Shown piece after piece: positions 1-64,000 of a stretch of 64,000 bases of DNA (position 1 is the stretch's first letter; each line of letters starts with the position of its first letter). The translations under genes were made by a program, and so were the position numbers. The notes under the pieces were generated by a model. It worked only from the letters and a program-made list of their open reading frames with translations, was not told the origin of the DNA and made no database searches. This DNA comes from Peribolospora baueri (taxonomy: Eukaryota): NCBI GenBank assembly GCA_029717555.1, contig JAMDHS010000011.1, forward strand, positions 186,001-250,000, written 5' to 3'.

Positions 1-776
1 CACCGCGCCAAGGAAGAGACCATCTGAGAAGAACGTCCACGAGCGTCGTTGTCAGCCTTTCCGGCTTCGGCTCTCCGGTAGTATACCTCAAGAATAAAAA
101 AATTAAAATTAAAAAATAAAAAGCTCACAGTGCACGCCAAACCTAGTCCAGAACCCGGGATCAGCAATGCCGATAATCTCGATCCTGCGTTGGAAGGCGT
201 CCAGGTTCTCGCTAGTCACGTAGTGCACCAAGTTGGCGAATTTGGACATCGTCCGTTCACTATGGATCGGAGAAGAAATGAATCAAAAGAAGAGGGGAGT
301 CAGTCCTTTTCATAGTTTCTTGATCCTTTCTCCCAACTACAAATATATAAAACAGAAGAGAAGAGAGAAACGACGAATGCTAATGTGAAACCCGGAACCC
401 ACCGAATCTCGTCCTTAGACAAGTCATAAATATCGTCAACCCTGAACGCCGGGTCCCGAGCGATCTCAAGCATGAATTTCTCCTTGAGGAGGAGATCGCG
501 CTCGGAGCCGTGGAGGGCAATTGCCATCTGCGGTGGGATGGGAAATGACGAAGAAAGAAGAACCAGAACGGGGATCAGATCGTGTTTTACCTTTACCGCG
601 TGTAGAGCGACTCTATGACGAGCCCGACTAAGCCGCGCCGCGCGCCCTTCGATTCACACTGTATCCCCCTGTCCTCGTGTATGACCGCAACGTACCTTCC
701 TAGTATCGAAAGGAGGGTTGGCCCTCTCCTTCTCGATGGTCTCCATCGTGGTCCTGTGGCTCCACGTGGTGGTCAT
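1..776 (-). CDS. Peroxisomal acyl-CoA oxidase, 5' part (runs off window start; at least 4 exons visible)
   Basis: Hand-spliced exons 776-696, 527-403, ~259-130 and ~23-1 with GT..AG introns give MTTTWSHRTTMETIEKERANPPFDTRK|MAIALHGSERDLLLKEKFMLEIARDPAFRVDDIYDLSKDEIR|ERTMSKFANLVHYV...IIGIADPGFWTRFGVH|YGVFLGAV. This matches the acyl-CoA oxidase N-terminus (ERAxPxF, VHYGxFL motifs). Confidence 0.85.
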
Positions 777-2228
777 TTTTGCAAGCGAGCCGAGGGAGCG
801 AAGGGTTGAGTCGGGTTGCGGTAGGGTGATGTACGATGCGGGGGATTGTTCAAGATGGGTTAGCTAAGTCCTCGCTTTCACTTGTCCTTGTGCTCGTCCT
901 CGTTCTTCCTTCCTTGGATGGGTCCGTCCTGTCTTTAGTTGGAACAACACGACTGGGTGTGGGGCCGGGTGATCGACGAGGTGTGCGTACGCGGGGGAGA
1001 GAGCGCTGAATCGAAGCGAGAGTGACGATGGGAGGAAGAGAACGCTCCACTATATGAATGTGAAAGGATGAGGCGACAACGGATGGAAGATGGTGGTTCG
1101 GGCAGGAAGAAGGACACTGCGTGGCGGTGGACCGGAGTAGGCGACAGACTGACCAACTTTCACGAGCGAGCGTCGGCTTGGACGACGGCCGGCGCTTGGG
1201 CGTGATCGGCGACATCGCCTGCCGGATTATTCCACCGCAATACCCGGCTTGGCCTGCCCAGTGCCCAGGACGTCTTCAACAACAGCACACGCCGGTCTCC
1301 ACCACCAACGCCAAACATTGCAGATGCCTCAGATCGAGTACATGCAGCACATGAGCGAGAATTCCACTGCCCAGGGTATCGGCGAGATGTCAGCCGAAAG
1401 CCGAGTTCTGCACATGACGTCTCCGCACGCACGTGACCGTTTCGGTATATGGTCCCGACATGGCCCGCGGCCGAGCCCGCTCCAGGTCACCCGTCCTTCC
1501 CTCACTGCCCCCGTCCAGTTACCGTCCAGTTACGGGGAGACAAGCATGATAGACGAGACGCTGAGCACACTCACAGCCCTCGCGGCCCGCGGCCGGTCAG
1601 CATCCTACATAATCACTGCCAAACAGCAGCAGGCTCGTTCCCCGCTTGTCTCTCTTGTCCGTGCAGCCGTGTGGCTCCTTCTCCAGGTGCCTTTTCTGAC
1701 CAGTTTCAACGGTCTACGGACCATCTCAACATTGTTCTTCAGGAACTAGTGTGGTCTCTTTCTGCACAATGGTGTCATACGGCGAGGTTGTCTAAATACG
1801 CCGCAGGAGACAGCAAACCCCGTCCGGAAGTCGTCAAGGCCGAAAGGGATCGTAGCGCATCGTCATCTCACATGACACTGAACACGAACATCAATGAGGG
1901 CTGCGTGGACATCGGCGATGTGACGTCGATGGATTTCAACTGGCCAATTGCTCTACGAATTTCATCCAGCGTCACTCCTCCCCTTCTCCACCACGCGGCA
2001 GCAAGAGGAAATGGCCTCCATCCCACCAGACCACACTCACACGTAGCGTAAACGCCGGAGCGCCCGGCGGAGATGACCCCATGTTATACGTAGACGAATG
2101 TAGATGGCCTTGTCGGCCGGCCTGTGCTGAGAACAAGCCATACCGTACATGTACCGCCGACCGCACGCACCGTCCGAAAGAAGGACGTAGACGAGAAGAA
2201 CGAACGGACGCTTCGAACTTTCGACTCG

Positions 2229-5200
2229 TCACGAGCTTCGTTCGCCGAGCGTCACACGCAGGCGCGCGAATGTGTCTTCGGGAAGCACAGTGCCCAGCCG
2301 CGCCGTTCTGTCTTCGAGCAGCGCTTTAGAAGCGCCGGTCACCGCGTCCTGCAGCGACGTGACTCGCTCCCCCACTCGTCTGTAACGGACGAGATCGCGC
2401 ATGACCTCTGGGGGAATGGAAGAGGATGCAAAAAGAGCCCTGGCCATGTCCGCCCACTTGCGTTTTACAGCTTCGTCGGGCGAGGCGCCGGTATTCCTGC
2501 CCTCTCCGCCGACGTCGGCCGCCGTGTTCCATAGGTTCGACGCCAAGTGATGCGCGGCGATCCAGTACAGGAACGGTGTCCTGTCCCTCTGCACCTGGTC
2601 CTTCGCCAGAGCGCCGGCGTACGCTGCCAAGAGCGCCCGATCCGTCTCGACCGGCCAGAAGAATGCCGTCAGCCCGTCGCTGCTTTCTAGTGGCACATCT
2701 TCCGGTCGGGCGTGGATCGTCGACAGCAGGTGCGCATAATCGATCCAGAGCAGACGGCGATAGTCGGGAGCATAAGACATGGAAAGCGGCGGAAGGAGGA
2801 GCCTGGCGAAGGAAGGGTCAGAGAAGGAGACGGCGTCGTAGAGTCCCACAAAGTCCGTGTAGAACTGGTAGAAAGGCACCACGATATCGGCGCTCGCCGC
2901 TTCCTCCACTGTCGAGGGAATTCCCTCTGCAGTGGAAGGTGAGACGAGGTACAGCCCGTGAGCTGGAGACTCGAGAGTAAGCCGGTTCAACAGGTTGGTG
3001 AGAGAGTGAGCCACGTCCTCGTCCCTGAACACCTCGACCGAAGATCCGGATGCGGAAACGGACTGCTGTTGGCCGTGCTCGAGCATGAACACCTTCATAA
3101 TGTCGAAGATCAGACGAGACGACGAGGGCATGGCGCGCAGTCGTGTTCCACCCTGCTGTTCGAGAATGTCGAGGAAAAGAATCGCCAATCGGAGACAGGC
3201 AGAGACGACATCGAGCTCCGTCCAATCCCAGTCATCGGGCAGACACTGGAAGACCTCGGACGTAGCCGAGGACAGGAGTTCGTCCAATGGAGCGAACATC
3301 CAGTCCGTTCGCAAAGGAAGAATCTCCTGCCTGACGACCTTATCTTGCATCTTGGTCGCCACGGCAGTGGGGGTCACGAGCGTCGTCGTGACCGGCAGAT
3401 CGGCGGGTTGAGGATGGAGCGGGCCTTGCTTGATGCTTGGTAGTCCACGCTTGTCGGCGTCGAGCAGGTATCCGTAAAATGGCCGCAGAGCTTTGACTTT
3501 CGGACCCGCTTCCGAGGTGGCAGCATCCAGCGAGCGTTCCAGCAGCGTCTTGGCGGTTTCGACGTCAACTGGTCTGAGAACACTGAGCGCTCGCAGGGCG
3601 TGAGCGATCGTCGCCGGTGCGGCAATGTCACCTCTGACGGCAGACATGCTCACGACCGAGACAAAATCGGAGACGTTGTCGAGGAGCCGCACAAGTCCTC
3701 TCCGTCGACCCTCTGCCGCACTGGCGACATCCCACAGGTCCGCGTTCAGCAGAGCGTTCGCCGCGGCGATGGCCTTCGACACGACGTCGACGTTCGAAGC
3801 GGCAGACGCCATGCGCGTACAGGCAGCAAGGAATTGGACGTCGTCAACGATATCAAGCAGTCGTTGCGATGCACTTGTTCCCGCCTGTTTTGAAAGAGCC
3901 GTGACGGCGTCACAAGCCATGACGATGGCTTTTCGAGTCAAACCTTTTTCTGACAGGCCGTCGTTCCATGACTTTAAAACACCTTCGCGCTGCGCAGCGC
4001 CCGCCATTGGCTTTTTCGCGGCGCTGCCCTGCAACCAGACACTCAGATGCGTCAACGCGGAGGTTTGCAAAGACAGGAGTTGACGCCTGAGCATGACCGA
4101 GCTCCGGTCGGTGGAGGCGGCGGCGTCGGAGACGACGTCGGCCGAAAGCATGGTCGACATCGAGATGGCCGCGTGCACGGCGTGACTAACTTCCGACCAG
4201 GTGTCCAATTGCGACCACACGACGTCATGATCCGTATCGAGCATGTGGGGATCGAGGGCACCCGTGGTCCAAATTGTTAACAAATCCAGATAGGCGGAAG
4301 CCAGTCCGAGGTCAGGTCTGGAGACTTTTGGTGCCTCGGCCGTTGACTCGGTCTTCGGCTCTGAGGCGAAGCGGGACGTCGTCTCGACCACTCGCCGACC
4401 GATGGCCTCCCAGCACGTCCACGCCCTCCCGACGACGGAGGCGTACATGCCATACCTCGCCAAAGCGTCGTACATGCGCAAGGTCTCTTCGAGCAACTCC
4501 GTACCGAGACGGCGAAGCTCGACGTCTGTTCCCGCGCTCCAGGGCGGAACAACGACGAACCGGAGGAGCGTGTCAACCATGCCGGAAGCCACGAGTTTGG
4601 CGGCAATATCTCTCGAAGAGTCGGCGAGAAGCCTCAAAAGACGCAGCGCCGAGGTCCGAGCCGCCGCCGCTGCCGCCGGACTGAGCCCGGTTCGAGATCC
4701 AAGTGCCGAAGGTGCTTCGGGCGACGGCGGCCACGGTCGAGCGAGGAATGCAGTATGAACGGCGTCTAGTACGTCTTGCGCCTCGAAAACTTGCCGAGCC
4801 GCATCTCTCGAGTGCATGGCGATGCGGCACAAGATGGCGACGGCTTGGGCGGCAGTGACGTCGTTGAGCGCTGCAAATACCGCGAAACGTTTGCCGAAGG
4901 CGTGAATAAGATCCGTCCTGAGAAGTCCGTGGACGAGGTCCTTGCGGCAGGCGACCAAGTGCGAGTCGTCTTCTTTGAACGCCGGGGGAGATGACAACAG
5001 TTCCGCGCCTTCCACCACCACTTCCTCGTCATAACGCACCAGGGAGACGTAGAGCGTATCTATCGCTTGCGCTGCAACCGTCTCGTTCCTGTCTTCGAGG
5101 TTCCATCGAGCTATCAAAGCGACGTTGAGACGAACCTCCTTGTCTTCCACCTCCTTCCGGACAGCCACGCGTCGAGCATCGTCCTCTGCTAGCCCCGCAA

Positions 5201-6806
5201 GGACGTCCGCATCTCGCGGCACACCGGAGGCTTCGAACCGTCCGTACTTGTCCAGCACACGAGCGAGGATGCCGAGAGCCAACGCGCGCTGGGACGGTAC
5301 TGTGCTTCGGGAGAGATGCAAAAGCTCGTCGACGGTGTAGCCCGCTTCGTCCGGCCTCTCGCCGTGATGATGGAGGCCGCGATGGACGGGAATGGATGCG
5401 GATTCGGCCGATGAAAGGGCTGTGCCGGAGAAGTCGAAGCGAACGGCGGAGGCGGCGGATTGGTCGCTGGACGGAGCCGCGGAGGTCATCCATTCCATCT
5501 GGGCAGGATCATAAGTTGCGGAAGGGAAGAATCGTTGGCGGATATCTTCAGGCGTTCCTTCTTCGTACGGCCTCAAAGCGTCCGACGTCAAGGGAGCACT
5601 TTCAAGCGCTGACGTGGGCTGAGCTTCTTCCGAACTTGGGGGGATGACCTCCACATCGTCCGCAAACCGCGCTCGCCGCGCTTGAGGGCCGACGCCGCTC
5701 GACAGAGCTGAAGACGCGCCCCCATGCTCCACCTTTTCCTTCATCGGGGACGCTCCTGCCTGGCCCGTGCCCGTCTGTTGCGTGCTGCTTTCCTCAGTGA
5801 GGGGTGGCTGGTCGACGAGCGCACTCGACTTCCTGGCCGCTCTCTGCCGGAGCATTTCAACGATATCCGGGCTAAACATGCTCTCGATGTCTCGTTGCTC
5901 CGCCTCGATCTCCGCCTGCGACATGGCCGCCACTCGTGCATCGTTCTCCGTAGAGATCTGAGAAATCAGTGATCGACTGTCAGGTTCGACTTGCGGTATT
6001 TGGGGAGGCGCTACCGAGGGTATCGGGGTCGCGAGTGGGGGCGTGGACGCCGACGGTGCCTGTGACACGGTAGACGACGTAGATCCTCCGCTCGCCGTGA
6101 GTCTGGAGCGTTTGAATGCGCTCATTGCGGCCTGCGAACCCGGCGCCGCAGCGCTACCCTGGTCCGACTGTCGACGAGTCACGGCAGGAAAACCGCTAAC
6201 CGGCGCGACACGGCCCAAAGGCACGAGGGTCGACGGGTCGGGACGAGCTGGCTCTCGCATCAGAACCGCGTCCGGGTCAATCTGAGCGGCGGGGTGAGAA
6301 GTGCGGCGCTCGACCACCGAGCCAACGAAAGATGGCGTCCCTGCTTTTCTCAGCTGGGCGTCAAGGGCGACGGAACGGCCTGAGCTGTCGCCTTGTTCAT
6401 GAGCGCCATCGTCACTTAGCTCATCACCTCCAAGGTCAAGCTGAAAACGGTGACCCCCCTGACCGTCCCCCTCAGATGTCAGAAATGATCCAAGCCTTTC
6501 TGTCCGAGGGGCGACGCCTGCGGCTTGCCTCTGTTCCTGCCGCTGCTGGGCGAAACGAGACTTGGGGCGGGTCGAGGGTGCCTGTTCGGGCGGCTGTCTT
6601 GAAGCAGACGACCTTGGAGAGCAAGATGAACGGTTGTCAGCTTCGGAGGCACGTTTAACGATCGGTGGACCGCCCTGTGAAACCTGAGCCGCTGGGGGCC
6701 AATTGACGAACCCGCCCTGCTCATCCTCGTCAAACTCCTGAAGATCCACTAGCCTAGGGCGCAGCTGCTGAGACCTGGAAGACGAGGGGCCTCTTCCAGT
6801 CGCCAT
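2229..6806 (-). CDS. RBA50: RNA polymerase II assembly factor Rba50/RPAP1
   Basis: Apparently intronless ORF of ~1525 aa, first ATG at 6806. It has the RPAP1_N motif ISTENDARVAAMSQAEIEAEQ and the RPAP1_C motif RFDFSG...LHHHGERPDEAGYTVDELLHLSRSTVPSQRALAL, plus C-terminal FYTDFVGLYDAVSFSD. Confidence 0.92.
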   Translation of the reverse strand: MATGRGPSSSRSQQLRPRLVDLQEFDEDEQGGFVNWPPAAQVSQGGPPIVKRASEADNRSSCSPRSSASRQPPEQAPSTRPKSRFAQQRQEQRQAAGVAPRTERLGSFLTSEGDGQGGHRFQLDLGGDELSDDGAHEQGDSSGRSVALDAQLRKAGTPSFVGSVVERRTSHPAAQIDPDAVLMREPARPDPSTLVPLGRVAPVSGFPAVTRRQSDQGSAAAPGSQAAMSAFKRSRLTASGGSTSSTVSQAPSASTPPLATPIPSVAPPQIPQVEPDSRSLISQISTENDARVAAMSQAEIEAEQRDIESMFSPDIVEMLRQRAARKSSALVDQPPLTEESSTQQTGTGQAGASPMKEKVEHGGASSALSSGVGPQARRARFADDVEVIPPSSEEAQPTSALESAPLTSDALRPYEEGTPEDIRQRFFPSATYDPAQMEWMTSAAPSSDQSAASAVRFDFSGTALSSAESASIPVHRGLHHHGERPDEAGYTVDELLHLSRSTVPSQRALALGILARVLDKYGRFEASGVPRDADVLAGLAEDDARRVAVRKEVEDKEVRLNVALIARWNLEDRNETVAAQAIDTLYVSLVRYDEEVVVEGAELLSSPPAFKEDDSHLVACRKDLVHGLLRTDLIHAFGKRFAVFAALNDVTAAQAVAILCRIAMHSRDAARQVFEAQDVLDAVHTAFLARPWPPSPEAPSALGSRTGLSPAAAAAARTSALRLLRLLADSSRDIAAKLVASGMVDTLLRFVVVPPWSAGTDVELRRLGTELLEETLRMYDALARYGMYASVVGRAWTCWEAIGRRVVETTSRFASEPKTESTAEAPKVSRPDLGLASAYLDLLTIWTTGALDPHMLDTDHDVVWSQLDTWSEVSHAVHAAISMSTMLSADVVSDAAASTDRSSVMLRRQLLSLQTSALTHLSVWLQGSAAKKPMAGAAQREGVLKSWNDGLSEKGLTRKAIVMACDAVTALSKQAGTSASQRLLDIVDDVQFLAACTRMASAASNVDVVSKAIAAANALLNADLWDVASAAEGRRRGLVRLLDNVSDFVSVVSMSAVRGDIAAPATIAHALRALSVLRPVDVETAKTLLERSLDAATSEAGPKVKALRPFYGYLLDADKRGLPSIKQGPLHPQPADLPVTTTLVTPTAVATKMQDKVVRQEILPLRTDWMFAPLDELLSSATSEVFQCLPDDWDWTELDVVSACLRLAILFLDILEQQGGTRLRAMPSSSRLIFDIMKVFMLEHGQQQSVSASGSSVEVFRDEDVAHSLTNLLNRLTLESPAHGLYLVSPSTAEGIPSTVEEAASADIVVPFYQFYTDFVGLYDAVSFSDPSFARLLLPPLSMSYAPDYRRLLWIDYAHLLSTIHARPEDVPLESSDGLTAFFWPVETDRALLAAYAGALAKDQVQRDRTPFLYWIAAHHLASNLWNTAADVGGEGRNTGASPDEAVKRKWADMARALFASSSIPPEVMRDLVRYRRVGERVTSLQDAVTGASKALLEDRTARLGTVLPEDTFARLRVTLGERSS

Positions 6807-8617
6807 GATCGCAGACGAAGGTGAAGAAACTGGCGAGGTGGTCCCGCCGATCACTCGTCGTCATTTTACGAAGAGGGTAGGTAGGGTTATCGGAGAGGTG
6901 ATCGGGTCTACTCTTCCCTCTGCTCCTACGTTCCTACCCTGCTCCTATCATCTTTTATCTTTTACAATCCAACGCTTCGGGAGCCCATCCCACGTTTCTC
7001 CAACGCTTCGCGCGCTCATCCCGTCACCCGACCCGCGCTGATGACCTATACCGACCCCTCCTTCGGTATCAGGCGACCCCCTTCGCGCGCTTCCACAACT
7101 CTTTTTCCTCCCTCTATGAATTGAACCTCCCTCCCCCGTAAGGTCCGCTTTTCCATTTCGGCATGACGAGGCGGCCATGGACACTGCGCGGGCGGAAATG
7201 TTGGAAAGCGGCCTGCGCTGGCGTCGGTCCGACGACCGAGTTCGACCTCAACAAGGCACACGGCCGGTGCAAGTGAAAAGCGAGGAAAACCCTTTGGCCA
7301 GCCTGGTCAAAGGAGCCATGTATCGGCTCTCGGGCGCTGCGCTGCCAGTCGATCGAGCGCTGTCAGGTTCGGGTCCAGCGCGACGATGCTCAGGGCCAGC
7401 CCATCTGGGCGTCCGCGCCGTTAGCCCCGTCCTCATCACTGTATCGTCACTGTATTTGTACCCTATGAGTTTGCTACTCCTCTTTTTTATTATTATTTTT
7501 TATTTGGACGTCGTCCCCCTGCGTCGCCCCGAATGAAGAGGTTGATCGAAGAGGCGACGGGCAGGATATGAGACGGGGGCATGGGAAGGGGCGGGAGATA
7601 GTAGCAAGGACTGCGTGCGGAGAGGAGGGAAGAGCGAGCCAGAGGAGCGTGAGCTAGCTGCCTGAGAGCGCCTGTTGTCTGTCTGCCGTCCGGCCTGGCT
7701 GGACGGTCGCTTACGGAGGGCGCAGGTGTCGTGAGTGTGCGCCCGCCCGCCCTGCCATTGTGAGGGGCGGCGGATACAAGGCGCGAGGTGACCACGACGG
7801 CTGATCATCAGACTCGGATCGACAGAGCAGCCCTCGGCATGCGTTCGCTCTGCGCCGCATTGCAGGCACCGAGCTAGCCCGCCCTTGAATCACGCAGGGA
7901 CTTGCAGGCTAAGCGAGAGCACGCCGGACGCCAGGGCAAAGGCGATGATCGCACATTGCGGAATTTTGATGGCGGCGTCGGCGGCCCTGCCCTGCCCTGG
8001 CTTAGCGCTTCCTGTGTCAAGCAAGGCGGCGCAAGCGGACTACGCCTGCTTATGTAATCCGAGTAGGGCACAGCCGCGGCTGGGAGGGCGCTGCGCTAGT
8101 CGGTGGCGCCTCATGCAGCATGCAGTATAGCCCCAGCTCTGAGCGGGAGGCGAAGCACGGTGACCGAAGGCGATGGCGGCCAAGGCGGTGTCAAGCTGAG
8201 ACTGAGACGGGGACGGAGACGGAGACCAAGACCAAGACGACTACTGACCCGCACTTCCGCCCATCCGTCAAAAGAAAGAAAGAAAGAAAAAAGAAAAGAA
8301 AAGAAAAAAAAAGCAGTGGTGCCGGCACAGGATATCACAGCACCACCGCCAGCCAATCGCACCCGCCTCCGAAGACTACACCGCCGCGTCCTAGATAGCC
8401 CACCCCTGCCAAAGATGAAAATACATATGCAGCCTCCCCGTCCACCCGGCCTTCTCCCCCCTCTTCCCTCCCTCACTGCCTTCTCTCGCTCTGCTACAAA
8501 CAAGTCAATCCAAACCTCGTCTGTCCGACTCTCCCTACGTTCCGCTCATACATACACCCCATCACTCGCGCGCTTTCCTCGCTCCCTCTTAATATCTCTT
8601 TCGCCGCACGCTCGACA

Positions 8618-9452
8618 ATGAAGTCCTTCACCGCTTCCGCCGTCCTCCTCGTCGCCGCCGCCGCCTCCGTCTCCGCGGCCATCGCGCCCGCCCCGCGGGT
8701 CACCATGGCCCCTCGCCAGGACAGTGAGTGATGGGGCGGGTCGGGAAAAAGAGGAGAGGGACAGTCTGACCGAGGTCCTTACTGACAACGCGCGCCGCCT
8801 TGCTCCTTCGCCCCGCTCTCACAGTGGGCAGCGCCCTCGACTCTCTCACTGCTCTCGGCCCCAGCGTCGCCGGCGATCGTGAGTGGCTACGTCTGGCCGT
8901 CCGTCCACCCGGCCTACACTGACGCTCCCCTCCGCCCGTTCCTCCCTTCCCCCGCGCCGCGCCCAGTCACGTCGCTCGCCAACTTGCCCCAATTCACCGG
9001 CGTCGACTACTCCTCGCTTCTCAACTCGATCGAATCTGCCGGCGGCACCGCGGGAGCCAGCCTTGCGAGCGTCGGCAAGAGCTTGATAAGCCATGCGAGC
9101 ATGCTCGCTACCGAGCAGGGCAGTGCCGCTCTGACGTGAGTGGGGGGACACGGCCGGATCGGCCTTCACTATCGCCCGTTCGCTGACCCGACGGACGTGG
9201 CCGTCCTTCCCTCTCCTCCCTCCGACCCTTTCATCCAGTGACGCCGCTGCAATCAAGACCCAAGCCATGTCGTTCATGTCTGCCGCATCCTCCGTCGCCG
9301 CCACCGCCACCAACAAGCCTTCCAGCTCTAGCACCGGAGGCTCCTCCGGCTCGAACGGCGCGGCGTCTGTCCGCATCTTCCCGTCCGCCGGCGCCGGCGC
9401 TGGCGTGGCCTTTGCGCTTCTTGGCGTCGCTGCTGGTGCTGTGCTGCTCTGA
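8618..9452 (+). CDS. Small secreted Ser/Ala-rich, putatively GPI-anchored protein (4 exons)
   Basis: Signal peptide MKSFTASAVLLVAAAASVSA. Three GTGAGT..CAG introns (~8724-8824, 8879-8966, 9136-9238) keep the frame. The C-terminus SSSSTGGSSGSNGAASVRIFPSAGAGAGVAFALLGVAAGAVLL* has an NGA omega-like site and a hydrophobic tail. Confidence 0.8.
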
Positions 9453-10396
9453 GGAGCGGAGCGGAGCGAGGTCAAGTGAGGGGGAGAGGACGGATGGATA
9501 GACGGGAGAGGGATGGATGGAGGATGGGGTTCGGTGGATGGACCGTGGCGAGCGTCTCCTTCGTGGTGATCATACAAGCACCTATGATGGAATCCAAAGA
9601 CAGCCCTCGCACCTCGCATTTGTTGGTTGGTTACAAACCGCCACACAGAAGAGGTCATCATGGGACAACAACAAGGCCGGGCGCGTCGGGAGCGCCGGTT
9701 CTGGTCCGACTAGGAACGGAACGTGCGGTCGCGCTAGCGATCAACGCCCATCGTTGGACCTGATCGCCGCCGGAGGCGTACGAAGACGTTCGATCTTTCC
9801 ACCAGTCTACGTTGCCTCCCATCTGTTCTGTTCTGCTAGGCAAGGTACCGCCCCTCTAGAGCCACGTACATATGCACGATGCATGTGCCCGTGGCGAAAC
9901 CGTGCGAAACCGTGGCACGATGCGTTAGATAACGAGCCTGTTTTGGGAACGCTCCTCGTCGCTGGAGAAGAGGCTGCTGAGCGAGCCGTCTTCGCGTCCA
10001 TACATAGGTGGCTCGGGGGAGGGACAGACAGACAGAGATGACATGAAATGGGCGTAAAATCGCGTGCGACTTTGAGACTGCCATTGCGAAGGCGAGATAG
10101 ATGACCGTGAATCACCGGTTGATGATTGATTGGTTGATTAATCAGTTTAAAGTCTATACGTACAGGCCGTTATCGACCTACGGGGCACCGGTAGACGGTT
10201 GCTAGGCGTATCGGATGGGAACGCAGGTGTTGTGTCCCGCTGGGGGGGGGGGCAAGTCTTGACTGGGCGTAGGAGGAGGCCGCATCGGTGACGGCGCACC
10301 GGAGCTTGGGGGCGAGCCTGTGGAACCTCCTGGGTGAAGTCGATCGGCCCAGATTTCTCCGTGTCGCTGTGGGGCTCGTGAAGCGCGGCGTAGTTG

Positions 10397-10622
10397 GCCG
10401 TGTATCGCTTGCTGTTCTCGAACCGACGGGCGTCCAGTATCTCATCCCAACCTGAGCACTCCGCGTCCGCGCCCAATATCGCCAGAGACTTTTGCGGTGG
10501 GAGACCGCTTGGAGTGGCGAGAGTGATGCCAACGGCTACATCAGTTGGGTCACCCGGGTCGTCAAGATTTGAAGTTCAAGTCAAACCGCCCGTCGGTTCG
10601 AGGACCGCAAGCGATACGCGGC
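10397..10622. repeat. Inverted repeat pair C (36 bp arms, 3 mismatches)
   Basis: 10397-10432 is the reverse complement of 10587-10622 (cgcccgtcggttcgag[a/g]ac[a/c]gcaagcgatac[a/g]cggc). Confidence 0.9.
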
Positions 10623-10640
10623 GACGGCAAGCCGGTTCGG

Positions 10641-10795
10641 CGGTTCGTCAATGCTATCGGTGCTGCGCCCTTGACCACACGGCCGTCCACTGTACAGCCA
10701 CCCCTCGCTGCGCTCGCGGAGAAAGGCTCGGGGGGTAGCTGTGCAGCGGACGGCCGTGTGGTCAAGGGCGCAGCACCGATAGCATCGACGAACCG
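10641..10795. repeat. Inverted repeat pair D (~67 bp arms, ~21 nt loop) over the zinc-knuckle coding segment
   Basis: 10641-10707 pairs with 10729-10795 with 5 mismatches. Both strands encode CYRCCALDHTAVxCTATPR. Confidence 0.95.
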
Positions 10796-11313
10796 ACAGC
10801 CTCGCCTTCTCCACCAGCTTGAGCTCGCATGCGACCGCGAGGCCGCGTTGGATCGCGCGGTTTGCAGTCTCCTTGTTGCCGAAGAGCACGATCAGGCTAG
10901 ACCTTGGGCGAGGATTAGGGTCGGTAGCGGGCGTCGGCACTGCCCATCGCGCCCTGATGATGTCTGCCCTCAAGAGGCCGTTGTCGGAGGCTAAGTCGCC
11001 CAGGCGCTCCTCGCTGCTGGGGACGAACGTCGTAGGCACTCCGTGGATGATGACGGGGTAGAGGCGAGATTTTAACCTCAGCCCATCGCTCAACGAGGGG
11101 ATCCAGGTCTGGTCGGTCGTCAGCTTGGCGGCGTCTTCCTCTTTGAGAAGGTGGATGACGATCTCCTTGGAGCGAGGTCGAACCCAGACCGCAGGGACTG
11201 GGATGTTTCGGCCGGCCCTAGAGGATTTTATCGCCGCTGAACTCTGTGCCTGAGTACCGCCGCGGCGAGGTCAGCTAGAACGGGTTTGTCGGGGTGGCGC
11301 TGCGCGAGGACGA

Positions 11314-11666
11314 TCGAGGCCGAGGCTGGTGCCGTACGCGGGGAGGTGGATGTCGTGGTGGTAGTGTATAGGGAGTGCCCACTCCTGGCCGCGTCAGCGT
11401 AGGACCGTCTGGCGGTGCGAAATGACGCTCCTCAAGCTTGAAAATCTGGGCAATAAAATGAACCAGGTCCAGGATGAGGAGTTCGCGCCGGAGCCGTCGT
11501 CTTCCGCCGGGGCCGCTATCTCTTCCTGCACACGAGCCTCGGTGCTGAAGATGGTGTCCTGGACCTGGTTCATTTTATTGTCAAGATTCTCAAGCTTGAG
11601 GAGCGTCATCTCGCGCGGCCAGGAGTGGGCACACGACATTGCGTACGGCACCAGCTTCGGCCTCGA
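11314..11666. repeat. Nested inverted repeats A and B forming a long bulged hairpin
   Basis: 11417-11474 pairs with 11557-11614 (58 bp, 4 mismatches). 11314-11339, 11350-11356 and 11375-11393 pair in order with 11614-11666. Confidence 0.93.
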
Positions 11667-14220
11667 CAAGAGCGAGTTGAGGTCGGAGAAGAACGAAGCG
11701 TCGGCGGTCGTTTTCCTGCTAACGGCCTTCTTGGCCTTGGCCAAGAGCGGTTGGACAATCTGGACTGCGGCTAGGGTAAGCAAGCCAATGTCGTTCGGGC
11801 CCTTCACGATCTGGCGCACTCTGGTGCTGGGGGGTCTGATGCACGATGAAAGGGGTAGAAGTAGGAGCGGGCGTGGGGGTCACATTGCGTGCGACGCGTG
11901 CTCGCGACGTTGTTACCGTGGTTCTGGTGGGCGCCCCGGGCGGAGGTCCAGGGCGGGGCGCCGGGGTGGCCTTGGGGGGGATCCAGATGAGGTATGGGAA
12001 GCGTCAGAGGTGGATGGAGATAAAAAAGACGACTCGAGCTTATGGTGAGGTTCAAGATGATGGTGGTCGTCCCGTGAATCACGGAGGCCACTTCTGCCCG
12101 CGGAACGTGCCGCAGCCAGGTCCGATGTCTGTCCGGGCGGCCGCCGCTGAATCGTCACGTACATGGACTCTCCCATGACCGTCACGTCTGACGGCCGCAA
12201 CCTGGAGATGCAGAACCGAGGGTCGGTCAGGCCTCGATTGCTTTACTTCCACGTTCAAGTCTCAGTGGCTCGCCAGCTCTCTCGAGTCTCGGTGTCGAGA
12301 GACCTCAGCGCCTCGATGGCCTGCATTCTGTCGCGCTCCCGAAGCAAGACCGTCCTGGATCTGCCGAATGATCGGTCTGGCAAGCTGCGCACAGTAAGAT
12401 AGATTGTCAGCCTCCCTGGTTGGTACAATTCGAGTTGGATAACCGAGCTGTTTAGCGGAAGCGCACCGAGACGCGGAAAGAGCGCCCTGCGAAGAAGAGG
12501 GAGAGGAGGCCTTTTATCCTAACACGCCCGGCACAACTGCGCTTTCTTGGACGATGGTGGCCTCCGACATTGGGGCTCGAAGAAAGGCGCGGCGCGTCCG
12601 CGTCGTCCTCCAGAGCAGGGAAGGAAGGAGTGGAGAATGCAGACATAGCCTGGGACAGAGTCGAGAAGGGCTTGTTATCCTGACTGCGCAGCTCCTTGAT
12701 CATCTTCTTACGGCCTGGAATGGTCACTGGCGGCGAGGCAGACAGACAGACAGACGACGAGCGTGGCCAGAGTGTTCGGAGCCCCGACCGAGCCGAGTAC
12801 TACTCCATCCATCCTCTGGGCACCGGTCGGTCAGTCGCTGCTGAACGGGGGGCGGTGCATATGCACCACCACCACGACGGACACGACTTATCGATCGCCG
12901 TTGGCCATATGATCCGGACATGGGCGACAGTCGCACAAGTGAGACATGGACGTATCGGGCGGACACCGATGACGACGCGTCTTCGTCGCGTTTCTCTCAT
13001 GCGCCTAAATATCACGTGCGAAAGTCGCGGGCCACACCTCGTTCGGCGTCGTGCTGCCGGACGGGCCGCGCAAGCGTCGGCCCGCGGGGGACGGGGCAGA
13101 GAGGCCACTTAGGCCCGGCTGGAGACTCCGCGATGCCTGGCACGTCGGCGCCGGACGGGTGGGCCGAGGGTTGCGCGGCCCGCAAGGGACGGCGGCGGCC
13201 ACGGAGGGGTGAAACGTTTCTAGAAGCCAAGCCGATATAGGCAGATGCAGTCCATGTACGCACACATGAGTTTTGAGAAAAGAAAACAAGAAAGGAAAAG
13301 AAGAAAATGAAAAGCAAGGCCTTTCTCGCCGTCGGTCGGAAGCGGCGTCCGCTGACTGGCGGCCACGTAATCGGCCGGCACGGAGGAAATGGCCGGGATG
13401 GACGGTCCGTCTGTGCCGCAGCAAGTGACACAGACCCGTTTGTCTTCGGGCCGTGGAAGAAAGAAATGCGTGTGGCAGGCAAACGCACGACCCGCCTTCC
13501 TCGTCCGTGGCACGTTGTCGTTGTCGTGGTCGTTGTCGTCGTGGTCGTCGAGAAAGGAACACTGAACACGCTGCCCCAAGCGGGGCGGAACGCTCTTGGA
13601 AATACGGAGATGGATGGACGTGCGCGTCGTGTCCTGGCCGGCAGATAGGCCAACAGACACGCGGACTCGCACGCCGGACGGAGGCAGGCAGGCAGGTACG
13701 TCGACCCCGTGCTAGCCAGTGACGCCGAATTCGCCGTCCGGATACGTAATCCGATCACCACCAAGATAATCTGTCTGATCCACTCGCTCCTGTCCTCGGA
13801 GGCTCGACCCGATGCATTGTTCCGGAATCGCGATCTGCCTGAGCTGACGACGGGACGACGTGAGGGAGCACTTACTTATGGAGCTTCGCGGCTCATCCGT
13901 CCTACCCCCCATCCCCATCCTCCCCCCTCCTCCAATCCTCCGCCCTGCCTTTGCGTAGCTTCTTCACGGGCGGCCTTCCACGTCTCCCACAGGCTCTTCT
14001 TCTCTCTCCTCTGTCCTCGCAGCTGGCGTCGTCCAACCCTCGGAGAGCCGTGTCGTCGCTGTTGCACGCCGCTCGCGCTCGCACAGACGCACAGGCCTTG
14101 GCCCGTTCGTCCTGCCCGGCTCCGCTTAAATTGGGCGTTGTCGCACTTTTTTGCTCCGAGCGCAACGCGTAGATCTCCTCACCGGCTTCGCCTCTCCTCG
14201 CCTTGTCTCTTCCCACCGCC

Positions 14221-17200
14221 ATGTCCACGCCCGCACCCTACTTCGCCGCCGCTCCCTCTCCGAACGAAGAGGGAGACGTCGAGCATGTCTCCGAGCCTGG
14301 CGTCGCTCACGCTGCCCAAGCGCGCCCCGAGGACGCGCCGTTGGGCCCCAGCCTCAGTAGGAAGATCAGCATTCCTGTGGACCACTTCGATCCCGAAGGT
14401 GAGCCAAGCTTTACGGCCTTGTGCGTGCCACGCCGTCTATCCAACATTCATCACCCTTCCTTTCGACCACCTGACTCGCAGGCACCGACTCGCTCCGACG
14501 TACCCTCTCCAAAGAATCCTACCAACGCCGCATGTCCGCCTCCGGACGTCGGCCGTCCGTGTCCACCGTCGACCGAGCCCGTTCCAAGTCCATTGGCGAG
14601 CCCGGCATCAAGGAACGCCCCGAGACGGCCGATTCCGCCGGTCCTTCTTCCTCCGATGATCACAACAGCAGCAGCAAGTTCGATCTCGAGGACTTCCTCA
14701 GTCAGGTCATGACTAGGGGACGCGAGGCCGGTAAGAAGAGCAGGGAGATGGGCGTTTGGTTCCAAGATTTGTCCGTCTCCGTGAGTGCCCGTCGCCCGAC
14801 ACCAACTTTTCGACGCCGGCGGGATGCACTGATTGAACTCGCATTTCGTCTTTCTCTATATCCTCCCTCAGGGCGTCGGCGCAGGCGTTTCCCTCTCCTC
14901 CAACGTCCTGTCCACCCTTTTGACGCCCTTCGACGCTTCCCTATACCGCCGCGCGCCCATCAAGAACATCCTCACCGGCTTCACCGGCACCATCCGCCCC
15001 GGAGAGATGGTCCTCGTCCTCGGTCGTCCCGGCGCCGGTTGCACATCCTTTCTCAAGACGCTCGCTAGCTATCGCGATGGGTTCAGGAGCGTCGACGGGC
15101 AGATCGGCTACGGGCCGATCGGCGTGAGGGAGGTGCAGAAGAAGTTGCGCGCCGAGGTCGCATACCTCCCCGAAGGTGGGTGTCGCGTGCGATTCACCAG
15201 AGACGCACTTGCACGTTTTCAGCCTTTTTCTCATGTCCCGGCCGTGACCGCTAACGAGGATCCTTTTCCGCCTTCTTTTCCGTTTTCTTCGTAGATGACA
15301 TCCACTTCCCGACCATGACCGTGTCCGAGACGCTGTCTTTCGCCGCCGCTGCCCGCGCGCCCGATTCCAAGGACTGCCTCGACGGCATGGGCCGCAAGGA
15401 GTTCACCAACACCTTGCGCGACGTTCTCATGACCGTCTTCGGCCTTCGTCACACTGCGCAGACAAAGGTGGGCAACGACTACATCCGCGGCGTTTCCGGC
15501 GGCGAGAGGAAGCGCGTCAGCGTCGCCGAGATCCTCGCCGTGCGGTCGAGGCTCATCTGCTTCGACAACTCGACCCGAGGCCTCGACGCTAGCACGGCCG
15601 TCGAGTTTGTCCGCGCACTTCGCATCGCGTCCGACTTGACGCGCAACGCGATCGCCGTGAGCATCTACCAAGCCGGCGAGCAGCTCTACAAGCTCTTCGA
15701 CAAGGTCGCCGTCATCAACCAGGGCCACTTGGTCTTCTACGGCCCCACCGATGCCGCGGTGACCTACTTCACCGAGATGGGCTTTCGGCCCCATGACCGC
15801 CAGACGACGGCCGACTTTCTTGTCTCCGTCACTGACCCCAAGGGACGGCTGATCCGCGAGGGCTACGAGTCTCACGTCCCGCGCACGCCCGCCGACATGG
15901 CCCGCCGCTTCGAAGAGTCCGAGGCGGGTCGACGGAACCGGGCGGAGGCGGTCGAGTACAGCAAGGAGAACGAGGGCAAGGAAGAGGAGATGGAGGCCGA
16001 GTACAAGCGTATGGCCCGCGCTGAGAAGAGCAGCGGTCAGCGCAAGGGGAGCGCCTACGTCCTCAGCTACCAGCGCCAGGTCGCCCTCTGTGTCCTCCGA
16101 CGCGCCCAGATCGTCAAGGGCGATATCGGCACCCACCTCACCCTCATCCTCGCCGCCACGTTCCAGGTGAGCCAGAGTCGCCCGCTTTCTGCTCGTCGAT
16201 GGATGCTCGGATCGGCGCACGCAAACGCCGTCGTACTGATTCTCCAATTTTGCGCGCCCCTCCACAGTCCATCATCCAAGGGTCCGTGTTTTACCAGATG
16301 CCCAAGAACACCTCCGGTTTCTTCAGTCGAGGCGGTGTCATCTTCTTCGCTCTCTTGTTCAACGCCTTCACCGCTGCCACCGAGATCAACGCCGGCTACT
16401 CGCAGAGGTGAGGTTTTGAGCTGTCACTGGACCGGGGCGTAGCGAGAACCGGAGTTGACCTGATCCCCTTCCGTTCGCTCCCCGGTAGGCCCATCGTCAT
16501 CCGTCACAAGCGCTTCGCCATGGTTCATCCGAGCGCCGACGCGTTGGCGAACACGCTCCTCGACATGCCGATGCGTTTCCTTAACGTCCTTTGTGAGACG
16601 GATCCCGCTCGGTCACTTTCTCTCATCGCGTCCCTCCTTGTCCCGTCGTGTCGTGCTAATTCGACCTTTTGTTTACTTACTTGCCGGGCCCCCGACAGTC
16701 TTTGACATCGTCCTCTACTTCATGAGCGGCATGCAGTATACCGCAGGACAGTTCTTCATCTTCTTGTGCTACACCCTCGTCGCTACCTACACCATGGTCA
16801 GCTTCTTCCGCGCCCTGGCCGCCTCGATGAAGGCGGAGAGCAGTGCGACGACGTTGGGAGGCCTGGCCGTCTTGGACCTCGCGACGTACGCCGGATACAT
16901 CATCCCGAAGAGGTCGATGCACCCATGGTTCAAGTGGCTCACCTACATCAACCCCATCAGCTGGGCCTTTGAGGCGCTCATGGCGAACGAGTTCAGGACG
17001 CTCAACGTTCCCTGTGCAATGTACGTTCCCTCGGGTCCGGGATACGAGCATGTGCCGCGGGAGAACCAGGTGTGTCCCATCGCCGGCGCCGTGCCCGGTC
17101 AGCCGCTCGTCAGCGGCGAGGCCTACATCAACACGAGCTTCGGATACTCGTGGTCGAACGCCGGGCGCAACGCTGGCATCATGATCGTGAGTTTCTGCAA

Positions 17201-19903
17201 TGGTTTTTTTTTATATTTTCTCTTTTCTTTTTAAACTCTTCCTTCTCGGTTCGTCGGAATTGAATTGTCCCGACCTTCGCCCCTCGTCTCTTCACAGGCG
17301 TTTTGGGTCTTCTTCATGGTCTGGTACTGGATCGCCAGCGAATGGCAAACTGACCCCAAGGCCAGCGGTGGTGTCATCGTCTTTCACCGGTCACGCGCTC
17401 CCAAGGTGGTCAAGGAGACCGCCAAGGGCGGACGGGGCTCCGACGAGGAGAAGACCATTGCTTCGGATGCGGACCCGATGGCCGTTGAGGAAACTTCGGC
17501 GCAGGACAAGGCAAATGCTACAAATGCTTTGAGCGCCAGCTCGGACGTCTTCTCCTGGGATAAAGTCAACTACGACGTCGTTGTCCAAGGGGGCAAGACG
17601 CGTCGGTTGCTCCAGGACGTCAAGTGAGTAGTGGCCGTTGCGTCATCTGTTCATCCAGGGCAGTCCTGAGCTACGCTAGGTTCTTTCTGACCTGATCATG
17701 CCACTATCTTGTCACGTTTTTTTTTAGGGGTTACGTCGCTCCAGGCAAGCTCACGGCCCTCATGGGCGAATCGGGTGCCGGCAAGACGACCCTGCTCAAC
17801 GTGCTCGCTCAACGTGTTAACATGGGCGTCGTCACGGGCGACATGCTCGTAAACGGGAGGCTCTTGCCCAAGTCCTTCCAAGCCTCTGTCGGTTATTGTC
17901 AGCAACAGGACGTTCACCTCAGCACCGCCACCGTTCGCGAGGCCCTCCAGTTCTCCGCCCTCCTCCGGCAGCCGGCGTCGACGCCGAAGCAGGAGAAGCT
18001 GGCTTACGTTGAGGATGTCATTAAGATGTTAGAGATGGAGCCTTTCGCGGAAGCCATGGTCGGCGAGGTCGGAGAGGGTCTTTCGGTGGAGCAGCGCAAG
18101 CTCTTGACCATCGGCGTGGAGCTCGCGGCCAAGCCGGAGCTCCTCCTCTTCCTTGACGAGCCCACGTCCGGCCTAGACTCGCAGTCCGCTTGGGCCATCG
18201 TCTCCATCCTCCGCAAGCTCGCCGATCACGGCCAGGCCATCTTGTGCACCATCCACCAGCCGTCCGGCGAGGTCTTCTCCGTGTTCGACAGGCTCCTCCT
18301 TCTACAGAAGGGTGGCAAGACGGTATACTTTGGTGACATTGGCAAGAACGCCTCCCAACTCGTCGACTACTTCCAGACGCGGTCCGGACAGATCTGCAGG
18401 GATGAAGACAACCCGGCAGAGTACATGCTCGACGTCATCGGCGCCGGCGCCACCGCCTCAACCAAGCACGACTGGCACGAGCTCTGGAAGCAGAGCGAGC
18501 TCAAAGAGCAGCTGGACAGGGACTTGGACGAGATTTATGCGAGCAAGAAAGAAGCAGCCACGGCTAACGATGAGCGTGCCGATCGGGAGTACGCCGCCAG
18601 TTTCACGCAGCAATTCGTCGTGGTTACGCACCGCGTCTTCACCTCTTACTGGCGCAACCCCGTGTACGTGCTGAGCAAGCTCGCGCTCAACGTGCTTGCA
18701 GGTCTCTTCATCGGCTTCTCCTTCTGGAAGCTCGGTCGCAGCATCAGCGATCTTCAGAACATGCTTTTCGCGTGTTTCATGAGCATCGTGCTCTCCACCT
18801 CGCTCTCTCAGCAGCTTCAGCCCATGCTAATCTCGCTGCGCGCCTTGTACGAGGTGCGCGAGCGCCCGAGCAAGATGTACAACTGGGTCGTCGCCACGCT
18901 CAGCTGGGCCCTGGTGGAGATTCCATGGAACCTCTTCGGAGGCACGTTGTTCTTCGTCTGTTGGTGTGAGTACCGCGTTTCCCTGCACGTCGTTTCCTCG
19001 ATGAATCCTGACGTCTCTCGCCGCTCGTATCTATTTCACTTTAGACTGGACGTGCGGTTTCCCGTTGGAGAGCGCAAGGGTTGGCTACCACTGGGGTTTC
19101 TACATGCTCTACGAAATTTACTTCGCCAGCTTCGCTCAGGCCATCGCAGTCGTCGCCGCCAATTCCATGATCGCCTCCATCCTGTTCAGCACCTTTTTCT
19201 CCTTCGTCATCGTCATGTGCGGTGTCGTTCAACCTCCGCCGCAGCTGCCCTACTTCTGGAGGAGTTGGATGTTTCCGTAAGTGGGCAGTTTCTGTGCCGG
19301 ATGCGCCTTCTGGGGCCACTTGATCTGACACCATTTGTATTTGATCTGCAGTCTGTCTCCCTTTACATATCTCATCGAAGGCTTCCTCGGCAACATCATC
19401 GGGGGCAAGCCGGTGAGCATGAGCATGGATGCCTCGGCTCTTGACGGTTCTTGCGCTGACGCCTCTTGGCTTCTTCGGCCTTCCTCTCGCAGATCGTTTG
19501 TAAACCGCAAGAATTCGCCTACATTACGCCTCCAGCTGGTCAGACATGCCAGCAGTACCTCGGCCCATTCGTTGAATTTGCCTCTGGCTACTTCCAAGAT
19601 GGCCCTAACGGTACCTGCGCTTACTGCCAGTATAAGGACGGCGACGAGTTCCTCGCAACTGTCGACATGTCCGCCAGCCACAAGTACCGGAACATCGGGA
19701 TCATCGTGGCGTACATTGCCTTCAACTTTTTCTTGCTCTTCTTCCTCATGTGGGCACTGCGTGTCCACAAGTGGAAGAAAGGTGAAAAGGTGGTACCGTC
19801 CAAGGCTGCTGCTATTCAGGTCGACGGTCCCGTCGGAGCGAAGCAGGAGTTGCCCGCACCGGGCGGCCTCGCCGTTACCCGGGACGCAGGGCACCTGGCC
19901 TGA
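14221..19903 (+). CDS. Full-size ABCG/PDR-type multidrug ABC transporter (Snq2/Pdr5 family), ~12 exons
   Basis: NBD1 has the degenerate Walker A GRPGAGCTS, the signature VSGGERKRVS and CFDNSTRGLD. NBD2 has GESGAGKTT, LSVEQRKLLTIGVELAAKP and FLDEPTSGLDSQ. TMD motifs include EALMANEF and YFWRSWM. Topology is NBD-TMD-NBD-TMD with GT-AG introns. Confidence 0.95.
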
Positions 19904-20920
19904 GTCCCTGCGTCAATAGAGACATCGGGTTCATCTCGCAAAGTTTTCCTCATCCTGACGGCATTCATTTAATCGAGATCGTTCACGCGCTATGTACAAA
20001 AGGAGATTGTGTCTTTTCACTCTAATCACCGCCACCCGTAACCCTTTCCATTCCGCCGGCACCATGCCGCCACGCCACCCGTGCTCGTATTGCTGTCCTT
20101 CCGTCACCTCTCCATAGGCGCGACAGATCCATAGAAACGCCTTACGCTCGTTCGTCGTTCTCCGTTCCACACATCTCTCGTGCCTTACACACGATGCCTT
20201 CCTCCTTTCGTTCCTAGACCCGTCCCTTTCTCTCTAGATCTCCGCGCTCTATTTTCTCTCCCGCTCAACCCCCCACCCTCGTCGTTTGCTTGCTTTCTGT
20301 AGCTTCGTCGGCCATCATCTCGTCTGCTCTCCAAGGATTCCTTCGAACGGAAGAAGAGTGAAATGGACACACGGTATTGTAGATCACCCCGTCTAGCGAC
20401 TTGTACGGAATGCGCCTGACTTCGGCTGTCCAAGAACGCGCGGATCGAAGAGGGCCTTCTTTGAGAACGAAGGTAATCCGTCATGGCGCCGGACCTGCTA
20501 TGAAGATGAGCAGAACGAGACGACCAAAACGAGGGTTCGAAGTAGGAGTAGCTGGTAGACTAGCGAGAAGGACAATTCAACGCTGTTGTCAGTGCTACTT
20601 GTCGCTGACATGTATGTACTCGAGTGTTCGATTATTCGACCACCAGGGAACAAGAAAGCACGGAAAGGGGTGAGCGGATCAGAGTCAGAAAGTGTGCTCG
20701 AGGTCTCAATCCTTGTGGCCACGTGGTCCGACTTGACAAACCGTCTTTGCTTCGAACGTATCTTCTTACACCGCATGTCCATGTGCTGGCCCTAATCCTA
20801 ATACGGATTCCAACAATGTCAGACCTCCAAACCTCAAGTTCCCTTTCGTAGCGTCTTCCTCCACCGGATCACGGATAGCTCGACGCCCACGCCCTACCAC
20901 CTGAGACGTCCGTCTGCGAT

Positions 20921-22896
20921 TCACAAAAACTTGCCAGTCGCGCTCGCATACCCCAAGCCGCCGACATCGTCCCTTTCGCCTCCTTTGCCCTTAAGCTTCC
21001 TCTGACCGCGATAGAGTAGACCATCGATGATGCCGGCGACAGTGAGCACGCCGCCGACGATGGCACACGTGGAGGTAAGAAAGTGGGCGAGAGACTCGCG
21101 GTGCTCGATGTATACCGTCTTGAGAGGGGAGATTTCGTAGTTGAAGAAGACGCCTATGGGAGAGATTCGATCCGTCAGGAATCGCGGTCTAGCTTCTAGT
21201 CATCGATCGTCTAGGGTTCATCATCGCACAAGGTACTCACCAGGCACGCCCATGAACCCATGCGCGGTCTTGAGCCCATGGTGGTCGAGACCAACAGCAG
21301 AGTCACCAGCGAGGTCGCGCTCGTAAGACGTGACGCTGTACTGATGCGTGTTGACAGTTTGGCCAGAGAGAGAGTTGAATTGGGTGCCGACGACTTTGAG
21401 GAAGTACTGAAACAAAGAGACCGACGCGGTGAAGAGAGGAGAACGTGTCAGTGTGCATGATTTATATGGTCAGATAGAAAGATGGGAGGCAGTGTGCCGA
21501 CGTCGTGAGACCATGTTCAACCCACCTGGAACATGAATTGACTCTTCTCCGTGTGCGCCCGAACGCCGTCCAGCGGGTTAACGAGCCCGAGTTCCTTCTT
21601 GATCCTCGCCCTCTCCTTGGCGTCTACCCTGCTCTCACCGTCACCGCCAAAGCTGAATGCGTGAATGATGTGCCCAAAGTCATGATGATGTCCGCCTTGG
21701 AGGTAGGGGACGAGATCGTGCATGTGCATCACGTTGTTCTGGAAAGACCGGCCGGGGGACATGTGGAAGTTGCCGATCACCTTGTTGACGTGCACTTTAC
21801 CCTGCACATTGCAACCCTCTTCCGACTGCGCCTTAATCTTCTCCGACCATCCTTCTTGGATGCACTGCGATAGGAAAAGGGCGACGGGAAGAAGGATATC
21901 TCGTTCAGTTCTTGTCCTTGTCCAATCCTACATGAGCTGGACAACAGGCAAGCTCACCTGCTCGACATTATCCGGGTTGCTAAAGCTCCAGCCTTTAGCC
22001 ACATAGCTGTCTCGGACCTCGTCGCACGTGTTGCAGCACCCACTCTCCGGCGGTTGTCCTCCATAGCAATCTCCGCAGTAGTTCGCCCCGCGAGTTTTGG
22101 CCAGCTGCGCCGCCTGGCCTTCAAGGCCTGCAAGCGAGCGAGGAAAAGTGAGCAGATGAGCTTGAGACAACTATACATGCAAAAAGGGTCGAGCCTTAAC
22201 AACACAGATTCCCAGCTTACCTTTCATGACATCCGAGCTCACAGGAACGCCGTTCGCGCCGATCCTGATGCGGTTAATGTCGTGCTGAAGATCGTACTGG
22301 TGCTCGCCGCTGATGTCCATGATATCAATGCTGAGGACTGGTTGGCGCGGTAAAAGGAAGCAGAGTGAGCGAGGCTGTGACTTCGTTAAAAGGACAAGAA
22401 GTTGTCTGGCCCAACCGAGACCATCCTAAGCGATCATGCTGTCCGTCGAACTTACGATAACAGGGCACCCTCGGGAAAGTGATGTTCATGTCCACCGTCA
22501 GTTTCTCGCCTCTGCTCTTGTCGACCACGATGCTCGGCTTCACTTTGACCGTTTGCCAGTCCCAGAACTCGACGGTTGTGAGGGTAAAAATTATGGCTGC
22601 CGATATGAGGGTAACTTTAGGGATGAAGAGGTAGCAGAAAATGGTCGTTCATCAGCGTATCTGGCGGAATCTTGAGAAAGGCTGGGGAATGATACGCACT
22701 GAGGGCACCCGCGTTCGTCCGGATCTTCACGTCTTCCATCGTCTAAACGTGGACCGAGCGAGTAAGTATGTCAGCGTCCATCTGTTCTTCCAATGGGCGG
22801 CATTCCTTCTCCCAGGACACGATAAGCAAGACGGGAACCCACCTTTCCGAACGCGTCGAAGCCTCTGAGGCCACCGAAGGCGCCGTGCTTCCCCAT
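20921..22896 (-). CDS. ERV46: ER-Golgi COPII cargo receptor Erv46/ERGIC3 (multi-exon)
   Basis: MGKHGAFGGLRGFDAFGK, VDKSRGEKLTVDMNITFPRVPC, YCGDCYGG...CCNTCDEVRDSY...W, GKVHVNKVIGNFHMSPG, FQYFLKVV, FFNYEISPLK, C-terminal TM segment and GKFL*. The last exon boundary is uncertain. Confidence 0.93.
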
Positions 22897-23265
22897 CTTC
22901 GCTCTATCGCTGATTTTCTGGACGCTGAATCCTCTCCTTCTCCGGAGCGGGGAGACGATGTGAAGTGATGAGTTGAAGCGATGAGTGGGAGCGGGTAAGA
23001 GCGCGGAAGAGGGACGAGTCTGAGGTCGAAGCTGGCTGGAAGAACGACGCGGGGTCGCACAGCTGGCCGCCATGGCCGGTTGCCGCAGCCGGTCCGCGAT
23101 CGTTCCATCGGTTTAGTCCAGGAAGAAGTGGTGGCCGAGGTCCTCGGTCACCAACCTACGCTCTCAGTACTCCGGCACCTGCATTCGTTCTCTCTTCTCT
23201 TCCCTCCTTCACTTTCCCCACTTCCCACTCTCATTGTCAGCCTCCAGACCTTGTTGTTTTTTGAA

Positions 23266-23761
23266 ATGTCTTGCGCACCGTTACGAGCAGAGCTAGCACA
23301 ATGCCTTCTCCGAACGGACTGTGTGCTCAAGGACCGTCGCACGCCGCAGGATTGCCTCCAGAATCACTTGCAGAGCCTTCCGGACGAATGCAGACACCTT
23401 TACAAGGCTTACGTTGAATGCCGGAGAGGTCTCGTAAGTTCTCTATAAATATCTGTTTTGAAGGTTCGGTGGGGCGTGGTCAAGTCGTGAGATGGGCGTC
23501 ATCCGATGCAATACCCTTGACGGAAGGGAGATCTCTGACTTCCGCCGCTCTTTGCTTCCTCCACCCCTCGGCCCTGCCCATTCTTCTTCACAGCTCGACA
23601 TGCGAAAACGCATGCGGGGCAACTTACCTGTCTCGGGACGATCAGCGCACCCTCCTCAGGCACCCGGCAGCAACGAGACGGTATCCAGCGGCGAGGAGAC
23701 GGCGGCGACGGCGACTGAGAGGGCAGAGATGGGACAGAGCAGGTCGGATCGGGGACGATAA
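23266..23761 (+). CDS. PET191: Cytochrome c oxidase assembly factor Pet191/COA5 (twin CX9C), 2 exons
   Basis: MSCAPLRAELAQCLLRTDCVLKDRRTPQDCL...LPDECRHLYKAYVECRRGL | GTAAGT..CAG intron | LDMRKRMRGN. Confidence 0.9.
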
Positions 23762-25758
23762 CGCTGGCGAGATGGCACGAAGGTCGGCAGTGTTGACCAT
23801 CTGGTGGTGGTGATGGTGGTTGTAAGCAGTCCCGACTGCATTGATTACGTCGTAAACCTTACCTTCCCCGATCCTCGAAGACACGTAGCTCTGCTCACAT
23901 CCGCTTGTCGGATATTTTATCAAGGCCTCTTACGTATGCGAGTGGAGCGATGCTCGGATAGAATACCTTTTTGTCGCCGCTCGCTCGCGTGCTCACGCTG
24001 GCTTTTCCGAACGCGTCCCGCAGAAGATTCGACTCGCGCCGGGTCCGGTATCTAACGTCGCTTTTTATGTTTCACGTCCTTGCAAGATTTAGCGGATTTG
24101 AGAACCTTTCGGAGCGACCCTTTGTCTTCATTTCCTCCTCTTCCTTTGGTTGCCGTCTTCCTCTTTGAGCTGACAACTACCGCGACCTCAGGCTAACAGG
24201 CCAGACTTAACGCAAGTCAGGCGACTCAGGGTGTCCAAGGCACGCGGATAGGCTCGGATGGCTTGATGGACTTGATGTGAGCTAGAAATGGTCCTCCTGC
24301 GGCGCCAAGATAGTAGCCGGCCACGTTTGAGGTGTTGACGACTTTGCTCGATTCGCGTGGAGGGGATAGCGACGAGTTGTCTCGGCTGGCGCAGCGACAG
24401 CGCACGTCGAGAGCGAGGGCAATCGCCTGCTCTCCCAAAGCGGACACTAACGGTTGCGGTGAAGCGGAGGCAGCAGCAGCCTACTTTGGCGTCGACTCCG
24501 TTCCGTCGAGAACACCGGCTCCTACCTGTGGGTTTCACCTCTGTGTCGTCCTCGTTGTCCGCAGATCGTGGAGAAGAAACTCCTCGAGAGAAACAGAGTC
24601 CAGACGCTGGTTGCCTGTGGACAGGAATCGAATCCATGCTAGGGCGATGGCCGATGCTGCTGTCGGCTGGGGTACAAGCGGTCGAAGTGGGGGATTGTCT
24701 GCTTTCGAAGAAGCACTAGCTGCCCTCAACGAACGCGGCCGACCGTGCCGCTTTGTCGTCGCCCTCCAGCACCGATTCCGCAATGGTCTCTTCCCACTCT
24801 TCCACTGCGACTGCCAAAGTGGTGGGCACCGATAGTCGACAAGGATCAGTAACCGTCTCACGCACGCTCAACAGCGCGTCGTCTCTTGTCTCTTAACTTT
24901 TCAAAAGGTTTGCTGGCCACAAAAACAATAAGAAGGATGGCAATTGTGGAGGAACGGATGGCGGTTATGGAGAGATAGAAGACTCTTGGCTGGGCAACGC
25001 TCTCCTGAGTCCCGTCTTGCTAGCAGACACCACCACTTTACAAATGCTCATTTTAGACCTTCGTCTAATAGACATTTAATCGACCAGAGTTACAGAAGCA
25101 TGGATCCCTTGAAGATCCACGGTCTTCATGGCCTTAACGAAGGCCGAGACATCTACGGCGTGAGGTGGGGCGATGCTTCTGGCTTCGGCAGGTGTGAGTA
25201 TCAGTGTTCGAAGGCATTCAGAAGGGCAGTAGGGAAGAAGGTTTACTGGATACGCGATGGGGAGGGAGGTCGGGTTTGGGCGGTGAGAGTCCATCAGAGT
25301 TGTTAGGGGCCAATGATCCTTCTGATAAGTTCGTCCTCCTCTCCTCATTTACAATGTTTGCCAGCAACCCCATTTTCACCTTTGCCTTTGAGGACACGGC
25401 GACGTCCGTGTCAGTCTCAGCGTCTTTCGCTTCATGGAGGTTTGCAGAAAGGTGCGGGACTGGACAGCTTTCTCGCCGTCCGGCTGAGCGAGGCTTAGAA
25501 GTGTTGAGCTGGAACACGAGGGGGCCGGACGAGATGTCATTTCCATCAGAGACATGCAGCCGGACAGAACCAAACTCGGCCGCATACATGATGTACAAAG
25601 AAATAAAGAAGATCAAGGCGGAGGAAAATGGGATGGACCTCCGCTTTTTTTCCGCCTTCAAGCAAGAGGGACGCCGAGAGAATCAAAAAAGGTGAAGACA
25701 TACAGAAATATAAGCGAGAGAAGAAACGAGGCGAAGTGAAGCCGGGCTACAGGGGAAA

Positions 25759-27364
25759 TCAAGCGACAAGGGACTCGAAATTGAAGGTAGTGCCCTTGGT
25801 CGCACCGCTCGGGTAGACGTGCTTTGCGGCCGAGCTACTAAACCCACGAGGTGGAGGAAACTGAGAGGAGTGTTGGAAGGAGTGTGGGCCTGAGTTGGGT
25901 GGGGGAGAAGGGACTATTGGACGATGGACGAAAGGAATAAACCACGAGTTAGGACAAGAACACAGGCGACCATCTTGGGCAGAATGAAGGAGGCGATCAT
26001 TTTGATGAACAGTCAAAGATGACTCACTTCTGGACACTCTGCCATTCGGCCCTCCTCTACTCGGTGCACTGGCAGCAGCCGCAGCAACAGCCGCAAGAGG
26101 CGGCGGCGGCGGCCTAGCGGCGGGCGGAGGAGCCCTCGCGCTGGCGGCAGGACTAGGCATAGCAGGGGAGGGAGGAGGGGGAGCGGCGGGTGCGGCAGGT
26201 GGCGTCCTTGACGACGGTGGAGGGGGTGGCATTCCCCTTGGTGGCGGGGGCGCGGGTGACGCGGGCGTCGAGGAAGGAGTCGCTTTAGGAGGAGGCGGAG
26301 TGGCGCGTGCTGGGGAGGCGGCGTGTCGCGGCGGAGGTGGCGGCGTAGCTCTGGTGAGCGCACCGGATGTGCCATTAGTGAACGCATTTACGGCGGAAGG
26401 TCGAGCAGGCGGCGGAGGAGGCACAGCTCGCGCCGGGGAGCCGCTCGTAGGCGGGGGCGGTGCCGGTACTTTTCGTGCCGGAACCGTGTGTCCAGCACCT
26501 CCGGGACCCGATGAAGCGGGCGGGGGTGGTGGACGAACAGCGCGGGCCGGGAGAGTCGCACCTCCAGGGCGAGGCGGAGCTGGAGGAGAGGTTGGGGTGC
26601 TACTGGTAGGCCTGGGCGGAGGCGGAGGAGCTCCCGGTCTTCGCGGAGGTGGAGGAGCAGATGACGCCGGTCGGGACGGAGGCGGTGGAGGAGACGGCGC
26701 CACTGGGGGTGCAGGAACTGAGGATGTCGGACGTGGAGGTACGATGTGTAGGGAAGGCCGGGGACGAGGAGGAGGGGGTGCAGACGAAGGTGGTGGAGGA
26801 CGTGGGGGAGCCGGAGGGGCAGCCGATGTAGACGGAGGAGGTGGGGGCCGAGCGGACGGAGCGGTAGCGGCAAATCTGGAGGGAGCAGGTGGAGGAGCTG
26901 GTCGAGCCGGTGGTGGTGCTCGGCCAGGAGCTGGCGGAGCAGCACCGCGCGGGGGAGGAGGTGCTGAAGAGACAGGTGGCGTTGGACGCGCTCCGCCCGT
27001 TTGCTTGAGTTTGGGCATCCCTCCCGCAAACAGCCCACCGAGCTGTGGTGGTCCAGTCGGACTAGCGCCATCGCTGCCTTTTCCTCCCCCTCCTCCTCCT
27101 GACGCTCGTCCGCTCGGCACTGGAGGTGCTCCTCCGACGGCAGGCCCACTGGGCTTGCTGGCTACGGCAGGCGCAGATCGGTCATTTGTTACCGTTTCTT
27201 CGTGGTGGCGGCGCAGCAACAGGTCATCGAGACGGATAGTACAAGGAAACTTAGTCGAGCGGATCATTTGCACCACAAAGACGGGTGACGGGGGACTAAC
27301 GACGACGACACTTACTCTTGAGACCTTTGCCCTTCTGGATCGAGGCTAGCAGGTCCTGGTTCAT
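25759..27364 (-). CDS. VRP1: Verprolin/WIP actin-binding protein (WH2 + polyproline)
   Basis: Spliced N-terminal WH2 MNQDLLASIQKGKGLK|KTVTNDRSAP, second WH2-like PQLGGLFAGGMPKLKQT, long polyproline body, and C-terminal FPPPRGF...HVYPSG WASP-binding-type motif. Confidence 0.88.
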
Positions 27365-27942
27365 CCTGGCTTGTCGTCCGGCTCGGTGCGGAGGCTTGCT
27401 ATAACTCGTGAAGAAGTGCGGTGATGAGTTGGGCCTAAAAGGGGGATAAAACGACAGTGTATGTGGCGAAGAAGAGCAGATGGACGTCGCCGTCGAGCAC
27501 GGAACGGCGTCGAGGTCGGAGCAGAGGTGTCGATGACGCACACTCTGCTTCCGGTTAGGGTTACCGCGAGAAGAAAGGGACAAGGCGGGGTCGACAACCT
27601 GGGCGACGCGCATTAGAGCTCTGGACGGACGCGTCGCAAATCGATCTCCTCGACCGGCCTTGTGGTGTCAAGGGCGAAGGCTTTGTATACCCAGGGTATG
27701 CGGTGGTTCTCGAGATCTCTGACCGACTTTGGCGGGAGGGTCGTGATCACGCTAGGCGTCAGGTTATGGGAAGTGCTAGAGAATAGGTTCAGACAGACAA
27801 GACGTGATGTGTTCTCATAGAATACAAGGGGAGTAAAAGGGTATCGCGGACGACAAAAAATCCGAGACCAGCTTCAAAGGGAATCAGTGCGACCGTCGAG
27901 ACACCGCTGACGACCACGTCCACGCAAAGAATGACGGCTAGC

Positions 27943-29286
27943 TCAGGTTATGGTATTGGCTGACGACTTCCGTCCTCCTCCTCCTCCTCCCTCCGCGCCT
28001 CGACCTTGCTCCTTGGTCTCTAAACCCCACTTCTTGCGCCTCGTCGCCTCTCCGCGAAAAAAGGCGGCGTCGGAGGAGGATGCAAAGGCGGAGGTTGTCG
28101 TCGTCGGAGGGAGCCGAGAGTCATCGCCGGTGCGACGGGCCGAAGGGGCCGAGGAGGATGTCGAGCGAGCGCCAGGTGGGTCGCCGCCGGATGAGCCGGG
28201 GTATGGCGGGGGAGGGTGTGAGGGGAGCGAGGGCGTTTGGGACGACTGGGAGTGCGCGTGAAAGGCGGGAAGGGACGGGGCGAGGGGATGTGCGCGCGTG
28301 TTGGAGAGGCCCGGCATTGGAGGTTTGGCGCCCATGTCATCACGCCCTTCGGACAAGGAGGAGTCGTGGCCAGAGGAGCCGGACGCATCCGCCTGAGCAG
28401 AGACAGGGTACTCGTGCTCCTCCTCGCGGTCGCCGCGGCGGCGTCGCGTCTTGCCCTTGCCCTTGCCCTTGAGTCTCTTCCTCTGGCCGCGCTGCCGTCG
28501 CTCATCCTCGGCGGCCCCGTTCTTCTCCTCCCGACTGATCTTCGTCGTCACCGAGACATCAGATTCCGACCGTCCACCGTCGACGCCGACGCCGCCCAAG
28601 AGACCTCGGCCGGCGAGGCCGGCAAACGCGGCCGCCGCTCCTAGGCCGAGCGTGCCGCCGACAATGACGGCGACGCCGACGAAGATGTACACTGGCCAGC
28701 ACTCGGCGAGGAGGCGGAGGGCGATGCGATATGGCCGGAGAATAAAAAAGGAGGTGAGGGTGGCGGTGAGAAAGAAGAGGGGCGCGAGGAGGAACAAAAA
28801 CGGCGGGAGAAGGGTGTTGACGAGGGTGTCGACGAGGAGGAAGCGCGCCGTTGAAGCGAGAAGACGAAGGAGGAGAGGGACAGAAAGGAAGAGCGCTCGT
28901 CCGACGAAGCGGAGGAGGCGCCACAAGTGCGAGAGGGTGTTGAAGATGTGCGCCGGCTCTCCAGGCGGGCCCGCCAGACTTTGCGACGACGCCGGCCATC
29001 CATCGGCGGCGGCGGCGGCGGAGGCGGACGGGGCGCCATGCGCGACTCGGTCGACGACAACGACGTCTTGTTCGACAGGCGGCGACGAAGAGGGAACGCC
29101 GATTCGGGGGCCAACGGGGTGCAACCGACGATGGGGCGGCTCTTGGTGGTGGTGCGGAGGGAGAAGGTGCTGCTGGCCCGGAGGATCGTCTCGCTGAGCG
29201 ACGGAAGCCGAAGGCAGCGCCAGGAGAAGGAGGGCGCAAAAGAAGGAGGAGGCGCCGATGACGACGACGCCCCGTGACGGCCTCAT
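27943..29286 (-). CDS. Hypothetical membrane protein with signal peptide
   Basis: Intronless ORF from ATG 29286. It has a hydrophobic N-terminus (VVVIGASSFFCALLLLALPSASVA), 2-3 central hydrophobic helices (…WPVYIFVGVAVIVGGTLGLGAAAAF) and a basic, disordered tail. Family not recognised. Confidence 0.6.
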   Translation of the reverse strand: MRPSRGVVVIGASSFFCALLLLALPSASVAQRDDPPGQQHLLPPHHHQEPPHRRLHPVGPRIGVPSSSPPVEQDVVVVDRVAHGAPSASAAAAADGWPASSQSLAGPPGEPAHIFNTLSHLWRLLRFVGRALFLSVPLLLRLLASTARFLLVDTLVNTLLPPFLFLLAPLFFLTATLTSFFILRPYRIALRLLAECWPVYIFVGVAVIVGGTLGLGAAAAFAGLAGRGLLGGVGVDGGRSESDVSVTTKISREEKNGAAEDERRQRGQRKRLKGKGKGKTRRRRGDREEEHEYPVSAQADASGSSGHDSSLSEGRDDMGAKPPMPGLSNTRAHPLAPSLPAFHAHSQSSQTPSLPSHPPPPYPGSSGGDPPGARSTSSSAPSARRTGDDSRLPPTTTTSAFASSSDAAFFRGEATRRKKWGLETKEQGRGAEGGGGGGRKSSANTIT

Positions 29287-29764
29287 CGCTGCTTGACCGT
29301 GGATTGGAAGCCAAGTCAAGGCTTCAATCTTCGGCGAGCTGGACGGCGCAAGCGGTGGCCGTCCGTCCGTCGAGATCGCGGCCGCGGCGAGTGATCGCGG
29401 ACTTAAACGGCTTTTCTTCCCCGCGCATATCACATGTCACAACTCTGCCTGCCGCGCGTACGACAGCGACGACGACGACATGGAACATTCATCTCATCCG
29501 ATTCGTTAGAACGACAGAAAGTCTCAAAGCTAGTCAAGAGAGCGAACGAGGCATTGGAAGCGCAGAGAGCCGCTAAAGAGAAAAGTAGGCACAGAGAGAG
29601 AGAGAGAGGAATGTGAAGTGCGGGAATGGATCCGAGGGCATTTGTCGTGCAAGTCGTCAGCAAAAAAAAAAAAAAATGGTGCTTGCGTGTGCGGCGCCCG
29701 CGGTAGACCGAACAGCGCCGGACGGTCTCTGCTGAGCCGAGCCGAGCCAAGTCGAGTCGAGCGT

Positions 29765-32700
29765 TCAGCATACGCCGTGCGTCTTGCCGGTCTTTCCCTG
29801 CACCAGGGAGGGTGTAGAGGAGGCAAAGATAGTGAGCCTGGCTCGAGCCGAACCGATCCGTCCGCCCTTCTCACCTGCAGGCTGTGGTCCTTGTGGTCGT
29901 GCACGGCGTGGCGGTGGTGGCGCCTCTTGCGGCTATGCTTGCCGTGGCTGACGGGGCGGACAGAAAGGTAAGGCGGGGCGTCGTCGTCAGCCTTCGTCGC
30001 TGCTCGCCTTTCGAGTCGAGATCGGGGGTGAAGCCGCGAAGCGTGGCGGGCGGTGGTGGGCGAGCAACTCACTCCATCATGGTCTTCACGGTCGTCTTGT
30101 CGAGCGTGTCGAGGTACTCGCACGTCTGCATGATGTCGCGCACGAGGAGCTCAGCGCGGTTGCGGCTGTCGTACGGGGACGGGGGCGACGACGAGGGAAC
30201 AAGAAAATGTCGGGCGTGAGTCGGCCCTGTCCGGCAGGTGGAAGGAACTAGCGAAGGGTCAAACTCGCCCCAAGTCCTGACGGACGACAACACGGAGCAT
30301 CTTGAGCGTGTTCGCGTGAGGGGCCCTGGAGGAATGACGAAGGGCGGAAGGGAGTGTGTGTGAGAGAGAGAGAAGCCCGGACGAGATCGGCCGGACGGTT
30401 GCGGATTGGAGCGGAGGCGTCTCACATGGTGTAGGCAGGAACGATCCAGCTAGCGGAGATGGGGAGAGAGAAGGCGATTAAGCCGGTGGTCGCCGGAATC
30501 AGCGTTCGGCGTTCCGGTAAGGTCACACGCACGCAGGGCGACGGACACACTCACCCCTTCTCGCGAATCTTGGCCGCGATGGCAAACTCGTCGTAGTTCT
30601 TCTGAACTCCCTTCTTGAGCTTGAACGCGACGAGCGGGAGGCCCTTGCCTTGTCCGTCGCTCATAATGTCGAACCGGCCCGAGGCGACGAGGCAGTCGGC
30701 GATAAAGTCGGCCGTGGAGGTGGCGTTCTCCATGATGGCACGGTACCTGGTACATCGTCGAGGACATGACCGATCACAGCCGAGCCCTTCAACGTCGAAA
30801 GAGCGCGCGACGACGAATGTGTGGGAGGGAAAAACAATACACGAGTGCTCACCCGCTCCTTCCGTACCGAATCAGCGTGTAGTACTGTGCAACGACCTGA
30901 CTCGCGGGCTTGCTGTCGGGCGAAGGCGCAAGGAGAAAGGGAAGGAAAGGGGTGATTCGAAGGTCAAGAAGGGCTCGATAAAAATGACATGTCGCGTTGG
31001 TCGTACCTGAAGTTGATGGTGAACGAGGCCTGGTCGTTGCCTGAACCGCGGAAGGAACGCCGGAAGAAGGAAAGAGCACTTGGTCAACGAGGGAGCGGCG
31101 AGGTTGACAGCTTCGCCTGCTTGCCAATCATGCGACGTACCGAGGTAGTTGACGTGGAAGACGAGCTCCTCGGGGAGGTACTCCTTCGAGCGCCAGACGG
31201 CCCAGCCGAGACCGGGCGGGGCGAGGCCGTACCTAGTGGCCAAGGAAAACAAAAGGGAGTCTGTGAATTCCAAAGGTCGATGCTGTGCCGAACGTGCGTC
31301 GCGACAGACTCACTTGTGGCCCGAAGTGTTGATAGAGACGACCCTGGGTACGCGGAAGTCCCACTTGAGGCCGGGGACGACGAAAGGGGCGACGAAGCCT
31401 CCGCTGGCGGCGTCGACTGGAGCACGTCGATGCGAAGCGTCAGCGTAAGAAAGACGTCGTCTCGATCGAGGCGCGCGAGGCGTCCCCGCTCGCCGCGTCG
31501 CACGATGCTCACCGTGGATGGGGACGTCGACGCCGGTCTCCTGCTGCTTCTTGTCAAGCTGTAGAAGACGACAAGGGTTCGTACGGTGGGCGGGCCAAAG
31601 TCAAAGGGCGCACTCCTCGAAACACGTGCCGCGCGGCCGCCGGCTTCGAAACTCACCAGGTCTGAGAGAGCGAGGACGTCCTCGTACTGGCCGGTATAAG
31701 TCGTACTGTGAACGCGGAACGTGTCGTATCGACGGCACGTGTGTGCGGCGTGGTGAGGAACGGCGGTGCGGTGGGGCTGCTCGAAGGCTCACCCCATAAT
31801 GGCGCAGACGCCGATGGTGTTCTCGTCGCAGACTTGGGATGAGAACGGCGGGAACGGGCGTCGGTTGAATGAATGAATGAATGAATGACCGTCGACTCGT
31901 TTTCTGCTCCGCCTACGACTAGAAAGCCTCGCGATGGCCGTCATCCCACGACGAGTCCCGACTCACGATCGGCGGCCTCCTTCGGGTCGATGACGTAGGT
32001 GTCCTCGGTGACGTAGCAAAACTTCTCCTCAACCTCGAGGTACTGCACGACGGAGGGTAAAGCGCGGAAGGGTTAGCGAAGCGGAGGACAGAAAGAAAGA
32101 ACCCGTCCGGCCCTTGGACCCGCCCTGGTGGCCTTCTCCCAGCAGACTTGGACCGCAGAGCTCATGACGAGGTTGGGCTTGCTGTAGTCCTTGCCTGAGC
32201 GAGGAAAATCAAAAGTCGGGTGAGCGAAAAAGGCGTTGCTCTGCTCATTGCGGCGTGTCCGGTGTCCGTCGCGCTTGCTCACCCTCAGCCTGCCTCTTCT
32301 TCTGCCACCTCTTCTTCATGGCGAGGACGGAGAGGATGATAGCCTCGGACGAGCCGACGGTCGACACGCCCAGGGCCTCCTCCTCGATCTTGGAGCGCGG
32401 GGCGTTGAAGAGATGGCTGATGATATTGACGCAACGGTTGTGGATCTCGACCGTCGAAGGATACTCTGCGAAATCGTGCGCAGACGGGAGAGGAGGCGGA
32501 CGCTGAGTCGGTGATGACACACACACATCTCCTTTGTCCTCCTTACCCACCTTCGTAATCGATAAAGTTCTGAGGCAGCACGAAACATGGAACGGGGGAT
32601 GAAGGGAGAGTGAGAAGAGAGGGAGACGGGATCGTCGACGTGCGGCGCAACAAAGGGGAGATGAGACGCACCTTGTTCATGTTCTCGGCCATGAGCTTCT

Positions 32701-33348
32701 CGGCCTCCTCCTCCTGGTAAGTGCTGTGATCGGCGAACGGCGGGGATCATAAATGAATTAATTCATCGAATGATATCGGTCGTTGGGCCCTGCAGACACG
32801 AGGGACGGGACGCACTTGACGAAACTGGCCAAGTCTTGTTAACGAAACGAGGAAGATAGGAAGGGAGGGGCGATGATGAGCATGCGAGAAACGAGCGTCG
32901 GACGGACGGGCGGACGCTCACTGAGGGCGGGGATACCATCGAGCTCGAGCTCGTCCTTGATGAGGTGGTACGCGGTGCGAGCGGGCATCTCGTCCTACGG
33001 GCGGGCGGGCGGGGAAAGGAGGATCGGAGGAAGGGTGAGCTGACAAGGCTCGCATTGATCGCCAAGCCTGGCGATCGCCAAAATCAAGGCGAGGCAAAGA
33101 GGCAAGACGTAGACAACGGGGCGCACCTCAGGCATATCATACTTGCCAAACCCGTGTCCCCTAGCGTGAGTGGATCCGTAAACGGTAGTGGAGATGAACT
33201 CGGGGTGATGAGCGGGGAGATCGGACGCTGCGGCCTTGCGCTCGTCCGAGATTACGCCGCCTGATGGTGGTCGGGTGGAGAGGAGGGAAGGGGCGGTGAG
33301 GAGCGCCGAGCGGTGAAGACGGGAAGGAGACTCACCGAGAAGAACCAT
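29765..33348 (-). CDS. GAD1: Glutamate decarboxylase (PLP-dependent, group II), ~22 exons
   Basis: Hand splicing gives [84 protein letters not shown], the PLP-lysine motif [31 protein letters not shown] and C-terminal KTHGVC*. Confidence 0.93.
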
Positions 33349-34417
33349 GTCGAGGTACGGGAGCTTGGACTGGGGGGAGGGTGAAGAGGAAGCAAGGCAA
33401 AGGGGAAGCAAGAGGCAGCGTCGTCGTCGTCGTTGTCGTCGTCCGTCTATATATGTAGTATGTCCGACTCGCCTCATCTATGCGTGGCGCCTATCTATTA
33501 TCATCCATCCTCCGTGCGTCGTCGTCGAACGAGGCACGAGGCGCGACCGAACCGGACGGAGTGGTGACACTAACAGCCGTGCCGCGCCGTCGTCGGGGCC
33601 TGAGGCACGTGACGACGCCGACCATCGTCCCGACACCGAACGGCGGACGGGATGGACGAAGTTGGACATAAAGCGAGCGAGCCGAACCAATCTATACCTG
33701 CGCATAGTCAGCCCCCCCACCCCGGCTCGTCTTAGAATAGAAACCGAATCCGCCGCACGTCTCGCTGCGGTGCGCACCGGTTGCGAAGCGGACCGGGGTA
33801 TGGTGGATCTATTATCGTGTACGATCGATCCTCAAGTAGAACAGCCGGCCAGTCAAGCAACGACTTCTTCCTTGACCGTGCGCCCGATCGACCCCATTGA
33901 AAGGAATGAAAGAATAAATCAACGAACGCATTCGAAACCCGCTCACACTGACCGCCCGGCCATCGATTCGATTCGCTTTGGCTTGCTTCTCGATTCATCA
34001 TCTAAGAACTACTGTAATCTATAAGAGCGACGACTAGGGACTGGCGACTGGACTGGACTGGGCGACAAACAGGTGGACAGACGGGACGGGACGGGATGAC
34101 GGGATGCGACAGAAGAGGAAAAAAATAAATAGCGAAGCGGCGTTCTGGTCGCGGAACGGAAAGCGAACCGAAACAATATGTCGGACGGTGTGGGACTATG
34201 ACACAGTGCGCCGACCACACGGACACACCCAGCGGCCGGCGCAGACAAACGCGAGAACGCACGAAGGAACGTATGGACCGAGGATGGAGCGGGGGAGAAC
34301 GGACGGAACGAGGTGAGAAGAAGAGAGGGGTGCGGTCGAGACGAGACAAGACGAGACAGACAATAGTCCAGGAAGGGAAGCAAGAGCACAGAACACACGA
34401 CCAGCAGAGCGGCGTGA

Positions 34418-34805
34418 TCAGGCCATCTCCACCTCCATGCCCTCCCTCGCCGTCGCCGTCGCCGACGTCGTCGTCGTCGGCGGCGCCATTTCCGTGTCTT
34501 TCTCCTCCTCCTCCTCCCCCTTCTCCCTCCGCGCAGCCGCCTCCGCCGCCTCCTCCGCCGCCCTGATTCCGGCGTCCAAACTGCTGATCGGAGGGAGTAA
34601 TACTGCGCCCTTGTCCTTGTCCGAGCCCGATGCGGAACCCGAGGCCGAGACGTCGGCGCCGTTAGACGCCAAGGTGTCCTGCTGGGACGGCGGGAGGGCT
34701 AACGGGGGAGGGAAAGAGGGAGGCGCGATGCTCGCTGACGTGCTCCCCGCCGGCGTATTCGGCGCCGACGAGTGACTCGCTGAGACGGCGTGCTGGTGGG
34801 GGTGT

Positions 34806-34838
<33 letters not shown>

Positions 34839-37800
34839 GGCGGCGGCGGCTGGTGGATCGGCGTCATGCCCATACCCGCAAGTCCCTTGGTGAATGGGCT
34901 GCGATGCTGAGAGGAGGCCGCCGCCGCCGCTGCCGTCGAGGCCTCGCCCGCGACGCCCGGGCTGGGGAGAGGGGGGGTGCCGGGACTGCTGGCGTTGCCG
35001 TCGGCGCCGCTGCCCGACGAACTCGGCCTCGAGCTGGCGCGAGACGCGCCGCGAAAGCCGGTGGCAGGGGACAGATGAGGCGATCCGGGCGGCGAGCTGG
35101 CGGCGCTGGCGGGCGCGGACCGACTCGAAGTGGAGTAGTATGGCTGGGCGCCAAAATATCCTCCGCTGGAGCTGTAAGGGTACGCGCTGCCTTCTCCGGG
35201 CGTGATCGGACCGGCCTGCGTGCTGGCGGCGCTGTTCGTGGTTGAATGAGTGAGCGCGGGAGGGGGCAGGTACCGCGGATGGGAGTGGTCGTGAGGGTGG
35301 GGCGCTTGGGCGCCGAGGCCGCCGTCGAGAATGTCTTCGATCCTGGTCCGCTTGCTCGCCATGCCGTCCGATGTCGCCGACGGGCCGTCACTCTGCTTCT
35401 TGCCGTCATCTCCGCTCGAGAGGTGATAAGCGCTGAGGCTGAGGTTGGGGCCGAGACCGCCGGAACCGCTGCTGGCTCTGCGAACGAGCTTGGGGGGACT
35501 CATGCTGTACGGCGTCGTTGTGCCGCTCTTGGTGCCGCTGCGGATCGGTCTGCCGGAGCTGCTAAACTCGGACATGGGCATGATCGTCGGGCTCGTCGCG
35601 TTCGTTGGCGTCGAGCCGCTCAGCTGGGACATGGAGCTAGAGGCGGACAGAAGCGGGTCGGCAGAGCCAGCGCCACGCTCGGCGCTGCGATGGTGGACAT
35701 GGCCGGAATGGTGATGATAGTGGTAGGGCGGGATGCCGTACGGCTGGGACCGATGACGATGGGAGCCGTGGTGGCCGTGGCCGAGGAGGTGGTTCGAGCC
35801 GTCGACGGACGGCGGCGAGGGCCGCTGTTCTCGGACCTGGGATGCATGGCCGTGTCGGAGGTGGGGCAGGTGGACGGGTGAGACGGGCCTGCTGGGCGCC
35901 GGGCTGGTGACGACGCTGTTGGGAGCCGTGTGGCTCGCGAATAGGCTGAGCGTGCGTAACGGGCCGAGGACGGGGCTGCTGCTCGGCGTCCACTGAGGAG
36001 GAGCGTGAGGGTCCGTGGGTGGGTGCCTGCCGTATGGGGCGCCAGGACCGTAAGAGTGGCCGGGCGGCGGGTAGTTGTAGGACAAGTGGCCGTCGCGAGT
36101 GGGGGGCTCGCCGTCGCTGGGATACTCGTCGCTGACGATGCTGCTGCTGGGGGAGAAGCGAGGGGAGTGTTCGGCCGAGCTGGGATACGCCGACGAAGGG
36201 TTGCTCGAGTACGGGTAGCTCGAAGCGAGGCTGGCGGGCACGCCGGGAGGGTGTGGGTAGGGGGCGTAGTGCTGACGGTGCATGCGGCTGTAGGTGTGAT
36301 GGGGACCGCCGGGGGCTGCGGCGGAGACATCGTGGGAATACCGGACCAGGTCGTCGTGGCTCTCGCTGCGATGGGATGGGCGATGGGCGGGCGGGTAAGG
36401 GGCGAGGTGAGCGCCGGGAGGGGCCCGACGCTGGAGTAGCGCATGAATCTTGCTGTTGTACTTGTGCATGCAGTCCTCGTGACCGCACGTCGGAGGCGTC
36501 GCCGAGCCGGCGAGCGCGTCCGGGGGCGGGACCATGTGGGCGTGGGGCGAGGTGGCGGGGGTGGAGTAGCCGGAGTGATAGCCCGGCGGCGGCGGGTAGA
36601 AGGGGGCGTGATGATAGGGGGCGCCAACATCGAGAGGGTGGTGACCGGGACGACCGAAGGCGTCAGGTGGGGTCGACCGCCTTGACCTGCCCTCCTTCTC
36701 GGCGCGCTCAAGCTCATACAGCTCGTCCGCGGCGGCCTTTGCGAGGGCGGACATCTCGCTGCGCGTCGCGGCGGCGTCCGGGTGAATCTCGTTTCGAGAG
36801 GCGTCGATGTCCTGGGAAGGAGAGAAGGGGGAGCGGTGGTGAGCATGCGCGGCAAGGACGAAATAGAGTTGCGACGCGGGACCATCTCCAGGCTGAATGC
36901 CGTCGACACGACGACGGAGGCCGGGAGGGACGGAAGGAAAGGAAGAGGAAGGGAAGGAAGAGGAAGGGAAGGAAGAGGAAGGGAAGGGCCGGAAGAGACA
37001 AGAGAGGAAATGTTGGAAATGGAAATGGAAATGGAAATGGAAATAAAATAAAGAAGCGACAGACGGCAGCGCGGCTAAACGAGCGCAACCAAAGCCTCGC
37101 CACCTGGCATCTCGTCACCGCGCCCGTGTCGACGCCGCGGCAAGGAGAGAGAGAAAAGAAAGAAAGGGGACAAGATCGGGCGAACCCCGCATCGGAGACG
37201 ACAGCCGCCTTTCTCCGCGCTGAGGGACCCCAGGAAAGACCCCAGAAATGCCGCGTCCTCGATTCCAGTCCAACATCGGCAGGAAGCGCAATGAAACTTG
37301 TCAAGAAAGACAAGGCAAGAAGAGCGGGAGGGCGAGAAAAGGAACCGAAACCGAGGGGACGGGAAACGAGTGGTGGCTGGTCGGACCGAAGCAAATCGAA
37401 TCGAAGAAAAAAAAGCGAAAACTCACCTCGTCATACTCGTGCTGCTGCTCGTGCTGTTGCTTCGTCTTGTGGTGACCACTCCCTCCGCCCGTCGTCGGTG
37501 TCGAGGACGACGACAGGGCCTGCTGAGCGCCTCCGCCCGCTCCTCCTCCGTCGCCGCCACCAGCGCCACCGCCGCCGCCGTGCTGCTGCTGCTGCTGCTG
37601 CTGATGCGCCGCCGCCCCGCGACCCTTCCTGGGGTTGCTGTGGATGCGCACGTGTCTCGTCAGCTCGTCAGACCTGCTGAACCGCTTGTCGCAGCCCGGG
37701 TGACTGCACACATGTGGCTTCTCGCCCGTGTGTGTGCGAATGTGGCGCGTCTGGTGCTCGAGCCGGTAGAAGGCGCGCGAGCACAGCGGACACTTGTATG

Positions 37801-37897
37801 GCCGCGGGATCTGCGACTTGTCGAGCGGCAGCAGGTCTGACGAGGTCAGATTGGGGTGCGACGGCGACGCGCCGTCATCGCTGGCCGGATGGGACAT
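34418..37897 (-). CDS. cre1: CreA/Mig1-type C2H2 carbon catabolite repressor (2 coding exons)
   Basis: [56 protein letters not shown] is the CreA/Mig1 finger pair. Intron 37426-36812 (GTGAGT..CAG) joins it in frame to the 34418..36754 ORF (SHTAPNS, LPP motifs). Confidence 0.88.
36931..37044. repeat. Intronic simple repeats: 15-mer (GGAAGAGGAAGGGAA)x3 and (GGAAAT)x5
   Basis: Directly visible at ~36941-36985 and ~37015-37044. Confidence 0.85.
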
Positions 37898-40800
37898 GGC
37901 GGGCTGGTGGGTGACGAAGCGAGGAGTGAATGGGGTGGATGGATGGAGAGGAAGGGTAGGACGGGTGGATGGCGGAACTAGACAAGGTGCGTCGCTGCGA
38001 ATGGAGCCAAATGGAGAGGGAAGAGGATGTGAGAAAAGCGAACCTATAAGGGTTGGGATTCGGTGGCGACGGAGGCGGGGAGCAGTCGAGGAGATGAATG
38101 GGAGAAGAGAGAAGCGGAGGGAGGGAGGGAGGGAGAAAGAAAGGAAAGGTTTTGTTTTATGGAAGGGAGGAATGGATGGATGGGATGGGTGGATGGAGGA
38201 GCGAGAGACGCGTGCGGGGTGACGTGGGGAAGGGGAAGGGGCGGTGAAGGCGGGCGACGAGAAAAACCAAGGCAGGGTGCGCGTGAAAAAAAGGGGGAAA
38301 AGGGATAAGGGAAAAGGGAGTGGTCGGAAAGACAAGGAAAGACAAAGAAATACTAAGACAAAGACAAAAGGAAGGAATGGGGACGGCCACCGCCAGCCCG
38401 GCCTTGGCTGGCAGGCTGACTTATCGGGCGTGCCGTGCCTGGCGACGCGAGGGTCGAGGCGCGGGGTAGGCGGTGCGCGGCCAAGTCGGGAAGGGAGGAG
38501 GGGCGGAGGAAGCGCGTGGAGGGACGCGTGGGCGGAGAGGTGTGTGGCTTCGGGCGATGACAAGATGGGAGGGAGAAAGGGACGAAGGAAGGAAGAGTGG
38601 GATGGGATGGGATGGGATGGGATCTCCAAGGTGGGGTAGGGGCCCCGAGACAGGCTGCCAAGGCGGACAGCGGCAATGAAGAAGAAGGGAGATAAGCGCG
38701 GGCGGGAAGAGAGGACAGGGGAAAATGAGGGCGGGAGGAGAGGAAGAGCGGATAAAATGAAATGTGCGTGACGAAGGATCGACGACGAGGTGGATACGGA
38801 AAGGGATGGGGAGTTGGGGGACGGGACGGGACGGGACGCTCGATCGGCGGCGCCAGCCTAAGAGAGAGCGACAACGAGAGCGACAAACTGTCTACGGACA
38901 GACAGACGGACGGAGACGGAGAGAGAGACGCACCTTGCAGCAAGTAACCTCCCAACGACGGCAATCCGTGGTCAGATGTTAATGTCAGATCGGCCAAAGG
39001 CGGAGGAGATAAGGCGGAGTTGTGGCGCCGAATGGGCGTTTGACTGGGGTCAAGTCAGCTGAGCGGAGCGGGCCGAGTGGATGGGTGGAAGGGATAGATG
39101 GGGATGGCGAAAGGGACAACAAAGAAAGGAGTGGCCGACAGGTTCGGCCCGACAGCCGAAGGTAGACAGATAGACAGACAGACGAGACAGGTAGCCGGAC
39201 AGAAAGATAGGCAGATACAGTCGCGCCACCGAAGCAGGTGTGTGGAGCGCGCCGCGGTCGTGAGAAGATAGCGAGCAGACGGACGGATGGACGGGCGGGC
39301 GGACGGGAAGACGTGGCAGATTGTGGATGGGACGAGGTTGGGTAGCGGCGGTTGGATGGCGGTTGGACGACGGAGGGGGTGAAGACATCCCCGAAAAGAA
39401 AGTACAACAGCAACGACGTGAGAAAGGCGAACGATGATTCCATTGGAGCACGCACAAACGCCATCCGCTCCGCGCCCGCCCACTCATTCACTCACCTTGA
39501 ATCGATCGATGATTCCCCCTTCTTCTTCCCTCGCCAACCCTGACTGGCAGCGAGTCCGTTCGACGCGAGGCGAGGCGAGACGGGGCGAGCTCAAGGCGAG
39601 CCGGTAAAACGTTCGGCCGGGCGGGCGGCCTTGGATAGATTGGTGAGGGGGCGAAAGAGATAGGAGTCGGGGTGGTGTCTGGTGGGAGAAGCAGCGTGAC
39701 GCAGGCGGGGAGGGTGGCGTCGGAGAGAGAAGAGATGGGTGGTGGTAGCGGGAGGAAGAGGGTGGAGGGAAAGCAGAGTACGGTGGAAAGAAAGGAGGAG
39801 GGAAGGGGGGGCCCTGCGGGGTAAGAGGGGGTCGGGCTCAGGTTTCGCGTCCGTGTGGTGTAGTCCGAGACGACGTCCGGGTACGGGTACGGGTAACGGG
39901 CCTGTCGCTCCGGCCGGTCTTTCCATGTCTTTCTTTCTTTCTTTCCTCCTTTTTTTTTTTTCCTTTCCTTTCCTTCGGCCGGCGACCTCGCCCTCGTTCC
40001 AACGGCAAAGAGGCGGGAGAAGAAGAAGGGGGAAAGAACAGGAAAGGACGTGGGGAATGGAAGCGAGGGCCGGTGACAAGACAAGGAAGACTGTGCTTCC
40101 GCTCGCGTCTCAGTCGCCCTCCGACGACGGCGTCTGTCTCTTCCGTCTCTTGTTCTTCTGTTAATCCATCTGTCCGGACGGTTAGCTCTGGTATATTCGA
40201 GTGTGCGCTCCTCTACACGCTGCACACGAGCCACCGCATCCATCATCGGCGAGTGTGTCGCCGTCGCCGTCGTCGTTGTCGATCAGATCTAGCCGACCGA
40301 CAAGCAAACCCGGCGATCACGTCCTGTCCACGTTCTCCAGTCTCTCTCTCTCTTTGCGCGTGCGTTCCTCGCCTCCATTCGACCCCGCTCGCCCGTTCGC
40401 CCGCTCGTTCGCCCGCCTCCACCCGCACTCGTCTGTTTTAAAACACCTTCCCTCGTCCCTGTCTCAATCCGGCCTAACCTGTCCCGAGCGGCGAGCGAGC
40501 GCGACCAAACGAGGCGCACGGCAAGAGGCACATGCAATGCATTCCCAAGATCAAATCCGATCGCGATCCGTCGCCCTCCTTCTCCTCCGCCGGCCACACC
40601 CGAACCCGGTCCTGCCCGGCTGTCGCCCGCCCCCTCCGGGTCCCCATCTCCTCCCGCCTCTTCCTTATCTCGCCTCCATCTCCCCCGGAAGCCCGGTGAG
40701 GTGACAGGAGCCGTAGTCGTCTTATTAGTCCGTCAGGGTTGTACATAGTGTATGGGATGTGTGTACAACTGCGCTTTCTTGCCCATCACCCAAACCTAAT

Positions 40801-43223
40801 AAAAGCAACCTATAAGCACCGCGCGGATCCGCCCCAAGTGCAGTGCGTGAAGGACATGCTTGCTGTGCGTGGGCTGGCTGGTTAACCGAGCGACGTGCCG
40901 TGCGTTCGCCAGGCCAGCCAGCCGGAGTCGGCCCTTGTTATCCGCCGCTTGAGTCCGCGATTTCGGCCGCGACCTACTTGCCGGGACGATGATGATGACG
41001 GGGCGGACGGACGGACGGCGGGCCCGCCGGGCCACCTCGCCTTGAACCATCCGTCTCTCTCGTCGCGCAGCCGAGTCGGGAAATCAATCCATCTACCCGC
41101 CGAGTCTCCCGGGCGAAAAGAGCCGTTGGTTTTCCGTCGGTCGGCACACAGCGGCACGTCGTTGTCCGTCCAAGGCGCGAGCGACGGCGCGTCTCCAGAA
41201 TCGGTACGGCGTAAATGAAGCACGTCAGCTTTCTCCGAGCGTCGCTGTGTTAGGACGGACGTCTGCAACTGCAACGGTCCACCCCCAGTGCCTCCTCTCG
41301 TCGTCGTTCCCCCTCGAGAGGCGAGAGATAGAAGTACACGGCACATAGTACGATGACACGTCGGCCATGTTTGCGCCCCGCGCGAGAACGCAGACGATAA
41401 GCGCTCGGGGCACGGTATTTTTCGACGCCGACGCCGAGTGGACGTGTCCAATAGCATAGCATAGCATGTACATAGATACGCGCACGTAAATGCGGACATA
41501 CACTCGCTCGTTTGCGCGTGCTTGCGCGCGCGGATGCCGAACCGAGCAGGCAAGCAAACGAATGCCTCGCTCGACTCGGCTTTGTCCCGTCCCCCCGTCT
41601 CGGAAATCTCAGCGGTCCAACCGGGTTGCCCCCACCCCGCCCGGAGTTGGACTGGATGGGTTGGTGCCCCACCCGGACGTCGGGGCCTTGGCGCCCAGCG
41701 GCCGGCCGCGCAAGAGGGCTTGATCAGGAAGAGCGCCAGCCGTTGACCGGGGCCCCGAGGAGAGTCGTAGTCGTGCATTCGAGGACACGGCATGATGATG
41801 ACATACTGGGTGCCATCATGCCATACATACATCGGACGCGGCCGGCTTTCCGAGCTCTCCTCCATCCCGACTTGCCCGAGCCCGACGGTATTGAAACGGA
41901 TGGTCTCTCGCTCTCCATTTGTCTCTCCCGCCCCCTTGCCCTTCCTTCCTTCCTTCCTTCCTTGTCCCGCTTCAGGGCCCTCCCTCACAAAGGCAAGGTT
42001 TCGCGCGTCCATCGCATGTGGGAGCGGGAACGACCGTCTGAGTTGCACCCTTTCGCTATATCGCGCGGAGGAACTCGGGGGTTGCATGAACATATGTATG
42101 TATGTGCAGAATGGGGAGCTCGCCCGCGCCCGCGCCCGCACCCGCGCCCGCGCCGCTCTTCCTTCCCTTCGATCTTCGAGCGATGACCGCGGCCATGTCA
42201 GCCAGCCGGAGTGGGTTTCGTTCCGACGACGTTCACACCCACCCCCTACGCACATCCATCGACTCGGGCTAAACCCACACGGCTTTTAGCTAGGCGCTCC
42301 ATCCAACCCTGCACTTAACTTAGGCTGCCGCGCCGCTTCCATGGCGCTCACTCGGCTGCACGCCATGCCGCCCATCACCGATCACGGAGCTCCACACTCG
42401 GCTTCACCTCGTCCCCTCCCCCGCCCGCCCTCGCCGGCTACCATCCGGTCGCTCCGGTCCGGGTACTGGAATCATCCCTCCGGCAATGACCGGCGCGGTC
42501 GCACGAACAAGCCAGTCCACTCTGTCTCTGTCTCTGTCTATCCGTCCTTCCGACGGTCTGTAGATAGGTTCGGCGCACACGCAAGAAGGCACGCGGGGCG
42601 CTCCGAGCTGGCTCGCTAGCTTAGCTCGGACATGTCGTGGACGCTATCATCGACCGACGCGGGCGGGCTCCAACTCGCTCGCGTCGGTCGTGCTCGTCAT
42701 CGGCGCGCACGCGCCCTGCTCGAGGACGAAGAAGAAGAAGAAGAAGAAGAAGAAGGTTATGCGCTCCTTACGTCGCTTCGGACCGCGCAGACGCTACCGT
42801 AACCCGCGCGCGTACCATCCTTTTGCCGCCTCGGTCGAGCTTGAGTTTCGTCGGAGCGCTCTTCTCCGTCGCCCGGCGCCGGTCTCTCCTTTGCGGAGCA
42901 GAGGTGCGTGACATGATGACGCCTATCACAGCTTTGGATCGTCTTTCCCACGCACGACCTCCCGCGCGGCCGCCGTCGTCGATACGTCCACCCCCACCAC
43001 CGCCGCGCCACGAGCGCACGTTGCGGCGGCGGCAGCACGTGTCTATCACACCGCCAAGCGACCCCACCAAATCGTGTTCGTGTAGCCTCAGCCCCGAGGA
43101 GGTGAATCAAGCGTTCGCGGTACCTAGGATGTGCCCCCCTTCGCTTTACTCTCGAAACGAATCACGCTCAAAAATAAAACAAAGCACGTTGCCCTAGGTA
43201 CACCTCTTACCCGGCCCGCGCCT

Positions 43224-45571
43224 TCACTTGCCCACCCTCCCTCGGCCACGTCCTCTTCCGCGCGCTTTCGACCTTCCCCGTCCCTTCTGTCGTCGAGCGA
43301 TTGCGGTCGTTCAAAGCGGTGGTTGGAAATCAGATATCAAGGATGGAAGAAAGAGAGATGTCAAGGAAAGCGACGTCAGTGCGAAAAAAAAAAACCAGGA
43401 GGGCGGGTAAGATGCAGACCGGTGGGAGCGATGAAACGTGGCTCACCTCGGCGGCTCGACGAGCCTTGCACTCGTCGCACACCCACGAGCCCTTCGGGGG
43501 TGCTGTGAGACCGACGCAGCCAAGGTGGAACTTTTCGGTGCAAGTGCAAGGTCAGAACGAGGGAGAAAGAGAGAAGCGTCAATGGAGAAAGGACGACGAC
43601 GCGAAGAAAAAAAAAAAAGAAAGAAAGGAGGCGCAAACGACTCACCCACTCCCTCTCGCACTCCTCGTCATCGCACCCGATCATATCCCCGTAGCTCACG
43701 TTCTGGCAAACGCAGTACGTCCGCTCGTCCGCATCTCCCTCCCCCTCCCCTCCCACCGTCATCTCGGCGGCTACTCCTGACACCGCCGCGTCTCCGCCGG
43801 CCTTTGCGCTCGAACCGGCCTTGCCTCCGTTCCTGCTTCCTCCTCCGCCGTTGCCAGAAGGCGAAGAAGAAGCCCCCCTTCCACCTCCAGCCGAGTTGAC
43901 GGTCAAGCCACTACCGACAGCACTACCAGCACTCAAAGCTCCCAACCGGGACGCGGCGCCTGAAGCCGCGGCCGCAGCGGCGCTCGCAGAGCTGGGCGAT
44001 GGCACCGGAGGGGTGGCCCGCAGCAGGTTCGGGTTCGACGAGGCCGAAGCGGTGAGGTGCGCTGACACGCCTCCGGCGTGCTTCGTCGTCGCGCCGTATG
44101 AGTGGCCGCTGTTGTGGTCGCTCGCATCGCCGCGCACCCCTTGCACGGTGGCCGAAGCGGACCTATGAGCATTTGCACCTCCCCCCTCTTCGTCATCGCC
44201 ATCCTCCCCTCCGTCGGCGCCTCTTTTGGAAGGGACAGAAGTAGCCGTCCCGACCGGCCGTCTTCCCCTGCCCGAGACGCTCCTCCCTCCCCCTTCCCCA
44301 TCTGCAGCAGCGCGTCGCGACGCCGAGGACACCTCCGAGCCTGCACGATCGTTCTGTCCCGCAACGCCAGACAACAGAGGCGTTTCGTCCTCCAAGTCTT
44401 TCTGTCGCCCGTTGGCGCTCGCGTTCGGGCGCGCCGGCGAGGCGTGCTGTCCTCGGCGAGACGTCGTGCCATGCGGGGTCGATTGGCGGTTCGCGGCTGT
44501 GGACGTGTTGGCTCTACAATGAGAGCGCAAGGGGAAGAGCCAGAAACGACGAGTGAGCGAGAGGAGAGAACAAGCTGGGATGCTGGACGGACGGCGGGTG
44601 GGAAGAATGGACACACCCTTTCTTTCTTCCTCCTCCTCCCCCTTCCTCTTCCTTGCCCCTAGCCTTGTCAGTGACCCTCCTCTTCTTCTGCGGCGTCGTC
44701 CCTGGCCCACCGTCCCTCCTCCTCTCCGCAGCACTCGTGATCGGCTGCACGGCCGCCCCGTTGGGCACGGCAGCGACACGGCGGCGCTTGCCCATAGCCG
44801 ATGAGCTCCCTGTAGCGTCCGCGTTGCCGTTCGCTCTGGAAGGGTAGCCCTGTCCGCGACCGACACGGTGGGTGATGACAGACGGTTTTAGGTATGGTCT
44901 TAGGAGCGGGATGGCGGCTAGGGTTTCTTGTAGCGCGTTCAGGTGGTCGGTATGAGAGATGATCTGAGGAGGGGGACGGATGTTAAAAGTCCTAGTGAGA
45001 TCAAAAAGTTTCACTGGGACAACATGTACGACAAGCAAGCTGCAAGATATCTCGCGCGGCCTTCGACGCGAGTACGCTCAGCTCGCCCGCTCAAACGTGG
45101 CGACGGACGGCGGGTGTCAGGCTATTCATTCACAGACGACCCACCGTTTCGCAAGTGTTGGTAGCCACTCTAATCTTGTCCTCCCCGCCCATCTTGTATG
45201 CCGTAGCTTCTTGTGCGACTGCCTGGAGCGCCATGAGCCTTTCTGCGGGCGAGACGGAGGGTTCCTCGACGAGCGCGGTGAGGTGGCCCAGCTTGACGGC
45301 GATGGAGTGGAGGTGGGCTGGCGCAAGAGAGTTAGAATAAGCACACGACGCCTGAACGCAGGGAAGGCCATGTTCGTCCGGCCTGCGACGCACCTCCCAA
45401 GACGGCATCCAGCTCTCTCAGATCGCTCACGCTCCGGGTCAGATCGAGGGGAAGAGCGTCGAGGGCGTCGGCGTAGGCGGAGACGGTGGTGTAAAGGTGC
45501 GGGGGGGCGACTTGGTCGGTCTCTGCGAGACGACCCTGACCGCCGTTCGGGGCCAGGTGTGGGTGCGCCAT
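43224..45571 (-). CDS. ING-family chromatin protein (Pho23/Yng-like; ING N-terminal domain + PHD finger), ~6 exons
   Basis: N-terminal YADALDALPLDLTRSVSDLRELD...EDKIRVA and PHD YCVCQNVSYGDMIGCDDEECEREW|FHLGCVGLTAPPKGSWVCDEC. The inferred last exon is KGRGRSKARGRGRGRGRVGK*. Confidence 0.88.
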
Positions 45572-46310
45572 GGTCGCTGGATGAGGAGTCGATTCGAGCC
45601 GAGTGTTCGTAAGATGAAGCGAGGTGAAAAGGACGGGGGGCATAAGGGAAGGCTTGCGGTTGGACGCGATCCAGCGCCGGCACGTGACCGTCGAACGGGG
45701 TCCTGCGTCGTGCCTCCTCCAAGCCCCTCTCTGGAGATGAACGGAAGAAGAGAGGGAAGCGAACCAAAGACGACGGCGACCACGACCACGACCACGACGG
45801 CGGCGGCGACGACGACCACGACGACGGCAAGCAGAGGAGAGGACAAGGACAACAAGGTGTCACTCCTCCTCGACCACCCGCCTCCGCTCTACAACGTTCG
45901 TATACAGTGCGACGTAAGTATCGGGTCGAGTCGCTCAACCACGCCTTGCTCGCTCTCGACTGCCGTCGGAGATCACGCCGGCCAGCACTACGCAACGTCT
46001 TCTCCGCCCCCTTCACTGTCCTCGTCGCACATGCACACCCGCTCTGCAGCTACCCTTGCACTTGCATTCAGGCCTCGATACCCACCCGTCCCGCTCAGCC
46101 CTCGATAACCCTCCACCTCGCGCCTCAACGCCGTACCTCCTCGGCCTATACCTCCTCTGCACCTCAATACCCTCGGCCCACATTGACCGCCCTCCTTGGC
46201 GCCCACCCGATCTCCTGCTTTTCTTACAGTAACACGTGGTCCAGGAATTTCTTTTTCAATTTCCACGCCTTCGACGATCGCTTCCACTCTGGCAGGTTTC
46301 CGCTCTCAAC

Positions 46311-49300
46311 ATGCGCAAGTTCTTCTCTCGCCTCTCCGGGTCCTCGTCCAAGGACAAACCCCTTCCCACCCCTCCCGAAAAGCCTCTCCCCGACGTAGAC
46401 TCCGTGCCGTACAATGACGAGTCTCCTCACCTCAACAGCATGCCTGGCTCTTTCCCCACCGGACCCAGAGCGACGGGAGCGAGGACCGGAGGATCGGCCG
46501 TCAAGGCGCTGACCGCCCGATGGGAAGCTATGACCACCGGAAGCAGCGCCGACGCAAAACCGTCCGCCGCCGTACCTCCCAGCGGCTCACCAGCCCAATC
46601 GCCTCAGCCGAACGGTTCTGCTCCGCAGTCTTCGACGTCTCCAGCGACTGCCGCTGCTGAGGCGGAGGGAAACGACACCGAGAAAGGCCAAGCGTCCGGA
46701 GCTGGAACTGCCGGTGCGGCGCAGCCGACGAACACGAAAGAGGTGCGAAGACGGAGCACTGCACCCCCTTCTGCAGCAGCAAATATGTCGTCCGGCGGCA
46801 TCAGGAAAGCGGCAGGAAGGGGCACGAGGGGCGAGGCGTCCGGAAGCAGTGGCAGGACCATGGTGGGCAGCGAGAGCGACAAAGAGGGTCCCGACGGCGG
46901 CAAAGGAGGAGGTGCCAAGGGCAGGGAGGGGAAGCAGGTCGCCTTTGTGTCGCCTGCTGGGACACCTGGTAGGTCATCGTCATTCGTGCACCACTTGCGC
47001 TCGATGTCTGACTTGCATATCTTTTCGCCCCGTCTGGAAACACTCGGATAGACTCGGCATCGCTGCTGTCGTCCTTATCGCACGCACCGATCGGCTGCTC
47101 TTTCCCGCTTACCAGGCCCACTATATCGAGCTCCGCCAAGAGGATCCCGGCACATCCTTCCGCTCCTCCTCGGCCAGGCTCCTCTTTGTCCGGTTCCATG
47201 TCCCACAACGCCGCTCAATCCCCCTCCGTCTCCAGTCGAGGGGGCCCCGGCACAAAAGGTGACAAGGACAAAGACGGTCGCCCGACCGTGAGTCGCCCGA
47301 CATCGTCGCCTTCCGCGCAGGCTTCGACGCTCGTCACCAGTGGACCATACCCGCTCTCAGGTCCCGGTCCCATCTCCACGCACAGCTTGACTCTCCATCT
47401 GTCCCATTCCCATGGGGACGAGTTCAGCCACCTTCCCAATTCAATTCCGTTTGCTTCCTCTTCCCTTCGCTCCTCCAGTCCACTCTCCTTCCAGAGTGCT
47501 GGTGGAGGAGCAGCGAGTGCCGGTGCGATTCCCGGCAGTGGAATGGGCTCGACTGCCGTCGGAGGGCCAAGATGGATCAGTCCCAGCCTTGGCGCAGCGG
47601 TAGCAGTTGTGCACTCCTCCAGTCAGTACCAAAATCAAGAGCAGCACTACCAGCAACGTCAGCAGAGCGGCGACCCGCAAATCAATTCCAACGGCGTCCG
47701 ATTCGCCTCTGGAGCACCGCTCAATGAGTCTTTGGGTTCGGCTTCCACCAGTTCGCCCACCAATATTGGCAGTTGGAGCTGGTCAGAGATGACCGAGGAG
47801 GACCTGGTCATGCACTTGGGCCCGAGGGAGAGGACGAGGCAGGAGGTGCTGTGGGAGATTGTAGCGAGTGAGGAGAGGTGCGTCATCGGATTTGGTATCT
47901 CTCGCTTTCATGGTCATCCTCTCCTTTCACAATATTTTCGTCGTTTGCGACAAGGCCACCGCTGATGTGTCTTTGTCTCCTCTTCTTCTGTCGAACAGAT
48001 ATGTGGGCGAGCTCGAAAAGGCCAAAGAGCTCTACATCGATCCACTTCTGCACCCCCTCCGCTTTTCTCCTCCCAACTCGCCCATCCCCTCCGGCCCAGA
48101 ACCGGGCTTTCCATCTTCCTCCGCCCATCAGGTCTCCAGCTCGGGAGGATCCGACGGTCAACCGGCGGAGAGCCTTGATCATCTCCCCATCGCCGCCAGA
48201 TTTCTAACCTCTTCGGCCCTCTCTGCAAGTCCGAACATGTACAGGCCCGACTCGTCGGCTAGCTCTCGCGAGGGAGAGAGCGCGGAAGCCGAAGGCCACA
48301 TGAGCACCATTCGCGACCCCGCTTATGCGGCCCAGGGAGGTGGAAAAGGAGGACGGGGTGTGGCGAACAACCTAATAAACGGGAAGAGGGAGAGCAGAGA
48401 CAGAGGTTTCTTCTCTGGCTTAGGAATCACGTGCGTTCGCAGACCTTCCCTCGTGTTTCTGTTTTCCCCCGCTGCACTTTCAATTGCTAGGCCTGCACGT
48501 TGTTAACGTTAAGCTTAGCTTTTCTGCCCACTTTGACAGTCGTGCCTCGCCCAACATGTCGTCAGTCTCTCTCTCGTCTCAGAAAAAGCAGCAGCAGCCG
48601 GCCCCCACGCCATCTCAGTCCACCGCGACCCCACCGCCCTCGTCGACGCCGCCGCATGGCGTCCGCAGTAAGCTCCATAAACGCCGGTCCGTCTCGTCAG
48701 GCCATCAGCACACCCCCTCCGATCTTAACCACTCGCTCTCCCCGCCCCTGCGGGAGGTGCTCGAAGTGCTCTCCTCCGGTCTCGTCGAGGGTCACGCTCT
48801 TCTCTCCGAAGGGCTCAAGAGGAGATACGAAGAGCAGTGGCCGCTCGTGCGCTCCCTTGCGGACATCTTCCTCGAACATGCGGACATACTCAAGAGCTAC
48901 AACACATATGTTCTCGGTCTCGAGGCTGCGTTGAGGGAGGTGGACGCGGCAGTGGAGGCGGCGAGGGGAGGAAAGAAGAAGAGGGGAGAGCTTGAGGAGA
49001 GGCAGAAGTTGGGAAGGGTGATCATGGTGAGCGAGTCGGCCGTCCCATTTGTCTCTTTGTCTGCCCCCTTTCTTTCAAAGCTTGGCTAACCGCAGACTTT
49101 TCGTTCTTTGGGTTTTTACCTTCCTACGCTGCTGGCGTTGGTTTTTCTGGCAGATGCTCGAAGCGAGAGCCTCAGAACGTGGAGAGTGTGGTTTGGCCAT
49201 CTTTCTCTCCAAGCCCTTCCAGCGGCTGCTCAAATATCCGCTCCTGTTCCAGAATTTGCTCTTCCACACCGACCCTAGCACGTACGAGTTTGAGGTGCGC

Positions 49301-50992
49301 TTTTTTCGGTAGTTTTCGGCTCGTCCGTCTTCACTAGGATCAAGTGGCCTCACGATGAGAGCTGACGCTTAATCACACGTCCGTTCTACCGACGACAGAG
49401 CACGGTGGCCATGGTGGCGGAAGTGGAAAGAATCGTGAGGTCGATCGAGGACGAAAAGATGAATGCGGATGAGCGCGACAAGACAAGGGACGCGTTTGCG
49501 CGGATCGAAGGTTTGAAGGACAAGGTGCGCATCTCCATCCCACTCCCTGTCGAAGTGCTCTTCTCTTACGTTGACGAACGTTTTCATTTCCCTCGCTTCG
49601 ACTCGCCAGCGCCTCATGGCTCCTCTCACTACAAGACTTCTCTTGGAAGAGCGGCCTCTGTACGAGGACTCACGGCCCCGAAGAGCTGTGTCAGACGGCC
49701 TACCCAACGAGACATCCAACACTCCACGGCGCTCCCAGCCCACGGTCCTACATGGCACGAACTCGATGATGAAGGACAAGCGCTCGTTCAGGCGCCTCAG
49801 CGACTTCCTGCAGAGCGAGGGCGGCAACGGCCCGCCTGCGATGGGAAGCAAGCGCGATCTCTGGCTCGTTCGGTTCAACGACGTCGAGTTACGGTGTCAG
49901 CGCGTAGGCATCACAGCACTTCCCATGGCCAGCACGAGCGGTGTCAAGGGCGGCGAAGGAGGGCAAGGGGCCGAAGGTGCGGACGCTCTGGCAGCGCCCG
50001 ATCTGACGACTAAGGAGAGGAAAAAGGAGAGCAAGGACAAGCTCAAGGCGCTGCGCAACAAGACTCTCAAGAGCCGCACTCGCAACCTGTATAAATTCCT
50101 CGCTATCGAGGCTTGGACTCTTCAGGACAGTGACGGTCGGCCTGGTTTGACGAGCATGGAGGACATTGCCCGCAGCCGATCGGGGGCCAATGGAACCATC
50201 TTACAAAGCCCGGCAGAGGAGGAGGAGAGCGAGAGCGATGACGACGGCGTGGTTGCCGGCGATGGGTGGACTCGTCAGCGGCACAGCAAGATGAGCTTCT
50301 CTTACGGAGGGCATGACAAGATCGAGCCCCGTCAGCCGCCTTTCGACCCCGCCGCGCTCGTGCCGTCGCGCTCTCCCGCCAACGCAAGCGCTGGCGGTCC
50401 GCACACGCGACCGCCCGGTGCCACTCGACCGCGGTCCAACTCGAAGGACGCCCGCGACTTTGGCCCCGGTATTAGAGACAGAACGTCCACCGGCCCGACG
50501 TCGTCCGCGAGTCCTCCGCCGGCCGCCACGGCCGCCGCCACCGCTGCGCACGCTCGGCGGCAGCAAGACAAGTTCGCAGGCCGTCTCAGAAGCGAGGTCG
50601 GATCGGGGCCCGAGGTACTGCGGGGAGCGAGTCGGCAGAGCTCGACGAGTACGGGAGGCGGCGGAGCCGGCCCTCGTGCGCCAAGCCGGGCGACGACGGC
50701 GACGACAGCGACGATGACCACAACCGACGGCGCTGCTTCATTGGTCGTCGGCGATGCCAGCTCTGTCGCACCCGACTCGGCGACGACAGCGAGCGTGAGG
50801 AGCACGGCGCTGAGCTTGGCGCCTAGCACGATGAGCACCGCCACGGGGGCCAGTCAGAGGACGGCGGGGACGATCAAGGGTCGTCGGATGAGCTCGCCGA
50901 ACGTTCAGGCGGCTCGCACTGCTCTCAGGAGCCCCGGTCCCGGTCCGGCGGACGCCCCTTCGCCTGCGAGGGTCCAGCCGCCGTGGTTGTGA
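46311..50992 (+). CDS. Dbl-homology (DH) Rho guanine nucleotide exchange factor, ~7 exons
   Basis: ERTRQEVLWEIVASEER|YVGELEKAKELYIDPL (DH CR1) and LAIFLSKPFQRLLKYPLLFQNLLFHT (CR3), followed by a PH-like segment (LWLVRFNDVELRC). Confidence 0.87.
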
Positions 50993-51759
50993 GGGGTCCC
51001 CTCCACCATTCGCAACTCTTTTTTTCTTCGCCAGAGATTCTTTAGGATCGTTTCTTCGGTTCGCAAATTCGTATCATACCCGTCTCTTCACCCCGTGTAC
51101 CATTCATTCCTTCGTTTCGGCGCGGGCGACGACGGCCTCAGTCGGTCGTTTGCGTGGTCCGCCTAGGCTAATTCATCTTGATCTTCGTCCTGCCCTCCCC
51201 CCTCTTTAACCTCCCTAACCCCCCGGTCCCGTTCTATCTCTCTCTCTCTCTTTCTCTCTTCTCCGACGACCAGACGGCGTTCGTGTTCGTCCACTACACA
51301 CCACACACCCTCCTCGTTCGTTCGTCGGCCTAGTTCGTTTATTTACCTCGGGCGTTATATCTCCGGGAAAGAATTTCTACCCTTTTTCGTTTTCTGGTTT
51401 TGACGGTTCGGTCGTGACTCGGCCGTAAGAAGGATGAAAAGAGACAATGAGACGAGAGAGAACGTAAAGGAGGCCCATCCATCCATTACGACCGCGGCGT
51501 GGGTTGGCTGGTTCAAGGCGGAGTGGGAGTCGGCGCCTGGCCGATCGATCGATGCCGATGGGGAGGCGGGGCAGCATTAGCAGCAGATGAATGAGGCTTA
51601 AGCGTAGCAAATCGAATGCTCGTACATACATACGTACGTACGTATGTACGAACAAACCGGACGTGGTGTGACGTGACAAGCAAAAGAGACGAGACAAGAC
51701 AAGACGGGCGGGGCGGGACGGGTTGACGAAACCGAAACGGGAAACCGAACCGACGACAC

Positions 51760-51761
<2 letters not shown>

Positions 51762-51790
<29 letters not shown>
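51762..51790. repeat. (GA)n microsatellite in the convergent intergenic region
   Basis: About 14 GA units, flanked by other short tandem motifs (TACG, GTACC, GAAAA). Confidence 0.9.
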
Positions 51791-51793
<3 letters not shown>

Positions 51794-52296
51794 GAAGAAG
51801 AAGTAGGCTTTGCTTCTGCTGCATGCGTACACACATGACCGTACCGTACTGTACCGCACAGCACCGTACTGTACCGTACTGGAAAGAAAAGAAAAGAAAA
51901 AGTAAGAAGAGGGTATGTATGGGAAGATGGAAAGATGATGAAGAAAGTGGAGGGACGACCAGACAGGAGAGGATAGGACAGTACCAGACCAGACGGGACG
52001 AGATGGGGGTGGAACGAAGAGAAAGGAAGAAAGAAAGAAAAAGAAAAAGAAAAGAAAAGGCGAGAGCGGGAGCGAGAGCGAGATGGCGCGGCACACAAGT
52101 GCAACACAGGGCAGCACAGCACACACGTTCGTGGGTTCGTAGGTTCATATCGTAGGGTTCGTAGAGTAAAGGGGAAAGACGGCCGGTCGAACGGAAGACG
52201 AAGGAGATTGGGAAAGGAAGAGAATCGGGCCGTCAAAGAAAAGGTTCCCATGGCGCGAACTTGACTTGGAGAAAAGAAAAAGGAAGAAAAGGAAGA

Positions 52297-55200
52297 CTAC
52301 CGCCGTCGGTGCAGCTCATGGGGGTGCGAATGTGCGTCGATAAAGCTGCCAGCCAAGTTGGGCGTCGTTGGCGTGTTCGGCGCCATGGCCATCGAGCTCG
52401 GGCTGAAAGGTCCTGGAGGACCGCCGGGGACGAGCCCGCCGCCGGGACCGGAGGGACGGAGGGGAGGAGGTGGGCCGGCGCGCATGCCGCCCGGCGTCAT
52501 TGCTCGCGGAGGTCGCCCGCCGGGCGAGAAGGGCCCCCCGGAGCCGAGCGCCTCGACGCTCGGTCTGTGCGCAATCTGCCCATCGTAGCCTCCGCCGGGG
52601 GGACCGAAGGTGGCCTTGTGAGGCGACGTGGTGCTGGTCGGCAGGAAGCCTTGTGCGGACGAAGGCGAGGGCTGACCCATGTGAAAGTACGACGACGACG
52701 GCGACGACGACTGATGCGCGTCGGAGACACCGGAGGAGAGCGAGGGTACCGACGATGGGGGAGCCGTCGACGGCGGGCTTCTTTCGGAGGAGCGAAAGAT
52801 GTTGGAGAAGCGCTTCTTGCCGAGCGTCGACTTGATGTTGAGCGACGCGCTCGGTGGGGCCGGCTGCTGCTGGCCTCGTCGGAAGCGGCTGCCGCCGTCG
52901 CCGGAGACGGAGACGAGGCCGCTGGGCGTGACGCTCCGCACGGCGTCTTGGGTGGCGAGGCCCAGGATGCGGTCCGCCTTGGAGGCAACGGTGCGCTTGG
53001 GGCGGCGGCCGAACTCGGTCTCTTCGTCAAACAGGCTGCCCACCGAACTACCTCCATCGTCGTCCAGACTGCCGTCGTTCTCCGCCGTCGTCGTTCGAGG
53101 CCCAACGGCTGCGGGGCGTTGCCCCTGCTCAGAGCGACTGCGCATGATGTCGTTCGTTTGGGCCGCCGCGGCAGCGCTATGGATCGAGGAGACGGACGAT
53201 GGCTTGGATCCGGCTTGAGCCGGATACGCGCCAGGACGGAAGGACGAAGGGGCGGCGGTTCCCTGCGGCGCGGGAGGGATGGACCCGGCAGGAGGCTCTG
53301 TCCGCTCGGCGGCCTGACCCTGCAAGGTGAGCGACCACCTCCGGGCTTGAGCGGCGGACCGACCGGAAGATTGGGCGACGGAAGAAGAAGTGAGGCCGGA
53401 CGAGGCGAGGCTCTGCCTCGGGTCCGCCTGCTGTGTGGTCCGCTTGTTCGACGACATGACCGCTTTGAGCGCTCTGCGGTCATCCCCGTCGGAGTACGTA
53501 CGTACGGATGGGACGTGATAGAGGGAGAGGGAGAGGGGCAAGGCGAAAGCTTCCGTCAGGATCACTCGCTCAAGACGGGAGGCCGGACCGAAAAAAAGGG
53601 CGTGCAGAGGACTCACCGAACCTGTAAAGCCGTACACCCTCCCAAGCTAGCCATCTCGTACACGCCCACCGCGTTCTTTGCCGCCGTCGCCGCGTCCACA
53701 AACGGCGCTGGCGCTGGCACTGGCGCGGACGTGGACGTGGAAGTGGACGCCTGGGCACGGGCACTGCTGCCAGCAGCGTCCCTGCTGAGCGCGACGTGGG
53801 CGGCGTGGGTGACCCAGTCGCCGAGGTCGACGAGGCTGTACGTTTTGGCGAGGACGAGAAGAGAGGCGAGGACGGAGGGGTGGAGCTGGAGGGGCGTGCA
53901 GAGGGAGAGGGTATGGAGGTACTGCAGGAAGGCGAGCACGACGGGAAGGGGGAGCGGCATCTGTAGGTGTCGCGGCAAAAGCCTTGTGGGCAAGCCGGCG
54001 GTCGGGTCTTTCTCGGTATCGGTGCCGCCGCCGCCGCCGCCGCTGCCGCCATCATCATCGTCGATCAAAATCTCGTCGTCGTCGCCAAGCAGGTCAAGCT
54101 GTTTGGCAGCGGCTTTCGTCTGACGCGCCCAGTCGGCCATCCTGTCCTTGAACCACGGCCAACGATCGATGAGCACCTTTCTGCTCGCTGGCACGCTCCT
54201 GCCGTCCTCGGCGATCACCTCAAAGTCTGCGCCGGCGGCCAAACCAACGGCCCCTTCTCCTCCTCCTCCTCCTCCTGACGATGCGCCCATGCCAAGCCCA
54301 CCGCCGGGCGGAAAGCCGGCGAGGAACTCGAGCGCCCACTCTTCCGCCTCCGCCGCCATCCTCCGCACGGGAGGCTGGTAGATGCCAAAGCTCTCGAGCT
54401 CAACAAAGGCGACGTGCTCAAAGTTGGTCTGGCGGTGGTTGTAGTCCTCCACGAGGTCACGGCCCTTGTGTCCGAGGACGACGAGCCTGTTCCTGCCGGC
54501 CAGCTTGCTCGCCCCCGCCGGTGCGCCGGCCCAGAGGACGCCGCGATTCCAGCTGCCGCTGGCAAAGGTGGAGCCGGCATCGATGCGGGACCATGTGAGG
54601 GTACGGAGGTCGAGGCTCCAGATGCTGAACGTCTGGCTCGTGTTGGCGAGGTAGGTGCCGCAGATGATCATGTGATGACCCAGGATAGCGCCGGTTGGGA
54701 AACGAAGGCCGGGCGGGAGGGCGACGCCGGACATGGATGCCGAACGTTCGGTGATGGTGACAGGGGGGGGGGCGGAAGAGGAGGCGGAGGCGCCGAAGCC
54801 GGGATGGGTGGGCGTGGGAGTGGCAATGTCCGAGGTGGACGGAGACACGCGCCCGCTGGCCGAAGACGGAGGCTGAGTGGTGAGGAAGCGGTTGCCGGTC
54901 GGGGCCGAACCGGCGGCGGGAGTGAAAGCGAGCACCTCGAGCTCGCGCTTGACGTCGGTAAAATTGTAGTTCGAGTAGACGAACACGGGCAGCGGCCGCT
55001 CGGGCTGGGGAGGTACGCTGACGGGCAACCTGGAGAGCGGGGTGGGCAAACGGCCGGGAGCGGTTGCGGAGATGGGGGAGGCGAGAGAGCCGCTGCTGCT
55101 GCCGGGGAGTTGTTGCTGATGGAAAGAGTTTCTGGCATCGCCACCGCCGCCACCGCCGCCACCGCCGCCGGCGGCACCGGACAGAGTCGAAGCGGGCGTG

Positions 55201-56209
55201 GTGAGGGCGGTGATGGAGGAAGAGGAGCCGGTCACCGAGCTGTCCCTCCAGCTCGCGGCGTAGCTGTGACTCGAGCTTGTGGGCGTCTGGGAAGGAACGG
55301 TGCCGGTGCTGGCGGCGCTGTCTCCCCTCGCGCGACCGCTGGCGTTGCTGGCTGCGCCGCTGGCCGAAGCCGCGGCGCTGCCGCTTCTGCTTCTTCTTCC
55401 TCCTCCGTTCACGACACCCAACTGCGAGTCCGATCCATCCTCCATGTGGCCCCCGCCTTGGAGCTCCCACGCGGCGCTGACGGCCAAGCTGCGATAGGAG
55501 CCGCACTGTCTCGGATGGGCGACGGTGTGGATCCATCGTCGAGAGGGGAGGTCAAAGACGTTGATCTCCTCGACGTAAACATTGTTCATGTCCTGTCCGC
55601 CGATGATCACGAGACGGTCCGAGGTGAGTGCGGACAAGTGGGCGTACCGAGGAGGGGGCCTGTAGTCGGGAGAGCCTGGAGGCGGGGATGAGGAGGCGGA
55701 GGGAGGCGAACCAAAGTCCAAGTCCCAGGACTGGGTAGCAAGATCAAAGGCGAGAACCTCGTCCAAGACACAGAGCTCCTCGTTTCCGCCCTCGGCGTAT
55801 CCCATGCCGCCGAAGAAGATGATCTTTTCCTTCCACACGTCGGCGGTGTGGAAGTAGCGGGGCCGAGGTAGACGGGGAGGTGGGGTGGTGGAGCCGTTGG
55901 CGGAGAGGGAAGAAGAAGAAGGTTCGGCGGAGGAAACCTTGCGCCAGAGGAGGTGTTCTAGATCGAGCTCGTAAAGGTCGGCGACCATGCGGCGGGTGCT
56001 GACGAGACGGCCACCGAAGAGGTAGAGCTTGCCTGCGGGGACGATGGTCGTCGATGCGCCCTGCAAGCGAAGGGAAGGGAAAAGAAGTGGGTGGGCGAGA
56101 GGAAGGATGGGAGAGGGAGGCGAGGAGAAGGACATACCACCAAAGGAGGAGGGATGTCTCCGGAGCACTGATGCCAGTGCGAGCTCAAGCTGGCGAGGGA
56201 TGCGTGCAT
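52297..56209 (-). CDS. Kelch-repeat plus BTB-like protein (Ral2/Mds3/Pmd1-like), ~3 exons
   Basis: GDIPPPLV|GASTTIV..KLYLFGGRL, PRPRYFHTADVW..IIFFGGM, PPPRYAHLSAL..LVIIGGQ, PPGLRFPTGAILG, and BTB-like ADFEVIAEDGRSVPASRKVLIDRWPWF...LAFLQYLHT. Confidence 0.85.
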
Positions 56210-58761
56210 GGTGGGCGGGATGGGGAAGGGAGAGGGGACGAAGGAGGAAGAAGGGCGAGGGCCGGGTTAAGGTGGTGGGCGCCTGCCGAACGGTTCTCTC
56301 CGTGTCCGTCCGTCCACGCGTGAGCGAGGCGGAAGTGTACCGGGCGGCAGGGCGAGGGCGGGGAGGAGGGAGAGGTAAGAGGAGAAAGAGAGAAGTGAAG
56401 GGAGGAGACGGAGATGAAGAGGAGAAGGATGGCGGTGGATTGGTGGATCGTCGTCGTGGTCGTGGTCGTGATCGTCGGCGGTCGGTGTTGGCTGGTCGGT
56501 CGAGGGTGAGTGAATGGTATGTGTGCTGGAGGGTGGAGGGAGGCGGAGGTGGTGACGGAGGGAGGCGGGAGGTGGAGCGCGATGAGATGGGCGGTGGGGG
56601 CGGTGGTGGAGAAGGGAGATGGTGGTGAGGGGAAGAAGAGGCGACGAGACTGTCGACCTCGACGGCGGCGACCAAGGCGAAGACTGGAGAGCGACTCGGG
56701 TCGGCACTGCGGCGACAAGACGAGGCGAGGCGAGGCGAGGCGAGGAGGACGATGACGACGACGACGATGATGACGATGACGATGACGATGGAGGTTGGAG
56801 GAGGACGACGAGGACAACAACGACAACAATGACAGCCGCTCCTCTCTCTCACCGACCCGTGACGAGGTGAAAGAAAGAAAGAAAGAAAGAAAGAAAAGAG
56901 GCAAGCAAGGATGGAAGGGAGGAGAACTGGGAGAGAAGGAAAAGAATTCCCTTGTCTTTCTTTCTTTTCCCCTCTCAGCTTCGTTCGCCCTGCGCCCGAA
57001 CCGGCCGGCCGTGCTGAGTGGCTGGCTGCGTGAAGGGACGGACGGGACGGCGTACTCGGCGCGCGTGCGCTCGGACCAGATGCCGGACAGCGTCACAGGC
57101 AAGAGGGAGAGGGAGGGGTAGAAGGGGCGAGAGGATAGGAAAGGAGACGACGACGACGACACACGACACGAAATCAGAAGGACGGTATCGAAACTGATGG
57201 ACACTCTCACTCTCACTACGTTGTCACGCATCGCACCGGAAAGCGGCCGCGGCTCCTGACGCTGGCCGGCCAGCTCTTCGTTCGTTCCTGTATGTCACGC
57301 ACGACGACATGGACGGACATTGGATATGGACATGAACCCACACGGACACGGATATGGGTCGGTCGTGCCTGCGCCCCCGTTCAACCAACCGGTCCCTTGG
57401 TTGGACTTTGAAGCCAGCTATGGCTATTCGTCCTGCCCGGTTCACCCGCTCGTCGTGTCTGTCGTCCACGAAAGAAGAGAGTCGCTCATCACATAGCCGG
57501 ACGGAGGGAGGGACAGACAGGGCTTGAGAGACGGAACAAGACAGAAAGACAGACTGACGCCACCTCAAGCTCCACTCGCCCGTCTGCGCCAACGGCCGAT
57601 GACGAGCGGGAGGAAGGCAAGGCAAGGCAAGCGTAAGTGTTGTTGTCCGCCTCCTCCCTAACCCTCGTCGACCTCTTTTCGATGAAGCCAGGGAGCCACT
57701 TACAACAATCTAATCTACACCTTCGCTCCCATCCCATCTGTCACAACACCCGCTAAGGCACACACCAACACACCACCCACCACTACGCAACGGCGCGGCG
57801 CAGACGGAGGCAAAGGCGGAAGGCGACAGGCGACAGAGGCGAGCGAGGGAAGAAAGAAAGAAAGGAGAGAAAGAAAGACGGCGGCCGTACGTACGTCCAT
57901 CTGTGCGTACGTATCCTTTGCTCGGCTCCACTCCAATCACAAACCTTGTGCCTCGAGCACCAACCAGTGCCTGCCACGTCCGGTCCAGCGCCCAACCAAC
58001 CAACCAACCAACGAACCGAACCAACCGATCTACTCTGCTCGCCTCGCCAACGTCACACGCCCCCTCCCTCCCTCCATCTATCATGAAACCCTGCCAGTAA
58101 TATAGCTTCTGGGATTGGTCAGTACATAGCCAGACTGGACCCAAAAGTGGCCTTCACTGGCTTAGATGGATTGGATTGTGTTTTCCCAAATTCAATCCTC
58201 AACCTCCCTCCCTCACTCCCTCCCTCCCTCCGTGCCTGCTGAAATGCGAATCCGAGCCCTCTTCCTAACCCTACTCCATCCCTTCCGCCGCTCCGTCGTC
58301 TTCGTCGTTGTTGCCAACCCGGAGCGAAAGCAAAGCAAGAGCAAGGTATGGTAGGACGGGCGAAGCGGGGCGACGTGTGTACGCACGCATGTGACCCTGG
58401 CGACAGCGACACAGCGGCACAGCGACACCGTCACCGTCACCGGCACCGTCAGCGTCCGCGCGCAATGATCCCATCTTAGCGGATATATTTCTACACTCGA
58501 CTCGCTCGCTATCCGATAGCTCGTCTTGTCTTGTCGCAAGAGAGACAAGTGCAGTCCAGACAAGACAAAGACGATCCAGTCCTCGTTCTCCGCCGTCCGG
58601 TCTGCCGCGCTGAGAAGGACGCAAGTGAGGGTGCGAAGAAAAGAAAAGAAAAATAAAGACAAAACGTAATAGTACGAGAGCCAAGTACACGAACCAGAGG
58701 AGCAAAGGCGAAGAAGAAGACCACAAAAAACAACAAAAAAAACTGCTCGGAAAACGCTCGC

Positions 58762-61700
58762 TCAAAAGTCGCGCGACGGAGTAGACACATGTCCGCCCCG
58801 GGTGACGCCGTCGAGAAGGCGGTCGATCTGCCTCTCCACCGCCACATTCCGCTGCACCTCCCACTCCGTCGAGCTCGCCTCGCTTCGCACGCTCACCCGG
58901 TTGGCTCCGTTCTCCCCGTCCGCCCCCGCCCGGTGCCGAGGAAGGAGGTTGAAGTGAGCATGGTCGACGCCCCGACTCAGGTCTTCGATCAGCTCGGCCA
59001 GCCGCTGGTCCGTGGTGTAGATCACCTCGTCAGCTTGCGCCAAAGCCGGCTGCTGTCGGTCGTTACCGTTCACCGACAGTCGATGGCCGGCGGCGGACGA
59101 CGACGACGACGAGGACGAAGGAAAAAAGGCCGGCTGTCGAGGGCTGCTCGCCACGCTGCTCCGATGATGCCCATGATGCGGCTGCCCGCTCAGACGCCGA
59201 CTGCGCGCCGAGTCAGCCACACTAAAATTGCTGCCCTGGCTGCCCTTGCGACTGTGCCTGCCGACAAACGAGAACGAGTCGTCGTCCTCGTAACCATTCC
59301 CACCCGACAGGCCCGCGACCACTTGCCAGACTACGCTCCCGTCCGCGTGCTCGGTGATCTCGATGTGCTGCTGTTGCTGCTGCTGCGCCGCCTTCGAGCC
59401 CTCCAAGCTCCAGCTCGCTGTCAGTCCCCGGCCGCCAGCGCTCACAGCGCCCAATCTCCTTGCGTCGAAACTGCCGCGCGAGTCAAAGCTCGTCCTCGGT
59501 AGCGGCGGCGGCAGCTCCTCGTCGTCGTCGTCGTCGCCGAGGTACATGTCGTACAAGCTGGCGCCGTACATACTCGGCGCCACGCTCGCCCTCGTCCCCG
59601 AAGACGGGAACCCGGGCGTGGACGGAGAGGATGGTGGCTTGCGGTGAGCCGTCGCCACGCTCAGGTGCTTCGGCCGCGACGGCTTAAAGTGCGACGAGGC
59701 GATGGAGAGACGAGCAGGCACTGGCGGTACCGGCTCGTCCGGCGGCACCTCCTTGGACGGATGGCGTCGGTGGCCAGGCGGCGTCGGCGGCCGGTCCTGA
59801 ACAGACCTTCGGCTCGCGACGGAGCCTCTCCGCGAATCTGGGGAGCCTGTCGCCGACGATGCCTTGGGCGTCGTCGGCGTCCGGTCGGCCGTCGACTTGC
59901 TCCGCCGCCGCTCCGACGTCGGTGAGCCGTGCGGAGGGTACAGGGACGTGGGCGAAGAGGGGAGATTCGGCGGAAGATTCGGATGGCCCTGAGCGAGGAT
60001 GATGGTACGACGGACGACGGTGTTCCTCGCCGCCGGATCGGCATTGTCCGCCTTCGAGGCGCGCCTCGGAGACGGAAGCACGATCGCCGGCTCTGCTTCC
60101 GCCGGCTCTGCTTCCGCCGCCTCTTCTTCCCACCGCTGAGCCACTTCTGCCGAAGAGATGAGGTCGGCGGGCATGCGCGACTTTCTTGTCGAAGCGTTTC
60201 GCCATAAGCCCGACGCGGCCTGTCCAAGGGACGACGAGATCGAGCTGGCCCGAGCGCCGTCGACCCGCGGCGTTAATGTCGGAGACGGACCAGGCGTGAC
60301 GTCCGACGGCAAGCGCGCGCCGCCGGGGGTAAGGGCCGTCACTGACGTCGACCGCGGGGGTAATTGTATCGATTCGCCCGCGACGGCAGCCACGTTGGCG
60401 AACCCCTGCCGCATCATCGCGTCCGAGTCGCGACTGTGAGCGGGTGGTGCCGAGGTGGGGAAAGGCTCCACAGCACCCGGACCGGGCGTGTCCAAGTCTT
60501 TCCTGCGACGAAGCTTGGAGACGAACCGACCGAGCGTCGCGGTGGCCGAAACCGGGGGGAGATCCTTTGCGAACGAGTCAGGCCGGACAGGAGACGGAGC
60601 GCGGTGCATGGGAATCCCAGGGCCATCCATGAGCGCGACCGGCGCAGACCTCGGTATCCTTGGATACTGATGCAAGTGAGGCGTCGACTTGGAAGGGCTG
60701 AGCATCTTGTGGTCCGACCCGACGCCAGAGACGTACGGCATGGCCGTGGCCGGCTCGCCGCGTCGGATGGGGTGGTTCGGATGACGAGCGACGACGGCTG
60801 CGGGGTGTTGAATAATGTCGGGGATGTGGTCCAACTTGGCCGACGAGGAGATGAGCTGCGGCGTCGAGATGTCCTTGGTCAGAGCTTTTTGCGATTTGGT
60901 CCGTCTTAATATGGACTTTCGACGCGGCCGCCTGGGCGGATCGAGCGGCAAGCCCCCGGGTGCCTTGAGCGCGGCGGTGGCCGCTGCCGCTTGAGCCTCA
61001 ATGTCTCGGAAGAGGGCAGGACTGTCGGAGGGCGTCTGCGTGCCCGCTTCGTCGCTGGTCGCGAACGTGCTCCGACCGGGGGACAAGCCGGGGGAGACGC
61101 CGGGAGATACACCTTGATGGGCCTCGAGAGAAGGGGAAAGGTCGAGGCCGGGCGGAGGCAAATAGGTCAGCGGGGCGGGGTGATGCCGTTCGCGATGCTG
61201 ATCAAAAGGCAAAGCGGGAGAAGGCGAAGCGCTCCTGCTGTTGTTCGACGCGGGCGGCGCCGGCGCGAAAAAGTCGGGCGGCAGAGGCGAGGGCGAGTGA
61301 AAGCTGGCGACGTTGGGAGAAGACCTGGAGAACGCGCCGGACGTCCCTCCCGGAGCGAGCATGCCGGAAGACGGCAACAGCGAAGGTGAAGGAGAACGAG
61401 CGCGCTCGCCAAAGTCCGCTCGGGACCCGGGCACGATAGGAGGCGGTGACAGCGGCCGGCGACCGGCGGTCGCCAGGCCGAGGGGAGCCGGAGACGCGGC
61501 CCTTTCTCTGAGAGAGTTTTTGCGGGAAGCCGGCACGAACGGCGGGAGGGTGACGGACGGGGCGTTGGGCGACGTTCGCCGCGTCATGTCGTTCCATCCG
61601 TCCACTTGGCCGCCATTGCTCTGCCGCTCGTTCGGCGCGGGTACCGTGCTCGTGTCGGCGGGCGTCTGGAGCGGAGACGCAAAGTCGTCGGCGAGCCTCT

Positions 61701-63865
61701 CCTGTTCTAGTTCCGCGGCACTCGTGTCAACGGCGTCCTGCTGCTGCTGCTGCTGCTGCTGCTGTTGTTGTTGTTGAGGTCGCGCTTCGGACGCCCGATC
61801 CGCCAAGGCCCTCGCCTTCTCCCTCGCCCTCTCCAACCGGTTCCCCACCGTCTGCCCGTGGACGCTACTGTCAGCCGAGCGGAGGCTGACGTTGCTAGGA
61901 CTATTGGAGAGCGTCGGCCCGTCGGCAAAGGCCCTCCTCTGACTGGCGGACCGAACGAGCTTTTGTTGGATGGCGGCGAGATCGGTGATGGTAATACCAG
62001 CCTGTTCGAGCGAATTGGCGGCAATCTCGGGCGGGACGACGCTGACGCGGTGCGGATCCGGTTTGCCAACGATCTCGAGATGGTCGCCCTGGTGGTACGA
62101 CAGGGCGTTGCCCACGACGCTCCCATCTCCGACCGATTGATGCCCGCCGCCTCCGCCTCCGCCGCCTGCCTCGACGCTCGCGACGGCGTGGCTTCGACTG
62201 ACCCTCTCCCAGACGTCTTCGCCGCTATCGTAGCCGCCTTGGCCGTCGTCCGAATCGCCCGTGACGCTCATACTCTTCACGCTCTCCGCGTCGGCGTTAG
62301 CGCGGCCGATGGGGAAAAGCCGAGGGGGAGGAGGAGACGCTTCCGTCGTCATCGTCGTCGTCGTGAAAGCCTGTCCATGGTCCTTGAACGTGTAGCCATG
62401 CTCGGCAGAGGCGCCGCTCTGCCGCGCGGGCGAGCTGTCGTGCAAGCTCGTGCCGGGACTGCCGTCGCCGGAGCGTGCGCTCAAGTCTGCTCCTCCGACG
62501 GAAAAGATGCCTTGCGAGCTTGCGCGCGACGCGGTGAGGGACTGCGTGGTCGTCGACGAGGTGTTGCGCGGCTGAGCGCCAGGGTCGACGAAATCTGCGA
62601 GCACATCGAAGCCGGTCGGGGCGGAGGGGGGAGAAGAAGGTGTGGCGGCCAAGTACTCCATCGACTCGCCGCGCCGCAGCTGCGGTTGTGATGCAGCGGT
62701 CGACGTGGACGACTCGGGACGACGGTCGATGGCGACAGTGGAAGAATCGCGGCTGGAGGGACGGAATCCGTAAGCGTGCGAGTCCCTGCTGGGGCTTCTG
62801 GAATGGGGAAAGTACCGGTGCTGACTCCTTGCAGAGATGCTGGCGGCCGAAATGATGGAACTCTCCCGCGATGAACGACGGGTCCGGTTCTGCTCCGGAC
62901 GACCGCCGCCGGGAACAAGGGTACGGGCGGGGACGGGGACGGGGATGGGGGCGGGGACGCCGGAGGCAGACGCGAGCGAGCTCGTCCGCGAATGAGCGCC
63001 TCCCTTTTGAGAAACCGAAGCCGCGGAGCTGGAGCGGGAACGCGAGAGGCCGAGCCGGTGACCCGAAGACGAAGAAGCGACCGAGTTCATCCTGGAAAGA
63101 GAGCCAGCGTGTTGTTCACCCACGGAAACAGCACCAGACCCCGAGCTGGCGCTCGGTCGCCGGGACCCGCCGTGATGGGACAACCCGGCGGCTTGAACGA
63201 CGGACCCGGCACTAGGGCTGTGGGCGAGCTTCATCCTGCCGTTCGCATGATCGACCTGTGCGACGGGTTGTTTGAAACCGGTGCCACCCCCAGGGCTCGA
63301 CACTGCGACGCCGGGAGAGAGTGGCGATTGGGATTGGCCGCTCGCCAATGGCGACTGCGTTAGCGGCAGGCCTTGGGTGGTGATGAACGGGATGCCCTTG
63401 GATGCGCCACCGCCGACGCGTCGAGCGCCATCGCCGCCGCCGCCACCACCACCACCAGAGCCGCCTGAGACGACAGACAAGAGAGCGGAGGAGGAGGCGG
63501 AGGAAGACCGTCGCCTCGGGAACACTCCTGGAATGCCAGTTTCTTGAGTCGAGGCCGATACGGGTTCGGCGGCAATGACGGACGGGACCGACGAAGCGGG
63601 CTTGGGATTTGCCGGCGGTTCGGCGCGATGGGGCATGGGAGGCACGCTGGGAAAGCTGAATTGGTGTACGCCGCCGCCGAGGCTGCCCAAGCTGCCGACG
63701 GTGGAGATGGGGCTGCCCGGGTCGTGGCTGTCGAGGGTGCTGTGGTCGTCTTCGAGCCGCGCCAGGTTCATGGTCGCTGCAAAGGCCGCGTCGGGCCGAG
63801 CCTTGGTGACGTTCGAGTGCTGTTGAGACGTCTCGTAGCGCAAAGACTCGTGGTTGGCAGCCGCG

Positions 63866-63897
<32 letters not shown>

Positions 63898-64000
63898 ATC
63901 CGGTGCGAACGACATGAGCTCGTGCACGGGGGGGGAGGACGCGGCCGAGTCGATCATCTTTACGCCCACTTCGGCTTCCCCCTCCCCTTCCCCTTCCCCT
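58762..64000 (-). CDS. Large Ser/Pro-rich low-complexity hypothetical protein (5' end probably outside window)
   Basis: Uninterrupted frame of more than 1735 codons, open to the window edge, with polyQ/polyG tracts. No domain recognised. Confidence 0.7.

Follow-up and report, generated by a model that had tools for sequence, protein, structure and literature searches.

In LINEs with a Type I ORF1, described for the I, Jockey, R1, Tad1, plant L1 and L2 clades, an RRM is located directly upstream of CCHC knuckles (PMC4120745). HAL1, a derivative of the mammalian L1, has kept ORF1 sequence and termini and lacks ORF2; it encodes ORF1p and is described as present in many copies (PMC5753468). Where R2 retroelements were inserted in human cells, the documented snap-back 5' junctions join antisense sequence copied from nearby cDNA to sense sequence (PMC11371274), and similar joints are known as the 5' inversions of L1 twin priming, which is described as inverting without duplicating (PMC2837659). 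A template-switch mutation exchanges a short stretch for its neighbour's reverse complement, so that a hairpin is made or lengthened (PMC13100816, PMC10710096). Template switching is reported to expand inverted repeats in yeast (PMC13100816) and can create hairpins (bioRxiv 10.1101/2023.04.19.537475 / PMC10710096). Maize Mu killer is an inverted duplication of part of its own transposon's coding sequence; transcription, siRNAs and heritable silencing have been demonstrated for this ~4-kb DNA-transposon hairpin (PMC3440606).

The window, the whole 64-kb stretch of DNA that we analyzed, very probably contains one old, dead and internally deleted LINE insertion in a fungal nuclear genome, the inverted blocks of which are scars of rearrangement (Table 1). 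The insertion is 1,956 bp long, lies on the minus strand and is flanked on either side by an 11-bp TSD, a direct repeat read from the sequence. Its 3' terminus carries three copies of an 8-nt tandem unit (GGTTGATT on the plus strand), and poly(A) is absent. A TSD and a defined 3' tail are expected of a LINE insertion, and both are present. At the right border two contigs of organism A part from the window exactly behind 12071, and at the left border one contig of the related organism B parts from it before 10127. Comparison of contigs showed that the 5' terminal base of the element is the same end base that is found in other family copies. The element retains the 5' end of the family, a broken ORF1 and the 3' tail; it lacks the remaining part of ORF1 and the whole of ORF2.

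Table 1. Parts of the insertion and its borders. Positions are those of the window; TSD copies, spacers, fillers and the arms of unit 3 are given without a strand.
Feature	Position	Strand	Basis
TSD, left copy, CCGTGAATCAC	10105..10115		identical to 12072-12082
Whole insertion, probable ORF1-only, internally deleted LINE copy, 1,956 bp	10116..12071	-	TSD, contig divergence, ORF1 homology
3' terminal tandem repeat, three 8-nt units	10117..10139	-	repeat read
Unit 3, left arm (36-nt repeat), in the 3' region continuing into the tail	10397..10432		repeat search, fold
Unit 3, spacer, 154 nt, no family match	10433..10586		comparison with family
Unit 3, right arm (36-nt repeat)	10587..10622		repeat search
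18-nt filler between two inverted blocks, ORF1 truncation breakpoint	10623..10640		source not found in window
Inverted copy of the first CCHC knuckle	10641..10714	+	profile E 5e-7; 12 of 163 tblastn HSPs
Unit 1, centre/filler, ~14 nt	10715..10728		arm alignment
Sense ORF1 core, two RRM-like domains and first CCHC knuckle; unit 1 sense arm 10729-10795	10729..11270	-	homology, profile 198-366, model
ORF1 linker with SYADAARSG; includes, at 11314-11404, what is sense in the left palindrome arm	11228..11431	-	profile 134-196
Inverted insertion copying the coiled-coil-like segment 11557-11622	11421..11477	+	paralogue comparison, frame count
Centre of nested palindrome, 79 nt, sense, collinear with paralogue	11478..11556	-	paralogue covers 11478-11565
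Sense coiled-coil-like segment, inner part of right arm	11557..11622	-	translation, repeat search
Inverted copy of linker 11314-11393, minus 9, 18 and 24 nt; adjoins 5' region	11623..11666	+	repeats; 11667 junction also in organism B
5' region of element, common to other family copies with same end base	11667..12071	-	contig comparison
TSD, right copy	12072..12082		identical to 10105-10115

Translations of the minus strand contain the motifs SYADAARSG and PVIIHGVPT and a CCHC knuckle. Homology searches with this ORF1 found 489 proteins at E<=1e-3 and 36 at <=1e-10, with none at <=1e-30 and a best value of 2.8e-20. The best homologues are 30-37 % identical, and the alignment covers query residues ~12-182, reaching the knuckle. 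When the 150 listed homologues were used in tblastn, 161 of 163 HSPs were located inside the element; of these, 149 are on the minus strand, and the plus strand accounts for the other 12, which sit at the inverted knuckle. A profile built from those 84 of the 150 listed proteins that have 380-640 aa matches frames of the minus strand collinearly, at E 9e-7 with its positions 134-196 and at E 3e-52 with 198-366; on the plus strand, its positions 344-369 match the inverted knuckle copy (E 5e-7). The AlphaFold model of the ORF1 core (pLDDT 90.4) shows two beta-alpha-beta-beta-alpha-beta units. Top matches of this model in Foldseek are all RRM proteins, the best being tandem-RRM (Prp24, 7.8e-4), and single RRMs are matched at a target-normalised TM of 0.6-0.67. 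The knuckle residues C163, C166, H171 and C176 are near-invariant in an alignment of 64 sequences; full-length homologues have three knuckles, and in them an N-terminal helical segment precedes the SYA-type motif. By its modelled fold and homology, the protein is of the RRM plus CCHC type, that is, a Type I LINE ORF1.

As in Type I LINEs, two RRM-like folds are followed immediately by a C-x2-C-x4-H-x4-C knuckle. Unlike a Type I ORF1, the window copy ends after knuckle 1, is frameshifted and has an RRM frame without ATG, and its class is read from ORF1 alone. The linker frame (11228-11431) and the RRM frame (10581-11270) differ, which places the frameshift near 11228-11270, and reading straight through meets eight stops. 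The intact ORF1 expected of a HAL1-like amplifying LINE is absent. The copy resembles HAL1 in the parts it has kept and lost, and differs from it in that its ORF1 is broken and its structure was seen at one locus only. Neither RT nor EN was found in any of the 29 frames of at least 40 aa that overlap the element, in the window ORFs of at least 200 aa, which number 75 (73, plus two inside the element), or in the 25 ORF1 homologues scanned. A search for ORF1 fused into longer forms found none. The preliminary description of this DNA had proposed an RT-less LINE-ORF1 element with a CCHC knuckle; this is supported, the retained ORF1 being of the RRM plus CCHC type.

Five pairs of inverted repeats were detected in the element by repeat search and self-BLAST. 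The pair 10641-10707 / 10729-10795 has 67 nt at 93 % identity (bit score 177). It is followed by 11409-11474 / 11557-11622 (66 nt, 91 %, 120), 10397-10432 / 10587-10622 (36 nt, 92 %, 52.7), 11314-11339 / 11641-11666 (26 nt, 96 %, 43.7) and 11375-11393 / 11614-11632 (19 nt, 100 %, 35.6). All five score above every one of 100 dinucleotide-preserving shuffles of the element, for which the top bit score was 33.7. The remaining ~62 kb of the window contain just two palindromes, of 32 and 22 nt, and a single distant pair of 36 nt. Spacers between the arms are 21, 82, 154, 220 and 301 nt long, so that no block is more than a few hundred bases away from its reverse complement. Homology is not extended at the arm ends. 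Because the pairs 11409/11557, 11314/11641 and 11375/11614 form one composite nested palindrome (arms 11314-11474 and 11557-11666), the hairpin units are three in number. Their arms have diverged by 4-9 % and in addition contain gaps of 9, 18 and 24 nt. The outer arm parts show one difference in 45 nt versus six in 66 nt for the inner parts, a contrast that is not significant.

For a sense transcript, the predicted fold has stems of 69, 56 (+18 +26) and 32 bp and an MFE of -865.6 kcal/mol over 1,956 nt. Two earlier proposals are supported: parts of the ORF are present in the element as inverted copies, and long stems are predicted for its transcript. The idea of four independent captures is not supported, since two of them are halves of the nested palindrome and the two others lie side by side at a deletion breakpoint. 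The plus-strand CCHC copy, assigned to 10641-10717, is present; its real extent is 10641-10714, followed by the filler. It extends ~9 nt further into the normal downstream sequence of the family than the sense copy does, as read from loose ends of paralogous contigs. The 36-nt pair is real as well, and its inverted arm may be the opposite one to that assigned before. All Rfam matches of the 10641-10795 hairpin were below the gathering threshold (mir-3937, 44.2 bits vs 84; mir-9242, 41.1 vs 62; MIR9677, 38.1 vs 90), and a miRNA precursor family was rejected, these scores being generic hairpin matches.

Contigs of two runs of organism A (X1 and X2) were compared with the window. In X1, the stretches 9600-10549, 10526-10680, 10659-10777, 10880-11066, 11058-11178 and 11154-12600 are reproduced with zero differences, and X2 contains the same stretches save 10659-10777, which is missing from the records listed. 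The run contigs and the window may share one sample, and therefore this support is not independent. Contigs of 19,777 and 23,679 nt (23,680 in X2) enter the element from the flanks by 434 and 918 nt. The summed contig depth over 10105-10508 and 11317-11720 equals the flank depth (about 90 and about 112). No second contig with at least 80 % likeness over either of these intervals was present in X1 or X2, in a search of contigs from which the filter may drop records. As summed contig depth is not copy number and some records were filtered out, the designation as a single copy rests chiefly on contig continuity. Many copies with a common internal structure, as after HAL1-like amplification, were not found in the contigs of either run.

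Organism B carries the insertion at the same site as the window, with contigs that run across its left (9908-10180) and right (12024-12562) junctions. One contig of 397 nt, about 95 % alike, covers 11641-12037 and has nine loose letters that are the reverse complement of 11340-11348. By this match, organism B has the 11666|11667 junction together with 9 nt that are absent from the right arm in A; by this comparison, one of the arm gaps, a loss of 9 nt, arose after the split of A and B. Substitutions between A and B amount to 2.7-4.3 % in pieces of the element and to 3-6 % in the flanks, which is about equal. An 8.1-kb contig of organism B, a paralogue that is about 86-88 % alike, skips the 57 nt of 11421-11477 and has GACGC there instead. 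Counting frames, these five bases hold the coiled-coil and linker frames in register and the 57 do not. By this comparison, which covers one of the four blocks, 11421-11477 is an insertion, extra to the unrearranged sequence. Joints were also seen elsewhere in the family: in a 387-nt contig of both A and B, antisense sequence that stops at 11204 is joined to the 5' end, at position 12051 in A and 12063 in B, and another contig of A reads 10520-10562, four letters and then the reverse complement of about 10577-10548 (a loose end, our own reading). In these contigs, other family copies bear strand-switch joints of their own.

We tentatively propose, giving it somewhat less than an even chance, that the inverted blocks of this decayed single copy stem from fold-back (snap-back) synthesis linked to the LINE reverse transcriptase. 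For each inverted block, a free 3' DNA end would have folded onto its own strand, been extended by tens of bases and then been joined. At the large internal deletion, the breakpoint would have been filled by the CCHC copy and the 10587-10622 arm, each templated by a different side. In the order of events that we infer, block 11421-11477 would have created a first hairpin around 11478-11556, and a 3' end pairing in this hairpin may have been copied outward, adding 11623-11666 and yielding the nested palindrome. The likeliest agent would be the LINE RT, which would have changed its template from RNA to cDNA while the window copy underwent target-primed reverse transcription or shortly afterwards; the element's own replication machinery is favoured because other family copies carry like joints and the surrounding 62 kb none. 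The potential to form dsRNA would be a by-product, and the hairpin structure would have decayed neutrally since before the two related organisms split.

Here as at R2 snap-back and twin-priming junctions, antisense is joined to sense and may have been copied from nearby cDNA, and one family paralogue has such a joint beside its 5' end. Unlike the inversions of twin priming, the blocks are internal and duplicated, have collinear flanks and are four in number. Internal inverted duplications with collinear flanks are a non-classical outcome of LINE insertion, which counts against a link to the RT, as does the fact that an RT of this LINE family was met in none of the sequences scanned. No single polymerase pass explains all blocks, because half of them fit first-strand and half second-strand fold-back. 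Simple fold-back on the present sense arm is impossible for the CCHC copy, because the copy holds ~9 nt that this arm lacks; one would have to add that the palindrome centre later lost sequence asymmetrically, or that another template was used. Also against fold-back, no microhomology is evident at the turn-round apart from a possible 5-nt match seen by eye.

A possible, though rather unlikely, origin of the blocks is that host DNA polymerases made them after insertion, by replication template switches or by snap-back in end-joining repair, the first hairpin then causing new breaks through which the palindrome grew outward. Two inverted blocks, one from either side, lie with the 14- and 18-nt fillers exactly at the kilobase-scale deletion breakpoint, as when both ends of a break snap back and are then joined. 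The lower divergence of the outer arm parts, within its lack of significance, fits stepwise outward growth. Template switching between imperfect arms is described in yeast as homogenising and expanding them (PMC13100816), which the nested palindrome resembles in its apparent stepwise arm growth, and the de novo creation of hairpins by template switching (PMC10710096) has its likeness in the short stretches of neighbouring reverse complement found here. Unlike template-switch mutations, the blocks are 36-76 nt long and clustered in one transposon remnant, two of them at a kilobase-scale deletion breakpoint. Reported replication template switches are mostly shorter than this, which counts against host polymerases. 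No comparable inverted duplication was found in the other ~62 kb, and several copies of the one LINE family have strand-switch joints; since joints recur in the family and the remainder of the window is without such duplications, the process seems tied to the element. Certain long-read and amplification protocols are known to give rise to artefactual palindromic joins. That the inversions are assembly chimeras is nevertheless extremely unlikely and already close to refuted, because short-word contigs of two runs match every inspected junction exactly and at flank-level depth; in addition, organism B has the 11666|11667 junction, and the arms are diverged, not identical.

The preliminary description had also raised a structured non-autonomous parasite mobilised by the autonomous LINE. 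On this reading the element would belong to a propagating family whose hairpins would be part of the transmitted template, for example by being recognised by proteins of the autonomous element. Some LINEs have recognition stem-loops in their 3' region, and the stem of unit 3 sits in the 3' region here. Both family termini and a clean TSD are present and the element would therefore be mobilisable as it stands, and amplifying ORF1-only LINE derivatives exist in HAL1 (PMC5753468). Such a family is very improbable all the same: the junction stretches are continuous with unique flanks, no second contig of at least 80 % likeness covers them in either run of A, the one further occurrence seen lies at the corresponding site of organism B, a paralogue of normal order is without the 11421-11477 block, and ORF1 is out of frame and truncated. 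It is likewise improbable that the locus works as a hairpin-RNA gene like Mu killer, transcribed and diced into siRNAs that silence the LINE family in trans. The predicted stems and their folding energy are in its favour, the stems cover ORF1 sequence common to other family copies, the locus is kept in two related organisms, and from Mu killer it is known that a transposon family can be silenced by an inverted duplication of part of one of its genes (PMC3440606). The locus shares with Mu killer the partial inverted duplication of its own coding sequence and a potential hairpin transcript; unlike the maize locus, its arms measure 19-67 nt, are decaying and are known from sequence alone. Selection for hairpins is not supported, given the divergence of the arms, their three gaps and the loss of 9 nt from one arm after the A-B split, and the element is about as diverged between A and B as its flanks. 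Two of the three stems lie over sequence for which organism A has no other contig of at least 80 % likeness, so there would be little to silence at these two.

A wider reading of the proposed fold-back synthesis is that the LINE family habitually makes snap-back copies, that dead copies are born with anti-ORF1 hairpins and that the locus, retained in two related organisms, is a standing dsRNA trigger by which host RNAi would come to recognise the family and afterwards keep it in check. We regard this as improbable, with a chance as small as that of the hairpin-RNA gene; if true, the activity of the LINE would by itself lead to the silencing of the LINE, as a LINE counterpart of Mu killer. Among the scanned ORFs of the 64-kb window, none belongs to the Dicer, Argonaute or RdRP families. 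The host is taken to be a fungus from the neighbouring genes in the window, which, as identified in the ORF scan, encode a PDR/CDR ABC transporter and RPAP1.

Repeats were sought in the element (the ORF1-only LINE insertion on the minus strand, 10116-12071) by repeat search and by self-BLAST of the region, and five inverted pairs were found (see table). Each of the five scores exceeds anything obtained from 100 dinucleotide-preserving shuffles of the element, whose best inverted matches had a maximum of 33.7 and a mean of 23.2 bits. Outside the element, the only palindromes in the 64-kb window are 2905-2936 (32 nt, 87.5%) and 51627-51648 (22 nt, perfect), along with one distant 36-nt inverted pair. 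Thus, the repeats are real, far beyond chance and concentrated in the element, in agreement with the inverted self-copies of the preliminary description. The four independent captures proposed there were not upheld by alignment of the arms: the left arm (11314-11474), once 9, 18 and 24 nt are taken out, has the right arm (11557-11666) as its reverse complement, so that the last three pairs in the table form one composite palindrome (the nested palindrome, with a 79-nt centre at 11478-11556). This leaves three hairpin units, which span 1.3 kb.

Two other origins of the arm differences were considered. Each right-arm gap (9, 18 and 24 nt) is divisible by three, which was weighed as a sign of a coding variant as source; this was rejected, since one gap deletes conserved SYAD codons and one gap postdates the split between organism A (source of runs X1 and X2) and the related organism B (runs X3 and X4). 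RIP-like mutation was set aside, as the GC content is approximately 60% throughout and the arms differ by transitions and transversions mixed. A source for the fillers 10715-10728 and 10623-10640 was sought in the window and none was found. A separate search of a plasmid collection gave no match.

The direct repeat CCGTGAATCAC at 10105-10115 and 12072-12082 encloses 1,956 bp. Two organism A contig records diverge from the window exactly behind 12071 and one organism B record does so before 10127; the borders of the element are true ends of the LINE family. The 3' end of the sense (minus) strand consists of an 8-nt unit repeated three times, and poly(A) is absent. The minus-strand frame 10581-11270 (229 codons) matches 489 proteins at E ≤ 1e-3, 36 at ≤ 1e-10 and none at ≤ 1e-30 (best match E 2.8e-20; best matches 30-37% identical), and the matches stop near residue 180, the start of the first palindrome. 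The 150 listed proteins, used as tblastn queries, gave 163 HSPs, of which 149 lie in minus-strand sequence of the element, 12 in plus-strand sequence at 10500-10700 and two, both weak, elsewhere (E 0.004 and 0.007). A profile of 491 positions was built from the 84 listed proteins of 380-640 aa. Comparison of its length with the end of the match shows that the element lacks knuckles two and three as well as the C-terminus. The ORF1 homology claimed earlier is confirmed by these proteins and by the profile (E 3e-52). Since, in addition, no reverse transcriptase or endonuclease match was obtained in any of the 29 frames of at least 40 aa overlapping the element, its description as an RT-less LINE ORF1 element stands; the 73 other window ORFs of at least 200 aa gave none either.

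Full-length homologues contain a helical N-terminal part, a SYA-type motif, a core and three CCHC knuckles. Neither ORF1 nor 23 of the 25 homologues scanned matched a Pfam family; the other two match zf-CCHC, only one of them passing the cut-off. An AlphaFold model (64 sequences; pLDDT 90.4) shows two beta-alpha-beta-beta-alpha-beta units, and the Foldseek matches are tandem-RRM proteins (Prp24, 7.8e-4; RRM pairs of IMP3, HuR and PABP) as well as single RRMs with a target-normalised TM of 0.6-0.67. A PDB sequence search with one homologue returned weak nucleocapsid-knuckle matches only (E 0.13-0.77), and word-indexed searches found no named relatives of ORF1. Atlas cluster labels assign the homologues to Arthropoda and Basidiomycota (scores 0.91-0.93), which is a lead only. 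By the definition in PMC4120745, a type I LINE ORF1 has its CCHC knuckle directly after an RRM, an arrangement reported in the I, Jockey, R1, Tad1, plant L1 and L2 clades. The ORF1 of the element agrees with this definition (RRM plus CCHC), and the element belongs among the type I ORF1 LINEs. For the 3' region 10147-10575 on the minus strand no homologue or family was found; its collinear profile match to the C-terminal part of ORF1 falls short of significance (E 0.57), as does the profile match of the N-terminal frame 11394-11879 (E 1.6). Linker and RRM lie in different frames, straight read-through meets eight stops, the RRM frame is without an ATG and ORF1 ends abruptly past the first knuckle, where several kilobases (the ORF1 remainder and ORF2) are missing. 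This copy is dead.

Four runs of one study contain the stretch, with 0.93 (X1), 0.92 (X2), 0.31 (X3) and 0.14 (X4) of the sampled words. In X1, contigs without a single difference cover 9600-10549, 10526-10680, 10659-10777, 10880-11066, 11058-11178 and 11154-12600; among the records listed, X2 has identical stretches minus 10659-10777, and confirmation from organism A covers all but 10778-10879. The two insertion borders, the complete nested palindrome, the centre of the CCHC palindrome and each arm of the 36-nt repeat fall within these contigs, so that assembly chimerism is rejected as the source of the inversions; X1 and X2 may, however, be the data behind the window. Two contigs, of 19,777 and 23,679 nt (23,680 in X2), carry flanking sequence and continue for 434 and 918 nt within the element. 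The summed contig depth is at flank level (approximately 90 in X1 and 112 in X2) over 10105-10508 and 11317-11720, is two- to fivefold higher over 10509-11316 and 11721-12124, and is flank-like (80-83) in the short contigs over the CCHC palindrome. With the caveat that summed contig depth does not equal copy number and that a filter drops some records, the ORF1 core and the 5' region have a few further copies, and the stretches of the nested palindrome and the left 36-nt arm have none.

The unrearranged order can be read from paralogues and from the reading frames. An 8.1-kb organism B contig is approximately 86-88% alike and collinear with the window; it omits 11421-11477 and has five letters there. 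Coordinate arithmetic shows that five bases hold the coiled-coil and linker frames in register and that 57 bases break it, so the normal order is coiled-coil segment, 79-nt stretch and SYA linker, as in the homologues. At 11421-11477, the reverse complement of 11557-11622 has been inserted. The same paralogue has five letters instead of the 114 nt at 11169-11282 (ORF1 linker and RRM start) and is thus broken too; approximately 121 unaligned letters replace 11566-11669. None of the runs showed an intact member of the LINE family. The sequence that normally follows the first knuckle is supplied by loose ends of paralogous contigs, before 10730 in organism A and behind 10704 in organism B; by hand translation it reads R-C-A-R-C-A-S-S-S-H, the start of a second knuckle. 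The first approximately 9 nt of this continuation (10706-10714) are held by the plus-strand knuckle copy and are absent from the sense arm.

Strand-switch joints also occur in other copies. A 387-nt contig present in both organisms links an antisense piece, which ends at 11204, with position 12051 (A) or 12063 (B) of the 5' region; further on, four letters bridge a jump from 11963 to 11295. Another organism A contig runs through 10520-10562 and four letters into what we read as the reverse complement of approximately 10577-10548. The opposite-strand joints 10430|10588 and 10679|11758 were discounted as extra inversions, because each short side is identical to one arm of a window palindrome, which allows the joint to be explained by a collinear contig aligned to the other arm.

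Organism B carries the insertion at the same site as organism A: a 3,756-nt contig spans the 3' border (9908-10180) and an 18.2-kb contig the 5' border (12024-12562). Flank substitutions between the two organisms amount to 3-6%; the element pieces differ by approximately 2.7-4.3%, no less than the flanks, and the arms differ from one another by 4-9%. A 397-nt organism B contig, approximately 95% alike, covers 11641-12037 and so has the same join of inverted linker copy and 5' region that the window has. Ahead of 11641 it has nine loose letters, which correspond to 11340-11348 in reverse complement; organism B thus shares the 11666|11667 junction and retains 9 nt that are absent from the right arm of organism A. 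The nested palindrome is older than the A-B split, the arms lost sequence afterwards, and nothing suggests selection on the stems. Two flank differences were observed as well. In the left flank at 9852-9908, organism B has 66 other letters against 55 window bases, an indel or replacement beside a 10-nt tandem repeat (9889-9914), and behind 12561 its contigs hold 35 letters that the window does not have.

All four inverted blocks have the geometry expected if a 3' end had folded back on its own strand and been extended. Read along the sense strand, the knuckle copy and block 11421-11477 each complement sequence lying directly 5' of them; along the opposite strand, this is true of 10587-10622 and 11623-11666. 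The knuckle copy, the 18-nt filler and the 10587-10622 block adjoin exactly at the ORF1 breakpoint, an arrangement that two ends, each snapped back and then joined, would produce. In the nested palindrome, 11421-11477 would have formed first; a 3' end finishing at 11622 could then pair with this block, and extension would copy the linker outward to give 11623-11666. One hairpin unit thus apparently grew in two steps. The outer arm parts show one difference in 45 nt and the inner parts six in 66 nt, which is not a significant difference; the lower outer divergence agrees with the inner-then-outer order.

We tentatively favour the element's own reverse transcription as the maker of the inverted blocks, since R2 offers a precedent and since strand-switch joints occur in several family copies and not in the surrounding 62 kb. 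In R2 insertions, cDNA snap-back at 5' junctions joins antisense element sequence to the target (PMC11371274). The main rival, somewhat unlikely in our view, is that host polymerases acted after insertion, by template switching or break repair; two reports describe template switching that expands inverted repeats in yeast (PMC13100816) and that creates hairpins (PMC10710096). A simple version of either model, however, has to contend with switch points without clear microhomology, approximately 9 extra nt in the inverted knuckle copy and events on both strands. The preliminary description had also offered a mobile or silencing hairpin. A sense transcript would fold as that description proposed: the predicted minimum free energy structure reaches -865.6 kcal/mol over 1,956 nt, with stems of 69, 56, 32, 26 and 18 bp at the repeats. 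Even so, a hairpin-RNA source acting against the LINE family is improbable, as the structure was seen at one locus per organism, the arms decay and, in organism A, two of three stems cover sequence without another aligned copy. Rfam gave only generic, sub-threshold miRNA-precursor matches for the hairpin 10641-10795. A propagating hairpin family is very unlikely.

The element resembles HAL1, the ORF1-only L1 derivatives, in what is retained and differs in being without their intact ORF1 and amplification (PMC5753468); it resembles Mu killer only in the inverted partial duplication (PMC3440606). Its inverted blocks follow the pattern of snap-back or template-switch insertions. Among the 12 top titles of a full-text literature search, none dealt with inverted repeats of fungal non-LTR elements that form hairpins or siRNAs, a statement limited to those titles and no claim of absence. 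The locus is a well-preserved natural case of a fungal LINE remnant that was probably rearranged by fold-back (snap-back), with a minimum age given by a relative. It shows transposon debris gaining a dsRNA-forming structure without selection, raw material for hairpin-RNA or miRNA-like loci. LINE reverse-transcriptase snap-back has so far been documented mainly in engineered R2 systems. The case would carry greater weight with small RNAs derived from the arms, or with genome-wide data in which most insertions of the family have such joints, which would link this snap-back to natural hairpin formation.

Features of the element and of its neighbourhood (window coordinates)
Feature	Coordinates	Strand	Details
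Inverted pair	10641-10707 / 10729-10795		67 nt, 93%, 21 nt apart; 177 bits
Inverted pair	10397-10432 / 10587-10622		36 nt, 92%, 154 nt apart; 52.7 bits
Inverted pair	11409-11474 / 11557-11622		66 nt, 91%, 82 nt apart; 120 bits
Inverted pair	11314-11339 / 11641-11666		26 nt, 96%; 43.7 bits
Inverted pair	11375-11393 / 11614-11632		19 nt, 100%; 35.6 bits
Profile match	11431-11231	-	positions 134-196, E 9e-7
Profile match	11270-10584	-	positions 198-366, E 3e-52
Profile match	10394-10735	+	positions 344-369, E 5e-7
RPAP1-like gene, left of insertion	2232-6860	-	1,543 codons; RPAP1_N, RPAP1_C, TPR_RPAP1 domains
PDR/CDR-type ABC transporter	15255-19441	+	three successive frames; ABC_tran, ABC2_membrane, PDR_CDR domains
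C2H2 zinc-finger protein	37304-38857	-	
Kelch-repeat protein	53616-57092	-	1,159 codons
Frame without Pfam match	58765-63999	-	1,745 codons

The neighbouring RPAP1-like, ABC transporter, C2H2 and Kelch genes place the element in fungal nuclear DNA; the transporter is presumably split over its frames by introns. A hexanucleotide/nonanucleotide tandem repeat (CGTTGT, 6.3 copies) lies at 13513-13550 and forms a poly-Val or poly-Thr run in overlapping frames.
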